Source: Thermoplasmatota archaeon (GTDB taxonomy: Archaea; Thermoplasmatota; E2; UBA202; JdFR-43). Taken from it: 64,000 nt of DNA. The position numbers and the translations under genes are program-made. Shown one piece after another: positions 1 to 64,000 of the stretch. Numbering within the stretch: the stretch's first letter is position 1; each line of letters begins with the position of its first letter. The notes below the pieces were generated by a model. It ran no database searches. It saw only the letters and a list, made by a program, of their open reading frames with translations, and had not been told where the DNA came from. The stretch lies in assembly GCA_038818725.1 (NCBI GenBank), contig JAWAYL010000002.1, positions 1,346 to 65,345 on the forward strand. Direction: 5' to 3'.

Positions 1-979
1 TAAAAAATGGAAGGAAAATTAAAATTGAAATTAGGGCATTTCTTAAATTGTTTAATTTCTTTAAAGGCAATGAAGGTGGATTAAAAGTTGCTGGACGATT
101 TGCAAGAATTTTTCTTATATAAAAAAATAGAAAGAGAGGAAGAAGAATATTGTAAAATATAATTATATGGAATATTGAGAATTTAAGTCCAATTACACTA
201 ACAGCGGGCAACATCGCTACAGTCGCAAGTGGCAGCATAAAACCAAGAGAATATATTATTAGAGTTGGTTGATGAAGCTTATTTGAGAAATCAATCATTA
301 AATCTCTTGTTCCTTCAAGAACAATATCCAGCGATCTATCAAGTGTTGAAATCCTATTTTCTTCTTTTTCCTTTACAGAATTTCTTATTAAATGAATTGC
401 TCTCTTAAAATATTCACTCCATTCCCCCCACAAATTTGAAAAATATGTTATTGCATCATCTATGCTTTTATGTATTCTTATCTCTAAATCCCATATAATT
501 TTTCTTAAATCTTTTGCAAGCGAAGTATTTGATTCTTTTGCTGCAAAATAAAAAGCTCTTTCAAGATTTGGAACAAGCTTAAGATACATTACTAAATAGG
601 ATATTACTTCTGGAATGTCCCCGAGGGAGCGAGCTTTCATATATTTTGCCTTTATCTTAGGATATTCACTTATATAATGCAATGAAAGAAGAGGAAAAAT
701 AAATAAAAGAATAATTATTAGAAAAATTGTTAAGAAACCCATATTTTTAATTGAAAAATCATAAATTGCAAAAATTGATATTGAAATAAAAATTGCAATT
801 AAAAAAGAAATTAGAGCGCAAATGTAAGAAAAATATATTATTTCATATGGTTCAAGCTCCGTTCCAATAAAATGCAAGCTATCAATAAATTCTTTTGAAA
901 CTTTTTTATTTATTTTTTCCTTATCCTCTTCCCTTATTTTTAATTTTCCAACAATTTTTTTACAAAAAATTTCAAACAT
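1..979 (-). CDS. Type IV pilus/archaellum assembly membrane protein (FlaJ/TadC, T2SS-F family), partial (runs off window start)
   Basis: Not in the ORF track because it is open to position 1. My manual translation of the minus strand from the ATG at 979-977 gives MFEIFCKKIVGKLKIREEDKEK...SLGFMLPLATVAMLPAVSVIGLKFSIFHIIIF..., with multiple predicted TM helices. The start overlaps the stop of the upstream ATPase by 8 nt (ATGTTTGA), the classic ATPase plus platform-protein pairing. Confidence 0.55.
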   Translation of the reverse strand, partial: MFEIFCKKIVGKLKIREEDKEKINKKVSKEFIDSLHFIGTELEPYEIIYFSYICALISFLIAIFISISIFAIYDFSIKNMGFLTIFLIIILLFIFPLLSLHYISEYPKIKAKYMKARSLGDIPEVISYLVMYLKLVPNLERAFYFAAKESNTSLAKDLRKIIWDLEIRIHKSIDDAITYFSNLWGEWSEYFKRAIHLIRNSVKEKEENRISTLDRSLDIVLEGTRDLMIDFSNKLHQPTLIIYSLGFMLPLATVAMLPAVSVIGLKFSIFHIIIFYNILLPLFLFFYIRKILANRPATFNPPSLPLKKLNNLRNALISILIFLPFF

Positions 980-3062
980 ATTTATTCAACCATTCATTCC
1001 ATTTTTCCTCAATTTCACGAAAATCTTTAGTTTCCTCAAGAATCGACCAATAGAAATTGTTTGCATCCCTCACAAATTTTGCATCTGTTCTTCCAATTTC
1101 AACAATTTTTTCTTTCATTCTCGCCCTCATCTTTATATTTTCTATTGCTTCTTCCATGCTTATTCCCCATTTCCTAGCTATTTTCCCTATTATCTCTGAT
1201 TGCCCCATATAAAATAAATCTGTTGCTTCAAGAATATCTTTTGAATAATCATATCTCATTATATCTGAAAAAATTTTATCAACATCTTCTTTTTCCCAAA
1301 TCTTACTTACTTCAGATATTTGAATAACCCTTCTTATTCTTTCAATTCCTCCTCTCGCTCTTATAGGTGATGCAATAACAACTATATCTGTTGCTTTAAA
1401 AGAAACCGGTGCGACGCCTATATCATAAACAATTCTATCAAAAACATCCCTCGATGTTGAGCCATGAATTGTTCCCATAACTAAGTTGCCAGCTGCCCCT
1501 ATTCTCATTGCTTCAAATAAAATTTTTGCCTCCTCACCACGAACTTCTCCCAAAATAATAACTGATTCTCCAAGCCTTAAAGCAGTTTTTATCGCTGTTT
1601 TTTCATCTATTCCTTCACTGCTTATAGCTGATTTCGTAACCAGTGATTGAATTTTATAACCTAATCTCTGGAGTTCATCTACTGGTAGCTCAGGAGTATC
1701 TTCTATAGTAAGAATTCTATATCTCTGGGGTATTTCAAGCATTAGTGAAGAAAGCAAGGATGTTTTACCAGCTCCTCTTGAGCCAGCAATTAAAATTGTT
1801 GCCTGCCCATCAACAAAAAAACTCAGCAAGCCAGCAGCAAGCGGAGATAGCATTTTACATGAAATAAATTTTGGAAGTGTCCATAATTCGGATGCATGCC
1901 TTCTTATTGCAAATGCTATTCCTTTTGGTGTTAGTGGCGGGGAAATTGCCGTAATGCGCGAGCCATATTGGGGGAGACCAACATCCATCACTGGAATTGC
2001 CTCTGAAAAACCTCTCCCACTTAAGCTTCTCAGACGAGATGATAATGCTTCAATGTCATTTTCTGAAAAATATATGTTTGTTACATATTCTTCTCCATCA
2101 AGAATTATATGAAGAGGGTTATAGGTTACAGGAGCATTTATATAAATATCCTGTATTTTTTTATCAGCAAGTAAATCTTCTAATATTCCAAATCCTGAAG
2201 TATATTTTGCAAAAACATCAGCCAAAAAGTCTATTCTCTCGCTACTAATTTTATATTTAATATTTTCTGCTATTTCCATTATTTTTTCCTTTCCAAATCT
2301 ATAAAAATATTCTCTTGCTCTTTCCGTATCGATAAATGAAATATCAGTTGGCCTGTGTTTTGCAAGTTTTTCCTTTGCTTTAATAAGTATTTTAAGCTCT
2401 TCAAGGCTTAAATTATATTCAGGAGGTATTATAAAATACAATTTTTCAGCTCTTCTCTTCAGTTCATATAAAGAAACTTTTATACTGCTTCTTTCCTTTT
2501 TTATTTCATAACTTTTAATAAAAACTGCATCATTTGGAGGATTGTATTCAATTGAAGTATCGAAAAATATTGGCCTAACATAAATTCTTATATCTTCATA
2601 AGAGATGTGTTTTATCTTTTCAAAATTTTTTATTATATCTGATATTCTTTTTAAATTTTCGTTTCTGCAATAGTTACATTCTTCTTTTCTTAAAACAAAA
2701 GGCTTTTTAAATTTAAATGCTATATCTAAAAATTTATAAAAAGATTTTATCTGGTCTTTTTTACTTAAATCTATTGCGGATTTTATTTCTTTATTCAATA
2801 TGCAATCTTCGCAATTTAATTTAATAGATGATATTTCCTCCATAAATTTTGAAATTTCAATAAGATTTTCTAAAGCTTCTCCTTCTATTATCTTTACAAA
2901 ATAATGGCTCAATCTTATTCTATCGATTTTTCCTTCTTTTTCAATTATTTCAAGAATCTCTTTTCTGCAATTTTCATCTATAAGTGAAGAAGAATATTTA
3001 CATGAATAGCAATCTATTTCAATTACACTCGCTCCCCCTTCTTTAACAATCCTATAACTCAT
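972..3062 (-). CDS. FlaI/GspE/VirB11-family secretion/pilus ATPase with ~340-aa Cys-containing N-terminal extension
   Basis: 696 aa. Walker A LIAGSRGAGKTSLLSSLMLEI, a Walker B/Asp box region and a His box are typical of GspE/FlaI ATPases. The N-terminal 340 aa carry CxxC pairs (CYSC, CEDC, CNYC). Confidence 0.8.
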   Translation of the reverse strand: MSYRIVKEGGASVIEIDCYSCKYSSSLIDENCRKEILEIIEKEGKIDRIRLSHYFVKIIEGEALENLIEISKFMEEISSIKLNCEDCILNKEIKSAIDLSKKDQIKSFYKFLDIAFKFKKPFVLRKEECNYCRNENLKRISDIIKNFEKIKHISYEDIRIYVRPIFFDTSIEYNPPNDAVFIKSYEIKKERSSIKVSLYELKRRAEKLYFIIPPEYNLSLEELKILIKAKEKLAKHRPTDISFIDTERAREYFYRFGKEKIMEIAENIKYKISSERIDFLADVFAKYTSGFGILEDLLADKKIQDIYINAPVTYNPLHIILDGEEYVTNIYFSENDIEALSSRLRSLSGRGFSEAIPVMDVGLPQYGSRITAISPPLTPKGIAFAIRRHASELWTLPKFISCKMLSPLAAGLLSFFVDGQATILIAGSRGAGKTSLLSSLMLEIPQRYRILTIEDTPELPVDELQRLGYKIQSLVTKSAISSEGIDEKTAIKTALRLGESVIILGEVRGEEAKILFEAMRIGAAGNLVMGTIHGSTSRDVFDRIVYDIGVAPVSFKATDIVVIASPIRARGGIERIRRVIQISEVSKIWEKEDVDKIFSDIMRYDYSKDILEATDLFYMGQSEIIGKIARKWGISMEEAIENIKMRARMKEKIVEIGRTDAKFVRDANNFYWSILEETKDFREIEEKWNEWLNKYV

Positions 3063-3097
3063 TCAAAAATTTAATTTATTATTCAAATATATATTTT

Positions 3098-4321
3098 ATG
3101 GATAAAAAATACATACTTGGAAGAAAAGATTCCGATGAAAAATCTGTTCTGAATATAGGAAAATATTATGCATTGGATGGCTCGCTTGGAGCTCCAGTAT
3201 TTTTAGACATTTCAAAGCCCCATATAGTTTTTATTTGTGGAAAGAGAGGATATGGAAAATCCTATACCATTGGAGTTTTTCTTGAAGAATTTTACTCACT
3301 TGAAGAAGAAATAAGAAAAAACATTTCTTTTATTGTTGCCGATACTCTTGGAATTTTCTGGACAAGCATTTTTCCAAATAAAAGAGAGATTGAAAGCTTA
3401 AAAAGATGGGGAATTGATGCAAGTGGTATAGAAATTGAGATTTTTTCATCTCCTGAATTAGTTAGCTATTATAGAAAATTTGGAATAAAAGCAAATGAAA
3501 TTTCAATAGCAACTTCTTATCTTAAAACATTTCACTGGTGCAGACTTTTTGGTATCTCTCCTAACTCTATGGAAGGAATTGCAATATCAAGAGCAATATG
3601 GGAAATGGAAGGAAAATATGATATAGATGACATAATAGAGAAAATAAGAGATGATGAAGAAATAAGCAATGAAACAAAGCTTGCCTGCATAAATTTTTTT
3701 GTTATGGCAAAAAATTTGAAAATATTTGCAAAAGAGGGAATAAATTTATCAGATATAGCAAAAAGAGGGAAAATATCGGTAATTGATTTAAGTTCTTATG
3801 ATGAAAGTATAAAAGAAGTAATTTTAAGCATTTTAGGAGAAATTATTTTTTATGAAAGAATTATTGAAAGAAAAAAAGATGAAGAAAGGGAAATAGGATT
3901 TTCAAAAGCAGAGCAAAATTTGCCTTTCATATGGCTTGTAATAGATGAAGCACATATTTTTCTCTCAAAAGAGGATAGAATAACAAAAGATGTTTTTATA
4001 AAGAAATGGCTCCGCCAGGGGCGCCAGCCTGGCCTAAGCCTAATTTTAGCGACTCAAAGAGCAAGCTCAATGGACAGTGAAGTAGTGGCTCATGCAGATA
4101 TAATTATCTGCCACCGCCTCACTTCGCAAGAGGATATAGATGCAATGAATAATGTTAGACCAACTTACATGAGAGAAAGCATAGGGGAGGCAATTAAAAA
4201 AATGGGGAGTGAGAAAGGGGTTGCTTTAATAATAGATGATGTGACCGAAGTTAGTCATTTAGTGAAGATTAGGCCGAGGAAAAGCTGGCATGGAGGAGGA
4301 GAGCCAAGCATAGCTATTTAG
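3098..4321 (+). CDS. HerA/FtsK-superfamily P-loop ATPase (DUF87-like)
   Basis: P-loop FICGKRGYGKSYT, Walker B LVIDEAHIF, and the FtsK/HerA-type ILATQRASSMD motif with conserved Q. Confidence 0.5.
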   Translation: MDKKYILGRKDSDEKSVLNIGKYYALDGSLGAPVFLDISKPHIVFICGKRGYGKSYTIGVFLEEFYSLEEEIRKNISFIVADTLGIFWTSIFPNKREIESLKRWGIDASGIEIEIFSSPELVSYYRKFGIKANEISIATSYLKTFHWCRLFGISPNSMEGIAISRAIWEMEGKYDIDDIIEKIRDDEEISNETKLACINFFVMAKNLKIFAKEGINLSDIAKRGKISVIDLSSYDESIKEVILSILGEIIFYERIIERKKDEEREIGFSKAEQNLPFIWLVIDEAHIFLSKEDRITKDVFIKKWLRQGRQPGLSLILATQRASSMDSEVVAHADIIICHRLTSQEDIDAMNNVRPTYMRESIGEAIKKMGSEKGVALIIDDVTEVSHLVKIRPRKSWHGGGEPSIAI

Positions 4322-4372
4322 CAAAAATTTTTTCATTAAAAAATAAAATATATTTGGAAGATATTACTCTCA

Positions 4373-5146
4373 ATGAACCCACTTATGCCAGTAAAGGGGA
4401 AAATAATTGAAAAAAGAAAAATAAATGATAAAAAATTTTTGAGAATCGAGGCAGAAAACTTTAATTTTATTCCAGGACAATTTGTAGAGATATCTCTTGC
4501 TGGAATTGGAGAATTTCCAATATCGATATGCTCCCCACCCTATGAAAAAAATTTTTTTGAAATTTGCATAAGAAAAGTTGGAAGAGCAACTTCTTTCTTC
4601 TATAATATAGATGAAATTGATTATGTTTTTTATAGAGGGCCGTATGGAAATGGCTTTCCAATGGAAAAACTGAAAGGGAAAAATATTGTCGCAATCATAG
4701 GAGGGCTTGGTATACTGCCATTAAGAAGTTTTATAAAAGAAGCTATTCATTCAAAAATTTATAATCAGATAAAAATTCTTTATGGAGCGAGGAGCAAGGA
4801 CGAAATTATATTTCCAGAAGAAATTGAAGAATGGAAAAAGCATGCTGAGGTATATGAAATTTTTGAAAAAGAAGGAGAAAAAAGAGGTTTTGTAACTGAA
4901 TTATTAAATGATATAGTTTTTGATGGGGACGAATATCTTCTTATATGTGGTCCGCCTGCAATGTTTAAGCCAGTTATAGAAAAAGCTATAAAAAGAGGAG
5001 CAAATGAAGAAAATATATATTTGTCTGTTGAAAGAAGAATGAAATGTGGCATTGGAAAATGTGGGCATTGTATTGTTGGAAGCTATTATGCATGCATTGA
5101 TGGTCCTGTTTTTGAGTATGTTAAATATAAGCATGCTATTTTATAG
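4373..5146 (+). CDS. PyrK/NfnA/HydG-family FAD/NAD(P)-binding oxidoreductase subunit with C-terminal [2Fe-2S] motif
   Basis: 257 aa. A ferredoxin-reductase-like fold (RGPYGNGF, GGLGILP) and a C-terminal CGIGKCGHC...C cluster motif, as in sulfide dehydrogenase beta / NfnA / hydrogenase gamma. First gene of a 6-gene translationally coupled operon. Confidence 0.7.
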   Translation: MNPLMPVKGKIIEKRKINDKKFLRIEAENFNFIPGQFVEISLAGIGEFPISICSPPYEKNFFEICIRKVGRATSFFYNIDEIDYVFYRGPYGNGFPMEKLKGKNIVAIIGGLGILPLRSFIKEAIHSKIYNQIKILYGARSKDEIIFPEEIEEWKKHAEVYEIFEKEGEKRGFVTELLNDIVFDGDEYLLICGPPAMFKPVIEKAIKRGANEENIYLSVERRMKCGIGKCGHCIVGSYYACIDGPVFEYVKYKHAIL

Positions 5147-5167
5147 CAAGTAAATGATAAATAAGAG

Positions 5168-5638
5168 ATGATAATTATTTCAGCAATGCTTGTATATAAA
5201 CAATTTCCAGTTTCGATAAATCAAGAAAAATGCTCAAAATGCAGAATATGTGTCTCAATATGTGATTGTTTTTCTTATGATAAAGAAAGGAGCATTATTT
5301 TATTAAATAATATTTCCTGCAAGGGCTGCGGGGTTTGCACCGCTTCCTGCCCTTCTTCTGCTATATCGCATATCCAAGATGATTCGTTTTTTTATTTCTC
5401 TGAAAAAAAGGAGGTAAATGAGCTTGAATGTGAAAAATGTCTTTATGAATTTGTTGAAAGAGAAGATTCAGTAATTTTTTGTGATAGAAGATTTGATATT
5501 GGAATTGCTATTAAAAAATTTTGCGAAGGAAAGAGAATAGAAGTAAAGAAGTGCATTTTTTCAGACAAGCTAGTAGAAAATGAAAAATTCAGAAAATTTT
5601 CAAAAATTGTTCATCTGTTTGGTGTAGAAAATGATTGA
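5168..5638 (+). CDS. 2x[4Fe-4S] ferredoxin-like protein
   Basis: Motifs CSKCRICVSICDC and CKGCGVCTASCP. Its stop overlaps the next gene start (5631/5638). Confidence 0.6.
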   Translation: MIIISAMLVYKQFPVSINQEKCSKCRICVSICDCFSYDKERSIILLNNISCKGCGVCTASCPSSAISHIQDDSFFYFSEKKEVNELECEKCLYEFVEREDSVIFCDRRFDIGIAIKKFCEGKRIEVKKCIFSDKLVENEKFRKFSKIVHLFGVEND

Positions 5639-6689
5639 AGATATAATAACGAGAAGCAAAGCATATTATTGCGTTGAATGCAGGAAATGTAGTTCTGCAT
5701 GTCCAGTTACAAGAGTTTATGGAAAATTTTCTCCAGCAAGTATGGTAGAACACTCTCTGATTGGCATAGAAGATGAAATAATTTATTCATATGATATATG
5801 GAAATGCCTCACTTGTGGAATTTGTGAGAAGATATGCCCCTCTGGTGTGGATTTTTTAAGCTTTATAAAAGAAATAAGAGAAATTGCAAGAGAAAATAAA
5901 AATTTTGGAATCTCAGCACATGAAAATATTTTTGAAGAAGTAGCTTGCTTATTTGGAAAAAATGATATATTTTTAGAAATGAATGATGTAGAGATAGATG
6001 ACAAATCAAAAATTCTCTATTTTGCGGGCTGTTTGCCAATATATGATGTATTTTTTGATAGCATCGGATTCAATGGCATTGCTATTGCAAAAAATACAAT
6101 TAAGATTTTGAATTATTTTGATATAGTTCCATCTGTAATATTTTCATGCTGTGGGCACGATGCTTTATGGAGTGGAAATAAAGGAATTTTTGAAAAAATG
6201 AAAAGAAAAAATATGGAAAAAATTAAAAATTTTGAAAAAATAATATTTTCCTGCCCTGAATGCTACAGAACTTTTAAATTTGATTATAAAGCAAATGTTG
6301 AAATGATGCATATTTCAGAATTCCTTGCAAAAAAAGATTTTGAAGAGAATTTAAATAAAATTTGTACAATTCATGATTCGTGCAGGCTCGGCCGCCATTT
6401 GGGAATTTATGATGAGCCAAGAGAAGCTCTTAAAAAAATTGGATGTGAAATAAAGGAAATGGAGCATTCTCGCGAAGCCTCGATCTGCTGCTCTACTTCT
6501 GCATGGATGGCATGCGACTGGATGGCGGAACAGTTAAGAAAAGAAAGGCTTGCTGAAGCGGAAGAGCAGGCAAATTTGCTCATCACTACTTGCCATAAAT
6601 GCAAAATTCATTTCTTATGCACAATGAGTCATGAAAAATATAATATCGAAGTAAAGGATTTGGTTGAAGTTATTGGAGAGGCCATATGA
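5631..6689 (+). CDS. hdrD: HdrD-like heterodisulfide reductase subunit (HdrC ferredoxin domain fused to HdrB CCG domains)
   Basis: N-terminal CVECRKCSSACP and CLTCGICEKICP (HdrC-like). The C-terminal half has two CCG-type Cys-rich motifs (FSCCGHDALW...CPEC and DSCRLGRH...ICCSTSA...CHKC), as in HdrB/HdrD. No HdrE-like membrane subunit is present. Confidence 0.75.
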   Translation: MIEDIITRSKAYYCVECRKCSSACPVTRVYGKFSPASMVEHSLIGIEDEIIYSYDIWKCLTCGICEKICPSGVDFLSFIKEIREIARENKNFGISAHENIFEEVACLFGKNDIFLEMNDVEIDDKSKILYFAGCLPIYDVFFDSIGFNGIAIAKNTIKILNYFDIVPSVIFSCCGHDALWSGNKGIFEKMKRKNMEKIKNFEKIIFSCPECYRTFKFDYKANVEMMHISEFLAKKDFEENLNKICTIHDSCRLGRHLGIYDEPREALKKIGCEIKEMEHSREASICCSTSAWMACDWMAEQLRKERLAEAEEQANLLITTCHKCKIHFLCTMSHEKYNIEVKDLVEVIGEAI

Positions 6690-7960
6690 AGAATGTGCTT
6701 ATAATAGGAGGAGGCGTTGCTGGAATACAGGCGGCGCTTGACCTTGCGGATCAAGGCATACATGTTTATTTAGTTGAAAAAGAGCCAAGCATCGGCGGAA
6801 GAATGGCTTTGCTTGATAAAACAATGTCAACAAATGATTGCAGTATATGCATTCTTGCCCCTAAAATGAATGAATGCGCATCTCATCCAAATATAGAAAT
6901 TCTTGAATATTCTGAAGTTATTGGGCTTGAGGGAAATGCTGGAAATTTTAAGGTTAAAGTTAAAAGAAAGGCAAAATATGTTGATTCAAGCAAATGCACT
7001 GGATGTGGTGATTGCATGGAAAAATGTCCTACTGAAGTTCCAAATGAATACAATAGCTATATCGATAAAAGGAAGGCAATTTTTCTTCCATTTCCTCAAT
7101 CGGTTCCAAGAAAGGCAACAATTGATAAAAGATATTGCTTGAAATTGAATAAAAATAGATGCGGTCTTTGCCAGAAAATATGCAAGGCAAAGGCGATAGA
7201 TTATAGCCAAGAAGATAAGATAATTGAGCTTGATGCCGCCTCAATAATAGTTGCAACAGGTTTAGAAGTATATAATCCATATGATATTAAAGAATATGGT
7301 TATGGAAAATTTGCAAATGTGCATAGTTGGATTGAATATGAAAGGCTTATAAATGCATCTGGTCCAACTCATGGACATTTAAAATGTGCTCCAGATGGAA
7401 GAAGACCCAAGAGAATTGCATTTATTCAATGCGTTGGCTCTAGAGATGTTAAAAGATGCGAATGGTGCTCTTCTGTCTGCTGTATGGTTTCAATAAAAAG
7501 TGCAATGCTTGCAAACGAGCATTACAATGATATCGAATCCTTCATATTTTATTCAGATTTAAGAGTTTTCAGTAAAAGATTTTATGAATATAGCAAAAGA
7601 GGAGAAAAAGATTACAAAATTACTTACATACATGCTCGTCCAGGAGAAATAAAAGAAGATAGGCATACAAAAAATCTGATAATATATTATGAAGATGAAA
7701 AGGAAGGAAAAGTAAAAGAGCTTGAAGTAGAGATGGTTATTCTTGCAACTCCAATAATGCCTTCAAAAAGCAATCTCGAAATTTCAAAAATTCTTGAAAT
7801 AGAGCTTGATAAATATGGATTTATAAAAACAAATGAAGTTGAAACAACAAGAAAAGGCATATATGCTGCTGGTTGCTGTTGCTCGCCGAAAGACATAACT
7901 GAAAGCGTTTATCAGGCAAGCGCTGCCGCATGCAGGGCAGCGGAGTGGTGCCATGCCTAG
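6686..7960 (+). CDS. hdrA: HdrA-like flavoprotein paralog (FAD/TrxR-like domain plus inserted ferredoxin domain; lacks HdrA N- and C-terminal domains)
   Basis: GxGxxG motif MKNVLIIGGGVAGIQAALDLA, inserted 2x[4Fe-4S] motifs CTGCGDCMEKCP and CGLCQKICKA, and a CSSVCCMVS motif. 424 aa, much shorter than the canonical ~650 aa. Confidence 0.75.
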   Translation: MKNVLIIGGGVAGIQAALDLADQGIHVYLVEKEPSIGGRMALLDKTMSTNDCSICILAPKMNECASHPNIEILEYSEVIGLEGNAGNFKVKVKRKAKYVDSSKCTGCGDCMEKCPTEVPNEYNSYIDKRKAIFLPFPQSVPRKATIDKRYCLKLNKNRCGLCQKICKAKAIDYSQEDKIIELDAASIIVATGLEVYNPYDIKEYGYGKFANVHSWIEYERLINASGPTHGHLKCAPDGRRPKRIAFIQCVGSRDVKRCEWCSSVCCMVSIKSAMLANEHYNDIESFIFYSDLRVFSKRFYEYSKRGEKDYKITYIHARPGEIKEDRHTKNLIIYYEDEKEGKVKELEVEMVILATPIMPSKSNLEISKILEIELDKYGFIKTNEVETTRKGIYAAGCCCSPKDITESVYQASAAACRAAEWCHA

Positions 7961-9626
7961 AATAGGAGTTTTTATCTGCGACTGTGGAACAAATATAGCT
8001 GGCTTTTTAGATGTGCCTGCGGTATGTGAATATGCAAAAAGTTTGCCTGATGTAGTTTATGTAAAGGAAAATATGTATACTTGTTCAAATGCAGGCTTGC
8101 AAGAGATAATGAATGCAATTAAAGAGTATAATCTTGATAGAGTTGTTGTTGCATCATGCACGCCACGAACTCATGAACCACTTTTCAGAAAAGCATGTGA
8201 AATGGCTGGACTAAATAAATTTTTATTTGAATTTGTGAATATACGCGACCAATGCTCATGGGTCCATCAAAAAGAAAGAGAAAAAGCTACAGAAAAAGCA
8301 AAAGATTTGGTAAGAATGGGAGTTGCAAAAGCTCGCCTTCTTGAGCCTCTTGAGGAGATAAAAATAAGTGTGGAAAGAGCATGCCTTATTATAGGAGGTG
8401 GAATTTCTGGTTTAACCTCAGCTATTGCACTCGCAAAAAAAGGCATAGAGGTACATTTAGTGGAAAAAGATGAAAAGCTTGGAGGGATTTTAAACAATAT
8501 TTACAGAGTTTATCCAGATGATGAGGAGGCAATTGAAATTTTAGAGGATATTATTGAAGAAGTTAAAAAATATAAAAATATAAATATATATCTATCAAGC
8601 GAGGTGGAGAAAGTAGATGGATATATAGGGAATTTTAATGTAAAAATAAAAGGAAAAATAAATAAGGAGATAAAAGTAGGAACAATAATTGTTGCAATAG
8701 GAGCAAAACCATATCAACCAGCATACATGTATAACTATCAGGAATATGAAAATATAATAACTCAGATTGAGCTTGAAGAAATGCTTAAAGAAAATAAAAT
8801 AAAAGGAAAGAATTTTGTCTTTATTCAATGTGTTGGAGGAAGGGGAGAAAGGGTGAGATATTGCTCAAGAATATGTTGCATGAATTCAATAAAAAATGCA
8901 AGAATAATAAAGAAATTAATTCCTGATTCAAATGTTTATATAATTCATAAGGGCTTGCAGACATATGGAGTTAAATATGAAGAATATGTAAGGAAGGCAA
9001 GAGAGGAAGGTGTTAGATTTATAAGAGTAAGAGATGAAATTCCAACAGTTTCATCAATTGAAAGAAAAGATGGAAGAATTGTTGTTGGGTTCTATCATCC
9101 TGGACTAAGAAGAAAGATTGAATTGCCCGCAGATTTAGTAATTCTTTCAACACCTCTCGTAGAAAGTGAAGATGCAAAAAGAATATCTCAAATGCTAAAA
9201 GTTCCTCTTGGGCTGGATGGCTTTTTCTTTGAGGCGCATGTAAAGTTGCGCCCCGTAGATTTTGCAACAGATGGTATTTATATGTGTGGTTCATGCAGGG
9301 CGCCCGCAAGCATTGAGGAAGCAAAAATTCAAGCTTTAGCTGCTGCTGGAAGAGCATTAATTCCTATGGCAAATGGTTTTGTTAAAGTTGAGCCATATAC
9401 ACCATATATTGATGAGGAAAAATGCAGGGCTTGTGGGATGTGTGTTGAAGTATGTCCTTATGGAGCAATGAGGATTGTTGAAAAAAATGGTAAAAAAGTG
9501 GCGGAAAACATACAAGCAGCTTGTAAAGGATGTGGAGCTTGCTCTTCTTCCTGCATTCACAAGGCAATTGATATGAGGCATTTCAGTGATAAACAAATAA
9601 TTGCTGAAATAGAGGTGATAGATTGA
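7953..9626 (+). CDS. hdrA: HdrA heterodisulfide reductase subunit A (N-terminal 4-Cys domain + FAD domain + C-terminal 2x[4Fe-4S] ferredoxin; no inserted ferredoxin)
   Basis: N-terminus PRIGVFICDCGTNIAG...VASCTPRTHE; FAD motif CLIIGGGISGLTSAIALA; YCSRICCMNS; C-terminus CRACGMCVEVCP and CKGCGACSSSCIH. Overlaps the neighbouring genes by 8 nt (start) and 4 nt (stop). Confidence 0.8.
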   Translation: MPRIGVFICDCGTNIAGFLDVPAVCEYAKSLPDVVYVKENMYTCSNAGLQEIMNAIKEYNLDRVVVASCTPRTHEPLFRKACEMAGLNKFLFEFVNIRDQCSWVHQKEREKATEKAKDLVRMGVAKARLLEPLEEIKISVERACLIIGGGISGLTSAIALAKKGIEVHLVEKDEKLGGILNNIYRVYPDDEEAIEILEDIIEEVKKYKNINIYLSSEVEKVDGYIGNFNVKIKGKINKEIKVGTIIVAIGAKPYQPAYMYNYQEYENIITQIELEEMLKENKIKGKNFVFIQCVGGRGERVRYCSRICCMNSIKNARIIKKLIPDSNVYIIHKGLQTYGVKYEEYVRKAREEGVRFIRVRDEIPTVSSIERKDGRIVVGFYHPGLRRKIELPADLVILSTPLVESEDAKRISQMLKVPLGLDGFFFEAHVKLRPVDFATDGIYMCGSCRAPASIEEAKIQALAAAGRALIPMANGFVKVEPYTPYIDEEKCRACGMCVEVCPYGAMRIVEKNGKKVAENIQAACKGCGACSSSCIHKAIDMRHFSDKQIIAEIEVID

Positions 9627-12625
9627 AAATACTTGGCTTGCTTTGCAACTGGTGCAGTTATGCAGGAGCGGATTTAGCTGGCGTTAGTAGATTTCAATAT
9701 CCTCCAAGCATAAGAGTTGTTCGTGTGATGTGTTCAACAAGAGTTGAGCCATCTTTTATTATTAAAGCATTTTTAAAAGGAGTTGATGGTGTTCTTGTGG
9801 GCGGATGCCATCTTGGAGATTGCCACTATGTTACTGGAAATTACTATACCATAGGCAAGATTTATGTTGCAAAAAAATTGCTTAAATTTGCTGGAATTAA
9901 TCCCTCTCGTTTAAGACTGGAGTGGATTTCTGCAAGTGAAGGAGAAAAATTTGCAAGAGTTGTTGAAGAATTTACAAGAGAAATTGAAGAGCTAGGCCCT
10001 TTAAAAGATGAGCTAAAAGATGATAATATGCTTAAAGTTGCATATAATGTCGCTAATAAGCCAAGAGCAAGAATAATTGCTTCAAAGCATAGAATGCTTA
10101 CATTTTTTGGAAATAAATATAACGAAATATATACCAATTATGAATTTGATAGGATAAGTGATGAAATTTTAAAAGATGAAATGATTACAGAAGCAATAAA
10201 ATTTTTATTAAAGGATGAAAAAAATTTTGAGGAAATTGCTGAAAGAATTGGAGTTAATGGAAAAACCTTATATTTTTACCTTCTTGATTTGATAAAAAAG
10301 GGAGAAATATCATTTAGAGAAGAAAATGGGAAATATCTGTTTTTTGTAGCAGATAAAAAGGAGGAAAAAATTGAGACATTTATACCAAATTCAATCATAA
10401 GCAAGGAGGCGCATCTAATATTTGGAGCAGGCGCAAAAGGAATAAACAGAGCAATTGAAATAGCAAGAAAAGGGGAAAATGTTGTTATTGTTGAAAGATT
10501 TCCTTCAATAAATAAATATATTATAAGAAAGCATGCCTCCTCTTTTGAAAATGAATGTAAATATGAGGAATTTTTAAATTTAGTAAAAGAAGGAAAAATA
10601 ACTGTTTTAAATAATTCAATTGTAAAAAGCATAAGAGATGGAATTGTAAGAATAATAAAATATCCATCTCGTATAAATGAAAATTGCAATAACTGCAATA
10701 TATGCTATGAAGTTTGCCCTCTTAAAACAGTTGATAGAGAGCAAACTCTTTTTTCAAGAAAGGCAGTTTATGGAAGAAACGGCATTCCATGCACCTTCTT
10801 TTTGGAGAGAGAAAGCCCGTTTTGCCAGACAAATTGTCCAGCACATGTAGATGTTCGTGGGTATGTAGCGAGAATTGCTGAAGGAGATTTTGAAGGAGCA
10901 ATAAATGTTATAAGGCAAAGATTGCCATTACCTGGTGTGCTTGGAAGAGTATGTCCCCATCCTTGCGAAGAGTTTTGCAGAAGAAACGGGATTGATGAGG
11001 CAATTTCAATAAGACTACTAAAGAGATTTGTCGCTGACTGGGAATGGCAAAACAAGGGAATAATTTATCTTGGAAAAATGCCAGTAAATGAGAATAATAA
11101 GCGTAGGGTTGCTATAATTGGCTCTGGTCCTGCTGGCTTAACTGTTGCATATGAACTCGCCAGAATTGGCTACAAAGTTAAAATTTTTGAAGCATTACCT
11201 GTTGCCGGCGGGATGCTTGCTGTTGGCATACCTCCTTATAGGCTTCCAAAAGATGTGCTTGCTAGAGAAATAAATGCGATTCTTGAAATGGGGGTTGAAT
11301 TGCAGTTGAATTGCAAGGTAGGAAAGGATATATCTTTTGATGAGGTGAGAAAAAATTTTGATGCGGTATTTATTGGAATTGGTGCACATAAAAGCAGGAA
11401 AATGGGAATTGAAGGAGAAAATTTGCGGGGTGTTATATCAGGTATTGATTTTTTAAGAGAAGTAAATATATATCCCGAAAATGTAAGAGCAATTATTTCT
11501 GGAAAGAAAGTAGTTGTTGTTGGCGGTGGAGATGTTGCAATAGATGCAGCAAGATGCGCAATAAGATTTGGATGCGATGTAACAATTTTATATAGACGAA
11601 GCAGGGATGAAATGCCAGCTCGTGAAGAGGAAATAAGATATGCAGAGGAGGAAGGGGTTAATTTTCGCTTTCTGGCAGCTCCATTAAAAATTATTGGGAA
11701 AGGAAGCGTTGAAAAAATCGAATGTATAGAAATGGAGCCTGGTGAGCCAGATGAAAGTGGGCGCAGGAGGCCTGTGCCGAAAAAAGGAAGCGAATTCTTC
11801 ATTGAAGCAGATGTTGTTATCTCTGCAATTGGCCAGCAACCTGATTTATCATTTTTACCAGATGAAATAAAAAAAGATGGATTAATTGTTGTTGATGAAA
11901 ATACTGGGGCAACTTCTTTGCCAGGAGTTTTTGCAGGAGGAGATGTAGTAAGTGGCCCTTCAATAGTAATAGAAGCGGTTGCATGGGGAAGAAGGGTTGC
12001 TAGAGCAATAGATGCATATTTAAATGGCAAAAAAATAGAATTTGATCCTATTGAAAGAGATATAAATAGGGCAATTGCAAGTTATGAAGATGTTGAACTA
12101 ATGAAAAGAAATGTTGTTTTATCAATTTTTAAAAAAGAAAATAGGAAAAATATTGAAGAAATAAGCATCGATGAAAGATTAACAACATTTAAGGAAGTTG
12201 AAAAGGGTTTTGATAAAAAAACAGCAATAAGTGAGGCTTCTCGCTGCCTTGCCTGTAGGGCTTGCCTTGGCTGTGGGATATGTGGAAATGAATGCATTAG
12301 AAATGCTATTGATTATGAAGAAAAGGAGGAGGAGATTGAAATATTTGCAAAATCAATAGAAATTGATCCAGAAATAAAATTTAATTATGAATTTTTCACT
12401 CCTTTTGAAATTGAAGATATGCTCCAGCTAGGAATAATTATGAATTTTAAAGGAGAAAAAATAAAGAAGATATGCTTTTTAAATTTTGAGGAAAACAAAT
12501 ACTTCAATGAATTAAAGAAAAAAATTTTAGAAAATGGAATAGAAATTGGCGAATCAGATTTTAAAGTAGATTTCCGCTTTTATGAAACAGATTATTATAA
12601 AAAAATTAAAAAAATGGCTAGCTAA
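9623..12625 (+). CDS. Fusion protein: MvhD (N-terminus) - linker/possible wHTH - GltD/NfnB-like NADPH:FAD oxidoreductase with 4Fe-4S domains - ~120-aa C-terminal tail
   Basis: Residues 1-130 (MKILGLLCNWCSYAGADLAGVS...GGCHLGDCHYVTGNYY) match MvhD. Residues ~330-900 match the GltD/NfnB family: CPAHVDVRGY...RVCPHPCEEFCRR, RVAIIGSGPAGLTVAYELA, VVVVGGGDVAIDAARCAIRFG. A 4Fe-4S motif CLACRACLGCGICGNEC lies near the C-terminus. 1000 aa. Confidence 0.75.
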   Translation: MKILGLLCNWCSYAGADLAGVSRFQYPPSIRVVRVMCSTRVEPSFIIKAFLKGVDGVLVGGCHLGDCHYVTGNYYTIGKIYVAKKLLKFAGINPSRLRLEWISASEGEKFARVVEEFTREIEELGPLKDELKDDNMLKVAYNVANKPRARIIASKHRMLTFFGNKYNEIYTNYEFDRISDEILKDEMITEAIKFLLKDEKNFEEIAERIGVNGKTLYFYLLDLIKKGEISFREENGKYLFFVADKKEEKIETFIPNSIISKEAHLIFGAGAKGINRAIEIARKGENVVIVERFPSINKYIIRKHASSFENECKYEEFLNLVKEGKITVLNNSIVKSIRDGIVRIIKYPSRINENCNNCNICYEVCPLKTVDREQTLFSRKAVYGRNGIPCTFFLERESPFCQTNCPAHVDVRGYVARIAEGDFEGAINVIRQRLPLPGVLGRVCPHPCEEFCRRNGIDEAISIRLLKRFVADWEWQNKGIIYLGKMPVNENNKRRVAIIGSGPAGLTVAYELARIGYKVKIFEALPVAGGMLAVGIPPYRLPKDVLAREINAILEMGVELQLNCKVGKDISFDEVRKNFDAVFIGIGAHKSRKMGIEGENLRGVISGIDFLREVNIYPENVRAIISGKKVVVVGGGDVAIDAARCAIRFGCDVTILYRRSRDEMPAREEEIRYAEEEGVNFRFLAAPLKIIGKGSVEKIECIEMEPGEPDESGRRRPVPKKGSEFFIEADVVISAIGQQPDLSFLPDEIKKDGLIVVDENTGATSLPGVFAGGDVVSGPSIVIEAVAWGRRVARAIDAYLNGKKIEFDPIERDINRAIASYEDVELMKRNVVLSIFKKENRKNIEEISIDERLTTFKEVEKGFDKKTAISEASRCLACRACLGCGICGNECIRNAIDYEEKEEEIEIFAKSIEIDPEIKFNYEFFTPFEIEDMLQLGIIMNFKGEKIKKICFLNFEENKYFNELKKKILENGIEIGESDFKVDFRFYETDYYKKIKKMAS

Positions 12626-13565
12626 TTTCTCCCGCCCAATATGGCTTCCTCACATATTCATATATCTTTTGAGATGCTATTGCTCCATGCGCTGCGCCAA
12701 CAATAAGCAGGCGGAAAGCGCCTCGCACTATATCTCCAACCGCAAAAATTCCCTCAACATTTGTGCGCTGCATTGCATCAGTTATTATATAACCTTTTTC
12801 ATCTGTTTTTATTCCAAGCTCAGCAAACATTTCTGTATTTGGTTTTAATCCAACTGCAAGAACTACTTTATCTACCTTGAGTGTTTTTCTTTCTCCTGTT
12901 TTGTTGTTGAAAATAACTGCTTCCTCAACTTTATCTTTTCCTCTTATTTCTTCAAGCTCTGTATTCAACAATATATTTATCTTACTTTCCTCCATTTTCT
13001 TTACATTTTCATCTAAAGCCCTGAATCTATCTCTCCTATGGATTATTGTTATTTCTTTAGCAAGATCAACTAAATCAAGGGCTGCATCAACAGCGGTATC
13101 TCCTCCTCCAACAATGAGAACCTTGCTATCTATAAAATCTTCTCTATGAGTAACATAGTAATAAACACCCTTATCTCCTTTATTGAATTTACTTTCTCCT
13201 TCTATACCAAGTTCCTGAGGGCGTGTTCCAGTTGCTATAACAATTGTCTTACCATGATATTCATTCTCTTCTGTTTTCACAACTCCTCCTTTTTCTATTT
13301 TAATGACTCTTTCTCTTACCATTTTAATATATGGACTTTCTCTTGCTTGCTTTATCCATTTTCTTACAAGTTCAATTCCAGTTATTCCTTCTGGAAAGCC
13401 AGGATAATTTGGTATTACCTTGCTTGGATATAGTGTTGCTGGCAAACCACCCCATTTTCCTCCTTCAAGTATAAGTGTTTTAAGCATTCTACTTGCACAC
13501 ATGATAGCAGTTGTCAATCCAGCTGGTCCGCCTCCAACAACTATAACATCATACATTTCTTCCAT
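12618..13565 (-). CDS. Thioredoxin reductase-like flavoprotein (TrxB/FNR family) lacking the redox-active CxxC
   Basis: MYDVIVVGGGPAGLTTAI and a second nucleotide-binding motif KVLIVGGGDTAVDAALDL. No CxxC motif anywhere, so possibly a YumC-type ferredoxin:NADP reductase. Convergent with the hdr/mvhD operon, overlapping it by 8 nt. Confidence 0.65.
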   Translation of the reverse strand: MEEMYDVIVVGGGPAGLTTAIMCASRMLKTLILEGGKWGGLPATLYPSKVIPNYPGFPEGITGIELVRKWIKQARESPYIKMVRERVIKIEKGGVVKTEENEYHGKTIVIATGTRPQELGIEGESKFNKGDKGVYYYVTHREDFIDSKVLIVGGGDTAVDAALDLVDLAKEITIIHRRDRFRALDENVKKMEESKINILLNTELEEIRGKDKVEEAVIFNNKTGERKTLKVDKVVLAVGLKPNTEMFAELGIKTDEKGYIITDAMQRTNVEGIFAVGDIVRGAFRLLIVGAAHGAIASQKIYEYVRKPYWAGEIS

Positions 13566-13627
13566 GTTTATCCCAAAATATATACAAATTTAATTTATTA
13601 TTTTTGTGGAAAAAGCAGAATAGCAGC

Positions 13628-13695
13628 GTAGCGATTAACTTAATTTCTATTTTCTTTGTTGTAGCATCCCTTCCTGAAAGAGAATCAGGAGGGTC
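13628..13695 (+). repeat. Copy A of a conserved upstream element containing palindrome TCCTGA-N7-TCAGGA
   Basis: GTAGCGATTAACTTAATTTCTAT...GTTGTAGCATCCCTTCCTGAAAGAGAATCAGGAGGG. A near-identical reverse-complement copy lies at 33938-34047. Ends 63 nt before tRNA-Lys. Confidence 0.7.
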
Positions 13696-13757
13696 TTATT
13701 TCTTTACACTGCCAATTTCCACGTGAAAAAATATATATATCAAAGCATTTTTTCATA

Positions 13758-13849
13758 GGGCCTGTAGCTCAGCTAGGTAGAGCACCTGGCTTTTAACCAG
13801 GTGGCCGAGGGTTCGAAATGGCGCTGCCACGAAAATCCCCCCAGGCCCG
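13758..13849 (+). tRNA. tRNA-Lys(TTT) with a probable ~17-nt non-canonical intron in the T-loop
   Basis: Acceptor GGGCCTG/CAGGCCC, D-arm GCTC-AGCTAGGTA-GAGC, anticodon arm CCTGG-CTTTTAA-CCAGG. The T-arm GAGGG-TTCGA[ATGGCGCTGCCACGAAA]AT-CCCCC only closes if the bracketed segment is removed. The insert contains a TGGC-GCT-GCCA hairpin. Confidence 0.6.
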
Positions 13850-14417
13850 CTAGTCTATATATTAGGGAGTGAAAGAAAAAGATTAAATTTCTTTCCTTAT
13901 AGTTGGATGGGATGAAATGGGTTGGAAAGAACGAGTAGAAGATTTGAAGATGAATAAAGGAGCACACTATTGCTCTTTTTGAAGCAACATATGATTGAGG
14001 TAATAAATTTGCAAATCAGCTAAAATTCTAGCTTTTTAAAGGATGAGATAGCTTTATTTTATATCCTTTCTTTTCTAGCCATTATTGGCTAATATAATTG
14101 CTATTTCAATGCTTGAAAATTCTTTAAAAAAATTCAATTAATGCTCTTTTCTCGTTCTAATTTTACCTTCTTTTATTATTTCAGTCGTTACTTTTACACC
14201 CATTTGATATGCTTGGGCTTTATCATGCTATCAACCCTATCGAAAACAAATTGAAAACGGGACAAAAATATTAAACTGTCTTTTCTTAACAAATCATCAT
14301 ATTTTAGGTATGAAGAGTTGCTCTTTCCTCTCTCACTAAGGGAACATTGCAGTAAGGACAAAATCCTTAAATACCAAAAAAGTATTACATTTTGATAAAA
14401 AAGTAATATGTGATAAG

Positions 14418-14684
14418 ATGTGGCTTATAACAACGCTTATATTTGCAACTATTGCAACCTTGCTTCATTTATTAATTAAAAAGCATAAGTTAGATTATCT
14501 TGCCCTCATGCTTTGGGGAGCATTTCTTATGATATTAGTTGATCATGTGCTTGGCTATGAAGGAGGAAATTTTTTGGAATATGAAACCGAAGGATTAATA
14601 AACAATGGAATTATTCTAGGAATTGTTATGGTAATTCCAGTTGTTGCAATATGGCTTGTGCTTTTAGCAATTGAAAAAAAATAA
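14418..14684 (+). CDS. Small 2-TM membrane protein (paralog 1 of tandem pair)
   Basis: 88 aa, two hydrophobic helices. Shares an ...LxAMLWGxxxMxxVxH... core with the next ORF. Confidence 0.4.
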   Translation: MWLITTLIFATIATLLHLLIKKHKLDYLALMLWGAFLMILVDHVLGYEGGNFLEYETEGLINNGIILGIVMVIPVVAIWLVLLAIEKK

Positions 14685-14697
14685 GAGGTGATGAAAA

Positions 14698-15009
14698 ATG
14701 GCATGCTTCCTTGTGCCGGCAGCAGCAGGCGCAGCAACGCTTGCAATAAGAAAAAAGATACATAAAAAATATAGAATGGGTCTGTTGAATGCTATGCTTT
14801 GGGGTGGGGTTGCAATGCTTGCGGTTGAGCATATAGCCCACAGAGAGATAGTTCCTTATCCACCATTCCTTACCGCTGGTTTGAATGAAGTGCTTCCAGA
14901 AATGCTGAGAATTGGTGTACCGATGACATTGCTAATATTCTTTGTGTGGGCAATAATTGTTGCAATGGCGGAATTAATACCAAAGAAGAAGGAATTAAAA
15001 AGTGAATAG
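14698..15009 (+). CDS. Small 2-TM membrane protein (paralog 2 of tandem pair)
   Basis: 103 aa. LLNAMLWGGVAMLAVEHIAH aligns with LALMLWGAFLMILVDHVLGY of the upstream ORF. Confidence 0.4.
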   Translation: MACFLVPAAAGAATLAIRKKIHKKYRMGLLNAMLWGGVAMLAVEHIAHREIVPYPPFLTAGLNEVLPEMLRIGVPMTLLIFFVWAIIVAMAELIPKKKELKSE

Positions 15010-15381
15010 GCTAAAATCAAGAATTTCATAAAAATCTTTGATTTTGCTGGAGTAAAATAGATGACTCTTGCATTTGCAATCACTTGAGCCAAATTTAGGA
15101 ATGGCTTGAAAGGAGAGAAATTTTTTTGCTATTTTGCACTCTTCCTTAAATTTGCTTTCTTTATAAAAAATTTTTTTTATTTTTCCTTCTTCGAGTAAAT
15201 AATCAATATGCCATCTTTTTCTTTTTTCTTTTCTTAAATGCCTTTCAATTCTTTTTTCAATGCTGTTCATTGCTGAGCCAATATATGCATAGTATCCTTT
15301 TTTAAAATAAATCTCTCTTTTTCCAATTTTTATTTTTTTATCATTTTCAATTTCGATTATAAGAATATAGCTTCCTTTCAT
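14995..15381 (-). CDS. GIY-YIG (Uri superfamily, COG1833/DUF123-like) endonuclease-domain protein
   Basis: SYILIIE...GKREIYFKKGYYAYIGSAMNSIEKRIERHL is the GIY...YIG...R...H pattern. Confidence 0.55.
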   Translation of the reverse strand: MKGSYILIIEIENDKKIKIGKREIYFKKGYYAYIGSAMNSIEKRIERHLRKEKRKRWHIDYLLEEGKIKKIFYKESKFKEECKIAKKFLSFQAIPKFGSSDCKCKSHLFYSSKIKDFYEILDFSLFTF

Positions 15382-15883
15382 TTTCTTTATTTATTTCTTC
15401 GAATCTGTAATTTTTCTACAATCTCTTCACTAATTCCTCTTGCAATTCTTTCCATCTTATTTTCCCATTTTTCCCTTAAAACAATTAACGTTTTTATAAC
15501 ATTGAATAGCTTAAAAATTTTATATATTGCATCATTTTTTTTCCATGAGAATATAATTATTCAATTTAATAAACTTTAGGAAAACAAGATTTTCCTCGAA
15601 ATGATTGGCCAAGCTTTAGAGATATATCTCCTTTAGGCTAAGAAGGCATTGGCTGAGTCAAAAGATTTGAAAGAATGCATTGTTTTATATCTTTCTTCTT
15701 CTCTTTAGAGAGATAATCTCTGCATATAAGTGAAGAACTTTCCAAAATTAAAGGCAGCAGACTATTCCACCATATGCAAAAGATTGCAAAAGATGGTGCA
15801 AATATGGACAAAGATGGTTTGCAGAGACATTCTTATCAGGAGTTAAAAGAATATTTGGAGAAACAACTAAAACCTTTCACTAA

Positions 15884-16885
15884 TTGTTCAACAAAGCAGA
15901 AAATGAAAACATGTTTATAATATCACGAAATGTGTGGAAAATCGGAGAACAAAATATTTTGAAGCCAAATGTTATTGGTTTGAAGCCAAATTTATATACT
16001 TCCGTGCTATTTATTAGCATGTTCTATTATATTTTGCCGCTTCTTGCTGGATTAATTGCTCAATATATAGATGGAATGCTTGGCATGGGATATGGCGTTT
16101 CTTCTTCCTCACTTCTAGTTGCCGCCGGCTTTATGCCTGCTCTTGTATCCGCATCGGTTCACATGGCTGAAATATTTGTTTCATTCACGTCTGGAATAAG
16201 TCATCTAAAATTTGGAAATGTTGATAAAGATATTTTATTGCCTTTAATAATTCCAGGCGTGGTTGGAGGAATGCTGGGCGCCTATATTCTTTCAGATATA
16301 ATTCCTGAAAAAGAGGTTAAGATAATTGTTAGCTTTATCCTCCTTTGTTTGGGAATTGTAATATTTTTAAGATTTTACTTTGGGAAAATAAAGAAAAGAG
16401 AAGGAAATTTCTCAAAAAGATTCATAATTGCTGTTGGTTTTGCTGGTGGACTGCTGGATGCGATAGGCGGAGGAGGATGGGGACCAGTATGCACATCTTC
16501 GCTTGTCGCATCAAATAAAAGGAGGCCAAGGAAAATAATTGGTTCTGTAAATTTTGCTGAATTTTTTGTAACAATATCAATAACAATAACATTCGCGATA
16601 ACTATTGGAATAGAAAATTTCCTTTGGCATATAACCCTGCCACTAATAGCAGGAGGAGTTATAGCAGCTCCTTTAGCCGCATATACTTGCAAGCGAATTC
16701 CATCTGTTTTACTTGGTAGCCTTGTAGGAATATTACTTACGCTATTAAATGCAAGAACAATAATCTTATCCTTTATATCAATAAATTTTGTAGTAATTCT
16801 GACTATACTTATTTCAATTTTTGCATTCCTCCTTATTATTAAATATGTAAAGCCGGAGAGCAGAATTTTGGAGGAAGAAGAATGA
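15884..16885 (+). CDS. TauE/SafE (TSUP, DUF81) family membrane transporter
   Basis: Multi-TM, with a G-rich helix MLGMGYGVSSSSLLVAAGF and GLLDAIGGGGWGP typical of TSUP. The true start is probably downstream of the annotated ORF start. Confidence 0.6.
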   Translation: MFNKAENENMFIISRNVWKIGEQNILKPNVIGLKPNLYTSVLFISMFYYILPLLAGLIAQYIDGMLGMGYGVSSSSLLVAAGFMPALVSASVHMAEIFVSFTSGISHLKFGNVDKDILLPLIIPGVVGGMLGAYILSDIIPEKEVKIIVSFILLCLGIVIFLRFYFGKIKKREGNFSKRFIIAVGFAGGLLDAIGGGGWGPVCTSSLVASNKRRPRKIIGSVNFAEFFVTISITITFAITIGIENFLWHITLPLIAGGVIAAPLAAYTCKRIPSVLLGSLVGILLTLLNARTIILSFISINFVVILTILISIFAFLLIIKYVKPESRILEEEE

Positions 16886-17061
16886 AAATAGATATGAAAG
16901 ATGTTGAATATATAACTGAGACAAGTGTAACAATAAGAGGAAGTAGAAGAAGAACAACTCTGCCAAAACATATAGTTGAAAAAATTGGAATAAAAGATGG
17001 AGATAAAATAAGATGGATACTATTTAAAGACGGAACAATTTATGTCATGAAAGTAGAGTAA
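16882..17061 (+). CDS. AbrB/SpoVT-family swapped-hairpin DNA-binding mini-protein (59 aa)
   Basis: Not in the ORF track (under 60 aa). My manual translation gives MKIDMKDVEYITETSVTIRGSRRRTTLPKHIVEKIGIKDGDKIRWILFKDGTIYVMKVE. The start overlaps the stop of the TauE-like gene. Confidence 0.5.
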   Translation: MKIDMKDVEYITETSVTIRGSRRRTTLPKHIVEKIGIKDGDKIRWILFKDGTIYVMKVE

Positions 17062-17145
17062 ATCATCTTCTATTTTTAGCAAGCCATTCCTTTTCAGTAT
17101 TTCTGAAGTGAAAATTTAGAAAAATAAGATAAAGAGGGAGGAGGT

Positions 17146-17418
17146 TTATCTGGCGAGGTAAATTTCTATACAAGAAACATTTACTTTTCCGCCCTGCTCA
17201 TTCGTTAGTTCTTCTGTGAATATCTTTACATCCTCTATTTTTGCATCTGGCACAAATCTTCTTCTGACAATCTCTGCCACATCGACTGCTCTGGAGATTG
17301 CTCTTCCCCTCGCCTTTATTGCTACCTTGTTCGCTCCAGAGTTCAGCTGTGTTATTGCTGCCAACACATAATTCATAGGTGGTTTATTTCCCACAAAGAC
17401 CACATTTTCCTGTTGCAT
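17146..17418 (-). CDS. albA: Alba chromatin/RNA-binding protein
   Basis: [47 protein letters not shown] is a textbook Alba core. Confidence 0.9.
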
Positions 17419-17630
17419 TTTGATCCCTCAGCACACAATATAAAATCAAAATATAAAAGTATCGGTCTCGCTACAAAGCTGTTAACTTAGCGAATTTTTT
17501 CGAAAAAATAAAGCATTCCATCCCTTGTTTTAAAGGATGAAAACATGACAGATGGAATGCAATTATTAAAACTAGAAGTGCTATAGGCATGCTCTCTTAA
17601 ACCTATAAATATATCAAATTTATTATAGAT

Positions 17631-19028
17631 GTGGAGAAGTGGAGATCAAGGGCAGCATTTTTGCTTGCGTCAATTGGCTCAGCGGTAGGGCTGGGCAATG
17701 TATGGCGCTTTCCATATGTGTGCTACAAAAGTGGTGGAGGAGCTTTTTTAATTCCTTACATAATTGCCATTTTTGTTGTTGGGATTCCGCTTTTAATTGC
17801 AGAATTTGCGATAGGAAGCATTTATAGAAAATCTTCACCAATGGCATTAAAAAGAATTTCAAAAAAAAGTGAATTTGCTGGATGGTTAAGCGTGATTGTT
17901 GCATTTTTTATCTCAATATATTATTGTGTAATAGTTGGATGGAGTCTCTGCTATATTTTTCATTCAATTTTTATGGCATGGGGGCAAGATGCCTCTTCTT
18001 TCTTTTATTATAAATTTTTAAGCAATGTAGGGCAGATTCTTTTTTCAATTCTTTTTGTCTGGGTTGCAATATATCTTATCCTTTATAAAGGAGTTGAATC
18101 TATTGGTAAATTTTCTTTAATAGCGATTCCTTTTCCAATTATATTATTGCTAATATTAACATTTGTCGGATTTTCTTTGCCAAATTCTATTAAAGGGTTA
18201 GAGTTCTATCTTTCTCCCGACTTCTCAAAACTTTTATTGCCCTCAACCTGGCTATCTGCTTTTGCACAGGTTTTCTTCTCACTTTCTCTTGCTCAAGGAA
18301 TAATGATTGCTTACGGAAGTTATTTAGAAAAAAAATCAGATATATCAAACAATTCATTTATCACCGCATTTGCAGATAGTGGAATCGCATTTCTTGGTGG
18401 ATTTGCTGTTTTTTCAACTCTTGGCTATCTTTCCTTTGCCACTGGAATGCAATTTGAAGAAATTGCAAAGGGTGGATTTGCTCTTGCATTCATTACTTAT
18501 CCAACAGTTATATCAAAAATTCCATTTCTTCAAGCAGTTTTTGGAATAATCTTCTTTTCAATTTTATTCTTATTTGGACTAACTTCCGCATATTCAATGA
18601 TTGAAGCAATTTCTAAAAGTATAAGTGAAAAATTTAAAATATCAAGAGGAAAATCAAATTTTTTAATTTGTTCAATTGGATTTATTTCTGGTTTGATATT
18701 TATAAAAAATATATTTCTAATAGAGACAGCAGATTATTTCATTTCAGATTTTGCACTTGTAGCTTGTGGATTGCTTGAATGTATAATATTTGCTCATCTG
18801 ATGGGTGAGGAAAAATTGAGGAAGTACATAAATAAAGTATCAGAAATAAAAGTTGGCAATTGGTTTGGCATATCATTAAAATTTTTAGCACCAGCAGTGC
18901 TTTTATTGATGCTTCTTGCTTCTTCAACTAATCTTTTTAACTATCCTATAGCTGGCTTTTTCATAATTTCACTGATTTTTTTAATATCCCTGATTTTATG
19001 GAGGATAAAATGTCAGCGGGCGCAATAA
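17631..19028 (+). CDS. Neurotransmitter:sodium symporter (NSS/SNF) family transporter
   Basis: AAFLLASIGSAVGLGNVWRFPYVCYKSGGGAFLIPY signature; 465 aa, about 12 TM helices. Confidence 0.85.
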   Translation: MEKWRSRAAFLLASIGSAVGLGNVWRFPYVCYKSGGGAFLIPYIIAIFVVGIPLLIAEFAIGSIYRKSSPMALKRISKKSEFAGWLSVIVAFFISIYYCVIVGWSLCYIFHSIFMAWGQDASSFFYYKFLSNVGQILFSILFVWVAIYLILYKGVESIGKFSLIAIPFPIILLLILTFVGFSLPNSIKGLEFYLSPDFSKLLLPSTWLSAFAQVFFSLSLAQGIMIAYGSYLEKKSDISNNSFITAFADSGIAFLGGFAVFSTLGYLSFATGMQFEEIAKGGFALAFITYPTVISKIPFLQAVFGIIFFSILFLFGLTSAYSMIEAISKSISEKFKISRGKSNFLICSIGFISGLIFIKNIFLIETADYFISDFALVACGLLECIIFAHLMGEEKLRKYINKVSEIKVGNWFGISLKFLAPAVLLLMLLASSTNLFNYPIAGFFIISLIFLISLILWRIKCQRAQ

Positions 19029-19105
19029 TAATGGCAATAATTGGATGCGCTGTTTTTTATGGTGGCCTATTTTATTGTTTATACAGAGCTTTGAGAAAAA
19101 AATAA

Positions 19106-19840
19106 TCATTCAAGAAAAGTTAGCGCATACATAACAGTTATCCCAGCAATTATAGATAAAAGCTGAAGAAGAGATTTTTTTATGTTTAATTCTTTATGCA
19201 ATTCAGGCACTAAATCGGAGCCAGCAATATATATAAATCCTCCCATTGCAATAGGAATGAGGATATTTGTAAGGATGTCGCTTTTGAATATCAAAACAAT
19301 TAATGCACCAATAATTGCAGTAAGAGCAGAGAGAAAATTGAATAGTAAAGCTTTTGACTTACTAAATCCTCCATATAGAAGAGAACCAAAATCACCTATT
19401 TCCTGAGGTATCTCATGAAATATAACAGCTATAGTTGTTGCAATTCCAAGATTTAAGTTTGCCATATAGCTTGCTCCTATAACAAGTCCATCCATAAGAT
19501 TATGAAGTGTGTCTCCAAAAAGAATCATGAAAGAGAGTGAGTGAGGATGCTTATCAGAAGGAAGCACATGACAATGTCTCCAGCAGATAATTTTTTCAAG
19601 CAAGAAATAAGCAACAATTCCGAGAAGAATATAAAGCCCATAGTAAATCTTAAATTCCCTCTCTATCATCTCTGGCAAAAGATGCAGAAATGCTCCGCCC
19701 AGAAGCCCGCCAGCAGAGAAGGCGACCAGATAAATTAAAAATTTCCTGAGTTTTTCATCATTTATCCATATAACTGTTATGCCTATAAGAGATATTAAAC
19801 TTACGAATATAACACTTAAAATCGTATATAGCCAAATCAT
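19106..19840 (-). CDS. ZIP-family divalent metal transporter (ZupT-like)
   Basis: HEIPQEIGDFGSLLYGG and His-rich loop motifs; 244 aa polytopic. Confidence 0.85.
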   Translation of the reverse strand: MIWLYTILSVIFVSLISLIGITVIWINDEKLRKFLIYLVAFSAGGLLGGAFLHLLPEMIEREFKIYYGLYILLGIVAYFLLEKIICWRHCHVLPSDKHPHSLSFMILFGDTLHNLMDGLVIGASYMANLNLGIATTIAVIFHEIPQEIGDFGSLLYGGFSKSKALLFNFLSALTAIIGALIVLIFKSDILTNILIPIAMGGFIYIAGSDLVPELHKELNIKKSLLQLLSIIAGITVMYALTFLE

Positions 19841-20202
19841 ATTACCTCTAAAGTTATTTCTCTTCCCATATTATCATAAGCTTTCCAGGTTTCTTCATTA
19901 TAAGGATATGCCACAATTATATGAATTCTTCCACTTTTTCCAAAGGTTTGCAAATCTTCAATGGACGGAAGATAGCTACCTGAAGGATGCGAGTGGGCGG
20001 TGCCAACTATTGATTTATCCACAGGAAGCATTGCAAGATTAAATGATGCTGATCTTTTTCCATATATCATTTGTGGCACTATAACAAATTCCTCTATTAT
20101 ATCCTTTTTCTTCCCAACAGAAAGAAATGCTAAAAATTCCTTTGGATGCATTTCCTTTGCTGATTCAATTATTGTGTTCAAACATTCTTTTTTTATTTTC
20201 AT
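19837..20202 (-). CDS. JAMM/MPN+ metalloprotease-domain protein
   Basis: E...HSHPSGSYLPSIEDL is the JAMM motif (ExnHxHx7Sx2D). 121 aa. Confidence 0.75.
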   Translation of the reverse strand: MKIKKECLNTIIESAKEMHPKEFLAFLSVGKKKDIIEEFVIVPQMIYGKRSASFNLAMLPVDKSIVGTAHSHPSGSYLPSIEDLQTFGKSGRIHIIVAYPYNEETWKAYDNMGREITLEVI

Positions 20203-20990
20203 CTTTCCAATTTTTTATAAATTTTCTCAAAAAATTTATTGTTTATTTTTATAAATTTTGCTCTCTCCTCTGATATCATTGCCTCAATAAAATCATCTTT
20301 TGCTATTTTTTCATTATAAAGACCATCTATTGCAATTTCTGCGTCCTTTTCAACTTCTATTTTTATTTTTCTTTCAGAAGATAAAACAAAGGGATAAAAA
20401 GCTTTTCTGAAAGGAGCAATAGCAACAATTAAAAATGCGTTCATTTTTGGCTCAATAATTGGTCCCCCTAAAGAAAGAGCGTAGCTTGTTGAGCCGACTG
20501 GCGTTGATATAATTAAGCCGTCTCCACTCCATTCCTTTATTAATTGATTATCTGCATAAACCCTAAACGGCAATATTTTTCCGAGATTTGCAGTATGAAT
20601 CACTATCTCATTTACGGCGTCAGGCAATCTTTTCTTATTCAAAAAAATTTTTATTTTCATATATTCTTCAATAAAATAATTTCCTTTCAAAACTTCATCA
20701 ATTGCTTTTTCTGCATCCTCCGCATCTACTTCTGTAAGAAATCCGATTCTTCCCGCATTTATTGAAAAAATTGGTTTTTTTGTATGCCTTAAAGTCAATA
20801 AAATTGTTCCATCTCCTCCAATAACAATTATTGCATCACATCTTTTATCAATTTCCTCAATTTTATAGCCCTTTTTCCCTATGTAATTTGCAATCTTATT
20901 TTCAAGAATTGCGTCTCCAACAATTCTATATATCTTTTCTCCTATTTCATATGCCTCTTTTGATGGCTTACAAATAATACCCCATTTCAT
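20199..20990 (-). CDS. nadK: NAD kinase
   Basis: GGDGTIL motif and NE/DxxxH region; 263 aa. Adjacent to an IMPase, as is typical in archaea. Confidence 0.85.
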   Translation of the reverse strand: MKWGIICKPSKEAYEIGEKIYRIVGDAILENKIANYIGKKGYKIEEIDKRCDAIIVIGGDGTILLTLRHTKKPIFSINAGRIGFLTEVDAEDAEKAIDEVLKGNYFIEEYMKIKIFLNKKRLPDAVNEIVIHTANLGKILPFRVYADNQLIKEWSGDGLIISTPVGSTSYALSLGGPIIEPKMNAFLIVAIAPFRKAFYPFVLSSERKIKIEVEKDAEIAIDGLYNEKIAKDDFIEAMISEERAKFIKINNKFFEKIYKKLER

Positions 20991-21736
20991 ATTAATTCCT
21001 CCAAAATTTCTTCATCACAAACAGCAATAATTCCACTCCTAACATTTAAATCAAGTGGCAAATCTAAATCATCACCATTTTCATCTCTTATAATTCCACC
21101 AGCTTCTTCTACAATCAAGCCTGCAGCCGCAAAATCTGTAACACGCAAACTCCTTTTCCCCATAAAATATGCCTGCGCCGCCCCGCAGGCAACAAGGCAA
21201 ATCTCAAGAGCTGCCGCCCCCATTGCCCTTACATGATGCCTGTTTGCTATTCTCCATGTTTTTTCATTTCCAGATTCGCCAAGCACTAAGCAAATAAATG
21301 GTTTATTCCTTTTCTTCACCCTTATCTTTTTTTTATTCATAAAAGCTCCTTTTCCAGAAAATGCTTCAAAAATGTCACCTGTTGGAATATTTTTTACTAT
21401 TCCATATGAAACATCTTTTAAATTTTCTTTTCCTATTGCTATAGAAATTCCATAAAAAGGAATTCCTGCAATTGCATTTCTTGTTCCATCAATTGGGTCA
21501 ATAACAAAAGTATATTCACAACCATTATCTATAAAACCGCATTCTTCAGATAAAATATTTGCTTCTTTTCCTATTATTTTTATTGCAACTTCTTCAGCAA
21601 TCTTATCAATATAATTTGTTGGCGTGCCATCCGCTCCTATGCATATAAATTCACCAAATTTATTTCTATCTTCATTCTTTATTTTTTTATCAATTTCATC
21701 AACTGCTTTTCTCGCAAGTTGAATAAGTTTTTCCAT
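20987..21736 (-). CDS. suhB: Inositol monophosphatase / fructose-1,6-bisphosphatase family (SuhB-like)
   Basis: DPIDGT and WIxDPIDG-like metal-binding motifs; 249 aa. Confidence 0.8.
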   Translation of the reverse strand: MEKLIQLARKAVDEIDKKIKNEDRNKFGEFICIGADGTPTNYIDKIAEEVAIKIIGKEANILSEECGFIDNGCEYTFVIDPIDGTRNAIAGIPFYGISIAIGKENLKDVSYGIVKNIPTGDIFEAFSGKGAFMNKKKIRVKKRNKPFICLVLGESGNEKTWRIANRHHVRAMGAAALEICLVACGAAQAYFMGKRSLRVTDFAAAGLIVEEAGGIIRDENGDDLDLPLDLNVRSGIIAVCDEEILEELI

Positions 21737-22043
21737 TGATTTTTAAATATTTATTGATATTAAAATAATTCGAAAAATTCATTTTTTATTTGAAATAAGA
21801 AAATGAAGGAAACGGTGGCTCTTTACTATTTCTTTTCTCGCCTCTAACTCTTCCTTCTTGGAATTATTGGGTATCAGCTATTCTTTTCATCATTTTTATT
21901 ATTTTATCTCCATCACTCATCAAACTTAAAATCGGGGGAGAAGTTGAGATAGAATTTTTTCCTTCCAAGTGAGATGCCATTTGCTCCAGTTTCCCTTATG
22001 CTAGAGATGGAAAAAATCTATAAATAATTTTTTTATTTCCCTC

Positions 22044-23573
22044 ATGAAAAATGCTATTGGAAGAGAATTGCCAGAAGAAATAAATGGAAGAAAATTAATT
22101 CCATATAATGGGGCTTTTTCATTTAAGCCAGATAAAAGGCAATATGCAAAGCCATTAAAATGTGTTTTTCCTGATGAAAAAAAATTGTTGCCTTCAATAA
22201 AAGAAGCAATAAAAAAAGTAGGGTTGGAAGATGGAATGACAATTTCTTTTCATCATCATTTAAGGAATGGTGATGCTATTGTAAATTTAGTTGTTGATGA
22301 AATTGCAAAAATGGGTATAAAAGATATAAAGCTTGCTCCAACTGCTCTTTTTCCAGTTCATGAGAAATTAATTGAGCATATAAAAAATGGAGTTATTACT
22401 TCGATAGAAGGGAGCTTAAATGGTCCTCTTGGAGAATATGTTTCAAGAAATGGCTTGGATGAGCCAGTTATTTTGCGTAGCCATGGAGGAAGAGCAAGAG
22501 CAATAAAAAGTGGTGAGCTGCATATAGATGTAGCTTTTCTCGCAGCTTCAACTGCTGATGAATATGGAAACTGCAATGGAATGCTTGGCAAATCTGCATT
22601 TGGAGCAATGGGCTTTGCATATGCGGATGCAATGTTTGCAGACAATGTTGTTGTAATTACAGATAATTTACAGCCATATCCTGTCACACCAATTTCAATA
22701 CCTCAGATATATGTTGATTATGTTGTTCAAATCGATAGTATCGGCGACCCTTCTGGCATACAAACAGGAACAATGCAAATAACAAGAAGCCCAGCCCGTC
22801 TCACCATCGCAAAAAATGTAGTAAAATTTCTGGCAAAGGCTGGCATATTAAAAAATGGCTTCTCATTTCAGGCTGGAGCGGGCGGCATAAGCTTGGCTGT
22901 CACAAAATTTTTACATGAATATATGAAGGAGAAGGGAATAGTTGGAGACTTTGTTATGGGAGGAATAACTGGGTTTGTTGTTGATATGCTCATGGATGGA
23001 ACAATAAGAAAAATTCTTGATGCTCAGAGTTTTGATTTAAAAGCAGTTGAGTCAATATCTAAAAATCCTGCTCATGTTGAAGTTAGCCATATAATGTTTG
23101 GCGACCCACATACATGCGGATGTGTTGTTAATAGGCAAAATGCTTGCTTTTTAGGTGCAACTGAGATTGATTTAAATTTTAATGTAAATGTAAATACTCA
23201 TTCAGATGGATTGCTTTTGCATGGAATAGGAGGACATCAAGATGCTGCTGCTGGAAGTGATGTTACTATAATAACAGTTCCTTTACTCAGAGGAAGATTG
23301 CCAGTAATAAGGAAGGAAGTTACAACTGTTTCTACTCCTTGCCATACAGTTGATGTTGTTGTTACAGATCGAGGAATAGCAATAAATCCTGAAAGAGAAG
23401 ATTTAATTGAAGCAATTAAAGGAAAAGTTGAAATTGTTGATATAGAAGAGCTTTATAAAAAGGCAAAAAGTTTGGTTGGTGAGCCAAAGGAGCCAAAATT
23501 TAGTGATGAGATTGTAGCAATAGTTGAGTATAGAGATGGAACAACACTTGATGTTATAAGGAAGGTGAAATAA
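22044..23573 (+). CDS. citF: Citrate lyase alpha subunit (citrate CoA-transferase, CitF)
   Basis: Collinear with bacterial CitF by memory: DGMTISFHHHLRNGD, HGGRARAIKSGELHIDVAFLAASTADEYGNCNG, and C-terminal IVAIVEYRDGTTLDVIRKV. 509 aa. No citD or citE is adjacent. Confidence 0.8.
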   Translation: MKNAIGRELPEEINGRKLIPYNGAFSFKPDKRQYAKPLKCVFPDEKKLLPSIKEAIKKVGLEDGMTISFHHHLRNGDAIVNLVVDEIAKMGIKDIKLAPTALFPVHEKLIEHIKNGVITSIEGSLNGPLGEYVSRNGLDEPVILRSHGGRARAIKSGELHIDVAFLAASTADEYGNCNGMLGKSAFGAMGFAYADAMFADNVVVITDNLQPYPVTPISIPQIYVDYVVQIDSIGDPSGIQTGTMQITRSPARLTIAKNVVKFLAKAGILKNGFSFQAGAGGISLAVTKFLHEYMKEKGIVGDFVMGGITGFVVDMLMDGTIRKILDAQSFDLKAVESISKNPAHVEVSHIMFGDPHTCGCVVNRQNACFLGATEIDLNFNVNVNTHSDGLLLHGIGGHQDAAAGSDVTIITVPLLRGRLPVIRKEVTTVSTPCHTVDVVVTDRGIAINPEREDLIEAIKGKVEIVDIEELYKKAKSLVGEPKEPKFSDEIVAIVEYRDGTTLDVIRKVK

Positions 23574-24751
23574 TGACACTATCTGAAAGAATATTATCTG
23601 AAAAATGCGGAGAAAAAGTTGAGGCTGGAGAAATAATTGAGGCAAGAGTTGATAAGGCAATGAGTCATGATAATGCAGCACTTGTAATAAAAAGTTTTAA
23701 AGAAATTGCAACGCAACTATGGGATGTAGATAAAATAGTGATTATACTTGATCATCGTGTGCCAGCAAATACAATAAAAACTGCTGAGAATCACAAGCAA
23801 ATAAGAGAATTCGTTAAAAAGCATGGAATAAAAAATTTCTATGATATAAATTATGGAATATGCCATCAGGTAATGATTGAAGAAGGACATGTAAAGAAAG
23901 GAATGCTTATAGTCGGGACAGATAGTCATACAACAAGTTATGGGGCTTTGGGAGCTTTTTCAACTGGAATAGGAGCAACAGAGATGGCTGCGGTATGGGC
24001 AACAGGAAAAATATGGCTTAAAGTTCCTCAGACAATAAAATTTGATATAGTTGGAAAGCTACAAAAAGGAGTTTATTCAAAAGATATAATTTTGTATATA
24101 ATAGGTAAAGTTGGTTGCGAGGGAGCAAATTATAAGGCATGCGAATTTTATGGAATAGTTGAAGATATGCCTCTTGCAGATAAAATAACAATTGCTAACA
24201 TGGCGATGGAAATGGGAGCAAAAGCCGCTCTTTTTGGAGGAGATAAAAACGATGTATTTGAAAAAGAAATAGAGATAGATGTTAGCAATTTAACTCCACA
24301 GGTTGCATGTCCTCATAGTGTTGATAATGTAAAAAGTGTTGAAGAATTGGAAGGAAAAGAAATAAATCAAGCATTGCTGGGCTCATGCACAAATGGAAGA
24401 ATAGAGGATTTAAGAATAGCTGCAAAAATATTAAAAGGGAGGAAAATAGCAAAAAATGTGAGATTGCTTGTTTTTCCGGCATCGATGAAAATATATAATC
24501 AAGCAATAAAAGAGGGAATAATATCCTTGCTTGTAGAAGCAGGAGCGGTGATCATGAATCCTGGATGCGGCCCATGCCTGGGGGCGCATGAAGGGGTGCT
24601 CGCAAGCGGAGAAGTTGCAATAACAACAACAAATAGAAATTTTCAAGGAAGAATGGGAGCAAAGGATTCAGAAATATATCTTGCATCTCCAGCAACAGTT
24701 GCTGCGAGCTCAATTGAAGGAAAAATAGCGGATCCAAGAAAATTTATTTGA
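23573..24751 (+). CDS. Aconitase-family large subunit (3-isopropylmalate/homoaconitate dehydratase LeuC/HacA-like)
   Basis: GICHQV, VGTDSHTTSYGALGAFSTGIG, NPGCGPCLGAH. 392 aa. No small subunit is adjacent. Confidence 0.8.
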   Translation: MTLSERILSEKCGEKVEAGEIIEARVDKAMSHDNAALVIKSFKEIATQLWDVDKIVIILDHRVPANTIKTAENHKQIREFVKKHGIKNFYDINYGICHQVMIEEGHVKKGMLIVGTDSHTTSYGALGAFSTGIGATEMAAVWATGKIWLKVPQTIKFDIVGKLQKGVYSKDIILYIIGKVGCEGANYKACEFYGIVEDMPLADKITIANMAMEMGAKAALFGGDKNDVFEKEIEIDVSNLTPQVACPHSVDNVKSVEELEGKEINQALLGSCTNGRIEDLRIAAKILKGRKIAKNVRLLVFPASMKIYNQAIKEGIISLLVEAGAVIMNPGCGPCLGAHEGVLASGEVAITTTNRNFQGRMGAKDSEIYLASPATVAASSIEGKIADPRKFI

Positions 24752-26471
24752 TTTTTCTATAAATGAAGGCCAGAAGAATTATTAGAAAAAGAAGGGGTAA
24801 AATGATTGCAAAAATTTCAAATCCTTTTAATTTTTTATATTCCACTCCATATATTTTCTTATCAACTTTTTCAAATATATTTTTTACAATTTCAATTCCT
24901 TTCTTATAATTTCCTTCTTTAATATAGCTTTCTGCCTTTTTATAATCGTCATAAAATTTGCTACCATTTACAATTCTTTCAATCTCTATTCTTGTTCTGC
25001 ACATACTTAAAATAATTTCTCCAATATCTGAGTAATTTTTTAGGAACTCTAAATCTTTCTCAATTTCACATATTGTTGTATAATAATCTTTTTTCCATAA
25101 ATCTTTTAAAATTTTTATTTCATCATAGGTTGCATTTAAAAATATTTTTTGGATTAAAATCGCCTGTTTCTGCATTTCAACATCTACTGTTGTTAAAATT
25201 TTGCTTGCTTTTTCAATATTCTTTATTGCTATCTCTTCTGCTCTTTCATTTTCATAAAAAAGCATTTCTTCAAAATTTCCAAAACTAATATTTCCGTGTC
25301 CATACTTTCTTAATAAAGAAAGAGAAATTTCAGCCGCCTTCCCGTTTTCATAATCATCATATATTTCATAATCACATATATGCACTGGTATAAAAATTGA
25401 GGAACATTGATCTGGGGCAAACCATCCAGATGCAAGCAAGTTAGAATTGCTTAGAGGAATTTTAAAAATCATGCAAGCTTTCATTTCATTTTCACATAGC
25501 CCTCTCAGTCCATCTACTTCCCATGAATGAATGCGAGATATATTCATTAAATCGAGTATGCTTATATTCCCATATTTCTCATTTAAAATTCTGCAGATCT
25601 TATTTTCCCATTCATAATATTCATAGCAAATCCTTAAATTTGCTTTTTTTCCATTTGCTTCTTTGAATTCAACATAAAAATTTCCCACCTTATTTCCTTT
25701 TCCTTTTTCAATTTTTACATCGCTCCCAAAAGGAAATTGCTTTACAACAACATAATCATCTTTAACTTCCACCAATCTTACTCCATAAAATCCTCCTATT
25801 CTCAAAACTTCTTTTTCAAAAGCATATCCATCAAAAACTTTATCAAAAGAAGAAGCAATTCCAATTCTCCTAAGCAATCTGCTTTTCCATAAATATTCAG
25901 GATAATTTGACATTACATCTATACTATTTGCCTTTCTTGAATAAAAATGAAATGCATCTGCCTCAATAACATATGCTTCTTTTCCAACAACAAATAAATT
26001 TTCTCCTACACCAGGAGCATGCATATCAACAACTTCTTCAAGCAAAGAAACCGCTTCTTTTTCGCTGCTTGCTTGTTGTGCCGCATAGCGGAGCCAGTCA
26101 AAATCATCCCATGCTCTTTTTGTCGGATTTATATAATATGTGGGCACATCCGCATCGCCATATGCAATTCCCGCATTTGTCATCATCATTCCTGCCTTTA
26201 TTATGTTTGGAGGGGTATCGCCATAAGTTGCTACTCCTATAATCTTATATTTTGTTTTAAATGCCATATTATAATTTCTCCAAGGGTGATGGTATGCATA
26301 TTCATATCCTTCATTTGCAATAAATAAGACTTGCAAACCAGGGCGAGAAGGGTCACGAACTTTCATAAAAAGGTTATAATTTCCAGAAGTTGCATCATCC
26401 ATTACAATTATATCCTTACAGGCTGATGAAACAGGAAGGAAGAATATTACAAGCAAAGCAATTTTCTTCAC
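24744..26471 (-). CDS. Secreted Ntn-hydrolase-like (peptidase C69 / choloylglycine-hydrolase-like) protein with helical stalk and C-terminal TM anchor
   Basis: A signal peptide (MKKIALLVIFFLPVSSA) is followed immediately by Cys (CKDIIVMDD), the layout of a Cys-nucleophile Ntn hydrolase. The last ~25 aa are hydrophobic then RKIK. Confidence 0.35.
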   Translation of the reverse strand: MKKIALLVIFFLPVSSACKDIIVMDDATSGNYNLFMKVRDPSRPGLQVLFIANEGYEYAYHHPWRNYNMAFKTKYKIIGVATYGDTPPNIIKAGMMMTNAGIAYGDADVPTYYINPTKRAWDDFDWLRYAAQQASSEKEAVSLLEEVVDMHAPGVGENLFVVGKEAYVIEADAFHFYSRKANSIDVMSNYPEYLWKSRLLRRIGIASSFDKVFDGYAFEKEVLRIGGFYGVRLVEVKDDYVVVKQFPFGSDVKIEKGKGNKVGNFYVEFKEANGKKANLRICYEYYEWENKICRILNEKYGNISILDLMNISRIHSWEVDGLRGLCENEMKACMIFKIPLSNSNLLASGWFAPDQCSSIFIPVHICDYEIYDDYENGKAAEISLSLLRKYGHGNISFGNFEEMLFYENERAEEIAIKNIEKASKILTTVDVEMQKQAILIQKIFLNATYDEIKILKDLWKKDYYTTICEIEKDLEFLKNYSDIGEIILSMCRTRIEIERIVNGSKFYDDYKKAESYIKEGNYKKGIEIVKNIFEKVDKKIYGVEYKKLKGFEIFAIILPLLFLIILLAFIYRKIK

Positions 26472-26607
26472 AAAAATAATAAATAAGCAATAAATTTATT
26501 TTTCTATATAACCTTCTCTCATTGCAATAAGATTTGCAATAAAAGGAAAAAGATTCTTCCTCATGTATCTAATTGCAAAATATTTTTATTATTAAGAAAT
26601 ATTAATC

Positions 26608-26940
26608 ATGGGAAAATTTAGAGAAATGATTGAAAGCTATAAAGAAGCAAAAAAAGAATTAATAAAAAATGAGTCAGAAACAATGAAAAACTATCAGAAA
26701 TTCGTTGAATCAGTTCTTAAAGATAATCATTTAGATAAAAAAACAAAAGAGTTAATTGCTCTTGGGATAGCAATTGTAAAGAGGTGTGACTACTGCATTG
26801 GCATACATGTTGAAAAAGCATTGCAAGCTGGAGCGACAAAAGAAGAAATAATTGATGCAGCCCTTGTCGCAGTGCTTATGGAGGGAGGACCAGCAATGAC
26901 ATATTTTACTGAAGTAAAAAAAGCATTAGATGAGTTTTAA
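26608..26940 (+). CDS. Carboxymuconolactone decarboxylase (AhpD-like) family protein
   Basis: CDYCIGIH motif in a 110-aa helical protein. Confidence 0.75.
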   Translation: MGKFREMIESYKEAKKELIKNESETMKNYQKFVESVLKDNHLDKKTKELIALGIAIVKRCDYCIGIHVEKALQAGATKEEIIDAALVAVLMEGGPAMTYFTEVKKALDEF

Positions 26941-27854
26941 TGCAGCTCTACATATATTTTCTCGGAACAGGAGGAAGCTGGCCAACAATTCAGAGAAATG
27001 TATCTTCAATAGCAATAAAAAGAGGAGGAGAAATAATTCTTTTTGACTGCGGAGAGGGAACACAAAGACAGCTTCAAAAATCAGAAATAAGTTATATGCA
27101 GATAAAGAGGATTTTTATAACACATTTCCATGGAGACCATATTCTTGGTTTGCCTGGCTTAATACAAACATTTCAGCTGAATGACAGAAAAGATGATTTA
27201 TATATTTATGGACCAAAAGGAATAAATGAGCTTGTTGATGAAATTGTTCATCTTGGCTATTTTAAACCTTCGTATAATATATACTCAAAAGAATTGAGGG
27301 AAAATGATTGTATTGAATTGGAGGGATATAAAATAAAATGTATTTTTGTTGAGCATAATGTTCCAACTCTTGCATATTGTATTGAAGAAGATAAAAGACC
27401 AGGAAAATTCAATAAAGAAAAGGCTCTGTTGCTAGGTGTGCCAGAAGGACCTCTCTTCAGAAAGCTTCAGGAGGGTAAAAATGTAGAAATAAATGGAAGA
27501 ATAGTAACTCCTGATATGGTGCTTGGCGCCCCTCGCCCTGGAAGAAAAATAGTTATATCTGGAGATACAATGCCATGCATCAAACTTATAGATTTTGCAA
27601 AAAAAAGCGATGTACTGATTCATGATGCCACATTTTCATCAGATATGGAGGAAAAAGCAAAGGAATATTTCCATTCCACCGCATCCCAGGCGGCGCAAAT
27701 AGCAAAAGAGGCGGAAGTTGAGAAATTAGTTTTAACTCATATAAGTCCGAGATATAAAAATGCAAAAATTCTTGAGGAGGAGGCGAGGAAAATATTTCCC
27801 AATTCATATCTGGCAAATGATTTCATGAAGATAGAAGTTAAATTAAAGAAGTGA
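26940..27854 (+). CDS. rnz: Ribonuclease Z (tRNA 3' endonuclease)
   Basis: LGTGGSWPT, ILFDCGEGTQRQL, HFHGDH metallo-beta-lactamase motifs. 304 aa. Confidence 0.9.
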   Translation: MQLYIYFLGTGGSWPTIQRNVSSIAIKRGGEIILFDCGEGTQRQLQKSEISYMQIKRIFITHFHGDHILGLPGLIQTFQLNDRKDDLYIYGPKGINELVDEIVHLGYFKPSYNIYSKELRENDCIELEGYKIKCIFVEHNVPTLAYCIEEDKRPGKFNKEKALLLGVPEGPLFRKLQEGKNVEINGRIVTPDMVLGAPRPGRKIVISGDTMPCIKLIDFAKKSDVLIHDATFSSDMEEKAKEYFHSTASQAAQIAKEAEVEKLVLTHISPRYKNAKILEEEARKIFPNSYLANDFMKIEVKLKK

Positions 27855-27904
27855 GGAGTGAGGTAGAGGAGGTGAAAAGAAAATAAAAGAAGACCTCACT
27901 CCTC
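27853..27904 (+). terminator. 12-bp-stem hairpin immediately after the rnz stop, followed by a T-rich tract
   Basis: GAGGAGTGAGGT...(28 nt loop)...ACCTCACTCCTC, then TTTATAAATTTTTGG. Confidence 0.35.
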
Positions 27905-27973
27905 GTATGTATAGCTTCCAAATTTATAAATTTTTGGTAAAAATTTTAAAGAATGATTTTTTTACATTGTTCA

Positions 27974-28045
27974 GCCCCGTGGTGTAGTGGTCAAGCATGT
28001 GAGGCTCTGGACCTCACGACCCAGGTTCGAATCCTGGCGGGGCTA
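27974..28045 (+). tRNA. tRNA-Gln(CTG)
   Basis: GCCCCGT acceptor, GGTTCGAAT T-loop, anticodon stem GAGGC/GACCT (with a C:A mismatch) and loop TCTGGAC with CTG at 34-36. Confidence 0.8.
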
Positions 28046-29299
28046 TTTGTATTTCCATTTTCTGCCTGCATATATTGGTTTATCAATTTCCTCTTCTATT
28101 CTTATTAGTTGATTATATTTTTCTGTTCTTTCCGCCCTGCAAGGAGCGCCCGCTTTTATCTGCCCACAATTTATTGCAACAGCGAGATCAGATATAAAAG
28201 CATCGCATGTATCGCCGGAGCGATGCGACACCATTATTGAATAATTATTTTCGTTGCATATTTCTACAACTTTCATTGTTTCAGTTAGCGTTCCGCACTG
28301 ATTTGGTTTTAGAAGCAATGCATTGCATGCTTTCTTTTTTATTCCTTCTTTTAATCTTTTTGGATTAGTTACAAAAATATCGTCTCCTAAAATCTGTATT
28401 TTATTTCCAATTTTTTTTGTTAATTTTGAAAATCCTTCCCAGTCATTTTCGCTAAAAGCATCTTCAATTGAAATTATAGGATAATCTTCTACAAGCTCAT
28501 TATAAAAATCAATCATTTCATCTTGGCTTTTTTCTCCTTCTATATAATACAAATTATCTTTATAAAATGAGGAGGCTGCACAATCTATAGCAAGTTTAAC
28601 TTCATTTTCATAATTATTTTCTTCTATAGCTTGCATAATCAATTCGAGAGCTTCTCTTGTTTCTTTAAGAGGAGGAGCAAAACCACCTTCATCACCAACA
28701 TTTATTGCATTTTTTCCATATTTTTTAAGAATTATTTCTTTCAACGAATAATATACTTCACATGCCATTCTTACAGCTTCTGAAAAGCTTTTAGCCATAA
28801 TTGGAGCAATCATAAATTCTTGTATAGCCAGCTCGTTTCCTGCATGCTTTCCTCCATTTATTATATTCATAAAGGGGATGGGAAGCAAATTTGCTCCTCT
28901 ATTCAAATAAAGATAAACAGGCATTTTTTTTGAATTTGCAGCACATTTACAGCAGGCAATAGATGTAGCTATTGATGCGTTTCCTCCAATTATTCTTTTA
29001 TCTGGAGTACCATCTATCTTAATAATTTTTTCATCAATTTCTTCTTGTTCAGTTACGAGCATTCCAACTATTGCTGGGGCGAGAATTGTATTAACATTAT
29101 CTATTGCTTTCTTTACACTTTTTCCATGAAATTCTTTTCCTCCATCTCTTAGCTCAACTGCTTCTTTGCTCCCGCGGCTTGCGCCAGATGGAGCGCTTGC
29201 CCTACCAACCGCATTTTTTGTTTTTACTTCTACTTCTATTGTTGGATTTCCTCTTGAGTCGAGAATTTGCCTTGCTTTTATGCTCTCTATTTTATTCAT
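28043..29299 (-). CDS. eno: Enolase
   Basis: MNKIESIKARQILDSRGNPTIEVEV and the full-length enolase signature. The ORF-track start at 29389 is an upstream extension. I place the start at the ATG at 29299. Confidence 0.93.
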   Translation of the reverse strand: MNKIESIKARQILDSRGNPTIEVEVKTKNAVGRASAPSGASRGSKEAVELRDGGKEFHGKSVKKAIDNVNTILAPAIVGMLVTEQEEIDEKIIKIDGTPDKRIIGGNASIATSIACCKCAANSKKMPVYLYLNRGANLLPIPFMNIINGGKHAGNELAIQEFMIAPIMAKSFSEAVRMACEVYYSLKEIILKKYGKNAINVGDEGGFAPPLKETREALELIMQAIEENNYENEVKLAIDCAASSFYKDNLYYIEGEKSQDEMIDFYNELVEDYPIISIEDAFSENDWEGFSKLTKKIGNKIQILGDDIFVTNPKRLKEGIKKKACNALLLKPNQCGTLTETMKVVEICNENNYSIMVSHRSGDTCDAFISDLAVAINCGQIKAGAPCRAERTEKYNQLIRIEEEIDKPIYAGRKWKYK

Positions 29300-29321
29300 G
29301 AAGATAAATAGAGGGATTAAT

Positions 29322-29615
29322 TTAATCTTTTTCCACTTCTTTTTCAAGCAATTTTTTTCTTTCTTTAGCAGTTCTTCCTGTTGCTTCAAATAAAAAATTG
29401 TTCCATTTTTTCAATATTTCTGGATTTGGCTCTATTTTTTCTGGCGGCTTTATCTCTACTAATATTTCATTTCCTTCTTTTTTTATAAATATTTTTCCTA
29501 TTCCATTTTCCTCAAATTCAAATCCTTCATTTAAATTTCCTTCAACATTAAAATATTTTTTTATCAATTCTTCAAGATTTGCTTTATGCCCCTTTTTTAT
29601 TGAATATCTTCTCAT
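29322..29615 (-). CDS. Hypothetical protein (97 aa), unknown function
   Basis: Open frame with charged, K/E-rich composition. No motif recognised. Confidence 0.35.
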   Translation of the reverse strand: MRRYSIKKGHKANLEELIKKYFNVEGNLNEGFEFEENGIGKIFIKKEGNEILVEIKPPEKIEPNPEILKKWNNFLFEATGRTAKERKKLLEKEVEKD

Positions 29616-29657
29616 AATGGTATAGAAAACATTTTATAAAATATTTTCAATACAAGC

Positions 29658-30311
29658 ATGAAAGTAGTAGTTTCTTTAGGTGGCTCATTGCTTTCTTTGA
29701 ATAATCCCGAATTCATAGAAGAAATAGGATTGCTTCTAAAAAAAATATCAGAAGAAATTTCTCTTTTTATTGTTGTTGGAGGAGGAAAAACTGCAAGAGA
29801 TTATATTGCTACTGGAAGAAAATTTTGTAAAGATGAAAGATATTTAGATGAAATCGGGGTACAGGCAACAAGGTTAAATGCTTACCTAATAAATTCATTT
29901 TTCAGAAAAAAAATTCCTTTAACAATAGAAGAAGCTTTGCAAATCGGCCCTCCAGCCGTTATGGGTGGAACAGCGCCAGGCCATTCTACAGATGCGGTTG
30001 CAGCAATGCTTGCAAATGCATCGAGGGCAAATCATCTTGTAATAGCAACTGATGTTGATGGAATATATAATAAGGATCCAAAAATTTATAAAGATGCAAT
30101 TAAATTCGATAGGATAGGCATAGATAAGCTAATTGAATTGGTTGGAGATGAATGGAAAATTGCTGGATATAAAGTTGTTGTTGATCCAATTGCCTGTAAA
30201 ATAATAAAAGAAGGCAAGATAAAAACATTTGTTGTAAATGGGAAAAATCTGAAAGAATTAGAAAATGCTATATATGGAAAAAATTTTAATGGAACAATTA
30301 TAGAGGTATAA
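29658..30311 (+). CDS. pyrH: UMP kinase (archaeal type)
   Basis: MKVVVSLGGSLL, FIVVGGG, amino-acid-kinase fold; 217 aa. Confidence 0.85.
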   Translation: MKVVVSLGGSLLSLNNPEFIEEIGLLLKKISEEISLFIVVGGGKTARDYIATGRKFCKDERYLDEIGVQATRLNAYLINSFFRKKIPLTIEEALQIGPPAVMGGTAPGHSTDAVAAMLANASRANHLVIATDVDGIYNKDPKIYKDAIKFDRIGIDKLIELVGDEWKIAGYKVVVDPIACKIIKEGKIKTFVVNGKNLKELENAIYGKNFNGTIIEV

Positions 30312-30312
30312 A

Positions 30313-30516
30313 ATGATTCCTCAGCATGGGCATTGCCATATATGTGGAAAAGCAATAAAATATGGAGAGAATTTTTGTAGTGAAAAATGCAAAAGTGAGT
30401 ATGAAGGTTATATAAAAAAGAGGAGGAGATTGCAGATAATATTTTATATTCTAATTTTCCTTGTTATTATAGCATATATAGTAATATATATAGTAATATT
30501 AACCCAGAGAAGCTAA
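30313..30516 (+). CDS. Zn-ribbon mini-protein with C-terminal TM helix
   Basis: CHICGKAIKYGENFCSEKC, then the hydrophobic IIFYILIFLVIIAYIVIYIVIL. Confidence 0.45.
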   Translation: MIPQHGHCHICGKAIKYGENFCSEKCKSEYEGYIKKRRRLQIIFYILIFLVIIAYIVIYIVILTQRS

Positions 30517-31538
30517 ATTAATTTTTCCCCTTTTATTTCTACTTCAATAACCTTATTTTTTTCTATTTTTGTATCAATATTAATGAATTTTTTAAGCAAA
30601 AATATCTCTGTTGAAGCATGCATACTAAAGCTCAAGCATTTAAATTTTATTTTATTTCCGCTTATTGCGAAAAAAGGCAGCAACTGATCAACTGCTTTTT
30701 CATCTAAATCAACACCTGCTTCTATTTCCTCTATTAATTTTTTTGCTGTAAATCTGCCTATTTCCTCAGCCGGCCTGCCTTTTTCTCCCAAACAATCGGC
30801 GCCCAATATTTTCGGCTTGCTCCAAAGCACAAGCCCAACACCTGGGGAAATTGTATCATATTTCTCAATTTTTATATTTGCTTGAAATCTATTTTTAAGA
30901 GTTTCTTCCGCTGATTTTTTTATTCTTTCAGAAATTTGCATTGGTAGGTTTGAAATATGAACAATTCCTTCTATTTCTTCAATTTTTTCATCAAAATAAA
31001 TTGGCTTTATTTCCTTGCTTGGCTTTATCAAAACCTCTATCTTTCCTCCACCAGCTGGATAATATCCTCTCTTATGCAATTTTCCTTCAATTTCTAATCC
31101 CATTTTTTTAAGGTTTTCAATAAAAACATTTTTGAAATAATCCCATGGGGGAGACCATCTTACATCTGTTCCTCCTTTCAAAATTAATTTTGTTTCTTTT
31201 ATAGCAAAAATTGATGGAATTATGCATGCCTGCAATACAAGCGTTACACTTCCTGCTGTTCCAACATCAAATTCGTATTCTCCTCCCTCAATTTCTCCTG
31301 GATAAAATTCTATTTCGCTTGACCCGACTTTTAACCCTTTAACTTCTGCATTGCACATTTTTGCAACTGTTTCAATCGCAGTTATATGCTGATTTCTCAA
31401 CCCGGGATTCGGTCTATTTGCCCTTATATTAAAAATTTTTACTGGCTTTTTTGTTATAGAGGAAAATGCTATGCTCATCCTTAAAATTTGTCCGCCACCC
31501 TCGCCATAGCCCCCATCTATCTCTATCATTTTCACCAC
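30513..31538 (-). CDS. rtcA: RNA 3'-terminal phosphate cyclase
   Basis: IEIDGGYGEGGGQILRMSIAFSSITKKPVKIFNIRANRPNPGL...HITAIE, with the catalytic His region. Confidence 0.9.
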   Translation of the reverse strand: MVKMIEIDGGYGEGGGQILRMSIAFSSITKKPVKIFNIRANRPNPGLRNQHITAIETVAKMCNAEVKGLKVGSSEIEFYPGEIEGGEYEFDVGTAGSVTLVLQACIIPSIFAIKETKLILKGGTDVRWSPPWDYFKNVFIENLKKMGLEIEGKLHKRGYYPAGGGKIEVLIKPSKEIKPIYFDEKIEEIEGIVHISNLPMQISERIKKSAEETLKNRFQANIKIEKYDTISPGVGLVLWSKPKILGADCLGEKGRPAEEIGRFTAKKLIEEIEAGVDLDEKAVDQLLPFFAISGNKIKFKCLSFSMHASTEIFLLKKFINIDTKIEKNKVIEVEIKGEKLI

Positions 31539-31572
31539 AAAGCTTAAATTGTTATATATTTATAATCATATA

Positions 31573-31645
31573 GCGGGGTGGGGTAGTCAGGAAAACCCGT
31601 CGGGCTCATAACCCGAAGATCCGTGGTTCAAATCCACGCCCCGCT
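31573..31645 (+). tRNA. tRNA-Met/Ile2 (anticodon CAT), elongator-type
   Basis: Acceptor GCGGGGT/GCCCCGC, anticodon arm TCGGG-CTCATAA-CCCGA, T-arm CGTGG-TTCAAAT-CCACG. G1-C72 argues against an initiator. Confidence 0.85.
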
Positions 31646-31646
31646 A

Positions 31647-33869
<2,223 letters not shown>

Positions 33870-33937
33870 ATTAATTTCTTTTGCTGTTCACAGTGGGGTA
33901 GTGTCAAGAATTTGAAAATTTAAAAAATAAGAACTAC

Positions 33938-34047
33938 CCCCTCCTGATTCTTTTTCAGGAGGGATGCTACAACAATTATTAGAAATTAATTCCAAAAAAT
34001 ATTTTTCGTTGGGATAAAAAGAAGATAGAAATTAAGTTAATCGCTAC
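33938..34047 (-). repeat. Copy B (inverted) of the conserved upstream element, with a ~50-nt insertion relative to copy A
   Basis: Its reverse complement reads GTAGCGATTAACTTAATTTCTAT...(50 nt)...GTTGTAGCATCCCTCCTGAAAAAGAATCAGGAGGG. Ends ~69 nt before the cdc48 start on the minus strand. Confidence 0.7.
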
Positions 34048-34501
34048 CCTCTAAGCAGGAATTTCTTTGCGGAAAGTAAATCTTAGAGATTTTGAGGAAT
34101 TTAGCCACGAATCTTTGAACAATGGTATCATAAACTAAGCCAAAAATACAGGCGTTGTATTGCAATAGATGAATAAAGATTGGAGAGGATAGATGTAGAT
34201 ACATAGATATTTGGGAATAATGGTAACAAAATGGAGAACTTCGATTGATGTAATAAAATTTGTGAGGAAAATTCTCGTATATTGTGAAAATAAACCAATC
34301 AAAATAGCTACACCTCCATGTAGAGAGGCATTGCAAAGAATGGGCTTAAGATATGAAAATGAAACATTTGGAGAAGGAAAGCGTCGAAAGATGACACTGC
34401 CTTCGTTCATACCAGCTGTTCCTCGATTAATATTTTTTCTTAATGCTTTCAAAAATAACTGTCACAATACATTTTTATATTCCTTCTTTATTGCTTTTTC
34501 A

Positions 34502-34936
34502 ATGACTACAGCATATGATGTACCTGCAGAGCCATTGATAAAAAGGCTTGCCGAGAAGCTGAAAAATGAATTTAAAATAGAAGCACCTGAATGGGCTAAA
34601 TGGGTAAAGACAGGAATACACAAGGAAAGACCACCTGAAAATCCAGATTGGTGGTATATAAGGGTTGCCGCAATATTGAGAAAAATTTATATGCGCGGCC
34701 CTATTGGAACATCTCGCTTAAGGGGCTTCTATGGGGGAAAAAGAGATAGAAGAAATGCTCCTTATAGGCATGTAAAGGGGAGTGGTTCAATAATAAGGAA
34801 AGCACTTCAACAACTTGAGAAAATTGGGCTTGTGGAGCAAATAAAAGGAAAAGGAAGGAAAATAACTCCGAGAGGGCAATCACTTGTTGATAATACCGCT
34901 CATGAACTTGCAAGTGAAATAGGAAAACTTATATAG
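34502..34936 (+). CDS. rps19e: Ribosomal protein S19e
   Basis: MTTAYDVPAEPLIKRLAEKLK...PDWWYIRVAAILRKIY...GGKRDRR. The ORF-track start at 34211 is an extension. I place the start at the ATG at 34502. Confidence 0.85.
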   Translation: MTTAYDVPAEPLIKRLAEKLKNEFKIEAPEWAKWVKTGIHKERPPENPDWWYIRVAAILRKIYMRGPIGTSRLRGFYGGKRDRRNAPYRHVKGSGSIIRKALQQLEKIGLVEQIKGKGRKITPRGQSLVDNTAHELASEIGKLI

Positions 34937-34956
34937 TAAATAAAGAGTGATTTATA

Positions 34957-35280
34957 ATGGATGACGTGGAAGAAATAAAGAGAAGAATGATAGAACAAAT
35001 GCAAAGGGAAGCTGAAGAAGAGCAGAGAAGGCAGGTTGAAAAAGAAATATGGGAAGCACAGAAAAGGAATATATTGAAGTTTTTGCTAGATGCAGATGCA
35101 AGAGCAAGATTGGAAAGAATAAGGATGGCAAAGCCCGAGGAAGCAGAATATATAGAAAATCAGATTATAAGATTATATCAGATGGGTAAAATAAAAAATA
35201 AAATAAATGATGAAGTTTTAAAAATTTTAATTTCGCATCTCATGCCAAAAAAGAGAGATATAACTATAAGGAGGTTATAA
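34957..35280 (+). CDS. PDCD5/TFAR19-like dsDNA-binding protein
   Basis: [47 protein letters not shown]. Conserved position between S19e and L39e. Confidence 0.7.
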
Positions 35281-35281
35281 A

Positions 35282-35437
35282 ATGGCAAAAAACAAGCCAG
35301 CAGCAAGAAAAAGGAGATTGATGAAGGAGACAAAAAGCAACAGGCGCGTGCCCGCCTGGATAATAATAAGGACAAGTAGAAGATTTTTACAGCATCCAAA
35401 GAGGAGACACTGGAGAAGAAATAATTTAAAGAGGTGA
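35282..35437 (+). CDS. rpl39e: Ribosomal protein L39e
   Basis: Not in the ORF track (51 aa). My manual translation gives [51 protein letters not shown]. Confidence 0.8.
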
Positions 35438-35441
35438 TTTT

Positions 35442-35795
35442 ATGGAAGAAAAAATTTATACTGTGCCAATCATTAAAGCGAAAGAATTTTCAAGAAGAAA
35501 AAGAGCAAAAATTGCAGTTAGAGAAATAAAAGAATTTTTGAAAAAGCATACAAAAAATAATAATATTAAAATTGACAATAGTGTAAATGAACTTATATGG
35601 GAAAGAGGAATAAAAAATCCTCCTGGTAAAATAAGGTTAAAGGTTATAAAAGTTGATGATGTTATATGGGCTTATACACCTGAAGCAGAAATTAAGATTG
35701 AAGAAATTAAAAAGGAAAAGAAGGAGGAAATAAAGGAAAAAACAGAGACGGAGGAAAAGAAAGAGGAAACGCATAGCCATGCTGAAAAAGATTGA
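35442..35795 (+). CDS. rpl31e: Ribosomal protein L31e
   Basis: IYTVPIIKAKEFSRRKRAKIAVREIKEFLKKH...IWERGIKNPPGKIRLKV. Confidence 0.8.
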   Translation: MEEKIYTVPIIKAKEFSRRKRAKIAVREIKEFLKKHTKNNNIKIDNSVNELIWERGIKNPPGKIRLKVIKVDDVIWAYTPEAEIKIEEIKKEKKEEIKEKTETEEKKEETHSHAEKD

Positions 35796-36447
35796 TTTTA
35801 ATGGAAATTCATATTTAGGGATTTACTGCAGGGTTAACAATTCAATAGCTTTTGTTCAACCATTACTTCCTGAAAAAACAAAAAAAGAAATTGAAGATAT
35901 TCTTAAAGTAAAGGCTTTTGAATTAACAATTGGGAGTAGCACAATTATTGGCTCACTGCTCGCTATAAATTCAAACGCAATTGTTGTAACAGATTTTGTT
36001 GAAAAAGAAGAAATTGAAATAATTGAAGATAAATTTGATGGAGAAATATTTATTTTGGAAGATAAATTTAATGCTGCTGGAAATAATATACTTGTAAATG
36101 ATTATGGGGCAATTGTTCATCCATTAATGAAAGAAGAAACTATAAAAAAATTGGGAAAGGTTATGGAGATAGAAGTAAAAAAGGGAACAATAGCTGGGCT
36201 GAATACTGTTGGAATGCTAGGAATAGCAACAAATAAGGGTGTTTTATGCCATCCAAAAATAAAAGAGGAGGAAAAAAAATTAATTGAAAATGTGCTGGAT
36301 GTAGAAGTAAATATAGGGACAGTAAATCATGGTATGCCATTTGTAGGAGCAGGGGCGGTAGCTAATGAGCATGGTGCAATTGTGGGAAAAGAGACAACTG
36401 GAATTGAAATGGGGCGAGTTGAAGAAGCTCTTCGACTTGGAAAATAA
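35779..36447 (+). CDS. eif6: Translation initiation factor 6 (aIF6)
   Basis: NGNSYLGIYCRVNNSIAFV...TTIIGSLLAINSNAIVV...GNNILVNDYGAIVHP repeats of the pentein fold. Confidence 0.85.
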   Translation: MLKKIDFNGNSYLGIYCRVNNSIAFVQPLLPEKTKKEIEDILKVKAFELTIGSSTIIGSLLAINSNAIVVTDFVEKEEIEIIEDKFDGEIFILEDKFNAAGNNILVNDYGAIVHPLMKEETIKKLGKVMEIEVKKGTIAGLNTVGMLGIATNKGVLCHPKIKEEEKKLIENVLDVEVNIGTVNHGMPFVGAGAVANEHGAIVGKETTGIEMGRVEEALRLGK

Positions 36448-36473
36448 AATATATTGGAAATTGATATAGAAGA

Positions 36474-36887
36474 ATGAATGATGAAGAACTAAGGAAAAAT
36501 ATATATTTATTGCAGAGGCATCAGGAAGAGATAGAAAATACATATGCACAGATTGAAGTAATTGAAAGAATGATAAATGAATATAGACGGGCTATAGAAA
36601 CCTTGCAGGAAATTGCATCAATGGAAGAGGGTAAGGAAATTTTAATGCCAATTGGCGGAGATGTTTTTGCTTATACAAATTTAAAGAATACAAAGAGGGT
36701 TATATTAAGTATAGGAAATAAAGTATTTATAGAGAAAACAACAAATGGAGCAATTGATTTTCTGAATAAAAAAATAGAGGAATTGATGAGAAGCGAGCAA
36801 AAGCTGATAAATCTTGCAGAGGAGTTAAGCCAGAGAATGGATGAAATTTCAAAGAAGATAAAAAAGGAAGATGTTCCAGTTTCTTAA
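36474..36887 (+). CDS. pfdA: Prefoldin alpha subunit
   Basis: Coiled-coil, beta-hairpin region (ILMPIGGDVFAY...VILSIGNKVFIEKT), coiled-coil. Conserved synteny before ftsY. Confidence 0.65.
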   Translation: MNDEELRKNIYLLQRHQEEIENTYAQIEVIERMINEYRRAIETLQEIASMEEGKEILMPIGGDVFAYTNLKNTKRVILSIGNKVFIEKTTNGAIDFLNKKIEELMRSEQKLINLAEELSQRMDEISKKIKKEDVPVS

Positions 36888-37776
36888 AAAAAAGCTAAAG
36901 AAAGCAGAAGAAACTATTGAAGAGGAAAAAAAGAAGAGCTTATTTGGAATAAGTGAAAAAAAATTAGATGAATTGCTCTGGCAGATGGAAATTGAGCTAA
37001 TTGAAGCAGACGTTGCTTTTGAAGTTATAGAAGAAATTAAAAAAGAGGTGAAAGGGAATTTGGTGGGTGTATCAAGAAAGGAGGCAAAAGAGGAGGTCAG
37101 TAAAATAATTAAGGATACGATATATAGGATATTGAAAAATAGCGAAGGAAATTTTTTTGAAGAAATTAAAAAATTTGAAAAACCGATAATAATTTTATTT
37201 GTTGGAGTAAATGGCTCTGGAAAAACAACTGCAATAGCAAAACTTGCATGGCAATTAAAAAATATGGGTTATAGTTGCGTTATTGCTGCATGCGATACTT
37301 TCAGGGCGGGCGCCATCGAGCAGATTGAAAAGCATGCCTTACAGGTGGGGGCAAAACTGATAAAGCATGATTTCGGAGCCGATCCTGCTGCTGTTGCATA
37401 TGATGCAATAGAGCATGCAAAAGCAAGACACAAGGATTTTGTTTTAATTGATACTGCAGGGAGAATGCAGACAAATATAAATCTTATGGAAGAAATGAAG
37501 AAAATAAAGAGAGTTGCAAAGCCACATATGACAATTTTTGTTGGTGATGCTCTTATTGGAAACGATGCAATAGAGCAAGCGAAAAAATTTAATGAAGCAA
37601 TTGGTATAGATGGAGTAATATTGGCAAAAGTAGATGCAGATGCAAAAGGAGGGGCGTCAATTTCCATAGCATATTCAATAAAAAAACCTCTCTATTTTAT
37701 AGGTATTGGACAGAGCTATGATGAGCAAGTTCCCTTTAGTGCAGAATGGATGGTTAAAAGGATATTTGAAGAATAA
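36871..37776 (+). CDS. ftsY: Signal recognition particle receptor FtsY
   Basis: Acidic N-terminus, GVNGSGKTTAIAKLA, DTAGR, and AKVDADAKGG NG-domain motifs. Confidence 0.9.
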   Translation: MFQFLKKKLKKAEETIEEEKKKSLFGISEKKLDELLWQMEIELIEADVAFEVIEEIKKEVKGNLVGVSRKEAKEEVSKIIKDTIYRILKNSEGNFFEEIKKFEKPIIILFVGVNGSGKTTAIAKLAWQLKNMGYSCVIAACDTFRAGAIEQIEKHALQVGAKLIKHDFGADPAAVAYDAIEHAKARHKDFVLIDTAGRMQTNINLMEEMKKIKRVAKPHMTIFVGDALIGNDAIEQAKKFNEAIGIDGVILAKVDADAKGGASISIAYSIKKPLYFIGIGQSYDEQVPFSAEWMVKRIFEE

Positions 37777-40039
37777 ATGCTGATAAATTATCTTCTCTAC
37801 TTCTTCCATTTAAATAAGATATTGCCTTTATTTCATAATTTCCAAAACAATTTTTAATGAGAAGCCATTCATAAGGAGGCGCATTATCAGAAAATTCAAG
37901 CTTGCCATTTAAATAAAAATCAACTTTTTCTCCATTTGTAATTACATTTACTCTAATTTTCCCTATTATTATTGCCTTTTCAGAATTTACCCTTGCAATT
38001 TCCCTATCAGCTATATATATTTTACCCTTTGATGGTTTTAAAATTTCAATAAAAGGCTCTTCATCTATTGAATATAAAATGCTGCAATAACTTGATTCTA
38101 TCTCAATTATTGTTTCATTTTCTTTTTCAAAAAAATTTATATCTTTAACTTCTTCCATAAAATTTAAAATTTTTGCATCTTTTATTTTACCCCTAATTTT
38201 TAACTCCGCTCTATCTCCAAAATTTAATATTCTAATTCCTTCTTTTCCATCTTTTTCATATCTAAAAGCGATTGCATTTCCTAATATTTCAAATGGCTGG
38301 TAAATATTTGCTTTTTCAATTAATTCTAAAAATTTATTTCTCCATTTCTCGGCTTCCTGGCTTCCATTTTCTTCCCCTGGACTTGCCTCCCATATATAAT
38401 ATCTCCCAACAGGCAAAGGATAGAAAATTGATTTTCCTTTTCCATATTCATTTAAGTAAATTTTTTCTTCAATATGTGAGAAATTAACTCCAAATAAATC
38501 TTGCAGTAGAAAATTATTTCTCCTCTTTCCAAATTCATTATAAAGAGATGTTTCATATGTGGATATCAAAATTCCTCCTTCTTTAACATAATCTCTTAAA
38601 ATTTCCCCCTGCTCCTCGGACATGCATGAAAAATCTGGTAAAACAACCGCTTTATATCTCTTAATTTCCTTAATATCCTTTTCATCTATTACTTTAAATT
38701 GTATATTTGATTGAATTAGCATCATAATTGAGCCAATTAATTCATCATGATATGCATAACCTTCCCAACCCCCTTTATCAGCATAATCAAGTGTATTTCT
38801 TGAAAAAACTAAGGCAATTTCTGCTGGGTTTTCCCATCCATAAAAATATTCTCCATTTCTTCCTATCCATTCAAAAAATTCTTTTATAAAATTTTCATCA
38901 ATTGCCCCACTCATTGATTCATCCCCAGATGTATAGTAGTTATCATAGTTTGATGATAAAATAATCCATGTGTGCATATTTAAAAGATCAATATCATTTT
39001 CATAAACATAAGAGAGAAGCCAACTATGCTTAAAATCGATATCATTCCAAAATTTCAAATTTGCAAGCATATATATCCATCCATAATATTGGATTTTTTT
39101 GAAAGGACCACTGTATTCATGAGCAATGGCATCGCATACTTCATTAAGCAATTTCAAATCAACACCATATTGTGTAGATGAAACAGTTGAAGAAGATGTT
39201 TCAACAATTAGCTTACAATCTCTATTTATCTCTTTTAATGCATTGTTAAAATCTCTTATATAATCATTTATCTGCTTGTATCTCCACTTAATAAATGAAA
39301 GCCAAGAAATATTGTTCCAATCAGGCTGAATCGGTAAGGAAAGATTAAATCCAGTATCACTATAAAAATCATTTAAGCTAGCTTCGTCAAAACTGCACCA
39401 CTGTTCTTTCCAAGCATATCCAAACTCAAAACACAGATGAGGTACATCAAGCCAAACGCCATCAACAAATTTCGCCATCTCTCTTGCTATGTTCATTATA
39501 ATATTTTTATATTCCTTATTACTCGGGCTAAGCCATACGTCCTCGCTTGTTTCATCAACCCAGAATGGCATTCCCGACATTGAACCATAAAAAACAGCTT
39601 TACTTCCGTCTTTTCCAACCTGAAGCCAATCTGGATGGTCAGTATATGTGCTATTTTTCCCATCATCATCCTTTCCGTCTCTATTCATATCGCTATCAAT
39701 TGTTTGCATTTCAAGAGGAGCTATATAAACAACATATTTTATTCCAGGATAATTTGAATGAATAAAATTTGCTTTCTCTTCTAATTCTCTTATAGATTCA
39801 TTTATGGATAGTATTCTTCCTTGATAGGTATCACTTCCTCCAAACCAATCAAGAATTACATTTGCATTTTTCTCCACCGCTTTCCTAACCCCTTCTTCCC
39901 ATGAAAGACTATAAAAATAGGGAGTTAAAATTCTTGCATTATAAAGCCAGTCATCTTCACTTTCGCTATTTATGTTATAGCTTATAATTTTAAAGGGAAA
40001 AAATGTTAAAATTATAAATATTGCAACTAATTTTTTCAT
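37754..40039 (-). CDS. Large secreted protein with putative glycoside-hydrolase-like (GHL-type TIM-barrel) domain
   Basis: N-terminal signal/TM (MKKLVAIFIILTFFPF), 761 aa, with an aromatic/Asp-rich carbohydrate-enzyme-like composition (DGVWLDVPHLCFEFGYAWKEQW). The family assignment is tentative. Confidence 0.35.
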   Translation of the reverse strand: MKKLVAIFIILTFFPFKIISYNINSESEDDWLYNARILTPYFYSLSWEEGVRKAVEKNANVILDWFGGSDTYQGRILSINESIRELEEKANFIHSNYPGIKYVVYIAPLEMQTIDSDMNRDGKDDDGKNSTYTDHPDWLQVGKDGSKAVFYGSMSGMPFWVDETSEDVWLSPSNKEYKNIIMNIAREMAKFVDGVWLDVPHLCFEFGYAWKEQWCSFDEASLNDFYSDTGFNLSLPIQPDWNNISWLSFIKWRYKQINDYIRDFNNALKEINRDCKLIVETSSSTVSSTQYGVDLKLLNEVCDAIAHEYSGPFKKIQYYGWIYMLANLKFWNDIDFKHSWLLSYVYENDIDLLNMHTWIILSSNYDNYYTSGDESMSGAIDENFIKEFFEWIGRNGEYFYGWENPAEIALVFSRNTLDYADKGGWEGYAYHDELIGSIMMLIQSNIQFKVIDEKDIKEIKRYKAVVLPDFSCMSEEQGEILRDYVKEGGILISTYETSLYNEFGKRRNNFLLQDLFGVNFSHIEEKIYLNEYGKGKSIFYPLPVGRYYIWEASPGEENGSQEAEKWRNKFLELIEKANIYQPFEILGNAIAFRYEKDGKEGIRILNFGDRAELKIRGKIKDAKILNFMEEVKDINFFEKENETIIEIESSYCSILYSIDEEPFIEILKPSKGKIYIADREIARVNSEKAIIIGKIRVNVITNGEKVDFYLNGKLEFSDNAPPYEWLLIKNCFGNYEIKAISYLNGRSREDNLSAFILQISF

Positions 40040-40057
40040 AATAAAAAAAGAAAAAGG

Positions 40058-41728
40058 TTAGCTCACGCCCAGCACAAATGGGCCGAGCAGAAAAGCGGTT
40101 GCGGTTGCTGAAGCATCTCCTGCCTTTGCCTTTATGTTTACTTTTCCAATTCCTAGAACTAAGCCAGTGCTTACTGTTACACTTACTCCTGGTTGAATTT
40201 CTGAAATTATTCCTTCCTTATGCTTTCCTATTAATACAAGCTTCCCTTCTAAATCAATGCTCCATTTAACATTTTTAGCTGGTGCATTTCCAATGTTTGC
40301 TATTTTTACTTTTGCTCCAAAACCGCCGGAAATAGCTAATTGAAGCACTGCAGCTCTTCCAACTATATCAAAGAATATATCATTGTTTCCATTAAATGTG
40401 TCAGTCCATACTCCATAGCTACCTTCTACATCAAGACAACCATATCCTTCATAAACTGTAGATGGATTATCATTTACCTGTTCTATCTCCCATGTCTTTC
40501 CACCATCATTTGTTTTTGCTGAATAAACATTTCCATCTTTTGTATAAAGCACAGTTGATTCATTAGCATTTATGGCTGTTACTGCTGGATATCTTTCATT
40601 TTCTCCCGGCGTTTCTGTAACATAGTATCCTTTCCAGGAAGCTGCATTGCTTGGAGTGGAGCTTGTCCAGCAAACTATATCTGTGCTTCCATCATCATTT
40701 AAAAATTCAGTTGCAATATAAAATCTTCCATCTTTTGCATCTACATATGGATGCATGCAATTTTTAAATTTAGCTCCATTCCATCCTCCACGCCACCAAT
40801 CTTCGGAAGAAGTTATCTTTTTAGCTAACAAATAGCTTCCAAATACGGAAGGATCTTTTTCATCTATGAAATCAGCCACCATAACACACCATCCCGTTGA
40901 TTGATCAATATCTACAGAAACATTAAAAACATCTACTGACATATTATAGAAGAATATTATAGTGACATATCCTTCTTCGGTAGCATATTGGAACATAAAC
41001 GCATTATCCTCTTCATAGCCGGAATATTGATTATCGCCAGTAAATGCAACTATACCCCAGAAATCGGGCGTTGGCGGCGTTGCCATTGCATAACATGCGA
41101 CATCAGAGCTTGTAAATGGGGCTCCTATTCCATAGCTTTCACCCCATCCAACTCTATAATAAACCCATCCATACTCACCTGCTTCTGGATCAGTTATATC
41201 TGGAAACTCTGCATAATATGCATAACCAAAAGCTTCTATTGGATCAGCTGTCCAAGTTCCATATGCTGTCTTACCTTCATAAAAATCTAATCTAGGCTGT
41301 TCTGGGTTTCCATCTACTTCAAAATAGTAACCTTCTGGCCAATTAGCCCCTCCATCATATGAGACACCTATACCTATATCAAACTGATTTATATCTGTTT
41401 CTATTTCATATAAGCACAATATGTTAGCGCTTCCATCTGTTGTAATAGCTGGATTTTGATCAGCTCCTTCATTTAGAGTAATCTGGATATCAGTTGGTAT
41501 ATAAAATCTTTTGAAACTTTCCCTAGTTGGCTTGATTTGCAATTGCAAATCAGCGGGTGTAGCAGAAACAGGTATTGGAGTGGGGGGTTTATTAATATGT
41601 GTTTCTTTTACTAATGTTTTTTTAGAAATATTGTTTGCGTTGCTCAATAGCATTGCAGCTACTAAAACCGCACATATTGCCAGCATTTTTTTCCCTTTCA
41701 TTTTTATCAGCCTCCTAAAAGAAATCAA
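40058..41728 (-). CDS. Secreted BNR/Asp-box repeat beta-propeller protein (sialidase-like fold)
   Basis: Signal peptide MKGKKMLAICAVLVAAMLLSNA; Asp-box motifs SYDGGANW and TNDGGKTW; hydrophobic C-terminus. Confidence 0.55.
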   Translation of the reverse strand: MISFRRLIKMKGKKMLAICAVLVAAMLLSNANNISKKTLVKETHINKPPTPIPVSATPADLQLQIKPTRESFKRFYIPTDIQITLNEGADQNPAITTDGSANILCLYEIETDINQFDIGIGVSYDGGANWPEGYYFEVDGNPEQPRLDFYEGKTAYGTWTADPIEAFGYAYYAEFPDITDPEAGEYGWVYYRVGWGESYGIGAPFTSSDVACYAMATPPTPDFWGIVAFTGDNQYSGYEEDNAFMFQYATEEGYVTIIFFYNMSVDVFNVSVDIDQSTGWCVMVADFIDEKDPSVFGSYLLAKKITSSEDWWRGGWNGAKFKNCMHPYVDAKDGRFYIATEFLNDDGSTDIVCWTSSTPSNAASWKGYYVTETPGENERYPAVTAINANESTVLYTKDGNVYSAKTNDGGKTWEIEQVNDNPSTVYEGYGCLDVEGSYGVWTDTFNGNNDIFFDIVGRAAVLQLAISGGFGAKVKIANIGNAPAKNVKWSIDLEGKLVLIGKHKEGIISEIQPGVSVTVSTGLVLGIGKVNIKAKAGDASATATAFLLGPFVLGVS

Positions 41729-41772
41729 TAAAATATAAATAAATTTTTTGATTGTCCCGAATATTGAGGAAA

Positions 41773-42477
41773 CTAAAATAATTTTTTCATTTTTCTAAAG
41801 ATTATAGAAATAATTAAGGAAAAAAATAAAATTGCTGTTGGCAAGGGTGTTTTTTTAATGTTATAATTTGTTTCTAAAAGAATAATTTCAATGCTTTCAT
41901 TTAATCCAACCATTTTTATCCAGTTCCCTGTTTTTTCGCTATAATAAAAAACATAAGAAAGATTTTCATTTCCATATCTTCTTTTTTCAACGATTTTATA
42001 ACATTCATATTTTTCTGAATTTATTTTTATTTCTTCTTTTCCAATGCATTGAGATTGTATGCTAATATACACTGTTCCCCCATTGCTTACTTTAAAAAAC
42101 TGACTTATCATTTCCCCAACATCAATATTATATAAAAAGAAATGGGCGGGAGGGGAATAAATTCTCTCCAACTCTTTTCCTTCATAAAAATCTATATCTT
42201 TTAATGTTGCAAGGTCACCAACCCTTATATATGAAATTCTTTTGCTTCCTTTTTCAGATATTTGAGAGATATTAAATACTTCATAACTATTATTTTCATA
42301 TTCTATAATTTCTTTTTTTTCGATTTTAACAGTTAATACATCCTTTTTTGTTTTATTCAATGAAATTTCATATTTCCAATAGTTTCCTTCTCGCCAGGCG
42401 GGCTTTTCAAGCCTTGCTTCCGATAGAGGAAAAAAAATAAGAAAAGATATTGCTATGGTTATTATTTTTTTAATCAT
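41773..42477 (-). CDS. Small secreted protein with C-terminal TM anchor plus basic tail (possible archaeosortase-type sorting signal)
   Basis: Signal MIKKIITIAISFLIFFPLSEA. The C-terminus is ...KKTPLPTAILFFSLIISIIFRKMKKLF. Confidence 0.4.
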   Translation of the reverse strand: MIKKIITIAISFLIFFPLSEARLEKPAWREGNYWKYEISLNKTKKDVLTVKIEKKEIIEYENNSYEVFNISQISEKGSKRISYIRVGDLATLKDIDFYEGKELERIYSPPAHFFLYNIDVGEMISQFFKVSNGGTVYISIQSQCIGKEEIKINSEKYECYKIVEKRRYGNENLSYVFYYSEKTGNWIKMVGLNESIEIILLETNYNIKKTPLPTAILFFSLIISIIFRKMKKLF

Positions 42478-42494
42478 CTGATAATATAGAAAAC

Positions 42495-43415
42495 TTAAAT
42501 AAATTCTTTTTGGAAAATAAATATTCCACCAATGAAGGCTGGCAAAAGTATCGTTATTATATATCCACTTAAAGAAAGAGCTATTACAGATGCGTTATCA
42601 ATTCCATAAAAAGAGAAGAAATATATAAGTACGCTTTCTCTTGTTCCAAATCCTGCAATAGTTACAGGGATTATTCCTATTAAAGAAGCGACTGAATATA
42701 TGATTAAAAAATCAAGAAATGGAATTGAGATATTGAGAGAAAATGAAACTATATATATCTGAAAAAACATTATTAAATAACTTAAAATTTCTATAAAAAT
42801 CGTCAAAAGGAAAAATCTGATAGATGGAAGATTATAAAGGGAGTCTGGAGGAATCAACGAGGAAAAATTTTTAGGTATTACAAATTTGAAAAAAGATAAT
42901 ATTTTTTTGCTTTTTTCCCTAAATATAAAATAAAAAAGCATGATTATTAAAGAAAATAATAAAAATATAGGGAAGAGATAAGGAAATTTTCTGTAAATAA
43001 AGATGCTTCCCAAAAGGACAAGAAAAATAAGAGATGTTAGCTCAATAATTTGATCTATAAAAACATTTATGATGCAGGCATGAATAGGTTTTTTGCTCTC
43101 CTCCATTAAATAAGGAACTCTTATGTAATCTCCTATCCAGAGGGGTGTTATGCTTCCATAAAAAAGACCTATAAGATTTATTTTTATTAAATAAAGATAT
43201 CTTGCTTCTATTCCTTGTTTTCTGCATATCAGCATCCATTTATAAGTACTTATAAAAAAGCGAGGGATAAAAAGAATGGAGGATATTAAAACTGCTAAAG
43301 GAGAGATTTTTTTAAAAATTTCAAAAATTTCATTTATTCCAGTTTTGTAAATAATATAAAAAAATAGAATTAAGCCAAAAAAAGGCAATATTTTTTTAAC
43401 GCTTTTCCATTTCAT
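42495..43415 (-). CDS. Flippase-like / lysyl-PG-synthase-TM-domain (UPF0104) membrane protein
   Basis: 306 aa polytopic. GLFYGSITPLWIGDYIRVPYL resembles PF03706. Confidence 0.5.
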   Translation of the reverse strand: MKWKSVKKILPFFGLILFFYIIYKTGINEIFEIFKKISPLAVLISSILFIPRFFISTYKWMLICRKQGIEARYLYLIKINLIGLFYGSITPLWIGDYIRVPYLMEESKKPIHACIINVFIDQIIELTSLIFLVLLGSIFIYRKFPYLFPIFLLFSLIIMLFYFIFREKSKKILSFFKFVIPKNFSSLIPPDSLYNLPSIRFFLLTIFIEILSYLIMFFQIYIVSFSLNISIPFLDFLIIYSVASLIGIIPVTIAGFGTRESVLIYFFSFYGIDNASVIALSLSGYIITILLPAFIGGIFIFQKEFI

Positions 43416-43460
43416 GCTAAAAAATGAGTAAGTTTTTTAATATTTTTCTGATATATTTCT

Positions 43461-45628
43461 GTGAAATTTAGACACAAGCTAACAATTCTCATGCTTGCAA
43501 TCTCAATCCCTTTAATATTAGTTCCATTTATATTGTCTGAAAGAATAGCGCAAGAGTTGAGAGTACAGGCGGAAGAAAACATAAAAAATATAGTTGAGGC
43601 AAAAACAGAATTTTATGAGCATATTTTTGCGGATTTAAGAAAAGAGCTTGAAGTAATGGTCAAATTGATAGAAGAAAACTGGGGAAAAGGAAGTTTTTAC
43701 AACTTATCTTATATATATATAGCATAAATGGAAGTTATGATATTGAGGAAGTTAAAAATTTTGAATTTATAAGCCAAGCATTTGGAATCTCAGCAAAAGA
43801 TGAATATATAAGTCTTGTATATTTTGGCACAGAAAGTGGCTTGTGCTTTTTAAGTGATAGCGAGTTTGCAAAAAGGTTATATGAGATAAGAGACGAACAT
43901 GGAAATAGAATAGATTATAGGAATAGGCCATGGTATAAGTTGGCAAAAGAAAAAAACTCAACAGTATGGTGTCCTCTTTATATTGATTTAAATACAGGAA
44001 AATTAACAACAACAATTTCAAGCCCAGTATTTATAAATGGCGAATTTGCGGGGGTGGCGGCCGCGGACTTGCTTCTTGAAACCCTAAGGGAAAATATAAT
44101 TGATATAAATTTTGCTGGACATGGATATGCAATATTAGTTGAGGAAGATGGAGATATTTTAGTTAGTCCAGAATATACTGAAGGAGGAAGAAAATGGAAT
44201 GAGACTTTTGAAGAATATAATATTTTCAATATAAGTGGGCTCAATGAAATGGGAGATTATGTAAGAAATTCTTCTGAAGGAATGAAAATTATAAAAATGA
44301 ATAATGAAAAATGGTATGCTTTTTCTAATCCAATTAAGGAAATAAATGGTTCCTTGATTTTTATAATCCAGGAAAAAGTGATTACAAAAATTGTTTCTGA
44401 AAGAGAAAAAGAGTATCTTGGCTTCTTTATTTTTATTTTTATAGCAGCTATGATTGCATCTGTTGTATTTTCAAAAAGTTTAACAAAGCCAATAGAAGAG
44501 TTAAGAGAAGTTACAAGAGAGGCAAGCAAGGGAAACCTTGATATAAGGGCTAAAACAGAAGGAAAAGATGAAATTTCAGAGCTTTCAAAAGATTTTAATA
44601 GAATGATGGAAGAATTAAGCATATCAAATAAATCTTTAAAGGAATCTGAAGAAAAATATAGAGGAATTTTTGATGAATCAATGGATGCAATTTATATATC
44701 TACATCCGAAGGAAAATTTGTTGATATAAATAATGCTGGGCTAAAGCTACTTGGCTATAGTAAAGATGAAATTTTTAATATAAATATTGAAGAAATTTAT
44801 GAGAAAAGAGAAGATAGAGAAAAATTTAAAAAAGAAATTGCCAAAAAAGGTTTTTTAAAAAATTATGAAGTCAGATTAAAAAGAAAAGATGGAAAAATAA
44901 TTGATTGCCTTATTTCTGCAATAAAGATTGAAAAAGATAATAAAATATATTATCAGGGAATAATAAGAGATATAACTGAATTAAAAGAGGCAAGAAAAAT
45001 GCTTGAGATGTATAACTCTCTTATAAGACATGATATAGGAAATAGAAATCAAATAGCATTAGGTTGTTTAGAATTGCTTCAAGAAAGTGATTTAAAAGAG
45101 GAGCAGAAAAATTTGCTTGATAAAGCATATGAAAATATTATGCAATCTCAAAAACTTCTATATAAGTTAAGCATAATAGGGAGAATTGGAGAAAGAGAGC
45201 TTAAAAAAATTAGCCTTGATGATGCTATAGAAAAAAGCATAGAATTTTATAAAAATATTGCTGAAGAAAAAGGAATAAAAATTTCTTTTCAAAAAAGGCG
45301 AGCTTTTGTTATTGCCGATGAGCTAATTGAAAACATATTTTCAAATTTTATAGAAAATTCAATAAATCATTCAAACTGCAAAAATATTGAAATATCAATT
45401 GAAGAGGAGGATGATTATTATATTGTAAGAATAAAAGATGATGGAAAGGGAATAAGCGATGATGTTGCAAAAAGAATATTTGAGTTAGGAGTAAAAGGAA
45501 GGAATAGCAAAGGTAGTGGCTTGGGCTTGCATCTTTCAAAAATTATTGTTGAAGGATATGGAGGGAAAATATTTCTTAAAGATGCAAAAAATGCGGAGTT
45601 TGAAATATACTTAAAGAAAGCGGACTAA
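43461..45628 (+). pseudogene. Sensor histidine kinase (TM - Cache - TM - HAMP - PAS - HisKA - HATPase), interrupted by a frameshift around 43682-43727
   Basis: ORF 43461-43727 encodes TM1 plus the start of a periplasmic domain. The ORF in the other frame (open from 43652; track start 43841) continues ...INGSYDIEEVKNF...RPWYKLA (Cache), a TM helix, HAMP, PAS (KDGKIIDCLISAIKIEKDNKIYYQGIIRDITELK), HisKA (LIRHDIGNRNQ) and HATPase (GSGLGLHLSK). The frames are offset by one nucleotide near the T5 and (AT)5 runs. Confidence 0.6.
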
Positions 45629-47299
45629 TTATTTATGGGAAAAAATTCCAATTATTCCATTTTTTCTTTCAATTTTTACAAATCCAAATCTCTCAAATTG
45701 AATAATTTCCCCATCATTTAGCAACTCTATATTTTTTTCTGCATATCCATGAATTATTTTTAAACTATTTTCATCAAATTCATCGTTTTTGAATGGTAAG
45801 AGAGGAACAATTATTTTTAAATCTATTTTTTCTTCACTTACCCATTGTATTTTTTCTACACCTCCAATTAATTTTTCTCCAGCAAATTTTCCATAAATGC
45901 AAGAATTTTTCTTTTCTATTTTTACATTATACAAATCTTTTAATCTTATAATGTCTCCTTCTTTTATTTTTAATGCATCTTCTTCTGGTATATAGAATAC
46001 TTTACCAACTGAAATTTTTCTTTTACCCATCTCAATTGATGGGTGATTTTTCAACTCAACTTCTTTTTCAATTCCATCTTCAACAATAAGCTTAACTGGA
46101 TGAGGAACAAAAAAGTATCTTTTTGCTTTCGCATCTAAATTTTTCCTATTTATAGCCTCTATATTTTCAAAAACAACCATTGCCTCAGATTTTGATACAC
46201 CCTGAGAAAGAACAAACTCTTTTATTGTCTCCGCCAGTATGCCACGCCTTTTTAAACCAATAAGAGTTGGAAGGCGTGGATCATCCCATCCCATAACAAC
46301 TTTATTTTCTATAAGTGGCTTTATTTTTCTCTTTGAAACGGGCATTCCTTTTATTTCAAGGCGCGAAAATTCCATTAAATATGGCTTTCTTAGTCCTAGA
46401 CAATCAAGAATATAAAAATATACTTCATCTCTTAGTTCATATTCTTTGCTTCTGAAGGGATGTGTCACACCTGATAAAGAATCTTCAACCGCACCATAAA
46501 AATCATATGTTGGCCATATCCTAAACCTTTTTCCATGAAATGGATGAGGGTGTTCTATTATGCGGAATAAAACAGGGTCTCGCATTGCTGTATTAAAAGA
46601 TTTCATATCTCCTTTTAATCTTATTGTTGCCTCTCCTTCCTTCATTGATTTAAAATCTTCCCAGGAGAAATTTTTGCTAGATCTGCATTCACATTCTTTA
46701 CAATTCGCTCTATTTTCCCTTACTTTTTCTTCAGTGCATGTACATATATATGCATTTCCTTCATCAAGCATTTTTTTAATTAATTCATAATGCTTTGGCA
46801 AATTATCAGATGTTCTATATTCCATATCCCACTCTATTCCAAGCCATTTCAAATCCTCTTTTTGTGCTTCATAAAATTCTTTCTTTTCATTCAATGGATT
46901 TGTGTCATCAAATCGAAGAATAAACTTTCCATCATACATTCTTGCATATTCATAATCAATAAATGCAGCTTTTGCATGCCCTATATGCAGGTAGCCATTC
47001 GGCTCAGGAGGAAAGCGAGTGATAACTTCTCCTTTTTTTGCAAAAGGCAAGGGTGGCAATTTTTTTTCTTCCTTTACTTTTTTTATTTCCTTTATACCTA
47101 TTTTTTCAAACTCCTCTTTTAGCTCTTCGATGCTAAGATTATTTATTTCTTCAACAACTTTTCTTACAATAGGTATTATCTCTTTTGCATCAGCCCTTGC
47201 TTCAGCAATAACTTTTCCAATAACTGCTTTTAAATCCGCTTTTCCAAATTTTATTGCATTCATCAGAGCGTGTTTTCTTGCAATTTCCTCTACGTTCAT
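45629..47299 (-). CDS. gltX: Glutamyl-tRNA synthetase (archaeal type)
   Basis: FPPEPNGYLHIGHAKAA (HIGH) and a KMSKS-like region. 556 aa. Confidence 0.9.
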   Translation of the reverse strand: MNVEEIARKHALMNAIKFGKADLKAVIGKVIAEARADAKEIIPIVRKVVEEINNLSIEELKEEFEKIGIKEIKKVKEEKKLPPLPFAKKGEVITRFPPEPNGYLHIGHAKAAFIDYEYARMYDGKFILRFDDTNPLNEKKEFYEAQKEDLKWLGIEWDMEYRTSDNLPKHYELIKKMLDEGNAYICTCTEEKVRENRANCKECECRSSKNFSWEDFKSMKEGEATIRLKGDMKSFNTAMRDPVLFRIIEHPHPFHGKRFRIWPTYDFYGAVEDSLSGVTHPFRSKEYELRDEVYFYILDCLGLRKPYLMEFSRLEIKGMPVSKRKIKPLIENKVVMGWDDPRLPTLIGLKRRGILAETIKEFVLSQGVSKSEAMVVFENIEAINRKNLDAKAKRYFFVPHPVKLIVEDGIEKEVELKNHPSIEMGKRKISVGKVFYIPEEDALKIKEGDIIRLKDLYNVKIEKKNSCIYGKFAGEKLIGGVEKIQWVSEEKIDLKIIVPLLPFKNDEFDENSLKIIHGYAEKNIELLNDGEIIQFERFGFVKIERKNGIIGIFSHK

Positions 47300-48237
47300 T
47301 TTTCTCTTTTAACAGCAAATTCAGCAATTTCAATTAACTTTTTCTTTTCTTCACTATTCCTTATTCTCTCTATCGCCTTTTTTGCTTTTTCTGCGTAGAT
47401 AAAAGCCATATTTTTTGCATAATCTATTGCCCCTATTTCCTCAAAAAATGAAATTGCTTGTTTAATTTCCTCATCCTTTCCATAAATTTTGAGCAATCTT
47501 TCCTTATCTTTTTTATATCCATATATATAAAGAATTGTTTTCTTTCCTCTCCTTATATCACTTCCAATTGGCTTTCCTATATCTTTTCCAATTACATCAA
47601 GGCAATCATCCCATATCTGAAATGCCATTCCAAGATTTAGTCCATAATTTCTTAAAGCTTCTATTTGCTTTTCTTTAGCCCTTCCAATAATTGCTCCTCC
47701 CATGGCGGCGTGCTCAAACATTCTTGCTGTTTTCTTTTCAATCATCTCAAGAAACTTTTTCTCATCAACATATTCAATCTTTTCAAAACTCATGTCCATA
47801 TCCTGTCCCTCACAGATTTCCTTTGCCATAATTGCAAGATTTCTCAAAATTCTTTTTGCTATTCTATCATTTTCTATATAACTTGCTATTTCAAAAGATT
47901 TCGCAAAAAGAGCGTCACCCGCAAGAATTGCTGTATTCTCTCCATAAATTTTATGAACAGTTGGTTTACCACGCCTCTCCTCATCTCTATCCATTATATC
48001 ATCATGTATAAGGGTAAAGGTGTGAATTAGTTCAAGAGCAACGCCAAAAGGAATTGTATCCATTCCATTTCCTCCAACAGCCTCACATGAAACATAGGCA
48101 ATTATAGGGCGAAGTCTTTTACCTCCCGCAAATGGCAAATGCTTCACTGCATTATATAAATTTTTTGGCTCAATTTCATATAAATAATTTTCTATTCCTT
48201 TTTCAATAGCACTTTTTATTTCTTCTAAATACTCCAT
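47296..48237 (-). CDS. idsA: Polyprenyl (geranylgeranyl) diphosphate synthase
   Basis: LIHDDIMD (first DDxxD) and FQIWDDCLD (second); 313 aa. Confidence 0.85.
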   Translation of the reverse strand: MEYLEEIKSAIEKGIENYLYEIEPKNLYNAVKHLPFAGGKRLRPIIAYVSCEAVGGNGMDTIPFGVALELIHTFTLIHDDIMDRDEERRGKPTVHKIYGENTAILAGDALFAKSFEIASYIENDRIAKRILRNLAIMAKEICEGQDMDMSFEKIEYVDEKKFLEMIEKKTARMFEHAAMGGAIIGRAKEKQIEALRNYGLNLGMAFQIWDDCLDVIGKDIGKPIGSDIRRGKKTILYIYGYKKDKERLLKIYGKDEEIKQAISFFEEIGAIDYAKNMAFIYAEKAKKAIERIRNSEEKKKLIEIAEFAVKREK

Positions 48238-49235
48238 ATTTCCACCTCTCTCAGCTCTTCAATATTTTTGCATCCGGTGAGAAAAAGAGAAAAGAGCAAC
48301 GATTTCCTAAAAATCTCCATTTTTTCTTCCATTGATTTGCTTTTTAAAATGGCGCTTGCGACGCCCGCGCAATCCGCACCAAGAGCTATTGATTTTGCAA
48401 CATCAAGCCCATGCCTTATTCCTCCTGTTGCAACTATTTCAATTCCAGCATTTCTGCATATCTCTGCTATTTCAATTAAGCAATAAGGAGTTGGAATACC
48501 CCAATCCCAGAAAATTTTTCCTATTTCTTCCTGTATTCTATCTTTAATTTTTTTTGCCCTATAGCTTTCAACTGCTGAAAAAGAAGTTCCCCCAGCTCCC
48601 CCAACATCTACTCCAACTATATCTGTATCTAATAATTTTTCAACAACTTTTCTACTTATTCCCGCTCCTGTTTCTTTAACAATAACTGGCTTCTCAAGGG
48701 ATGATGCTACTTCCTTAATCATGTTTATACATCCTTTTGCATTTCTATCTCCTTCTGGCTGAACTACTTCTTGCAGAAAATTTAAATGAATTGCAAGCAC
48801 ATCTGCATCTATCATCTCTATTGCCTCATTCGCTTTATCTATAGCATTTTTCCATTCAAGCAACTGGGGGGCGCCTATATTTGCAATGCGCAATGGTATG
48901 CTATAATTTTTAACCACACTATAACTTTCAACAACCTCACTGTTTTCAAGTCCCGCCCGCTGCGAGCCGACCCCCATTCCAACGCGGAATTTTTCCGCAA
49001 CTTTTGCTATTTTTTCATTTATTTGCTTTGCTTCTTCAAACCCACCTGTCATCCCTGCAATTATTATAGGCATTGAAAGCTTTTTTCCAAAAATTTCCGT
49101 TGAAAGATCAATTTCATTGATATTTATCTCTGGCAGTGCGTCATGAAGCAACATGAAGTCGTCCCAGTAGTTGTATGAATGCATAACATCCTCTTCCATC
49201 ACTATTTCCAGATGTTCCTTCTTTCTATTTTTCAT
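48225..49235 (-). CDS. fni: Isopentenyl-diphosphate delta-isomerase type 2 (FMN-dependent)
   Basis: KKEHLEI..., MPIIIAGMTGG, TIM-barrel FMN motifs VKETGAGIS. Confidence 0.9.
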   Translation of the reverse strand: MKNRKKEHLEIVMEEDVMHSYNYWDDFMLLHDALPEININEIDLSTEIFGKKLSMPIIIAGMTGGFEEAKQINEKIAKVAEKFRVGMGVGSQRAGLENSEVVESYSVVKNYSIPLRIANIGAPQLLEWKNAIDKANEAIEMIDADVLAIHLNFLQEVVQPEGDRNAKGCINMIKEVASSLEKPVIVKETGAGISRKVVEKLLDTDIVGVDVGGAGGTSFSAVESYRAKKIKDRIQEEIGKIFWDWGIPTPYCLIEIAEICRNAGIEIVATGGIRHGLDVAKSIALGADCAGVASAILKSKSMEEKMEIFRKSLLFSLFLTGCKNIEELREVEIWSI

Positions 49236-49256
49236 CTTCCAATTAATGATTTAAAA

Positions 49257-50582
49257 TTATTTATAATTATTTCTACTCCTTGCAAGTGATGTAAATATTC
49301 CAAAAGTGCATAAAATTGCTGAAATTATAAATGCTTTCTCCATTGCATCAACAAAAGAATAATTTTTTGTAAGCAAGATTGCGATTGCCATACTTCCAGA
49401 TTGCCCTATTGTACGCATTGTAGCAATTGTCGCAGATGCAATTCCATATTCCTTACTTTCAACACTTGCCATTATTGCATTTGTATTTGGAGAAGAAAAA
49501 AAAGCAAAACCAAATCCAATTAATGCTAAAATTGCAATTATTATCATTAAATTAAAATTATGTCTAATATAGAAGGCAATTAAAAAAATACCAAGGGCGG
49601 TAAGTGCTATCCCAAATGATGCAATTATTTTTGGATCTATTTTATCAGATAATTTTCCACCAAATGGAGAGAAAATTGCTTGAACAACTGGTTGGGAAAT
49701 AAGAATTAGTCCAGCAGTGCTTGCTGGATAATTTTTTATATTTTGAAGATAGATGCTCAAGAAAAATGATAGAGAAAAAGTGGCAATGTAATGAATTAAT
49801 GCGGTTAAATTTGAAAAAATAAATACAAAATTTCTTCTAAAAATGGAGGGTTTTATTAAAGGATTTTCTATTCTGTTTTCCCATAAAATAAGAGATATAA
49901 AAAGTAAAAGGGAGAGAATTGCAAATATAAATCCCTTTAATGAATTAATTATTGAAAGAGAATATATAAGGAAAATTATTGATACCCCCCATAAAATTGA
50001 GCCAAAATAATCAAATTTCTCATAATTACCAGAAAATTCATATTTAAAATTGCTTAGAAGAAGAATTATTAAAATACATATAAAAATCATAAAGAGGAAA
50101 ATGCTTCTCCATCCAAAATAACTTGTTAAAAATCCTCCTATAAATGGACCGGTTGATAATCCTAAATAGGTAAATGAAACATTTATTCCAATTGCTTTTC
50201 CTCTATCTTCTTTAAAAAATGAGGATAGAATTGCTGTCGCATTTGAAAAAATCATTGCACTTCCAATTCCATGAATTATTCTGAAAATTAAAAAAAGAAA
50301 AGATACATTAGAAATCATTGAAAGAAAAGATGCGATTGCAAAAATTATTATTCCATATAAAAAAATTTTTATTCTTCCATAAATATCACCGATTTTTCCA
50401 AAAGGCAATAGTAAAACAGCAATTGCAATTATATATGATGTTGTAAGCCATCCTAAAAAGAATGAGTCTATACCAAAATCTTTTCCTATGGAAGGAAGGG
50501 CTATATTAATTGATGAACTTGTAAAGGAAACAAGAAATGATGAAAAACTTGTTATAATCAAAATTATATTTTTATCCTTCAT
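49257..50582 (-). CDS. MFS transporter (DHA-like)
   Basis: 12-14 TM helices, GKIGDIYGRIKIF motif A-like loop. Confidence 0.8.
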   Translation of the reverse strand: MKDKNIILIITSFSSFLVSFTSSSINIALPSIGKDFGIDSFFLGWLTTSYIIAIAVLLLPFGKIGDIYGRIKIFLYGIIIFAIASFLSMISNVSFLFLIFRIIHGIGSAMIFSNATAILSSFFKEDRGKAIGINVSFTYLGLSTGPFIGGFLTSYFGWRSIFLFMIFICILIILLLSNFKYEFSGNYEKFDYFGSILWGVSIIFLIYSLSIINSLKGFIFAILSLLLFISLILWENRIENPLIKPSIFRRNFVFIFSNLTALIHYIATFSLSFFLSIYLQNIKNYPASTAGLILISQPVVQAIFSPFGGKLSDKIDPKIIASFGIALTALGIFLIAFYIRHNFNLMIIIAILALIGFGFAFFSSPNTNAIMASVESKEYGIASATIATMRTIGQSGSMAIAILLTKNYSFVDAMEKAFIISAILCTFGIFTSLARSRNNYK

Positions 50583-51591
50583 TTAAAAACTCCTTAAGTT
50601 CATCTATTGTTTCCCTTAACGACTTCACTTCAAAAAATCTTTTCCCTATTATTTCATTGCAGAAAGATTGATAAATTGATGAAATGCATTCCTTTAGCTT
50701 CACTGGCATAGAAGGAGGAGGCCTGACCATTTGCCTCCATTTAATGGCATCAATTTTTTTTGCCTCCTCTACTCCCTTATACCATTCTGTTTTTCTATAA
50801 TATATTCTTGCAATTTCCTTGCTAGCTGGTATACCATTTATTGTAAACCTGCATTCATCTGGTGTACCAACTACATCAACAACAATTAAATTTCTTTCTT
50901 CATCAAATCCAAATTCAATTTTTCCATCTTCATTTATTGCTCCTATTTTTTCCGCTTCCTTGCTTATTATTTTATTTATTTTTTCTGAAATTTCTATAAT
51001 TTCATCTATTTCTTCATTGCTTATATTTGCGATTCTTTTAACTTCTTCCTTGCTTATATATCTATCGATTTCTTCAAGCTTTGTAGAAAATTCATATATT
51101 GGCTCATCTAATTTTTGATTTTCCTCTATTTTTTTAATACCATATTCCTCCATCTTTATTTTTCCTTCTTTTAATCTCTTAAGAAAACTTGAATTGGTTG
51201 TTATAAAATTTCTGTAGATCACTTCAACAGGTATAAGAAAATTTGATTTTTCTTTTGAATAAATTGAATAATCATATTTTCCATTAACTATGCTTGGCTC
51301 AAGAACTCTTAAAAATTTTATTCTCATCCTATTTACTGGTTTCTTAATTTCATTTATATTTTTTATTTCGTTATTTTCAACAATTCCAACATAATGATTT
51401 TTTATTCCTTTTTTATTCATTTTTTCAAAAAAATATGCCCCAATCATGCAAAGTGCCTTACCCTTATTTTCTATTAAATCAGGCATTTCACCCCAGTCAA
51501 AAACTGAGTAGCGATCTGAAAACACAAACTCAGCAATTCCAGGCTTTTCTTTTGCTTCTTCAATAATTTTTAAGTCCTTTACACTTCCCAT
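50572..51591 (-). CDS. purC: SAICAR synthetase (PurC) family protein, long form
   Basis: FSDRYSVFDW, LIPVEVIYRN, GTPDECRF motifs. 339 aa with an internal insertion relative to the usual ~240 aa. Confidence 0.6.
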   Translation of the reverse strand: MGSVKDLKIIEEAKEKPGIAEFVFSDRYSVFDWGEMPDLIENKGKALCMIGAYFFEKMNKKGIKNHYVGIVENNEIKNINEIKKPVNRMRIKFLRVLEPSIVNGKYDYSIYSKEKSNFLIPVEVIYRNFITTNSSFLKRLKEGKIKMEEYGIKKIEENQKLDEPIYEFSTKLEEIDRYISKEEVKRIANISNEEIDEIIEISEKINKIISKEAEKIGAINEDGKIEFGFDEERNLIVVDVVGTPDECRFTINGIPASKEIARIYYRKTEWYKGVEEAKKIDAIKWRQMVRPPPSMPVKLKECISSIYQSFCNEIIGKRFFEVKSLRETIDELKEFLNEG

Positions 51592-51604
51592 AAAGTTATA
51601 TTCT

Positions 51605-52360
51605 TTATCTTTTAAATTTTACTGTTCCTACCCTTATACCTTTAATTGCTTTTGTTAAATTTCCCTTTATTTTTCCATTTATAAAATAGACATCGCAATC
51701 AATTTTCATTGCTTCTTCAACCTTATTTTTTATTCCTCCAGTGACATCAAAAAATCCTTCGCTTGCCTTTATTTTAATTTTTTCATCTATTATATCAATT
51801 AATTTTGCGTCTTTTTCTTTTGGATTTTTATCATAAATTCCATCAACATCCATTAAAAATATAACTTTTTCAGCAGAAAAATTATTTGCAATATAGCTCA
51901 CTATTTGATCTCCAGATAAAATATCAATTCCTTTATCAACCGAAATTGAGACATCTCCATAAAGAAATGGTATAAAATTTTTATTAATCAAATTTTTTAT
52001 AACTTCAATATAGCCATCTATAATTTTTCCTTCTTTAAGAGTAAAAATTGAAGAAGGACAAATAGGAAAAGATGGCAAACCTTTTTCAATAAAAATATCA
52101 ACTATTTTATTATTCAATTCAATCATTGCCCTATGGGTTTTGTAAAATCCTATCGCTTTTTCATTGCTCCATCCCTCCCTTATTTTATATTTTTTTGCCA
52201 CAGGATGACCATAGCTCCCCCCTCCATGAACAATTAAAAATTTTTTTTCTGGATAAAAATATTTAATTTCTTCAGCAATTTGCTCAACAATTTTTTCATT
52301 AAAAGAAAATGGTTTTTCTTTATTACTTATAACGCTTCCCCCGATTTTTATAATTATCAT
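51605..52360 (-). CDS. ipk: Isopentenyl phosphate kinase
   Basis: MIIIKIGGSVIS...LIVHGGGSYGH amino-acid-kinase family. Sits with the PMDh genes. Confidence 0.85.
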   Translation of the reverse strand: MIIIKIGGSVISNKEKPFSFNEKIVEQIAEEIKYFYPEKKFLIVHGGGSYGHPVAKKYKIREGWSNEKAIGFYKTHRAMIELNNKIVDIFIEKGLPSFPICPSSIFTLKEGKIIDGYIEVIKNLINKNFIPFLYGDVSISVDKGIDILSGDQIVSYIANNFSAEKVIFLMDVDGIYDKNPKEKDAKLIDIIDEKIKIKASEGFFDVTGGIKNKVEEAMKIDCDVYFINGKIKGNLTKAIKGIRVGTVKFKR

Positions 52361-52749
52361 TTTTCCACTATTACATCAGCTTCTTTTTCCTTTGCATCTA
52401 TTATAACAATATCACCATCTTTTATAACATCTATATTAATTCCATCAACACACACAATAGCGGAGATTATTGCTCCTGTCGCAACTATTGTTTCAGTTTC
52501 CCTATTTATTATTGCCTTTGGAGCATTTCCATTTTTTTTCAAAGCATAAATTACGTAGGAGCCGACTGTTGAGCCTTTTCCACACGGAAATACAAAAATC
52601 TTATCCTTTATGCTTTTTCCATAAATTGGGCTATTTTTATCAATGATTATGCCTGTTTTTGTATCAACGCTTCCATAAAAGCTAAAAGCTTCTTTGCTCA
52701 CTATTGCTTCACCTCTTACTTTTCCAGGATATATTGTTCTTCCTTTCAT
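52357..52749 (-). CDS. Phosphomevalonate dehydratase small subunit (AcnX swivel-domain, DUF126)
   Basis: GRTIYPGKVRGEAIV...VFPCGKGSTVGSYVIYAL. I place the start at the ATG at 52749 (ATGA overlap with the large subunit). The ORF-track start at 52791 is an extension. Confidence 0.75.
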   Translation of the reverse strand: MKGRTIYPGKVRGEAIVSKEAFSFYGSVDTKTGIIIDKNSPIYGKSIKDKIFVFPCGKGSTVGSYVIYALKKNGNAPKAIINRETETIVATGAIISAIVCVDGINIDVIKDGDIVIIDAKEKEADVIVEK

Positions 52750-53912
52750 ATTATTTCCTCCATTTTTGCAAAAAGAACCTTTTGATTGCAAAAACTTGGC
52801 AAATAATGAGCTGCTTTTGCAGAATTTACACCAGTTCTTTCAAAAATTTTTTCAAGAGGAGAAACTACCATGCATGTATCCGCTACTATTTTTCCTCCCG
52901 CCTTCTCAATTTTCTCGTTTATTCCCATTCTTTCAGCAATTTCTTTAATAGCACGAGATGTACATATCCAAAAATTTCTTTTAGCTTTTCTTTTTTCAAG
53001 AAAATTTGCAATTTCTATTATTTCATTTAGGCTTGCATGAGGACAACCAAAAATTACAATATCAACATCGTCACTATTGCTCAATTTTGAATAAACTTCT
53101 TCAATCTCTTCCTTTCCAACCTCAATTTTTTCCTTTCCCTTAATTTCATATCTCTCCGCTTCTGGCGTTATTTCTTCTACATGATACATCGCAACCGCTC
53201 CGCTCGCCGCCATCGCCGCCCCAAGTTGCTTTAAATCATCAATGCTTGCATCCTTTATTCCTTTAAAATATGGTATTCTATTTTTTATTTCCTTTCCTAC
53301 ATAATAGCCAAGAGATGCAAAATCTGTTGGTGATAAGAGTTTTGCTTTCACATTTATAACAATATCCGGCTCTCTATTTTCATCTAGATGAAGTCCATAA
53401 TAAGGAGTTAAGCCTGTTATTGCTGATGCGAGAGCAGAAGGACCGCCTTCTCGATTTGTTCTTGCTCCTATAACTGAATTTGCAAATGCAACCGCTGATG
53501 ATTCGCTCCATGCTATGTGTTGCCTAAAGCGAGGTAAATTTCCTGCAAGATATGGTGTGCAGGTCGCTGAAATAACAACTCCCATTTTTTTAAAAGCATT
53601 TATTATAGCCATTTGCTTTTCAGCAAATTCATTGCTTATTCCCATTTCCTGCCAGTTTTCTAAATCCATGCCAGCTGGATTTAAATAAGTTAAAATTTTA
53701 ACTTTTGCTTCTTTTGCTATATCTTCAAGAAATTCGAGACCAGCATCCTCTATTGATTTATATGAGACGCCTGCAATTTGAGCTGAAGCAACACGGATCA
53801 TTTTTTCTGCTTTATAAACATCTCCAAGCCTTACAAGCAAGCGGAGCATCCTTGCAACAATTTCTCCTTCTTCACCGTCAAGCATTTTTTCCTGTTCTTT
53901 AGTAAGATACAT
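52746..53912 (-). CDS. Phosphomevalonate dehydratase large subunit (AcnX, DUF521)
   Basis: 388 aa. Conserved Ser/Cys-rich regions (RVASAQIAGVSY...SATCTPYL), the AcnX type IIb large-subunit pattern. Confidence 0.8.
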   Translation of the reverse strand: MYLTKEQEKMLDGEEGEIVARMLRLLVRLGDVYKAEKMIRVASAQIAGVSYKSIEDAGLEFLEDIAKEAKVKILTYLNPAGMDLENWQEMGISNEFAEKQMAIINAFKKMGVVISATCTPYLAGNLPRFRQHIAWSESSAVAFANSVIGARTNREGGPSALASAITGLTPYYGLHLDENREPDIVINVKAKLLSPTDFASLGYYVGKEIKNRIPYFKGIKDASIDDLKQLGAAMAASGAVAMYHVEEITPEAERYEIKGKEKIEVGKEEIEEVYSKLSNSDDVDIVIFGCPHASLNEIIEIANFLEKRKAKRNFWICTSRAIKEIAERMGINEKIEKAGGKIVADTCMVVSPLEKIFERTGVNSAKAAHYLPSFCNQKVLFAKMEEII

Positions 53913-53935
53913 AATTGAATAACTTCAACATCTAT

Positions 53936-54460
53936 TTAAATCATTTTTCTTCTTCTATTTTCTTCTTCAAGAAATCTATAAACTGTTGAATGATTTGCTC
54001 CGTTAAGCAACATTTCCACCGCTTTTTTTGCAATCTGCAAATTCTCAATTTTTCCTATTATTGCAATAGTATGTCCATAAATGCTTATATATGCCCCGCT
54101 TAATTCTTCTATTATTTCTCTCGCCCTTCCATTTTTTCCAATTACTCTGCCAGCAAGTCTTTTTATATGATTTTCCTTTTTTCCAACCCAGTCCCTTATA
54201 TCAACTATTTCAAGATAATAGTCCTCATTAAATAGAAGAATTGCTTTTTCGGGAGAAAATCCTCTTCCAATTGCAACAACAACATTTTCCGCTTCCATCT
54301 CTTTTATTTTATCTTCACTTTCTATTTTAACTTCCCCTATGCTTGAATTAATTTCAAGTTTCACTCCATGGCTTTCTATCCTATTCTTTGTTTCCCCATT
54401 CTTACCAATTAAAACACCTACCCTATCCTGAGGAATTTTAACATATTTCATTTTCATCAC
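53936..54460 (-). CDS. KH-domain RNA-binding protein (Dim2/Pno1-like)
   Basis: Two KH GxxG loops (IGKNGETK, IGKNGRAR). Conserved partner of Rio1 and aIF1A. Confidence 0.8.
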   Translation of the reverse strand: MMKMKYVKIPQDRVGVLIGKNGETKNRIESHGVKLEINSSIGEVKIESEDKIKEMEAENVVVAIGRGFSPEKAILLFNEDYYLEIVDIRDWVGKKENHIKRLAGRVIGKNGRAREIIEELSGAYISIYGHTIAIIGKIENLQIAKKAVEMLLNGANHSTVYRFLEEENRRRKMI

Positions 54461-55154
54461 TCATTATATAATAGATTACATTTTCTTCATCTACATTAAT
54501 GAATTTTTTAAAAAATTTTACTATGTTATATACATCTCTTCTTAAAAATTCAATTGCCATAGGATTTTCTCTTTTAACTGTCTGTCCAACATCTATTATA
54601 ACTGGGTTGTTTCTATAAATTAAGACATTGTATTCAGAAAAATCCGCATGAACAAGCTTTGCTTTTTGATACATTAGCTTTAGATATTTTCTTATTTTCT
54701 CAAAAATTTTCTCAGCATTTTTTATATTTGCATCTTTAAGCAAGGGGGCTGGCTTTGCCTTGCTTCCTATATATTCCATTACAATTACATTTCCTTCAAT
54801 TGCTATTGGCTTGGGCACCCTTACACCTACTTGATGCAATTTTTTAAGATTGCCAAATTCTTTTTTAGCCCATGCAAAAATTATGTTTCTTCTATCAAAT
54901 TTTATTTTTTCTGGTGGGTCATACATAAGATATTTTGATATACTTCTGAAGGTGGCGGTATTTATCCTATAAATCTTTATTGCTATTAAATTTTCTCCAC
55001 ATACTCCTCTAAAAACATTTCCTTCCTTTCCAGTTGAAATTGGAAAATCAATATAATCAATGAAACCATCATTCATCAACTTTGCCAAAGCATCAAGAGT
55101 TGTTTTCTCAAAAACCTCTCCTTCAGTTTTTAATAGTTCCTCAATTTTTTTCAT
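54438..55154 (-). CDS. rio1: RIO-type serine/threonine protein kinase
   Basis: STGKEGNVF, LVHADFSEYNVL, IIDVGQ motifs. Confidence 0.85.
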   Translation of the reverse strand: MKKIEELLKTEGEVFEKTTLDALAKLMNDGFIDYIDFPISTGKEGNVFRGVCGENLIAIKIYRINTATFRSISKYLMYDPPEKIKFDRRNIIFAWAKKEFGNLKKLHQVGVRVPKPIAIEGNVIVMEYIGSKAKPAPLLKDANIKNAEKIFEKIRKYLKLMYQKAKLVHADFSEYNVLIYRNNPVIIDVGQTVKRENPMAIEFLRRDVYNIVKFFKKFINVDEENVIYYIMSDENEIC

Positions 55155-55459
55155 AAAAATCCTTTAAGTGCATCTGGAATAAGATTTTTTTTATCTAAAT
55201 TTATTACCTGAGTTGGAGTATACTGATATATAACATCTGCTTTTTCATCTTGGAAATCCCATGTTTTAATAATGAGTAAATCTCCTGTTTTTATCCATTT
55301 CCTCTTCTTTATTTTTCCAGGTATTCTTGCCATTCTTGTTTTTCCATCCTCACAAATAATTTTTAGTCTGCCTCCTCCCATATGCTGTTCAACAATTGCA
55401 AACATTTCATTTTCTCCTTTTTTTGGCAGAGGTATTCGCTGTTCAACTTCTTCATCCAT
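55151..55459 (-). CDS. eif1a: Translation initiation factor 1A (aIF1A)
   Basis: MFAIVEQHMGGGRLKIICEDGKTRMARIPGKIKKRKWIKTGDLLII OB-fold core. The start is probably the ATG at 55459. Confidence 0.85.
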   Translation of the reverse strand: MDEEVEQRIPLPKKGENEMFAIVEQHMGGGRLKIICEDGKTRMARIPGKIKKRKWIKTGDLLIIKTWDFQDEKADVIYQYTPTQVINLDKKNLIPDALKGFL

Positions 55460-55542
55460 TATAAAAGTTAATTTGTAAATATATATGAAGATATCGTTTT
55501 TCAAAAATAAAAATTTAAATTTATGGATTTGCTATTCTTTTT

Positions 55543-58500
55543 GTGGAAAAATATTTTAGGAGCATAGAAAACAAGGTAAAGGAATGCTACCAGATAGCTA
55601 GCTTAGCAAGAAAAAAAGGTTATGATCCCAAAAAAGAAGTGGAAGTAGCTTTTGCGAAAGATCTTGCTGATAGAGTTGAAGAACTTGTTGGTCCAAAAGG
55701 AATAGCTCATAAAATAAGAAAATATTTAAAAGAAAAGGGAAGAGAAGAAACCGCTATTCAAATAGCTATTGAAATTTCTGAAAATATGAATGGAAGCCAT
55801 GCAGAAATAATTGAGCAAGCAGTGAGGACAGGACTTGCAATATTAACTGAAGGTGTTTTAGTAGCCCCAATAGAAGGAATATCATCTATTGAAATTGGAA
55901 AAAATTTCGATGGAAGCAAATATGTAGATTTATATTTTTCTGGCCCCATCCGCTCTGCTGGGGGAACAGGAGAAGCAATGAGTGTTTTAATTGCAGATGT
56001 TGTGAGAAGAAAGCTTGGATTGGATAGATATAAAGCAACTGACGATGAAGTTGAAAGATATAAGGAAGAAATTCCCCTTTATGATAGAATAACACATTTG
56101 CAATATTTACCATCTCCAGAAGAGATAGAACTAATCATAAGAAATTGCCCAATCTGCATAAATGGCGAGCCAACTGAAAAAGAGGAAGTGATGGGAAAAA
56201 GAGATTTGCCAAGAATAAAAACAAATAGAGTAAGAGGGGGAGCATGTCTTGTAATAGCTGAAGGACTATGCCTTAAAGCGCCAAAACTTATGAAACATGT
56301 CACAAGATTAAAGCTTGAAGGATGGGATTTCCTTAAGAATTTTTCCAAAGAAATAAATGAAGAAAAGGAAATAGAGCCATCTGAAAGATATATAGAAGAT
56401 TTAATAGGAGGGCGCCCTGTGATAAGCCATCCTTCCCGCAAGGGCGGCTTCAGGCTTCGATATGGGCGGGCTAGGACTTGTGGGCTCGGAGCAACTGCGA
56501 TGCATCCAGCAACCATGTATTTGCTCGATGGATTTATTGCGGTTGGAACACAACTTAAAACTGAAAGACCTGGAAAAGGAACGATTGCAACCCCTTGCGA
56601 TAGTATTGAAGGGCCAATGGTTTTACTTGATAATGGAGATTTTCTTCAGATAAATTCTATTGAAGAAGCAATTAAAATTGCTAAAAATGTTAAGGAAATA
56701 GTTGATTTGGGAGAAATTTTAATACCTTTTGGAGAATTTTTTGAGAACAATTCAATTTTGCCCCCCGCAAGTTTTTGCTATGAATGGTGGATTAAAGAGC
56801 TGGAAGAAAAAGCAAATATTGAAGAAGTAAAAATAAAGCATGGAATAGAAAATTTTGAAAATATATCCTTTGAGAAAGCAATTGAGCTATCGAAAGAATA
56901 TGAAATTCCTCTCCATCCTTCCTATAATCTATTTTGGCATGATATAAGTAAGGATGATTTTCAGATTTTGAGAGATTTTATAAAAAAAGCAACATATGAT
57001 GGTAAATTATATCTTGAAAAGGATAAAAAATTGAAGGAGATTTTACTTAATTTAGGAGTTACTCATCTTGAAAGAGATAGATATGTTATAGATAAATATG
57101 CTGAAGTGCTAATTAAATGCTGTGGATTTGAAATAATTGATGGAAAAATTTTTGAAGTTAAAAATAGCTCAAAAGAAGCAATTGAAGCAGTTCAAGAAAT
57201 TCTTGGAATAAAAATAATTCCTAAATCAATTCATAGAATAGGAGCAAGAATGGGCAGACCTGAGAAATCTGCTGAAAGGAAAATGTCCCCAGCGCCGCAT
57301 GTTCTTTTCCCTGTAGGAATTGAAAAAGGAGGAAAGGAAAGAATTTTAAATACAACTGGAAAAATAATTGTTGAGTTAGGGGAAAGAAAATGCGAAAACT
57401 GCGGAAAAATAAGCTATAAAACAAAATGTGAATGCGGCGGCCATACATATTTTACAGGAAATATAAGAAATTTTGAAATAAATGTTCAGGAAGAACTGAA
57501 TAAAGCGGAAAAGAAAATAAATACTCAAGTAAAGAAAGTAAAGGGAGTTATTGGTTTATCCTCTTTAAGTAAAACTCCAGAGTGCATAGAAAAGGGAATT
57601 ATAAGAGCAAAATATGATATTTATGTTTTTAAAGATGGAACGATAAGATATGATATGACAAATATGCCATTAACACATTTTAAACCATATGAAATAGGTG
57701 TTTCTGTAGAAAAATTAAGGGAATTGGGATATGAATATGATTATAAAGGAAATAAGCTTGAGAGAAGTGATCAAATTGTTGAATTGATGCCACAAGATGT
57801 TATACCTTCAAAAAAATGTGGAGAATATTTTTTGAGAGTAGCTAAGTATATAGATGAATTGCTTTCAAAAATTTATGGAATGAATGCATATTACAATGCA
57901 AATAGTTTAGAAGATTTAATTGGTCATTTAGTTGTTGGTTTATCCCCCCATACATCAGCCGGAATTGTTGGGAGAATAATTGGATTTACAGATTTGAATG
58001 TTTGCTGTGCTCATCCTTTTTTCCATGCAGCAAAAAGGAGAAATTGCGATGGTGATGAAGATTCTTTAATGTTGCTTACTGATGTGTTAATAAATTTCTC
58101 AAAAGAATATATACCTGAAAAAAGAGGTGGAAAAATGGACTTGCCTCTTGTTATTGCAACAAGGATTTCTCCAAATGAAATAGATAAGGAAGCATTGAGT
58201 TTAGATGTTTTAAATTCCTATCCTTTAATATTTTATAGAAAAACTTTTAGTTATGCTCATCCAAAAGAAATTGAAAAAGAAATGGATTTAGTTGCTAATA
58301 GGCTGGGAAGCGAAAGGGAATATAAATTTTTTGGATTCACTCATGATACAAGCAGCATAGAGAATGCCCCAAAAACATCTTCATATAAGCTATATGAAAA
58401 TATGGAAGATAAAGTAATGGCACAGATAAATTTAGCAATAAAAATAAGAGCGGTTGATGAAGTAGATGTTGTTACAAAAATAATTGAGAAGCATTTTCTT

Positions 58501-58791
58501 CCTGACTTAGTAGGAAATTTAAAAGCTTTTACAAAACAGCAGTTCAGATGCACAAATTGCAATACAAAGTATAGACGCATCCCTTTAACTGGAAAATGTG
58601 AAAAATGCAAAAGCCAACTATTGCTGACAGTTCATGAAAGTTCTATAAAGAAATATTTAGCAACAATAAAAAAACTAGCTGAAGAATTTAACATACCAAA
58701 CTATACAAAACAGAGAATATTCCTTTCAGAAAAATTTGTTGATTCTTTATTTAAAAATGAAAAAGATAAAAAACTAATAGATTTCTTCTAA
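55543..58791 (+). CDS. polD2: DNA polymerase II (PolD) large subunit DP2
   Basis: NCDGDEDSLMLLTDVLINFS catalytic region and a Zn-finger CENCGKISYKTKCECGGH. 1082 aa with no intein. Confidence 0.9.
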   Translation: MEKYFRSIENKVKECYQIASLARKKGYDPKKEVEVAFAKDLADRVEELVGPKGIAHKIRKYLKEKGREETAIQIAIEISENMNGSHAEIIEQAVRTGLAILTEGVLVAPIEGISSIEIGKNFDGSKYVDLYFSGPIRSAGGTGEAMSVLIADVVRRKLGLDRYKATDDEVERYKEEIPLYDRITHLQYLPSPEEIELIIRNCPICINGEPTEKEEVMGKRDLPRIKTNRVRGGACLVIAEGLCLKAPKLMKHVTRLKLEGWDFLKNFSKEINEEKEIEPSERYIEDLIGGRPVISHPSRKGGFRLRYGRARTCGLGATAMHPATMYLLDGFIAVGTQLKTERPGKGTIATPCDSIEGPMVLLDNGDFLQINSIEEAIKIAKNVKEIVDLGEILIPFGEFFENNSILPPASFCYEWWIKELEEKANIEEVKIKHGIENFENISFEKAIELSKEYEIPLHPSYNLFWHDISKDDFQILRDFIKKATYDGKLYLEKDKKLKEILLNLGVTHLERDRYVIDKYAEVLIKCCGFEIIDGKIFEVKNSSKEAIEAVQEILGIKIIPKSIHRIGARMGRPEKSAERKMSPAPHVLFPVGIEKGGKERILNTTGKIIVELGERKCENCGKISYKTKCECGGHTYFTGNIRNFEINVQEELNKAEKKINTQVKKVKGVIGLSSLSKTPECIEKGIIRAKYDIYVFKDGTIRYDMTNMPLTHFKPYEIGVSVEKLRELGYEYDYKGNKLERSDQIVELMPQDVIPSKKCGEYFLRVAKYIDELLSKIYGMNAYYNANSLEDLIGHLVVGLSPHTSAGIVGRIIGFTDLNVCCAHPFFHAAKRRNCDGDEDSLMLLTDVLINFSKEYIPEKRGGKMDLPLVIATRISPNEIDKEALSLDVLNSYPLIFYRKTFSYAHPKEIEKEMDLVANRLGSEREYKFFGFTHDTSSIENAPKTSSYKLYENMEDKVMAQINLAIKIRAVDEVDVVTKIIEKHFLPDLVGNLKAFTKQQFRCTNCNTKYRRIPLTGKCEKCKSQLLLTVHESSIKKYLATIKKLAEEFNIPNYTKQRIFLSEKFVDSLFKNEKDKKLIDFF

Positions 58792-58825
58792 CAAAAAATT
58801 TAAAAAAATATTATATATATTATTG

Positions 58826-58934
58826 CCCGGCGTAACTCAGACTGGTAGAGTGGCGGACTGTAGTTGCATCTCTTGGGCTATAACCCACCGCCGCGGAAAT
58901 CCGCAAGTCGCTGGTTCAAATCCGGCCGCCGGGA
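58826..58934 (+). tRNA. tRNA-Tyr(GTA) with ~35-nt intron at the canonical 37/38 position
   Basis: Acceptor CCCGGCG/CGCCGGG, D-arm ACTC-AGACTGGTA-GAGT, anticodon stem GCGGA with CTGTAG, then the intron (TTGCATCTCTTGGGCTATAACCCACCGCCGCGGAAA), then TCCGC. T-arm GCTGG-TTCAAAT-CCGGC. Confidence 0.8.
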
Positions 58935-58989
58935 CTAATTTTTATGGGTAAAAATTTATATAGGAAGAATTTCATGAAATTTAGAAAGA

Positions 58990-59718
58990 ATGAGATTGCT
59001 CATAAAGCTTAAAGATGAGAAAAAGCAGGCTATAGATAATTCATATCACAAGTTACAGGGGTTTGTTTATAAATTGATGAAAAATGATTATTCATCGCTT
59101 CATGATAAAAAAGGATACAAGTTTTTCTGCTTTTCAAATATATTTCCTTTTGAAGAAAATAGGATAAGAAATTTTATAATTTCGTCACCAAGCAATGAAA
59201 TTATAAATTCAATTTCAAAAAATATTGAAATAGGAAAATTGGTAAATATAGGAGAAATGCAATTTAGAATTAAAGAATTCTCAATTTTTAATGTTAAAAT
59301 TCCAAAAAGAAATGTTCATATCTGCTGTTCTACGCCTATTATAATAAGAATTCCTGAGGCAAAATATGATAAATATAAAATTCCTGAAGAAGAAAGGAAG
59401 GCAAGATATGTTTATTGGCGTCCGAAATATAGCTTTGAAGCATTTTTAAAGCAACTAACAGAAAATTTAATAAAAAAATTCAATGATTTTTATGGAACAG
59501 AAATTTCAACATATGATTTATTTGAGCAATTTGTTTTTAAAAAAGTTGTTGCAAATGAATTAATCATCAATGGAAAAGCATATCCAGTAATAGGAAGCAT
59601 ATGGGAATTTATATGGCATAATATGGATTCGATGCAAAGAAAAATTATTGAATTTGGATTAGATACTGGCTTCGGAGAAAGAAATAGCTTTGGATTTGGT
59701 TTTGTAAATGTGGTCTAG
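58990..59718 (+). CDS. cas6: Cas6 CRISPR pre-crRNA endoribonuclease
   Basis: RRM-like N-terminus and the C-terminal Gly-rich loop GFGERNSFGFGFVNVV. Confidence 0.85.
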   Translation: MRLLIKLKDEKKQAIDNSYHKLQGFVYKLMKNDYSSLHDKKGYKFFCFSNIFPFEENRIRNFIISSPSNEIINSISKNIEIGKLVNIGEMQFRIKEFSIFNVKIPKRNVHICCSTPIIIRIPEAKYDKYKIPEEERKARYVYWRPKYSFEAFLKQLTENLIKKFNDFYGTEISTYDLFEQFVFKKVVANELIINGKAYPVIGSIWEFIWHNMDSMQRKIIEFGLDTGFGERNSFGFGFVNVV

Positions 59719-59727
59719 ATGATAGAA

Positions 59728-61095
59728 TTACGAAACCAAGGATTTCAAAGAGTTCAGACAAGATTTTAAATCTTCTATAATATCTCCTTCGTACTTCTCT
59801 TTAATGGTATCTTCTGATACTCCGCAGAATCCGTGCCCTAAAATGCTTTTATTTCTTATTTCGTTTAAAGTATCCAATTTGTCTCCTAAACTTTTGACTA
59901 TTTTCATTATTTCCTTCAATTTTGTATCTCTTTCTTTACTTATAAGATATCCAATAACCTTTCTCAAAACAAGGGTATTTGGCTCGCTATAATTTATTTT
60001 ATCCTTTTGGAGAGATTCTAATAATTCCTCATTTTGTTCTATATAATTTTTAAACTCTTCAAAACCTTTAGCCCCTTTTTCTGTGGATATTTTAGTGGTG
60101 TATTCAAAAATAAACTTTAATGATGCTTCATTAAACCTAACTATTCTACCTAGAAAATCGATATAATTTCCTTCCTCAAATTTTATTAATATGTTATTAA
60201 ATAGTTCATCAAGTAAAGCTATCAGCAATAGGAAATAATCTTTAGAAAACTGGTCTACAGAAGAATGCTTCTCCAACTTTTCTAAGTTATTAATAATATT
60301 CTCTATCTCGGATTTTTCTATACCTGAATAGCTTTCTTTGATTTTTTTATAATGGGTAATTGCTTTTTTAAAATCGAATAAATATCGATAGTACTCGCCT
60401 CGAAGTCTTTCTAATTCTTTATTATCAAGCAAGCCATATTTTTCTGCCAACTCGATAGCGCCTTTATATTGATGTTTCTCTTTTAAACTTTTATAAGTTT
60501 CTGTAAGAAAGGCTTTGTATATTTTATCACCTACTCTTAGTAATTTACACTGGTTGCTACCTGCTGGTAAATAAATCGCTTGAACTAAATTTCTGAATTT
60601 TGAAACACAATTAAAGAGTAAAGCTTCATTCTCTGCCGGTGTGCCACCAGTTAGAGAAACAAAATATATATCTGCGGAGAATGATTTATTGAAAAATTTT
60701 TCATAAAATTCATACATTTTATCTCTATCTGCAGGATTATCATTTATCTGAATTACACTAGTATTTTCACCCAACAATTTTTTTAGTATTTGAGCTATAT
60801 ACCAAGTATCTTGAGGATGGAAGGGTACCTGCTCTGTAGCAAATAAATAAATATGTTGGAGTTTGTAATCCTGGGTAGTATCGATATAATTAACTACAGG
60901 CCCTAGAAGTAAAGGCTCTAATTTTAAATTAACCCATTTATTCTGATTAAATATTTCTTTGCTTTTTTCATATACATTTTCATCTTTTTTAAAATAAGGT
61001 TTGCCATTTATCCCCAGATCACTTATACCAACATTTGCATATAGTATAGCATTTTTCAACCTTTCTTTCATATTCACCCCCTTATTTTTACCCAT
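59728..61095 (-). CDS. csx1: Csx1/Csm6-family CARF-HEPN accessory ribonuclease
   Basis: 455 aa. N-terminal Rossmann-like CARF region, and C-terminal HEPN Rx4-6H motif (LNEIRNKSILGHG). An alternative start is the ATG at 61071, just 2 nt downstream of the csm5 stop (no overlap). Confidence 0.7.
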   Translation of the reverse strand: MGKNKGVNMKERLKNAILYANVGISDLGINGKPYFKKDENVYEKSKEIFNQNKWVNLKLEPLLLGPVVNYIDTTQDYKLQHIYLFATEQVPFHPQDTWYIAQILKKLLGENTSVIQINDNPADRDKMYEFYEKFFNKSFSADIYFVSLTGGTPAENEALLFNCVSKFRNLVQAIYLPAGSNQCKLLRVGDKIYKAFLTETYKSLKEKHQYKGAIELAEKYGLLDNKELERLRGEYYRYLFDFKKAITHYKKIKESYSGIEKSEIENIINNLEKLEKHSSVDQFSKDYFLLLIALLDELFNNILIKFEEGNYIDFLGRIVRFNEASLKFIFEYTTKISTEKGAKGFEEFKNYIEQNEELLESLQKDKINYSEPNTLVLRKVIGYLISKERDTKLKEIMKIVKSLGDKLDTLNEIRNKSILGHGFCGVSEDTIKEKYEGDIIEDLKSCLNSLKSLVS

Positions 61096-62153
61096 CCTAA
61101 TGGGTATTCATTATTATAACTCACTCTTCTTGTCTTAGGAAATTTCAAAACAAATTTTCCTGTTTTTGGATTTCTCCCGAGACCGAGTTTTTTTCTTAAG
61201 TTCCTACCTTTTTCCCATTCTTCAAATTTCTCCGCTTTCAAGCCTATGGTTTTTGCATGCCATCCTCCACCCCATCCAAGATTTAATATCATCTCATTTT
61301 CCTTGCAATTTTCTATTTCATCCTTCAATTTATAAAATACATTTTTTGTTACATTAGAAAATTTATAATTTAATTGTTTTAGAATTATCTCTTTAGAAAA
61401 TTCACTGCATATTTTGAAAATTTCTTCTTTTTTCATATACTCTTTTACTAGATTCTCTTTAAAGATGTGTTTATTTAACAGTTCATTGTCTATCCTAAAA
61501 TAAAAGCTCGTCTTTTCCCCTCGCTTTATACTTTCTATGTATGTGGGAATTGTTCGAGGATTCCCAACAATTTTTATTTCATTTATCTCTAAAGAGGATA
61601 AAGAAAAAGGAAGAGTATCTGAGATTCTTAATGCTCTTAAAATATCGTAATGTGGTTCTTTACCGAATATTTCTTTTTCTAATCTTATACAAGCTTCATT
61701 TGGTTTTATATATTTCTTTTCTAATAATTCTTTACAGTAATCAAACACTTTTTCTTCACTTACTATTTTCCATAAAAGTGCTGTTCTTATTGCACCTTTT
61801 ATTGAACTTCCGGGAATATAAGGAAATCCCTCAATATTTTTAATAAATTCTCTAATCTGAGGCTTTGTGTTTCGTATTCTATCAAAATCTATCTTCATAG
61901 GAATTGAATACTGCGAGAAATCGGTAGGGTTTAAGTTGTTTTTCTTTAAAAAATCCTCCATTTTAAAATCTTCTTTTTCTTTATTAATTTCTTCTACGAG
62001 CGAGATATTATTTTCTATACAATACCCGGCAAATTTATCAAAATCCATTTTTATAAAATTTTTGTTTTCAATAACAAAATCTATCGATGTAAAAACATTC
62101 CCATTACCTACATGTAAGGGTGTAAGAACCTCTAATTCTAATCTATTCTTCAT
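61074..62153 (-). CDS. csm5: Csm5 (Cas7-family RAMP of type III-A effector)
   Basis: LEVLTPLHVGNG N-terminus, PYIPGSSIKGAIRT RAMP motif, G-rich loop LNLGWGGGWHAKT. 359 aa. Confidence 0.75.
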   Translation of the reverse strand: MKNRLELEVLTPLHVGNGNVFTSIDFVIENKNFIKMDFDKFAGYCIENNISLVEEINKEKEDFKMEDFLKKNNLNPTDFSQYSIPMKIDFDRIRNTKPQIREFIKNIEGFPYIPGSSIKGAIRTALLWKIVSEEKVFDYCKELLEKKYIKPNEACIRLEKEIFGKEPHYDILRALRISDTLPFSLSSLEINEIKIVGNPRTIPTYIESIKRGEKTSFYFRIDNELLNKHIFKENLVKEYMKKEEIFKICSEFSKEIILKQLNYKFSNVTKNVFYKLKDEIENCKENEMILNLGWGGGWHAKTIGLKAEKFEEWEKGRNLRKKLGLGRNPKTGKFVLKFPKTRRVSYNNEYPLGWVKIRG

Positions 62154-63038
62154 TTACTCACCTTTAATTTGGATAGCATAGGCTTTTCCATATATAGAGT
62201 ATCCTTCGTAATGAATTAATTTTCCCTCAGGCAACTTTTCAAATACACTCCCTTCTTTTATCATTTTTATTCTCGGTTTTCTTTCCTTTCCTATCCATCC
62301 TCCTTTTAAAACAAAATCCCAAGATGAGGCGCCAGAAAATAAACCTTTTTCGTTTTCATCTGGATAGAATAACGAGAGAAGCATATACTTGTTTCCATTT
62401 AGAGGGGTACGGAGGGTTATATTTTCTTCTTTAAAGCTAAATAGTCCATAACCCCATGTTCTTTTTCCGCCAAACCCTTCCTCCTGTAGTAACCTCAAAG
62501 AAGAGATTATTTCTCTATAAATATTTTCTTCGCACTCAATAGTAAACCAGAGACCACATTTTTCATTAAATTTTATCAAACCTACAAAAAAGAAATCAGA
62601 CTTTTTGGTTTCGCGGTCGAGATAAACTTTTGGTATTTGTTGCTCTTCATATAGATATTTTTTATTTAGAATGTTTTCTATATCTGATTCATTTAATTTT
62701 TCATAATTTATTATCTTCTCAAAATAATCTTTTGATATAAACTCCACTTTTTTCCAATCTTTTGGTAATTCTCCGTCAAAATTTATTTTTACTCTTGGTT
62801 TTGGGAAATATATATTGTTTTCATCGAATGGGTAAGCAGAAGAAATTCTTACTTTTTCAAATTTTTTAACAAACTCATCTGTCTCTTCTTCAGTATGGAG
62901 TAAGGAATATGCATTTATAATTCCATTAAATATAGTATCAGAATGAATTATTGGGGAAGATTCTTCCAGTCCAATCCCTATTTCTCCTATATGGAGAGGA
63001 GACGTAAAGTTTAATTTAATTATCTTCATATTTTTCAT
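62154..63038 (-). CDS. csm4: Csm4 (Cas5-family RAMP)
   Basis: LNFTSPLHIGE N-terminus, SSAYPF motif, C-terminal G-rich loop GFGGKRTWGYGLF. 294 aa. Confidence 0.8.
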   Translation of the reverse strand: MKNMKIIKLNFTSPLHIGEIGIGLEESSPIIHSDTIFNGIINAYSLLHTEEETDEFVKKFEKVRISSAYPFDENNIYFPKPRVKINFDGELPKDWKKVEFISKDYFEKIINYEKLNESDIENILNKKYLYEEQQIPKVYLDRETKKSDFFFVGLIKFNEKCGLWFTIECEENIYREIISSLRLLQEEGFGGKRTWGYGLFSFKEENITLRTPLNGNKYMLLSLFYPDENEKGLFSGASSWDFVLKGGWIGKERKPRIKMIKEGSVFEKLPEGKLIHYEGYSIYGKAYAIQIKGE

Positions 63039-63041
63039 TTT

Positions 63042-63785
63042 TTATGATTTTATAAAATCTATTGCTTTTTCTATGGTTTCAAACTCTTTTGAAGCGTTTT
63101 TATTATCTTGAAGATAATATTCTATCTTTTTTACAATGATTTTCTGCTGTTTTCTGATTTCGATTTTTCCATACCCACGAGAGCCGTGCCCTCCAAGATA
63201 ATCATCCTCCAACATTTTTAAGCATCTTTCAAGATTTTTTAAGTCTTCTTTTGCTTGCTCTTTATCCTCTATATTGTAAATAATTTCAAAATTGAAAACG
63301 CTTCCTGCTGGAATTCTTTCTATTTGTCTGGGTGTAGCTTGAGTGGTTATTCTATCAATCACGTTTTCAAACTTCCATTCTGTATATTTCAGCCCAGTAT
63401 CTATATTTTCTAATTTTTTTCTACTTTCTTCTGTTAAGTGCAAATCTCTAACGATAATTCTTGATGGAGACTCACCTGTCGCTGAGCCAAAAATTCTACA
63501 AACAGGACATTTTTTGGCCTCGTTTCTTGTCTGGCATTCGTGCCTTTTAATGGTATTATCTATATAAATATTAAAAAAATTTTCATCCTTGGCATTCGCT
63601 ATTTCCCACAGACTTCTTAATTTTCCTTTCAAAGAACTTCCTGGTATGTAAGGATAATCTGTTATTGGATCTCTTACAACAGGACTATCTATACCACCAA
63701 TTTTCATTGTTTCTCTGCTTGCACCCACATGCAAACCAGTTTTTAATTCCATCTCTCCTTTTATAATTATTTTCCCTAATAGCAT
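63042..63785 (-). CDS. csm3: Csm3 (Cas7-family backbone subunit)
   Basis: GKIIIKGEMELKTGLHVG, PYIPGSSLKGKLRS, CPVCRIFG. The true start is probably the ATG at 63785 (MLLGK...). The track ORF uses a TTG at 63821. Confidence 0.85.
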   Translation of the reverse strand: MLLGKIIIKGEMELKTGLHVGASRETMKIGGIDSPVVRDPITDYPYIPGSSLKGKLRSLWEIANAKDENFFNIYIDNTIKRHECQTRNEAKKCPVCRIFGSATGESPSRIIVRDLHLTEESRKKLENIDTGLKYTEWKFENVIDRITTQATPRQIERIPAGSVFNFEIIYNIEDKEQAKEDLKNLERCLKMLEDDYLGGHGSRGYGKIEIRKQQKIIVKKIEYYLQDNKNASKEFETIEKAIDFIKS

Positions 63786-63786
63786 T

Positions 63787-64000
63787 TTAATCACCACCTC
63801 CTGCCAACTTATGGTATGCAACCACCCCTCTCAAAAAATCACAAATCTTTTTGAAATCTTCAAAGGTATTAACCTCATTGATCGCATTATCTATTATCCT
63901 TACCAACTCGGCTGTTGATTTATTTTTTGCAGAAGTATATGCTAAAAGGGGCTTTAATTTTAATAGTTTATTTCTATCAAACTTTTCTTTTCCTTCATCT
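63787..64000 (-). CDS. csm2: Probable Csm2 small subunit, C-terminal part (gene continues beyond window end)
   Basis: My manual minus-strand translation ends ...ELVRIIDNAINEVNTFEDFKKICDFLRGVVAYHKLAGGGD*, helical. It sits immediately upstream of csm3, as in the III-A gene order. Confidence 0.4.
   Translation of the reverse strand, partial: DEGKEKFDRNKLLKLKPLLAYTSAKNKSTAELVRIIDNAINEVNTFEDFKKICDFLRGVVAYHKLAGGGD

Follow-up and report, generated by a model that had tools for sequence, protein, structure and literature searches.

A rewired HdrA/HdrD operon with a GltD-like module in an uncultured archaeon, a candidate for flavin-based electron bifurcation

Judged from its genes, the operon at positions 4373-12625 of a 64,000-nucleotide stretch of archaeal DNA (the window) is a rewired variant of clusters that are known from other anaerobes, and it is not a new kind of cluster. 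Its six proteins may form a soluble, hydrogenase-independent complex on an obligate HdrA heterodimer. The most likely function is flavin-based electron bifurcation of the HdrA type, or confurcation in the reverse direction, in which NADPH would be the mid-potential partner. We consider the chances of this reading to be about even. The sequence-only reading had proposed that one operon encodes an Hdr/MvhD complex linked to NAD(P)H and independent of hydrogenase, as a candidate flavin-based bifurcating enzyme. This core is retained, and the gene order is conserved.

Organization of the Operon

The six open reading frames (ORF1-ORF6) are all on the forward strand and lie exactly where six codirectional genes had been placed. 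The same genes are called in a public record (GCA_038843325.1, contig JAWBSB010000001.1; record position = window position + 75788). The host is an uncultured, heat-loving archaeon. An overlap of 4-8 nt had been claimed for every junction. However, ORF1 and ORF2 are separated by a gap of 21 nt (39 nt with the start used by NCBI), and only the other four junctions, from ORF2/ORF3 to ORF5/ORF6, overlap (8, 4, 8, and 4 nt). ORF6 starts with a TTG that overlaps the TGA stop of ORF5. The AT-rich intergenic stretch upstream of ORF1 (4322-4372, forward strand) is a putative archaeal operon promoter, with a TATA-like AAAATAAAATATAT seen by eye about 20-30 nt before the ATG. A sigma-70 scan, whose model does not apply to archaea, was uninformative here. 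No transmembrane segment was found in any of the six proteins. In addition, the HMM searches against Pfam and NCBIfam upheld the earlier domain assignments, including the CCG and HdrA profiles.

The HdrA Pair and the HdrD-Type Subunit

ORF4 (6686-7960, 424 aa) is an HdrA paralog that has neither the N-terminal domain nor the C-terminal ferredoxin domain. Still present are the FAD domain, the inserted ferredoxin domain, the CCMxxxK cluster motif, and the NDCSIC pair, which corresponds to Cys194/Cys197 of M. wolfeii. ORF4 aligned to residues 145-562 of M. wolfeii HdrA (5odc_A, 455.6 bits) and to positions 140-558 of the HdrA2 model. ORF5 (7953-9626) is also an HdrA paralog. It aligned to residues 4-237 and 318-647 of 5odc_A, skipping 238-317 (506 bits). 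The sequence-only reading had taken HdrA to be split. However, the thioredoxin-reductase-like FAD domain is complete in each protein, and thus ORF4 and ORF5 are paralogs with complementary domain loss rather than halves. The DCxxC motif is present in 94 of 95 ORF4-type homologs, and only 1 of 103 ORF5-type homologs has any Cys at the Cys194/197 site. This complementary retention of the N-terminal domain and Cys197, found family-wide as well as in this pair, is the heterodimer signature described previously (PMC9012536). ORF4 is predicted to carry the bifurcating FAD; since the CCMxxxK lysine is kept in both paralogs, it is the CxxC pair that singles out ORF4. By analogy with BamE, ORF5 probably holds its FAD in a structural or non-bifurcating role.

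ORF3 (5631-6689, 352 aa) is a soluble HdrD-type subunit, and its earlier description as an HdrC+HdrB fusion proved correct: an HdrC-like 2x[4Fe-4S] part is fused to an HdrB-like part with two CCG domains. Both cysteine sets are complete, with all ten residues present (C134..C173C174..C208xxC211 and C251..C286C287..C321xxC324). The matches include Pfam CCG (71 bits in two stretches) and Fer4_8, the C-terminal part of NCBIfam TfrB (120 bits), and PDB HdrC 5odc_C (aa 4-98, 48 bits). Relatives with 41-45% identity are annotated as HdrD/(Fe-S)-binding protein. The intact CCG cysteines are no proof of disulfide chemistry, since the HdrD-like BamD binds no heterodisulfide and hands its electrons to ETF (preprint 10.64898/2026.04.10.717634).

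The Flavoprotein and Ferredoxin Subunits

ORF1 (4373-5146, 257 aa) is an FNR-fold FAD/NAD(P)H subunit (Pfam NAD_binding_1 and DHODB_Fe-S_bind) with a C-terminal PyrK-type [2Fe-2S] motif (C225, C230, C233, and C241). Among NCBIfam models, it scored 243 bits against hydrogenase gamma, 223 against ShyC, 201 against AsrB, and 89 against the NfnA-type PRK06222. Among PDB chains, it scored 189 bits against the gamma subunit of P. furiosus sulfhydrogenase I (9nez_C), 76 against PyrK, 59 against NfnA, and 50 against NfnI-S. By these scores, ORF1 is a subunit of the sulfhydrogenase-gamma/AsrB/FlxA type and not NfnA, so that the NfnA/PyrK-like label given to it earlier stands at the superfamily level only.

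ORF2 (5168-5638, 156 aa) is a 2x[4Fe-4S] ferredoxin similar to the C-terminal ferredoxin domain of HdrA: aa 9-69 matched HdrA2 positions 566-626, and aa 15-144 matched HdrA positions 582-706/771 in NCBIfam. It had been read simply as a ferredoxin, which is right for the two clusters and overlooks a tail with four invariant cysteines (C88, C91, C105, and C129). The tail is probably a reduced (mini-) MvhD-like [2Fe-2S] domain. In hhalign, the ORF2 family matched the ANME-type 210-aa Fd+FlpD protein of locus L016 (probability 98%, E = 1.5e-13), and the ORF2 profile including this protein matched MvhD (96.7%). Without it, the match to MvhD was not significant and the register was unchanged; thus, the MvhD-like reading of the tail depends on one bridging sequence. 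The ORF2 family is small, with about 10 clusters, all Thermoplasmatales-like. ORF1 and ORF2 could serve as another, accessory port for NAD(P)H, consisting of a FlxA-like flavoprotein and a ferredoxin/mini-MvhD adaptor, and the adaptor would provide the C-terminal arm that is missing from ORF4.

The Fusion Protein

Profile, motif, and model comparisons resolve ORF6 into MvhD, a winged-helix linker, and a degenerate HdrA scaffold; a GltD module interrupts the inserted ferredoxin domain of this scaffold. The sequence-only reading had recognized the MvhD and GltD-like modules, and the linker and scaffold were absent from its description. The MvhD domain (aa 1-128, 9623-10006) has five invariant cysteines (C8, C11, C37, C62, and C67) and scored 172 bits against both Pfam FlpD and PDB 5odc_D. 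The linker (aa 129-261, 10007-10405) is helical with a winged-helix-like fold and a weak Pfam HTH_40 match; in the AF2 model, aa 172-242 form three helices and a beta hairpin (pLDDT 80-86). Of 80 related loci, 46 have an MvhD that likewise reaches to about aa 240, and BamF, the adaptor of class II benzoyl-CoA reductase, likewise consists of MvhD and wHTH (preprint 10.64898/2026.04.10.717634).

The N-terminal part of the third, degenerate HdrA-like unit follows (aa 262-400, 10406-10822). It has a GxGxxG...E Rossmann motif, no DCxxC, and the first CxxCxxCxxxCP motif of the inserted ferredoxin domain (C355-C365). The family alignment of aa 262-407 matched aa 2-168 of the ORF4 family (hhalign probability 99.3%, E = 1.8e-20), and BLASTP gave E = 2e-8. 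In aa 806-1000 (12038-12625 with the stop), the second half of the split ferredoxin domain (C875, C878, C881/C884/C887, and C891) is followed by a degenerate HdrA NAD-subdomain remnant. In this region, aa ~849-932 matched ORF4 aa 126-203 (BLASTP E = 3e-6), aa 903-1000 are modeled with pLDDT 80-87, and the motif map has neither the CCMxxxK cluster motif nor the C-terminal FAD segment. HdrL proteins keep DCxxC and CCMxxxK, whereas ORF6 lacks both. Thus, only ORF4, with its unobstructed ferredoxin domain, could host the bifurcating site.

The GltD-like module itself (aa 401-805, 10823-12037; Pfam Fer4_20 and Pyr_redox_2) has the FeS ligands C401, C405, C444, C448, C452, and K467. It also has the FAD motif GSGPAG and the NADPH-type motifs GGGDVA and YRRSR, with GxGxxA and YRR invariant in the family; NADPH is inferred as the substrate from these motifs. 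The PDB scores were 462 bits for T. sibiricus NfnA, 444 for C. saccharolyticus NfnABC, 385 for StnC, and 354/346 for NfnB/NfnI-L, and a fold search gave the same order. Furthermore, K467 aligns with K170 of StnC and with a Glu of NfnB. By its ligands and matches, the module is an NADPH-entry (electron-transfer) domain of the StnC/NfnABC type with a Lys-ligated cluster, and not of the bifurcating NfnB/NfnL type.

Conservation and Gene Neighborhood

Comparison across related archaeal genomes bore out a conserved cluster. The order ORF2-ORF6 is kept in at least four related Thermoplasmatota MAGs (L093, L005, L013, and L094). ANME-1-type and Bathyarchaeia loci share the order ORF3-ORF6. ORF1 is found in L093, L005, and L013 and is missing from L094 and the ANME-1-type clusters; in relatives without it, an FrhB-like gene adjoins the cluster instead. 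FrhB/FdhB-like genes adjoin the cluster in L005, L094, and L016. In agreement with the earlier reading, the Pfam tables of the window list no hydrogenase, no formate dehydrogenase, and no HdrE, and they show neither Mcr nor any other marker of methanogenesis; mvhAG and fdh are absent over 6 kb upstream and 51 kb downstream, and the loci of the syntenic relatives have no hydrogenase or Fdh either.

Proposed Electron Path and Alternatives

In the bifurcation reading, NADPH would reduce the GltD FAD. Single electrons would then pass through the GltD clusters, the split ferredoxin clusters, the C-terminal ferredoxin of ORF5, and the MvhD [2Fe-2S] cluster to the FAD of ORF4, where the pair would be bifurcated. 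The high-potential electron would move through the cluster of the ORF4 thioredoxin-reductase domain to ORF3 and a disulfide- or persulfide-type acceptor. The low-potential electron would reach ferredoxin through a composite cluster, made up by the ORF5 N-domain with Cys197 of ORF4, and through the inserted ferredoxin domain of ORF4, which is free. Each step is drawn by analogy, since HdrL/type III complexes are known from genes and none has been purified. The conserved gene order, the four overlapping junctions among five, the lack of hydrogenase and Fdh genes in the window and in the syntenic relatives, and the absence of membrane segments count for a soluble, hydrogenase-independent single complex. 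The number of potential substrate ports counts against this reading: there are four (GltD, ORF1, the inserted ferredoxin domain, and HdrD), and three are needed.

An Nfn-like transhydrogenase based on HdrA would use exactly the three ports that bifurcation requires. NADPH would enter at GltD, with bifurcation at the FAD of ORF4. The low-potential electron would go to ferredoxin, and the high-potential one would run along a BamD-like ORF3 wire to ORF2, ORF1, and NAD+, with no thiol/disulfide substrate. This wire matches the gene order ORF1-ORF2-ORF3-ORF4, and the HdrD-like BamD is an electron outlet and no disulfide reductase. In addition, of 40 loci with GltD-bearing Hdr clusters, 16 also have an FNR-like gene, which in Pelotomaculum directly adjoins an HdrD-like gene. 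Nevertheless, we regard this reading as unlikely. The L094, ANME-1-type, and Bathyarchaeia clusters keep ORF3 without ORF1, so that ORF3 needs another acceptor there; ORF2 is closer to the HdrA input arm of C-terminal ferredoxin and MvhD than to an HdrD partner; all ten CCG cysteines are conserved; and a machine of eleven domains is hard to justify when NfnSL manages the same reaction with two subunits. The transhydrogenase carries on the earlier idea of Nfn halves around an Hdr core, in a form compatible with the evidence.

The HdrA units might also be a mere wire from the nucleotide modules to the HdrD site of a non-bifurcating NAD(P)H:disulfide (or persulfide/polysulfide) oxidoreductase, with no ferredoxin coupling, as proposed for sulfur-oxidizing sHdr and Qmo. 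NAD(P)H reduces most disulfides exergonically, and the HdrA of sulfur-oxidizing Hdr-like complexes is regarded as non-bifurcating; such an HdrA (6tjr_A) is the next-best structural relative of ORF4 and ORF5 after the methanogen HdrAs. Moreover, GltD-HdrD fusions exist (NCBIfam NF045663, matched by ORF3 and ORF6), so that NAD(P)H-to-CCG flow is possible without bifurcation. We nevertheless find this quite improbable, because the low-potential branch (N-terminal cluster domain, Cys194/197 pair, and unobstructed inserted ferredoxin domain) is complete and family-invariant, whereas sHdr-type HdrA lacks the domains of this branch and 6tjr_A (349 aa) aligned only with the FAD core. It is very unlikely that a donor encoded elsewhere (MvhAG, FdhAB, or FrhB-like) docks on one of the MvhD-type domains in a conventional H2-, formate-, or F420H2-dependent Hdr with secondary nucleotide modules. 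MvhD is the classical adaptor of MvhAG, the F420H2-dependent HdrA2 model is the best-scoring one for ORF4, ORF5, and the MvhD portion of ORF6, and there are the FrhB/FdhB-like neighbors in the three loci named above. However, the main MvhD is covalently joined to the NADPH module; hydrogenase, Fdh, and FrhB are all missing from the window and from the closest syntenic relative, L093; and the FrhB neighbors are convergent or take the place of ORF1, not of the GltD module.

Relation to Known Systems

The nearest relatives are the HdrL/type III HdrA clusters found in sulfate reducers, in syntrophs, and in ANME-1 and Asgard archaea. HdrL (HdrA/GltD fusion) proteins with MvhD have been known since 2009 (PMC2702500, PMC5947623, PMC4759654) and are closer than the FlxABCD-HdrABC system previously named as the nearest analogue; Flx-Hdr is a fair analogue for ORF1/ORF2 and not the nearest to the whole operon. 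Nor do ORF1 and the GltD module make up two NfnAB halves, as had been suggested: ORF1 is of the FlxA type and absent from some relatives, and GltD has Lys in place of Glu. Tandem HdrAs forming heterodimers, GltD/NfnB insertions in HdrA, and HdrD in HdrA clusters have been described in ANME and other archaea (PMC9012536, PMC12054007). The bifurcation reading also draws support from the solved structure of class II benzoyl-CoA reductase. There, HdrA is a fused dimer in which one FAD, beside a CxxC pair, is bifurcating and the other is structural; an MvhD+wHTH adaptor connects HdrA with an input module that depends on a nucleotide, and the exit is HdrD-like (preprint 10.64898/2026.04.10.717634).

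Unlike in the HdrL/type III clusters, the MvhD input arm here bears the NADPH module, and a free ferredoxin site is kept on an intact HdrA that is separate from it. The new features are the ORF2 ferredoxin with its probable mini-MvhD tail and, in ORF6, the joining of MvhD and the winged-helix linker to a degenerate third HdrA scaffold, which carries the StnC/NfnABC-type GltD module within its inserted ferredoxin domain.

Organization of the Operon

Six ORFs lie co-directionally on the + strand, ORF1 at 4373-5146, ORF2 at 5168-5638, ORF3 at 5631-6689, ORF4 at 6686-7960, ORF5 at 7953-9626, and ORF6 at 9623-12625, exactly where the sequence-only reading had placed them. The same six genes are called in a public record labelled 'Candidatus Thermoplasmatota archaeon' MAG (GCA_038843325.1, contig JAWBSB010000001.1; record position = window position + 75788), except that ORF2 has an alternative start. 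Pfam, NCBIfam, and PDB sequence searches bore out the domain list of that reading and refined it, and the non-canonical Hdr system that it had recognized is real. The operon belongs to a widespread and already described, though biochemically untested, kind. What is new is its wiring, a variant seen in Thermoplasmatota; ANME-1-type and Bathyarchaeia genomes contain relatives that are close to it in architecture. We found no description of the Thermoplasmatota arrangement in the literature.

The G+C content is about 32%. Every junction had been said to overlap; however, ORF1 and ORF2 are separated by a 21-nt gap. The tight packing of ORF2-ORF6 was confirmed, with overlaps of 8, 4, 8, and 4 nt at the later four junctions, and the ORF6 TTG start and the ORF5 stop share TTGA. 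In the relatives, the tight spacing is kept, but the exact overlaps are not. An AT-rich 51-nt spacer with a TATA-like element, read by eye, precedes ORF1. A sigma-70 promoter and terminator scan, which is not applicable to archaea, gave counts near those of shuffled sequences. Transmembrane segments were found in 0 of the six proteins; the operon encodes no membrane protein and no HdrE cytochrome b anchor of the HdrDE type.

The HdrA Pair

ORF4 and ORF5 are HdrA paralogs. Homology to the methanogen proteins is strong for HdrA (455-506 bits), HdrC, the HdrB-type CCG part, and MvhD (172 bits). ORF4 aligns to residues 145-562 of Methanothermobacter wolfeii HdrA, and ORF5 aligns to residues 4-237 and 318-647. 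In ORF4, the NDCSIC pair (Cys194/Cys197 in M. wolfeii numbering), the inserted ferredoxin domain, and the CCMxxxK cluster motif are kept and the N-domain is absent. In ORF5, the N-domain is present, the Cys194/Cys197 site reads YPDDEEAIEIL, and the inserted ferredoxin domain is skipped. FAD, the N-terminal cluster, and the inserted and C-terminal ferredoxin domains are all present, divided between the two paralogs, and all cofactor motifs for one complete bifurcation path are there. HdrA had previously been called split in this operon. This description was abandoned, and gene fission was rejected with it, since each of the two ORFs has a full FAD domain and the pair is ancient and widespread.

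The complementarity of N-domain and Cys197 in tandem and fused HdrAs of ANME archaea and Moorella has been read as an obligate heterodimer (Chadwick et al., PMC9012536). The ORF4/ORF5 pair carries this signature of a heterodimeric tandem HdrA. Among homologs taken from 80 related loci, DC(S/A)xC was found in 94 of 95 ORF4-type proteins, and any cysteine at the Cys194/197 site in 1 of 103 ORF5-type proteins. In BamE, a fused HdrA dimer, the bifurcating FAD lies beside the equivalent Cys59-Cys62 pair and the other FAD is structural (preprint 10.64898/2026.04.10.717634). On the basis of the CxxC pair complementarity and the BamE precedent, we infer that the branch point would be the ORF4 flavin. 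The assignment goes no further than this because the CCMxxxK lysine is kept in both paralogs, and for the same reason the flavin-contacting lysine failed to tell the bifurcating from the non-bifurcating FAD.

Three ORF4-type homologs have an in-frame stop at the second cysteine ('NDCSLX', the Cys197 site), and the MvhD of Pelotomaculum propionicicum (L040:4993-5376) has one at a conserved cysteine position. These stops probably encode selenocysteine. Selenocysteine has been reported for U197 of Methanococcus maripaludis HdrA.

The MvhD-GltD Fusion Protein ORF6

The MvhD domain of ORF6, with five invariant cysteines, occupies aa 1-128 and is followed by a linker (aa 129-261) with a winged-helix fold in the AF2 model (pLDDT 80-86, aa 172-242). 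BamF is likewise a long MvhD with a wHTH (preprint 10.64898/2026.04.10.717634), and MvhD is extended to about aa 240 in 46 of the 80 related loci. Next comes an HdrA-like first part (aa 262-407), which contains GxGxxG...E and, from the inserted ferredoxin domain, the first CxxCxxCxxxCP. The GltD module (aa 401-805) and the second half of the split ferredoxin domain with the next strand (aa ~849-932) follow. The first part matched aa 2-168 of an HdrA without N-domain (hhalign probability 99.3%, E 1.8e-20; BLASTP E 2e-8), and the last part matched HdrA aa 126-203 (BLASTP E 3e-6). Since HdrA-matching stretches flank the GltD module, the module is inserted within the inserted ferredoxin domain, between its two cluster motifs as in HdrL. 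This topology is known as 'type III HdrA' or HdrA9-11 (PMC12054007, PMC9012536).

However, the host unit is not a complete HdrA. ORF6 and its relatives of about 1000 aa lack DCxxC and CCMxxxK, which are retained in the proteins P0026, P0021, P0074, P0099, and P0045, and ORF6 also lacks the C-terminal flavin segment. The HdrA unit of ORF6 is a scaffold and not a third HdrA enzyme. The scaffold retains the invariant GxGxxG...E (G268, G270, G273, and E291; aa 268-291, window 10424-10495), even though its FAD domain has lost the C-terminal half. In a different kind of fusion, MvhD-HdrD proteins of about 521-566 aa from Methanoperedenaceae and others (P0162, P0226, and P0230, relatives of ORF3), MvhD is again fused directly to a partner module.

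The GltD module scored 462 bits against Thermococcus sibiricus NfnA, 444 against Caldicellulosiruptor saccharolyticus NfnABC, 385 against Sporomusa ovata StnC, and 354/346 against NfnB/NfnI-L. A fold search with the whole ORF6 model recovered only GltD relatives, in the same order as the sequence search, and was uninformative for the small domains. StnC (K170) and NfnABC ligate the flavin-proximal cluster with Lys, whereas NfnB/NfnL use Glu. The ORF6 residue aligned to K170 is Lys467, invariant in the family, instead of the Glu that ligates the proximal [4Fe-4S] beside the bifurcating FAD of NfnAB. The equivalents of StnC C104, C108, C147, C151, and C155 are also invariant in the ORF6 family. 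In Stn and NfnABC, the GltD-type flavin merely transfers electrons, and bifurcation takes place elsewhere.

In GltD-family enzymes, a GxGxxA-type motif together with YRR indicates the NADPH type. The nucleotide motif of ORF6 reads GGGDVA, then YRRSR, and would be of the NADPH type by the rule in PMC12054007 and by this GltD-family pattern. Because of the StnC/NfnABC-like scores, Lys467, the NADPH-type motif, and the non-bifurcating flavin in Stn and NfnABC, we read the GltD module as a plug-in NADPH port and not as a second Nfn-type bifurcation site.

ORF1, ORF2, and ORF3

The Pfam, NCBIfam, and PDB sequence searches show ORF1 to be a flavoprotein of the FNR fold that ends in a PyrK-type [2Fe-2S] tail. 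It scored 189 bits against 9nez_C (sulfhydrogenase gamma), 76 against PyrK, and 59/50 against NfnA/NfnS (NfnA/NfnI-S), scores that assign it to the sulfhydrogenase-gamma/AsrB branch rather than to PyrK or NfnA/NfnS. We take FlxA to be of this same FNR plus [2Fe-2S], sulfhydrogenase-gamma type. ORF1 lies five genes from the GltD module, and no NfnS/NfnA orthologue stands beside an NfnL as in NfnAB. Both halves of an NfnAB module had been said to flank the Hdr core, which did not hold, since ORF1 is sulfhydrogenase-gamma-like and the GltD module, with its Lys ligand, is StnC/NfnABC-like. In view of the GltD best matches, the Lys ligand, and the ORF1 scores, membership of ORF1 plus GltD in NfnAB was rejected, and the idea survives only as a functional rival.

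The ORF3 protein is soluble and of the HdrD type. Its N-terminus is HdrC-like (48 bits against 5odc_C, the HdrC chain of the methanogen structure), and its two CCG domains contain all ten cysteines, so that both CCG Cys sets are complete. The separate HdrB and HdrC of canonical MvhADG-HdrABC are fused here.

In ORF2, NCBIfam aligned two [4Fe-4S] motifs with the C-terminal ferredoxin domain of HdrA/HdrA2, and these are followed by a tail of 85 residues with four invariant cysteines. At the ORF2 position of an ANME-type locus (L016), we found a 210-aa protein whose tail matches Pfam FlpD/MvhD (E 9.8e-13) and which the ORF2 family aligns to over its full length (probability 98%, E 1.5e-13). When this protein was included in the profile, the ORF2 tail matched MvhD with a probability of 96.7% in the register C88/C91/C105/C129 = C8/C11/C37/C62; without this bridging protein, the register was the same but the match was not significant (hhalign probability 1%, E 0.05), and thus the homology is held at probable. 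The AF2 model of ORF2 was poor (9 sequences, mean pLDDT 59), and Foldseek against the PDB gave no match at E <= 0.001; therefore, structure speaks neither for nor against a mini-MvhD tail. ORF2 is probably a miniature 'C-terminal ferredoxin + MvhD' arm, the arm that is missing from ORF4. The ORF2 family is tiny and confined to Thermoplasmatales-like MAGs.

Conservation and Relatives

The comparison across related archaeal genomes that had been proposed showed that the cluster is kept. The MAG GCA_014361195.1 (L093) has the same genes and the same flanks, with 83% identity in ORF6, and the six-gene order also occurs in two further Thermoplasmatota MAGs, L005 and L013 (~63%). In a fourth, L094 (67%), ORF1 is missing (tblastn negative), and a convergent FrhB/FdhB-like gene is found instead. 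Thus, ORF2-ORF6 form the core and ORF1 is accessory. The L094 locus also has a GcvH-like lipoyl-carrier gene (3513-3890, -) 1.6 kb upstream of the operon; no such gene lies near the operon in the window. It is a possible substrate hint, since lipoate-binding proteins partner sulfur-oxidizing Hdr-like systems.

The order HdrD, HdrA', HdrA, MvhD-wHTH, and HdrA''(GltD) was found in Methanophagales/ANME-1-type and Bathyarchaeia loci (L006, L014-L016, and L055), at 41-55% identity in L006 and L014-L016. In L016, FrhB-like and Fd-MvhD-like genes precede this block. In a wider scan with one genome per species, a GltD-bearing unit was present in 40 of the best 80 loci, and 16 of these 40 had an FNR-like gene. 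The taxa include Syntrophaceae, Pelotomaculum, Anaerolineae, Dehalococcoidia, Spirochaetes, Synergistaceae, Cloacimonadota, Clostridia, Asgard archaea, and Thermoplasmata. The commonest architecture is the HdrL type, a single polypeptide of about 1470-1650 aa made up of a complete HdrA with inserted GltD plus an HdrA with N-domain (plus MvhD). Downstream (3') of the HdrL-type polypeptide are two FeS proteins (Fer4_8 and Fer4_22), an FNR-like subunit, and an HdrD-like protein.

In addition, seven loci from Asgard archaea, Bathyarchaeia, and Thermoplasmata (L087, L069, L079, L041, L078, L058, and L062) have 2-3 tandem repeats of HdrA without N-domain, HdrA with N-domain, and MvhD-wHTH. These repeats may be chains of HdrA heterodimers tethered by long MvhD adaptors. 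We found no description of such repeat loci in the literature.

Comparison with Known Systems

HdrL was named in 2009 and proposed to pass NADH electrons to sulfite reduction (PMC2702500). HdrABC/HdrL and MvhD were abundant in sulfate-grown Syntrophobacter fumaroxidans (PMC5947623), and in Desulfotomaculum reducens a large HdrA/NADH-binding protein takes the place of FlxA (PMC4759654). HdrL-type systems, such as Desulfobacterium autotrophicum HdrL1-3, S. fumaroxidans Sfum_0819-0824, and D. reducens Dred_1325-30, are HdrA/GltD fusions with MvhD and HdrABC or HdrD, and they also occur in Asgard archaea, Chloroflexota, Pelotomaculum, and others; their function is known from genomics and proteomics only. 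In them, as in the present operon, hydrogenase is absent, and an HdrA-like unit carries a GltD-type NAD(P)H module within its inserted ferredoxin domain. The partners of this unit are an HdrA with N-domain, MvhD, a CCG protein, and, in many cases, a subunit of the FNR-like (FlxA-like) type. However, their GltD-bearing unit is a complete HdrA with DCxxC and CCMxxxK, and therefore the NAD(P)H module would sit at the ferredoxin exit of the presumptive bifurcating protomer. In the present operon, the GltD-bearing unit is degenerate and tethered to MvhD, ORF4 is a separate intact HdrA with a free ferredoxin domain, and the small ORF2 replaces the Fer4_22/Fer4_8 FlxB/C-like proteins. The distinctive feature is the wiring, with GltD on the MvhD input arm and a free ferredoxin exit here, and GltD on the exit of the CxxC-bearing protomer in HdrL.

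NfnB/GltD insertions, HdrD in HdrA clusters, and heterodimeric HdrAs are known from ANME and related archaea (PMC9012536, PMC12054007). Type III HdrAs (HdrA9-11) and tandem HdrA pairs have been described in ANME-1, Bathyarchaeota, and other methane/alkane archaea (PMC9012536; PMC12054007). The operon resembles them in the GltD/NfnB-like insertion topology, the N-domain/Cys197 complementarity, and the HdrD in the HdrA cluster. However, the operon belongs to a Thermoplasmatota MAG, and genes of methane metabolism are absent from the 64-kb window. Furthermore, MvhD-wHTH and the GltD unit form one polypeptide here and are separate genes in L016, the HdrA remnant is more degenerate, and the nucleotide motif is GxGxxA (NADPH type), in contrast to the GxGxxG of the published type III set. 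At the position of the FrhB-like gene of L016, the operon has an FNR-like gene.

For FlxABCD-HdrABC of Desulfovibrio, bifurcation to ferredoxin and the protein disulfide DsrC was proposed by Ramos et al. (2015), as that work is cited in PMC4759654 and PMC5947623. The likeness is a hydrogenase-independent Hdr fed by a nucleotide-dependent flavoprotein via an MvhD-like adaptor. A FlxA-type subunit and an MvhD-like FlxD have their counterparts in ORF1 and the MvhD of ORF6, with ORF2 probably a second, reduced MvhD. FlxB/FlxC (Fer4_22), a single HdrA, and separate HdrB and HdrC are not found here: Pfam detected no Fer4_22 protein in the operon, although such proteins are present in the bacterial relative L040, and the operon has two HdrA paralogs, fused HdrB/HdrC, and a second, GltD-type NADPH module fused to MvhD. 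Compared with MvhADG-HdrABC (5ODC and later cryo-EM), the operon has no MvhAG and its HdrBC is fused, a heterodimer with a single low-potential branch replaces the HdrA homodimer, and CoM-S-S-CoB is not the expected substrate.

The class II benzoyl-CoA reductase BamBCDEFGHI is the sole solved non-methanogenic HdrA system (preprint 10.64898/2026.04.10.717634). It shares with the operon a pseudo-heterodimeric HdrA, a long MvhD-wHTH adaptor to a nucleotide-dependent input module, and an HdrD-like high-potential exit. It differs in that its two HdrA units are in one chain, its input is a HydBC/Bfu-type NADH/ferredoxin module and not GltD, and its low-potential exit leads to a tungsten enzyme. In both sequence and fold, ORF6 aa 401-887 matched the GltD-like domain of StnABC/NfnABC (Bfu family) best, and this domain is likewise a plug-in NADPH port for a separate bifurcating module. 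However, it sits on a NuoG/HydBC system and not on HdrA/MvhD, and StnC C114 is replaced by Val in ORF6.

Proposed Electron Path and Its Alternatives

What would place the operon in the bifurcating class is the set of sequence hallmarks of an HdrA-type branch point. By analogy with the Mvh-Hdr and BCRII structures, we propose a four-step path, including its direction, substrate, and nucleotide specificity, as the most economical reading. NADPH would reduce the GltD FAD. Electrons would then pass from the GltD clusters through the split ferredoxin clusters, the C-terminal ferredoxin domain of ORF5, and the MvhD [2Fe-2S] of ORF6 to the ORF4 FAD, where they would bifurcate. The high-potential branch would lead over the cluster of the ORF4 thioredoxin-reductase domain to ORF3 and a thiol/disulfide-type acceptor. 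The low-potential branch would reach ferredoxin over a composite cluster (ORF5 N-domain plus ORF4 Cys197) and then the inserted ferredoxin domain of ORF4. The reverse direction may well operate in a ferredoxin-producing fermenter. A second NAD(P)H port, of an exchangeable kind, would be formed by ORF1/ORF2; in relatives, an FrhB-like gene replaces ORF1.

An HdrA-based, Nfn-like transhydrogenase, in which ORF3 is a mere wire to ORF2/ORF1 and NAD+, is attractive because three ports would suffice and BamD is a precedent for an HdrD-like wire, but it is weakened by the relatives that lack ORF1 and still keep ORF3. If both nucleotide ports worked together, with GltD/NADPH on the full MvhD arm and the FlxA-like subunit/NAD(P)H on the mini ferredoxin-MvhD arm, the complex would be an asymmetric two-port machine for which no characterized precedent exists, either a transhydrogenase without thiol substrate or two serial redox-coupling steps; we think this unlikely. 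In this two-port reading, the NADPH module would have moved from its place at the ferredoxin exit in HdrL to the MvhD input, an evolutionary switch of the bifurcation branch held by NADPH. A linear, non-bifurcating NAD(P)H:disulfide reductase is weakened by the strict conservation of the entire low-potential branch. Also weakened is a conventional Hdr dependent on H2, formate, or F420 with its partners encoded elsewhere in the genome, since MvhD is covalently fused to GltD and no such partner genes were found in the 64 kb or in the syntenic relatives. We retain the NADPH-fed bifurcation at ORF4 as the preferred reading.

Set against HdrL, the operon suggests that one and the same GltD module can be connected on either side of the bifurcating flavin, which is testable and bears on the modular evolution of bifurcating enzymes. 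Few unexplained redox modules of anaerobes are as widespread as hydrogenase-free HdrA clusters, which occur in sulfate reducers, syntrophs, ANME, Asgard archaea, and Bathyarchaeia; none of the NAD(P)H-linked HdrL/type III complexes has been purified so far. The Thermoplasmatota version is compact, with six soluble, probably thermostable subunits and one complete bifurcation path, and its ferredoxin site and NADPH port are predicted to be physically separated. Thus, it is a clean candidate for heterologous expression and cryo-EM, and an experimental target for how NAD(P)H couples to HdrA-type bifurcation and which high-potential substrate serves. The organism is presumably a fermentative or sulfur-dependent thermophile, in which the complex would connect the redox pools of NADPH, ferredoxin, and thiols.

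Genomic Surroundings

The surroundings were read from the Pfam assignments tabulated for the public contigs, which span -2 kb to 64 kb of the window; one window protein (31647-33869) had no entry there, and its region was read by way of its neighbours. These tables showed no hydrogenase, formate dehydrogenase, FrhB, HdrE, Mcr, CoM/CoB, or methanogenesis genes within the 64-kb window. No MvhA/MvhG or FdhAB partner was found within the window or in the syntenic relatives, so that mvhAG or fdh genes adjoining the operon, which would have spoken against the sequence-only reading, are absent there.

Directly 5' of the operon lie a T2SSE ATPase and a DUF87/HerA-like ATPase. This block (window 972-4321 and the upstream genes of L001) comprises a T2SSE/FlaI-like ATPase of 696 aa, a DUF87/HerA-like protein of 407 aa, and a 606-aa protein without Pfam match; it is syntenic in L093 and may be a pilus or DNA-transfer module. 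On the other side, ORF7 (12618-13565, -), a thioredoxin-reductase-fold flavoprotein of 315 aa, converges on ORF6, and the two genes share 8 nt. ORF7 has no redox CxxC (GVYYYVTHRED compared with GVSYCAVCDG in TrxR) and is probably a TrxR-type ferredoxin:NADP+ reductase. It adjoins the operon also in L093 (95%) and L005 (84%), but not in L094. Taking ORF7 as a thioredoxin reductase that names thioredoxin as the Hdr substrate was rejected because the CxxC dithiol is lacking, the gene is convergent, and it is not kept in L094.

A TauE/SafE-family (sulfite/anion exporter-like) membrane protein is encoded at 15884-16885 (+), 3 kb downstream from the operon, and next to it come a MazE-like gene and Alba. 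That the TauE/SafE-family gene has to do with sulfur metabolism is only a guess. At 51605-53912 (-), AcnX-type large and small subunit genes adjoin an amino-acid-kinase-fold gene, an arrangement that fits the archaeal modified mevalonate pathway. In Thermoplasma-type archaea the mevalonate route is a different one, and thus the MAG is probably not a member of Thermoplasmatales in the strict sense. Tandem Repeats Finder detected no CRISPR array in the window. Cas6 and a type III-A Csm set (Csm2, RAMPs, and Csm4) occupy about 58990-63821 according to the Pfam table of L010, and apart from this module the remaining window genes are housekeeping genes.

Follow-up and report, generated by a model that had tools for sequence, protein, structure and literature searches.

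Two adjacent genes of a Thermoplasmatota MAG, P1 and P2, probably encode two dissimilar subunits that together form an asymmetric HdrA heterodimer, an unfused form of the BamE-like 'type II' double HdrA. They lie in a window of 64,000 nucleotides, which is the whole stretch of DNA that we analyzed and to which all coordinates refer. P1 is a complete core and P2 is the source of the arm. Comparative evidence strongly supports the view that their heterodimer would be obligate and asymmetric, with a single complete path for electrons, and both the existence of natural fusions and the homology to solved dimers suggest that they associate physically. The idea of such a heterodimer is not new: symmetry-breaking HdrA heterodimers encoded by tandem genes were proposed by Chadwick et al. 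2022 in PLoS Biol (PMC9012536).

Anatomy of the two proteins

P1, a core-type HdrA of 424 aa (6686..7960, + strand), aligns over residues 3-419 with residues 145-562 of HdrA in 5ODC (5ODC_A), in one uninterrupted block and with an E value of 1.2e-135. It comprises the FAD/TrxR core, the Cys pair, the HA4 cluster, and the inserted 2x[4Fe-4S] ferredoxin; neither the N-terminal domain nor the C-terminal ferredoxin is found in it by the 5ODC alignment and the Cys map. P2, an arm-type HdrA of 557 aa (7953..9626, + strand), aligns in two blocks (residues 2-235 with HdrA 4-237 and residues 239-554 with HdrA 318-647 of 5ODC_A, E 1.5e-150). These cover a cluster domain at the N-terminus, a divergent FAD/TrxR core that bears HA4, and a 2x[4Fe-4S] ferredoxin at the C-terminus; by the same alignment and map P2 lacks both the inserted ferredoxin and the Cys pair. 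The initial annotation had described the two ORFs and their domains in these terms, and its coordinates, lengths, and anatomies were all confirmed, including the absence of an inserted ferredoxin from P2, which we searched for (alignment gap from 237 to 318, 0 Cys). It had also stated that together the proteins carry exactly one copy of every HdrA domain. This is true of the accessory domains, which occur once each, but the wording is wrong because there are two copies of the FAD/TrxR core, each with a [4Fe-4S] cluster (HA4).

The cluster ligands follow the same division. The inserted ferredoxin of P1 (around residues 96-175, approximately 6971..7210, + strand; clusters HA5/HA6) has 8/8 of its Cys ligands (C104/107/110/114 and C151/159/162/166), and the Cys ligand map gives P1 0 Cys of the N-terminal domain or of the C-terminal ferredoxin. 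In P2, the site of the 80-residue inserted ferredoxin of canonical HdrA is a junction at residues 235-239 (8655..8669, + strand): residue 235 corresponds to reference position 237 and residue 239 to position 318, the bridge is only about 3 residues long, and the map shows 0 inserted-ferredoxin Cys. The N-terminal domain of P2, part of the mobile arm (around residues 1-130, approximately 7953..8342, + strand), carries Cys9/11/44/69 as well as C101, and the C-terminal ferredoxin (approximately 9390..9623, + strand) has 8/8 of its Cys (C491/494/497/501 and C524/527/530/534). The pair Cys194/Cys197 of HdrA is kept in P1 as Cys52-x-x-Cys55 (codons at 6839..6850, + strand) and is Glu in P2 (E192/E195), so only one subunit has this feature.

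Both proteins fit the HdrA superfamily. They share the marks of the TrxR-like FAD core (G8/G10/G13, E31, and G391/G396 in P1; G148/G150/G153, E171, and G441/G446 in P2), the HA4 ligands equivalent to Cys386/399/403/404 (C249/261/265/266 and C293/304/308/309, respectively), and the flavin neighbors Lys409/Glu356 (K271/E219 and K314/E275). Neither is a canonical four-domain HdrA with all domains in one polypeptide, and the NCBIfam equivalog NF040770 scores 505 and 554 bits for P1 and P2, far under its cut-off of 1100. The two ORFs overlap by 8 nt (ATGCCTAG), which suggests translational coupling.

Occurrence and age of the split

Among 80 fetched genomic loci, we identified 18 tandem P1/P2 pairs, in loci from many phyla, and 43 proteins fused in the P1-P2 order. 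Complementarity is without exception across these 18 pairs and 43 natural fusions. The fused genes, which are common in relatives and encode around 1000-1040 aa, have the layout [145-567]+[2-236]+[316-646] relative to the HdrA reference. Finding the two parts joined 43 times in the same order argues, in the manner of a Rosetta stone, that they work together. The gene order P1, P2, MvhD is kept in every tandem locus.

In each of the 66 core-type sequences, the 8 Cys of the inserted ferredoxin are present and the N-terminal and C-terminal domains are absent, and 64-66 of them carry Cys194/Cys197 (18/18 in tandem and 41-43/43 in fused core-type sequences). The 61 arm-type sequences all have the Cys of the N-domain and of the C-terminal ferredoxin, and the Cys pair and the inserted ferredoxin are missing from every one of them (0/61 each). 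In other words, the N-domain and Cys197 are divided between the paralogs, each having one and lacking the other, here and across the 18 pairs and 43 fusions. In 17 relatives, a TGA codon (Sec) stands at the Cys197 position, an argument for a redox role of the pair. In the TrxR core, both types form pure clades (core-type 63/63, arm-type 57/57), and hence the duplication is old. The arm type has lost conservation at the 182-202 loop, R357, G363/P364/G367, and D546; its FAD-binding glycines, E173, E356, and the HA4 Cys are kept, and Lys409 is present in 45 of the 61 sequences.

Neighboring genes in the operon

The first gene of the operon (4373..5146, + strand) encodes a protein of the PyrK / HydG / AsrB / NfnA kind, 257 aa long, with FAD/NAD(P) binding and a [2Fe-2S] site (Pfam NAD_binding_1 and DHODB_Fe-S_bind). 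The top NCBIfam matches of this PyrK-like protein are hydrogenase/sulfhydrogenase gamma subunits and AsrB, all under the curated cut-offs, which makes NAD(P)H less certain as the donor. A 156-aa 2x[4Fe-4S] ferredoxin-like protein (5168..5638, + strand; Pfam Fer4 families) resembles the C-terminal ferredoxin of HdrA, with top NCBIfam matches at HdrA2 566-626 and HdrA 582-706. The 352-aa product of 5631..6689 (+ strand; Pfam Fer4_8 and two CCG) is a fused HdrC-HdrB, HdrD-like, and presumably holds the disulfide-reducing site. It has two CX2CX2CX3C motifs (residues 14-24 and 59-69) and two complete CCG motifs (C...CC...CXXC, residues 134-211 and 245-324), and its N-terminal part aligns with HdrC of 5ODC. 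With two CCG, the motif of non-cubane clusters, and a 2x[4Fe-4S] HdrC part, it has the composition of an HdrB/HdrC (HdrD-like) subunit.

Downstream of P2 lies the gene for a 1000-aa MvhD-GltD/NfnB fusion (9623..12625, + strand; Pfam FlpD, HTH_40, Fer4_20, and Pyr_redox_2). Its MvhD domain (1-128) matches 5ODC_D with an E value of 7.5e-51 and Pfam FlpD with 4.7e-51; C11/H63/D66 correspond to C16/H68/D71 of MvhD in M. marburgensis numbering, an offset of +5 versus 9SW2_D. A winged-HTH-like segment (195-256) is followed by a remnant of the N-terminal part of the HdrA TrxR core with half a ferredoxin (261-398, equivalent to reference 143-292), by a GltD/NfnB-like NAD(P)H flavoprotein (around 397-800), and by the second ferredoxin half and a vestigial tail. 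NCBIfam places the protein in PRK12771 and GltD families. Both domain sets of the NfnAB type are present in the operon (Fer4_20 with Pyr_redox_2, and FAD/NAD with [2Fe-2S]), and the curated Nfn models are unmatched. Beyond the window, we found the full-length architecture of the fusion in relatives from the Thermoplasmata and in a few Halobacteriota only. The parts list of the operon recurs in a Bathyarchaeia locus (L011). A Pfam scan of the ten largest other ORFs of the window revealed no methanogenesis-linked function.

A single electron path and the role of the second flavin

In published HdrA structures, a mobile arm of N- and C-terminal domains crosses to the partner, bearing MvhD and the shuttle cluster HA3, and serves the partner's FAD', Cys202'/205', HA4', and HA5'/HA6' (PMC12350162, PMC13580544). 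The pair Cys194/Cys197 sits between the [2Fe-2S] cluster of MvhD and the bifurcating FAD (PMC13580544). The initial annotation had the inserted ferredoxin of one protomer serving the other, and the current cryo-EM model contradicts this, as HA5'/HA6' serve the FAD' of their own protomer.

By analogy, the N- and C-terminal cluster domains of P2 would act as a mobile arm that docks the MvhD domain of the 1000-aa protein and carries the shuttle cluster. P1 would provide the bifurcating FAD, with K271 and E219, and the Cys52/Cys55 pair; its HA4 would lead to the disulfide-reducing HdrCB subunit, and HA5/HA6 of its inserted ferredoxin would be the low-potential exit to ferredoxin. Electrons would probably enter from NAD(P)H through the MvhD-fused GltD/NfnB-like module, together with the PyrK/NfnA-like subunit. 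The flavin of P1 would split them between ferredoxin (low potential) and a disulfide at HdrCB (high potential), or the system would run in reverse. Because no arm could reach it, the flavin core of P2, which has lost the inserted ferredoxin as well as the Cys pair and the loop around it, is most likely a structural or accessory redox partner.

The precedent for two unequal flavins is BamE, a fused HdrA dimer whose structure was described in a 2026 preprint (bioRxiv 10.64898/2026.04.10.717634). Its TrxR1 holds the bifurcating FAD with Lys280 and Cys59-Cys62, and its TrxR2 a non-bifurcating structural FAD with Gln768 at the Lys/N5 position. Lys409 and Glu356 beside the flavin are proposed bifurcation markers, and they have served as an argument that type II HdrA could bifurcate in both of its TrxR domains (PMC12054007). 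One might thus suppose that both flavins of the P1/P2 pair are catalytically active, giving two redox-active and possibly two bifurcating sites, for example with FAD and HA4 of P2 feeding a second HdrCB or a soluble cofactor directly. Beyond that published argument, such a reading could draw on the retention in P2 of K314, E275, the GxGxxG and GD motifs, and all four HA4 Cys, together with the frequency of Lys409 in the arm type. We nevertheless consider it unlikely. P2-type cores lack the Cys pair and the inserted ferredoxin throughout, P1 has no arm with which to move electrons to or from the core of P2, the arm type has lost R357, G363/P364/G367, and the 182-202 loop, and in BamE, the sole solved relative of this layout, the second FAD is off the branching point.

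The prediction of an obligate heterodimer with one bifurcating FAD thus survives in part. The 18 pairs, the 43 fusions, the gene order, and the clades strongly support the obligate asymmetry and the one complete electron path. The residues do not single out one flavin: P2 keeps both markers, and the Gln for Lys exchange at N5 that marks the non-bifurcating flavin of BamE is not seen in it. Because of this, we infer the single bifurcating FAD from the wiring and from the precedent of BamE; the wiring argument favors a non-bifurcating role for the flavin of P2.

One complex or two

It is much less probable that P1 and P2 belong to separate complexes, as independent homodimeric HdrA-like enzymes that share an operon. 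Short HdrA-like homodimers do exist, since the 349-aa sHdrA of Hyphomicrobium (6TJR) is among the PDB matches, and five P1-type genes in the fetched loci have no adjacent P2-type gene, several of them at contig ends. Yet the losses are perfectly reciprocal in the 61-66 sequences of each type, and the 43 single-polypeptide fusions, the strict P1-P2-MvhD order, and the overlapping start and stop codons tie the two genes together. Moreover, a P1 homodimer would have neither MvhD docking arm nor shuttle cluster, and a P2 homodimer neither ferredoxin exit nor Cys pair. That the split is a frameshift or assembly error in a single fused type II hdrA gene is hardly credible, common as fused genes of this size are in relatives: an identical P1 is present in six independent assemblies, with the 557-aa P2 next to it wherever the contig continues, the split recurs in different phyla, at 18 loci in all, with the two genes slightly overlapping or a short distance apart, the ATG start of P2 aligns with residue 3-4 of canonical HdrA, and the tandem core types are a subgroup apart from the fused ones (54% identity among themselves, 47% between the groups).

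Comparison with known systems

The asymmetric P1/P2 heterodimer can be set against several systems. One group is the fused type II HdrA proteins (HdrA3/4 of Chadwick et al.; PMC12054007; BamE), with the same halves in the same order. The fused proteins of our fetched loci begin with a P1-like half (TrxR core, Cys pair, and inserted ferredoxin) and end with a P2-like one (N-domain, TrxR core, and C-terminal ferredoxin). By residue number only, Cys59-Cys62 and Lys280 of BamE TrxR1 are near C52/C55 and K271 of P1. BamE, from class II benzoyl-CoA reductase, also shares an MvhD-like adaptor with a winged HTH and the HdrD-like BamD. It differs in being one polypeptide instead of two, in having Gln768 where P2 keeps Lys at the N5 position, and in its HydBC-like rather than GltD/NfnB-like donor module; the tungsten output module BamBC has no counterpart here.

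The tandem HdrA5/6 and HdrA12/13 of ANME (PMC9012536), likened here by their published description, are similar in having adjacent hdrA genes and a complementary C-terminal ferredoxin. Unlike in ANME, the host is a Thermoplasmatota MAG, no methane-metabolism genes were found among the window ORFs scanned, and the partner is the MvhD-GltD/NfnB fusion with a PyrK-like subunit, where ANME have FdhAB-like genes. Relative to canonical (HdrABC)2 with Mvh, Fdh, or Elp (5ODC, 7BKB, 8RVU, 9SW2), the TrxR core is 50% identical in P1 and 39% in P2, and every cluster ligand is conserved in the domains that remain. The logic is common: one protomer lends its arm to the other's core. However, canonical HdrA forms a C2 homodimer in which both paths are complete, whereas only one path can be assembled from P1 and P2, and HdrB and HdrC are fused here.

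The 1000-aa protein resembles the 'type III' GltD-inserted HdrA in having a GltD module inside the split ferredoxin of an HdrA-like scaffold, but it has lost most of the HdrA core and gained an N-terminal MvhD. The operon also resembles the NAD(P)H-linked FlxABCD-HdrABC of Desulfovibrio, in which HdrA/B/C-like genes accompany those for a flavoprotein that binds NAD(P)H, for ferredoxin-like subunits, and for an adaptor of the MvhD kind. The split and fused forms of the double HdrA are widespread and have already been described. Hence, the pair reported here is not a discovery, but a clean new example of this arrangement.

Two complementary HdrA paralogs in a compact gene cluster

Six genes are tightly packed on the + strand of the window (4373-12625), with intergenic gaps of at most 22 nt or overlaps of 4-8 nt. 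They encode a PyrK/HydG/NfnA-like flavoprotein (4373-5146, 257 aa), a ferredoxin-like protein (5168-5638, 156 aa), a fused HdrC-HdrB with two complete CCG motifs (HdrCB, 5631-6689, 352 aa), a core-type HdrA (P1, 6686-7960, 424 aa), an arm-type HdrA (P2, 7953-9626, 557 aa), and a fusion of MvhD with GltD/NfnB (9623-12625, 1000 aa). The genes of P1 and P2 overlap by 8 nt (ATGCCTAG). The top curated matches of the 156-aa protein are the C-terminal ferredoxin domain of HdrA2/HdrA, and its C-terminal half holds five more cysteines. It may serve as an adaptor or accept the low-potential electrons directly.

To characterize the two paralogs, we aligned them with the HdrA of PDB 5ODC. Residues 3-419 of P1 align without interruption to residues 145-562 (E 1.2e-135), while P2 aligns in two blocks, 2-235 to 4-237 and 239-554 to 318-647 (E 1.5e-150). 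Hence, P1 consists of the thioredoxin-reductase-like (TrxR) FAD core with the inserted ferredoxin, and P2 of the N-terminal domain, the FAD core, and the C-terminal ferredoxin. As these alignments to a solved HdrA have 39-50% identity, we regard the domain content as settled. The initial annotation had described an HdrA split into two complementary paralogs, and this is confirmed by the alignments and by the residue map below. Its statement that together they carry exactly one copy of every domain holds for the other HdrA domains, but not for the FAD core with its own [4Fe-4S] cluster, which is in both proteins.

The residue map was obtained by rebuilding the 5ODC HdrA sequence from the alignments and aligning it with family members. 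The Cys194/Cys197 pair corresponds to C52 and C55 in P1 and is replaced by E192 and E195 in P2. The eight cysteines of the inserted ferredoxin are present in P1 (C104/107/110/114 and C151/159/162/166) and absent from P2. Conversely, P2 has the N-domain cysteines (C9/11/44/69, plus C101) and the eight cysteines of the C-terminal ferredoxin (C491-C534), both absent from P1. The ligands of the [4Fe-4S] cluster HA4 are found in the two proteins (C249/261/265/266 in P1, C293/304/308/309 in P2), as are the equivalents of Lys409 (K271 and K314) and Glu356 (E219 and E275), and P2 retains the FAD-binding glycines. It had been suggested that only one paralog might keep the bifurcation-site residues: this is the case for the cysteine pair, in P1 alone, but not for Lys409 and Glu356.

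Three other readings were rejected. An assembly frameshift is incompatible with the same P1 being found in six independent assemblies and with the recurrence of the split in 18 loci. An inserted ferredoxin hidden in P2 has no room, since about three residues span HdrA positions 237 to 318. Finally, P1 is an HdrA and not a CoA-disulfide reductase, as matches to the latter reach only E ~6e-5, against 1e-135 for HdrA. Either of the last two readings would have refuted the initial annotation.

Other features of the window

A 315-aa thioredoxin-reductase-like gene (12618-13565, - strand) is convergent with the operon, sharing 8 nt with the end of the 1000-aa gene, and keeps this position in the related assemblies L001-L004. 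A homologue of CitF, the citrate lyase alpha subunit, lies around 10 kb downstream (22044-23573, E 2e-167). No methanogenesis-linked genes turned up when the ten largest other ORFs of the window, which comes from a Thermoplasmatota MAG, were scanned against Pfam. Rfam gave a 109-nt tRNA match at 58826-58934 that was missed by ARAGORN and is probably an intron-containing archaeal tRNA, and a weak 58-nt partial tRNA match at 13758-13815, just over the gathering score.

The core/arm split is widespread and old

P1-type short proteins form a very large family. The best 120 database matches all range from 398 to 460 aa in length, and their sources include Thermoplasmata, Methanobacteriota, Actinomycetota, Pseudomonadota, and Anaerolineaceae. 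We fetched 80 genomic loci and typed each HdrA-like ORF by the 5ODC segments it covers. Among these loci, a P1-type gene is directly followed by a P2-type gene in 18, including the window, in taxa such as Sifarchaeum, Bathyarchaeia, Promethearchaeota, Methanobacteriota, Thermoplasmata, ANME-2, and one unclassified bacterial MAG. Every tandem locus continues after P2 with an MvhD gene or domain. A further 43 ORFs, of around 1000-1150 aa, fuse P1 to P2 in this order (HdrA segments 145-567, 2-236, and 316-646).

The complementarity of core and arm is essentially exceptionless. All core-type sequences (66/66) have the eight cysteines of the inserted ferredoxin, 64-66 of the 66 have the cysteine pair, and none has the terminal domains. 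The terminal-domain cysteines are present in 61/61 arm-type sequences, and the cysteine pair and inserted ferredoxin in 0/61. In a neighbour-joining tree of the TrxR core, both types form pure clades (63/63 and 57/57). The duplication is therefore old and not particular to this lineage. The arm-type core is the more divergent, with conservation lost at the 182-202 loop, R357, G363/P364/G367, and D546.

Other arrangements were also observed. In two Bathyarchaeota loci (L020:11959-15226 and L029:9989-13284), what follows the P1-type gene is not a P2-type gene but a full-length HdrA with all four domains (653 aa); hence, other pairings of short and long HdrA exist. In five Thermoplasmata relatives (L032, L044, L047, L050, L074), the tandem P1/P2/MvhD is flanked by one or two fused type II (double) HdrA genes, all accompanied by an MvhD of their own, on one side and by an HdrCB::MvhD fusion on the other, so that several asymmetric Hdr units are encoded side by side.

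In-frame TGA codons at the Cys197 position

An in-frame TGA takes the place of the Cys197 codon in 17 core-type homologues, most of them bacterial, where it lies within the motif N/M-D-C-x-I-U-I-L (L023:14969, L027:5541, L035:7166, L038:4931 and 10151, L041:9283, L046:10160, L055:3590, L060:10160, L065:15141, L068:3374, L075:607, L077:10744, L080:1775, L083:4032, L086:2077 and 5619). As the codon is TGA in 17/17 and TAA or TAG in 0/17, it probably encodes selenocysteine, which would lend support to a redox role of the cysteine pair. Bacterial ORFs typed as '--IT2-' are thus not cores devoid of their first half, but P1-type genes cut at this codon. For the same reason, five further loci (L023, L027, L035, L041, L077), whose P1-type ORFs were cut short at the TGA by ORF calling, count as tandem pairs. 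Gene callers will truncate core-type HdrA genes of this kind.

Probable electron donor and path

Within the 1000-aa protein, MvhD is followed by a winged-HTH-like segment and then by the initial third of an HdrA TrxR core. Next comes a ferredoxin interrupted by a GltD/NfnB-like module, and the protein ends in a vestigial tail without the HA4 cysteines. Its MvhD domain is canonical (E 7.5e-51 to 5ODC_D, the MvhD of that structure) and keeps C11, H63, and D66, equivalent to MvhD Cys16, His68, and Asp71 (discussed in PMC13580544). The GltD/NfnB-like module is complete (Fer4_20 and Pyr_redox_2; PRK12771 at 510 bits) and sits within a third HdrA-like scaffold remnant, of which residues 261-398 align to HdrA 143-292. 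Full-length relatives were found nowhere but in Thermoplasmata-type MAGs and a few Halobacteriota; GltD-inserted HdrAs of 1100-1650 aa make up the more distant matches. Because of this complete module and of the PyrK/NfnA-like first gene, the electron donor is probably NAD(P)H. In a Bathyarchaeia locus (L011), genes for P1, P2::MvhD, and NfnA-like and NfnB-like proteins occur in a row.

In HdrA homodimers, the arm of one protomer serves its partner (indicated by a prime), bringing the MvhD [2Fe-2S] near Cys202'/Cys205' (Cys194/197 in 5ODC) and FAD'. The high-potential electron exits via HA4' to HdrC and HdrB, and the low-potential one travels on the arm's shuttle cluster, HA3, to HA5'/HA6' of the partner's inserted ferredoxin (PMC12350162, PMC13580544). 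The HdrA papers cited here disagree on the location of HA3 and on a role of Cys197 as a ligand of the N-terminal cluster, which is why we place the shuttle cluster no more precisely than on the N-/C-terminal arm. PMC12350162 and PMC13580544 have the arm crossing over, and not the inserted ferredoxin, as the initial annotation had assumed when predicting an obligate heterodimer. The predicted asymmetry nevertheless stands.

In a P1-P2 dimer, P1 would provide all primed elements (FAD', the cysteine pair, HA4', HA5'/HA6') and P2 the arm, so that exactly one complete electron path could be built. There is a published precedent. In a 2026 preprint on class II benzoyl-CoA reductase (10.64898/2026.04.10.717634), the resolved BamE is an HdrA dimer in fused form. 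The bifurcating FAD is in its N-terminal TrxR1, with Lys280 at N5 and the Cys59-Cys62 pair, whereas the FAD of TrxR2, with Gln768, is non-bifurcating and considered structural. By residue number, and with BamE known from the paper's text, C59/C62/K280 are close to C52/C55/K271 of P1. From the wiring and this precedent, we infer that the P1-P2 unit has a single bifurcating flavin. We go no further because P2, unlike TrxR2, keeps the equivalents of Lys409 and Glu356 and the HA4 ligands. As the first two are literature markers of bifurcation, one might expect a second catalytically active flavin in P2. We find this unlikely, since no arm would reach the P2 core, which lacks the cysteine pair and an exit ferredoxin, and since it would depart from the fused relative BamE. 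Improbable too is a scheme where an Nfn-type bifurcation module (the GltD/NfnB-like domain and the PyrK/NfnA-like subunit) is tethered via MvhD to the Hdr-type one in P1, the P2 flavin, with Lys409, Glu356, and HA4 kept, being a third redox-active site rather than a purely structural one. If true, serial bifurcation and confurcation would here be wired in a new way, in a non-methanogenic archaeon.

Implications of a naturally dissected HdrA

The asymmetric-heterodimer interpretation is probably right in essence, although its premise was imprecise, and it is not novel. Chadwick et al. 2022 (PMC9012536) noted complementary C-terminal ferredoxins for the tandem HdrA genes of ANME, proposed heterodimers breaking the two-fold symmetry, and saw fused double HdrAs follow this pattern too; the likeness of P1/P2 to ANME HdrA5/6 is drawn from that description. 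Double HdrAs have been classed as type II, with halves derived from two distinct type I classes (PMC12054007), and HdrA-HdrA fusions are recorded across Archaea (PMC11237513). As the heterodimer idea dates from 2022 and the asymmetric fused relative BamE has since been resolved by cryo-EM (PMC9012536; 10.64898/2026.04.10.717634), P1 and P2 open no new question. Their value is modest and lies in the separate core and arm genes, coupled to an uncommon MvhD-GltD fusion. They are a naturally dissected HdrA, with the whole catalytic core in one gene and the mobile arm in the other. This makes them convenient for putting the conformational-gating model of Hdr-type electron bifurcation to the test, since each of the two parts can be mutated on its own, and there is no two-fold symmetry of the kind that hampers studies of methanogen Hdr. 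They also indicate that Thermoplasmatota have asymmetric HdrA units tied to putative NAD(P)H modules in a setting other than methane metabolism.

Follow-up and report, generated by a model that had tools for sequence, protein, structure and literature searches.

A conserved MvhD–HdrA–NfnL fusion protein of Thermoplasmatota archaea as a candidate NADPH-coupling subunit of a soluble Hdr-type complex

The stretch of DNA analyzed here (the window, 64,000 nucleotides of a Thermoplasmatota archaeon) encodes, in one uninterrupted frame at 9623–12625 of the + strand, a fusion protein of 1000 aa. As judged from its sequence, this protein is composed of a long MvhD, a truncated HdrA scaffold, and an NfnL-like cassette inserted into the scaffold. 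We propose, with moderate confidence, that it acts as the NADPH-coupling subunit of a soluble Hdr-type bifurcating or confurcating complex, the rest of which is encoded by the five upstream genes; most likely, it would be an NADPH entry or exit subunit wired via MvhD to two HdrA paralogs and an HdrCB-like subunit. An earlier note on this DNA had described a covalent fusion of MvhD with an NfnB/GltD-type flavoprotein. Domain matches and orthologs bear this out, the gene adjoins hdrA genes, and the NAD(P)H-to-HdrA link that the note offered as its role is still the most economical reading. The fusion is a rare new arrangement of parts that are known together from HdrL and type III HdrA, and not a new kind of system. 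The frame and its parts are located as follows.

9612–9619, + strand: Shine–Dalgarno-like sequence GAGGTGAT, 3–5 nt 5′ of the TTG start, read directly from the sequence
9623–10012, + strand: complete MvhD (FlpD), predicted [2Fe-2S] carrier, residues 1–130 (Pfam PF02662, 5odc_D)
10013–10405, + strand: helical linker, winged helix and spacer, residues 131–261
10406–10810, + strand: N-terminal part of the HdrA TrxR-type domain with the first Cys motif, residues 262–396 (hhalign, phmmer)
10811–12037, + strand: NfnL/GltD-type flavoprotein core, residues 397–805 (Pfam, PDB matches, conservation)
12038–12262, + strand: residues 806–880, comprising a connector (806–852, low confidence) and the displaced N-terminal piece of Fer4_20 (~853–882) (Pfam, PDB alignment)
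12263–12328, + strand: second Cys motif of the split HdrA-type inserted ferredoxin, residues 881–902 (hhalign, weak phmmer)
12329–12625, + strand: degenerate remnant of the HdrA middle alpha/beta subdomain, residues 903–1000 and the stop codon (hhalign, ANME-1-type alignment, motifs)

The start was assigned to the TTG at 9623, the earliest start codon past the in-frame stop. It shares 4 nt (TTGA, 9623–9626) with the gene upstream, the hdrA that encodes HdrAb, whose stop codon it overlaps; this suggests translational coupling of the two genes. Gene overlaps of the same kind (1–4 nt) occur in three other genomes (L001, L002, and L005), in which the boundary between hdrA and the fusion gene is also unchanged. 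The domain order from N- to C-terminus is preserved in 15 full-length ortholog clusters (57–89% identity), and an additional partial entry of 933 aa is 100% identical along its length. The 1000-aa fusion is real and conserved, and is no frameshift artefact. Long mvhD and the next hdrA-like gene are separate ORFs in many other lineages, as would be expected if an assembly or sequencing error had merged an mvhD with a gltD-like gene. Nevertheless, the probability of such an error, which the earlier note had named as the event that would undo the fusion, is negligible: the unbroken frame is present in the 15 independent clusters, from varied samples and sources, and at four sequenced loci, and the linker joining the parts is conserved and predicted to fold. 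With frame and gene boundary recurring in orthologs and loci, we ruled the artefact out. The exact fusion junction is rare (about 6 of 1.84 billion cluster representatives). A profile search of genome contigs yielded chiefly stand-alone MvhD genes among the matches listed, so the fused architecture is under-sampled in that search.

The assignment of the N-terminus as MvhD, on which the earlier note had made the fusion depend, is firm. Residues 3–125 matched the Pfam family FlpD/MvhD (PF02662) with 172.4 bits (cut-off 22.3) over profile positions 1–123 of 123, and the MvhD part matched the solved MvhD chain 5odc_D with an E-value of 1.4e-49. All 19 of the 19 orthologs compared share, without exception, the predicted ligands of the [2Fe-2S] cluster (Cys8, 11, 37, 62, and 67). 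The extension that follows (residues 131–261) is also carried by stand-alone "long MvhD" proteins of 250–275 aa. Its linker (131–171) is helical and conserved, and R148, R150, K155, N164, Y166, E168, E174, D185, and E186 are invariant across the linker and the winged helix, while residues 172–245 form a generic winged-helix fold, net acidic and poorly conserved. We considered whether the protein could be a redox-sensing regulator, in which the winged helix would bind DNA and the Fe-S and flavin domains would sense NAD(P)H or the redox state, and found this very improbable. The winged helix is the least conserved folded part (51% identity within Thermoplasmatota, 21% to Halobacteriota), the net charge of residues 195–245, counted from the sequence, is about −1, that is, not basic, and every match of the region to Pfam HTH families fell below the cut-offs. 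Furthermore, in other lineages the same extension is found on long MvhD proteins wedged between HdrA genes, which fits the role of a structural connector. We know of no regulator of such size or composition.

The additional segments reported earlier (~131–396 and ~806–1000, with a last Cys-rich motif at C875–C891) are present as described, but most of them could be identified by profile comparison. The earlier suggestion that the middle and C-terminal regions are unrecognized regulatory or docking modules is not supported; they correspond instead to two halves of an HdrA fragment, a piece of the NfnB Fe-S domain, and the generic winged helix. The first HdrA half (residues 262–396) contains a Rossmann beta-alpha-beta unit with an invariant G268-x-G270-x-x-G273 and the first CxxCxxCxxxCP motif of the HdrA "inserted ferredoxin" domain (C355, C358, C361, and C365). 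Residues 262–389 aligned with residues 2–141 of HdrAa, one of the HdrA paralogs of the operon (hhalign probability 99.2%, E 9e-20), and residues 262–396 matched the HdrA chains 8rvv_A, 8rvu_a, and 5odc_A in phmmer (E 9e-6 to 4e-5). The second motif, C881-xx-C884-xx-C887-xxx-C891, has four invariant Cys, and residues 884–954 aligned with HdrAa 159–248 (hhalign probability 97.6%, E 3e-12); the HdrA profile used in hhalign was shallow (3 sequences). In phmmer, the region of the second motif gave weak matches to HdrA 292–321 (E 0.007–0.02), and the C-terminal 140 residues alone gave marginal HdrA matches in the PDB (E 0.02–0.15), which is why the profile–profile comparison was needed for this region. 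Both halves are collinear with HdrAa, and the gap between them falls exactly between the two inserted-ferredoxin motifs, with the NfnL-like block inside.

Residues 903–1000 can be aligned with ANME-1-type relatives (P0035, P0036, and P0040), and AlphaFold2 predicts for them an alpha/beta unit with a pLDDT of about 80–89. In a motif comparison, three elements kept in both HdrAa and HdrAb were missing from the scaffold of the fusion, namely the CVGSRD...C..CC [4Fe-4S] motif, the C-terminal FAD motif, and the catalytic Lys. The protein ends about 45 residues past the "IAFIQ"-equivalent position; beyond C891 it has no further conserved Cys, and the Lys and a GD-type motif are likewise absent. The absence of these three elements led us to reject a second bifurcating flavin site in the HdrA remnant, as suggested for ANME-1. 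The invariant GxGxxG hints that the stub may still bind a nucleotide, and the invariant E929, in an "FE.E" segment, may be the counterpart of HdrA E356, which together with K409 is a key residue for bifurcation in HdrA (PMC12054007).

In the cassette, Pfam recognizes Fer4_20 at 397–477 (profile positions 28–111) and Pyr_redox_2 at 495–787, and residues 401–803 matched NfnB/NfnL and GltD chains with E-values of 1e-104 to 1e-71. The Fer4_20 part contains C401, C405, C444, C448, and C452; the FAD Rossmann fold is represented by G500-x-G502-x-x-G505, and the NAD(P)H Rossmann fold by G634-x-G636-x-x-A639 together with Y657-R-R-S-R661. All orthologs have GxGxxA and YRRSR, which are of the NADPH type, and a minority of homologs have an acidic residue instead; on the basis of these motifs only, the cassette is predicted to be specific for NADPH. 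The N-terminal piece of Fer4_20 (FKEVEKGF..EASRC875LAC878) comes after the flavoprotein core and not before it. This displaced piece matched positions 2–31 of the Fer4_20 profile (E 8e-5) and aligned with the N-termini of 5jca_L (11–47) and 4ylf_B (3–44), as well as with 9n5u_A 556–597 and 9bov_A 530–570; both Cys of this piece, C875 and C878, are invariant. In a Foldseek search with the whole protein, the NfnL core outweighed everything else, so that nothing was learned about the flanking parts.

The closest PDB matches were 9n5u_A (462 bits), 9bov_A, and 8oh5_C, ahead of 4ylf_B (354 bits) and 5jca_L (346 bits), which in turn preceded GltD. Lys467, predicted to serve the FAD-proximal [4Fe-4S] cluster as its fourth ligand, occupies the alignment position of the ligating Lys in NfnA/StnC and of Glu in NfnL ("LERF" in 4ylf_B and 5jca_L). 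It is invariant in the orthologs, and among 188 homologs this position is Lys in 184 and Glu in none. In NfnA/StnC, the proximal cluster has this Lys ligand and its FAD is a non-bifurcating NADPH site (PMC10482914, PMC12018979). The label of NfnB/GltD type given in the earlier note thus describes the kind of flavoprotein correctly, but neither bifurcating NfnB nor GltD is as close to the cassette as the non-bifurcating StnC/NfnA(Bfu) module.

The five genes upstream of the fusion gene are the following.

4373–5146, + strand: PyrK/HydG/ShyC/AsrB-type FAD-[2Fe-2S] NAD(P)H oxidoreductase subunit, FlxA-like, 257 aa (Pfam NAD_binding_1, DHODB_Fe-S_bind)
5168–5638, + strand: ferredoxin akin to the HdrA C-terminal ferredoxin domain, 156 aa (NCBIfam HdrA2 positions 566–626; Pfam Fer4_10)
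5631–6689, + strand: HdrC–HdrB fusion, HdrD-like, 352 aa (Pfam CCG in two stretches, Fer4_8)
6686–7960, + strand: hdrA paralog, HdrAa, 424 aa (NCBIfam HdrA2 positions 140–558, 505 bits; motifs)
7953–9626, + strand: hdrA paralog, HdrAb, 557 aa (NCBIfam HdrA2 positions 1–232 and 325–649; Pfam; motifs)

This six-gene operon is shared with other Thermoplasmatota MAGs and is identical in L001, L002, and L005. The PyrK-like gene at its head, 4.5 kb 5′ of the fusion gene, provides a second nucleotide-binding module and is kept in the same three genomes; its product scored 243 bits with NCBIfam PRK08345 (HydG/ShyC/AsrB type), under the cut-off of 395, and 88 bits with PRK06222 (a sulfide/DHOD-like model; cut-off 220). 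The HdrC–HdrB fusion, with a 2×[4Fe-4S] ferredoxin domain and two CCG domains, is the predicted (di)sulfide-type substrate site; it matched the NCBIfam models for TfrB, HdrC, and DsrK-like proteins, in all cases below the cut-offs. HdrAa consists of the TrxR-type FAD domain with the inserted ferredoxin only, and has neither the N-terminal domain nor a ferredoxin domain at its C-terminus. In HdrAb, an N-terminal Fe-S domain precedes a TrxR-type FAD domain that has no inserted ferredoxin, and the chain ends in a 2×[4Fe-4S] ferredoxin domain, which is the MvhD-contacting domain in 5ODC-type complexes. The boundary between HdrAb and the fusion protein coincides exactly with the HdrA/MvhD junction of the HdrA2 model (position 649), and in P0020, P0122, and P0124 HdrAb itself is fused N-terminally to this architecture. 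Among the operon genes, Pfam and NCBIfam detected no hydrogenase, formate dehydrogenase, NuoF/NuoE-like NfnB or NfnC, or GltB-like gene, and no FlxB homolog was identified.

These features allowed us to place the fusion among known systems. The cassette shares with NfnB/NfnL (of NfnAB/NfnSL) and GltD the architecture of Fer4_20 plus two Rossmann domains for FAD and NADPH, and is 42–45% identical to NfnL. In contrast to these proteins, its Fe-S domain is split around the core, the proximal-cluster ligand is Lys where NfnL has Glu, and no gltB and no clear NfnS-type partner adjoins the gene. The scores missed the equivalog cut-offs of TIGR01316 (419 vs. 471.75), TIGR01317 (230 vs. 447.7), and TIGR01318 (340 vs. 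483). We rejected a glutamate synthase and a bona fide NfnB on the strength of these curated cut-offs, of Lys in place of Glu, and of the neighboring genes. The top matches (462–385 bits) were the Bfu-type NfnA of Thermococcus sibiricus (9N5U) and Caldicellulosiruptor (9BOV) and StnC of Sporomusa ovata (8OH5), which also resemble the cassette in fold (Foldseek E 1e-46 to 1e-41), in the Lys ligand of the proximal [4Fe-4S] cluster, and in having the piece of the NfnL N-terminus after the flavoprotein core. Their host protein is HydA/NuoG-like, whereas the host here derives from HdrA and MvhD. Membership of the Bfu family was discarded, as there are no HydA/NuoG-like or NuoF/NuoE-like parts and the matches are limited to residues 399–907. 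The MvhD part is a full-length FlpD with conserved Cys, as in HdrABC–MvhAGD and HdrA2-type HdrA::MvhD proteins, and likewise follows an hdrA that ends in the MvhD-contacting ferredoxin domain; it differs from the MvhD of HdrABC–MvhAGD in its extension of roughly 130 aa and in its partner, which is a covalently attached NADPH flavoprotein and not a hydrogenase. In the FlxABCD–HdrABC system of Desulfovibrio and others, a pyridine-nucleotide dehydrogenase passes electrons through the MvhD-like FlxD to HdrA. The concept is the same and the operon contains an FlxA/HydG-like gene, but the module attached to MvhD is here of the NfnL type and not of the FlxA type.

The nearest relatives are HdrA proteins with an inserted GltD/NfnB-like domain and MvhD encoded beside them or fused, namely HdrL (PMC2702500), HdrA9–11 of ANME-1 (PMC9012536), and "type III HdrA" (PMC12054007). 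A link from NAD(P)H to Hdr was proposed in these same studies, and HdrL, MvhD, and HdrABC were detected together in one proteome (PMC5947623); the novelty implied by the earlier note is, accordingly, not sustained. In HdrL (Desulfobacterium autotrophicum and Syntrophobacter fumaroxidans), type III HdrA, and HdrA9–11, as in the fusion, the cassette lies between the two inserted-ferredoxin Cys motifs. These proteins also share with it the Lys-type proximal cluster, the association with MvhD and HdrBC-type genes, and the proposed role. In the protein described here, however, the HdrA part is a stub without the TrxR-domain [4Fe-4S] motif, catalytic Lys, C-terminal FAD motif, N-terminal domain, and C-terminal ferredoxin domain; MvhD and the winged helix are N-terminal, while MvhD is elsewhere a separate gene or a C-terminal domain; and the functional HdrA flavin sites are on two separate upstream paralogs.

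In the role that we favor, NADPH would reduce the cassette FAD, which would act as a two-electron to one-electron converter and not as the site of bifurcation, as expected from its StnC/NfnA(Bfu) type and from the Lys ligand of the proximal cluster. Single electrons would then move to the two Fer4_20 clusters, the two split-ferredoxin clusters, and the [2Fe-2S] cluster of MvhD; we infer this sequence of NfnL clusters, split ferredoxin, and MvhD from domain order only. MvhD would dock on the C-terminal ferredoxin domain of HdrAb, its expected partner, like MvhD in HdrABC–MvhAGD, and the electrons would arrive at the bifurcating FAD that the HdrAa/HdrAb pair provides. From there, a high-potential branch would lead to a disulfide-type acceptor at the HdrCB-like CCG subunit, and a low-potential branch to ferredoxin. 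The NfnL cassette would thereby take over from the MvhAG hydrogenase as the partner of MvhD, and the reaction may equally go backwards, forming NADPH. A single "NADPH in" scheme is incomplete, since the operon contains a second NAD(P)H module, the PyrK/HydG-like subunit.

In HdrABC–MvhAGD, the inserted ferredoxin domain, which the cassette interrupts here, is the ferredoxin-reducing, low-potential exit (PMC9012536). Since the canonical domain is an exit and not an entry, the cassette could sit on the exit branch. The complex would then be an Hdr-type transhydrogenase with NADP+ as acceptor or NADPH as donor at the low-potential exit of HdrA; NAD(P)H at the PyrK/HydG-like subunit would feed in electrons via the 156-aa ferredoxin, and the driving force would be the reduction of a disulfide at HdrCB. 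We regard this wiring as unlikely, although several observations agree with it. The inserted ferredoxin is absent from HdrAb and present, without a flavin site, in the HdrA-derived scaffold of the fusion, which would supply this domain in trans; a PyrK-like gene and a ferredoxin like the HdrA C-terminal domain stand at the head of the conserved operon; and in NfnSL an NfnL-type protein is naturally paired with a PyrK-like one. However, by its scores the PyrK-like protein belongs with HydG/AsrB and not with NfnS (88 bits with PRK06222), and its gene is present in related HdrA clusters without an NfnL cassette and missing at the Halobacteriota ortholog locus. In addition, the Lys-type cluster goes with mid-potential wiring in Stn and NfnABC, and the exit position leaves no clear role for the covalent tie between MvhD and the cassette.

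Less probable still is that the protein is a self-contained Nfn-like enzyme or NADPH:ferredoxin oxidoreductase, independent of its Hdr neighbors, for which the MvhD and HdrA parts would be extra wiring or scaffold. The NfnL-like block is complete and shows 78–82% identity among orthologs, against 47–64% for the HdrA remnants, and five Fe-S clusters together with one FAD would be enough for NADPH:ferredoxin oxidoreductase activity. Such independence is difficult to reconcile with the gene order, as synteny with two hdrA genes and hdrCB is tight and translationally coupled in four of the four Thermoplasmatota genomes checked, or with the fusion of some relatives to HdrAb. Moreover, we know of no role of MvhD other than that of an electron carrier docking on HdrA, and Nfn-type bifurcation is disfavored by the Lys-type, non-bifurcating flavin.

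Electron bifurcation by Hdr-type enzymes has a central place in anaerobic energy conservation, and ideas on how Hdr is fed in organisms that have no Mvh hydrogenase, CoM, and CoB are still for the most part guesses. An NAD(P)H–Hdr link through HdrL or type III HdrA has been proposed since 2009 and, to our knowledge, none of these proteins has been purified. The roles are cleanly separated in the present system, with an NADPH flavoprotein and MvhD on one chain with a degenerate HdrA, and the presumed bifurcating flavins on two intact HdrA paralogs. This makes it a comparatively simple construct for asking whether NfnL-type delivery occurs via MvhD and which flavin bifurcates. The Lys-ligated StnC/NfnA type, found in 184 of the 188 HdrA-embedded cassettes, ties together two families that are usually treated apart. 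The practical impact is modest, as this refines an existing hypothesis and opens no new field. A bolder and rather doubtful reading is that the operon represents an uncharacterized soluble Hdr class of non-methanogenic Thermoplasmatota, in which a circularly rearranged, Lys-type NfnL "NADPH plug" replaces the hydrogenase on MvhD; this would be the cassette that was also grafted, independently, into Bfu-type NfnA/StnC. If this were true, the complex, together with the PyrK/HydG-like module, would couple NADPH, NAD(H), ferredoxin, and thiol/disulfide, providing a third, Hdr-based route of electron-bifurcating transhydrogenation, and the cassette would be a mobile module common to two otherwise unrelated families of bifurcating enzymes.

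The six-gene operon studied here, together with the gene that follows it, comprises these features:

4373–5146: PyrK/HydG/ShyC/AsrB/FlxA-like FAD-[2Fe-2S] NAD(P)H protein, at the head of the operon
5168–5638: 156-aa ferredoxin resembling the HdrA C-terminal ferredoxin domain (best NCBIfam match, HdrA2 model 566–626)
5631–6689: HdrC-HdrB fusion with two CCG domains
6686–7960: HdrAa (424 aa), with the flavin domain and inserted ferredoxin only
7953–9626: HdrAb, with the N-terminal domain, a flavin domain without inserted ferredoxin, plus a ferredoxin domain at the C-terminus
9623–12625, + strand: the fusion protein, 1000 uninterrupted codons as read from the sequence
12618–13565, − strand: thioredoxin-reductase-like protein, convergent with the fusion gene (TIGR01292, 259 bits; cut-off 343)

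The fusion gene starts at TTG 9623, the first start after the preceding in-frame stop, with the Shine-Dalgarno sequence GAGGTGAT ahead of it at 9612–9619, and this start shares 4 nt with the upstream gene's TGA. Searching 5.8 billion proteins retrieved 15 full-length ortholog clusters from Thermoplasmatota MAGs (57–89% identity, 997–1037 aa), a partial 933-aa entry with 100% identity across its own length, and three Halobacteriota clusters with 44–45% identity. The order of the parts was identical in all the ortholog clusters found in both groups, and the Thermoplasmatota loci L001, L002 and L005 keep the six-gene operon with the same hdrA–fusion boundary (overlap of 1–4 nt). The earlier note had considered that a sequencing frameshift might have joined two separate genes; the 15 full-length clusters with their constant part order and the three loci with the same frame and boundary rule this out.

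The presence of an MvhD part and an NfnB/GltD-type part in one 1000-aa ORF, as first proposed, was confirmed at both ends by Pfam and by solved chains. Residues 3–125 form a complete FlpD/MvhD domain (172 bits, entire profile), and the solved MvhD chain 5odc_D matches the N-terminus with an E-value of 1e-49. Residues 397–477 correspond to Fer4_20 and 495–787 to Pyr_redox_2, with weak Pfam matches only elsewhere, and solved NfnB/NfnL, GltD and DPD chains match the flavoprotein part. In contrast, the view that the middle and C-terminal regions match nothing recognisable did not hold, since profiles assign residues 262–389 and 884–954 to HdrA and 853–882 to Fer4_20.

Profile comparison aligned residues 262–389 with HdrAa 2–141 (99.2% probability, E = 9e-20), and as a single sequence this region matched the HdrA chains 8rvv_A, 8rvu_a and 5odc_A at about 115–276 (E = 9e-6 to 4e-5). 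From these alignments, the region is assigned to the Rossmann beta-alpha-beta start of the HdrA thioredoxin-reductase-type domain, with invariant G268-x-G270-x-x-G273, plus the first CxxCxxCxxxCP motif of the HdrA inserted ferredoxin (C355, C358, C361, C365). Residues 884–954 aligned with HdrAa 159–248 (97.6% probability, E = 3e-12) and are assigned to this ferredoxin's second Cys motif (C881, C884, C887 and C891, all invariant) and the 'FE.E..L...G....DG..PK.IAFI' segment; the ANME-1-type relatives P0035, P0036 and P0040 align with the same HdrA correspondence in this C-terminal part. Because the two regions match the two halves found in HdrAa, the flavoprotein block sits between the halves of the HdrA inserted-ferredoxin domain. 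Residues 955–1000 are a confident alpha/beta continuation that contains neither Cys nor any motif that could be recognised.

The HdrA part stops about 150 residues early relative to the upstream paralogs. Both HdrAa and HdrAb retain the 'IQCVGSRD...C..CC..SIK' cluster-and-Lys motif and the C-terminal flavin motif ('GIYAAGCC' or 'GIYMCGSC'), whereas a motif comparison with them found neither in the fusion protein. K409 and E356 have been named as residues required for HdrA bifurcation (PMC12054007); the only possible counterpart left is the invariant E929, for E356. The HdrA part of this protein was therefore rejected as the seat of a second bifurcating flavin, as the cluster motif, the Lys and the C-terminal flavin motif are all missing.

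The flavoprotein cassette itself is rearranged relative to stand-alone NfnL. Residues 397–477 cover Fer4_20 profile positions 28–111, and positions 2–31 are matched by residues 853–882 ('FKEVEKGF..EASRCLAC'; E = 8e-5), which also align with the N-termini of NfnL (5jca_L 11–47, 4ylf_B 3–44). As the residues just ahead of 397 are HdrA-derived, the N-terminal piece of NfnL's Fe-S domain occurs only after the flavoprotein core. The individual E-values for this displaced piece are modest (8e-5 to 0.09); R874, C875 and C878 are invariant, which strengthens its assignment. The trailing piece (window 12179–12268) aligns as well with the Bfu-type NfnA chains 9n5u_A (556–597) and 9bov_A (530–570), so that the NfnA module appears to have the same arrangement, suggesting that the HdrA-embedded cassette and Bfu-type NfnA share one circularly rearranged module. 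The text of the Stn paper mentions neither 'permut' nor 'inserted'.

The best solved relatives of the cassette were likewise the NfnL-like modules of Bfu-type NfnA (9n5u_A, 462 bits; 9bov_A) and StnC (8oh5_C), with NfnL (354 and 346 bits) next, then GltD (244 bits). When the residues are aligned, 'LLK467RF' falls on the Lys that ligates the FAD-proximal [4Fe-4S] cluster in NfnA and StnC; bifurcating NfnL has Glu ('LERF') at this position. The structural papers on NfnA and StnC describe this FAD as the non-bifurcating NADP(H) site and the Lys as strictly conserved (PMC10482914, PMC12018979). K467 is invariant across the orthologs, and among 188 homologous NfnL-like blocks drawn from P0021–P0268, mostly within HdrA-like proteins, the position is occupied by Lys in 184, His in three, Arg in one and Glu in none. 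The second Rossmann motif, G634-x-G636-x-x-A639, followed by Y657-R-R-S-R661, is invariant in the orthologs and, by the rule in PMC12054007 and general knowledge of Rossmann folds, points to NADPH as the nucleotide. An acidic residue (LE, VE or IE) replaces R658-R659 in 17 of the 188 blocks, and for this reason these proteins, a minority within the HdrL type, probably depend on NADH instead of NADPH.

The concept of an NAD(P)H-linked MvhD/HdrA fusion is not new. While the fusion proposed in the earlier note is real, HdrL was the name given in 2009 to HdrA–GltD fusions with a following mvhD (PMC2702500), and in Syntrophobacter HdrL is expressed together with HdrABC and MvhD (PMC5947623). Chadwick et al. 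described the NfnB insertion inside the inserted ferredoxin of ANME-1 HdrA9-11 (PMC9012536), and type III HdrA, a class set up in 2025 for the same kind of fusion, was remarked to be without biochemistry (PMC12054007); in both, the cassette lies between the inserted-ferredoxin halves exactly as here. Asgard and TACK archaea commonly have HdrA-HdrA-MvhD fusions. What is new is the arrangement: the N-terminal MvhD with a winged-helix connector, the HdrA host cut down to a ferredoxin-bearing stub, and the recognition of the cassette as the Lys-type, rearranged module common to StnC and Bfu-type NfnA.

This architecture is rare. Among 1.84 billion 50%-cluster representatives, only about six clusters spanned the whole junction (residues 100–420), and each half alone was far commoner than the joined form. 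Among the matches listed, equivalent loci in Bathyarchaeia, Asgard archaea, Methanomassiliicoccus, Methanoperedens, Chloroflexi and some Proteobacteria read [HdrAa-HdrAb] – long MvhD – [HdrAa-HdrAb fused, no NfnL] – short MvhD, where long MvhD (250–275 aa) is MvhD plus the same helical/winged-helix extension as in the fusion protein. No description of this extension was found in the literature compared here. Given this gene order, the fusion protein corresponds to a long MvhD joined to the next gene's first HdrA module, which has gained the NfnL cassette and is missing its distal part. The other order is seen in many proteins of 1400–1700 aa from Asgard archaea and bacteria, [HdrA::NfnL]-[HdrA]-(MvhD), and in P0020, P0122 and P0124 HdrAb is fused to the N-terminus of the present architecture. 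Stand-alone long MvhD is widespread among the matches listed (L006–L034, L044 and L047; for example, L010 7983–8759 and L016 4992–5786).

The HdrAb–fusion boundary falls at the point where HdrA meets MvhD in the HdrA2 model (position 649). Domain loss in HdrAa and HdrAb is complementary, in keeping with the proposal of an obligate HdrA heterodimer in ANME and Moorella (PMC9012536), and in the Halobacteriota relative a single 998-aa protein (L003 6005–9001) combines their equivalents. The 156-aa ferredoxin may supply in trans the C-terminal domain missing from HdrAa. Since the first gene of the operon encodes a PyrK-type NAD(P)H protein, there are two pyridine-nucleotide modules in the complex; PyrK-like genes also occur near long-MvhD/HdrA clusters without an NfnL cassette (L016, L029, L044). 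The thioredoxin-reductase-like gene overlaps the 3' end of the fusion gene by 8 nt, an arrangement that L001 and L002 share and L005 lacks, and could relate to a thiol substrate of the complex.

Directly upstream of the operon, a divergent pair (972–4321) encodes a T2SSE/FlaI-like ATPase (−) and a HerA/DUF87 helicase-like protein (+), and in L001 the operon has this pair beside it too. The upstream neighbours of the Halobacteriota ortholog (L003 1–5994) are a Mpt_N + AlaDh_PNT_C gene similar to NADP-type methylene-H4MPT dehydrogenase, one NuoF-like gene and one FrhB-like gene, consistent with a link to NADPH or F420. The sampled genes of the window (SNF transporter, CitF, aconitase-like protein, enolase, CDC48, histidine kinase, Glu/Gln-tRNA synthetase) are ordinary for a heterotrophic archaeon and include no methanogenesis markers. 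The gene for CitF, the citrate lyase alpha subunit, directly adjoins an aconitase-family gene (22044–24751). At E ≤ 1e-5, Pfam gave nothing for two large ORFs, 24744–26471 (−, 575 aa) and 40058–41728 (−, 556 aa).

Domain composition, conserved ligands, synteny and family relationships are established here; the wiring of the complex is a proposal. The main rival reading, rather unlikely, is an Hdr-based transhydrogenase in which the scaffold of the fusion protein would supply in trans the inserted ferredoxin missing from HdrAb; NADP(H) would then belong to the exit branch, and the PyrK-like module would be the second nucleotide site. In its favor, the inserted ferredoxin domain is the low-potential exit of HdrA, and HdrAb lacks this domain. 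Further down in likelihood come, in this order, a stand-alone NADPH:ferredoxin reductase, a redox-sensing regulator and an artefact.

We slightly favor an NADPH cassette that feeds HdrA bifurcation via MvhD. NADPH would reduce the NfnL-type FAD, and electrons would pass through the two Fer4_20 clusters and the two split-ferredoxin clusters to the MvhD [2Fe-2S] cluster. MvhD would dock on the C-terminal ferredoxin domain of HdrAb, as in HdrABC-MvhAGD, and the HdrA flavin would then split the electrons between ferredoxin and the CCG subunit with its predicted disulfide-type substrate; all these steps may equally run backwards. In this wiring, the place of the hydrogenase as the partner of MvhD would be taken by the NfnL-type cassette.
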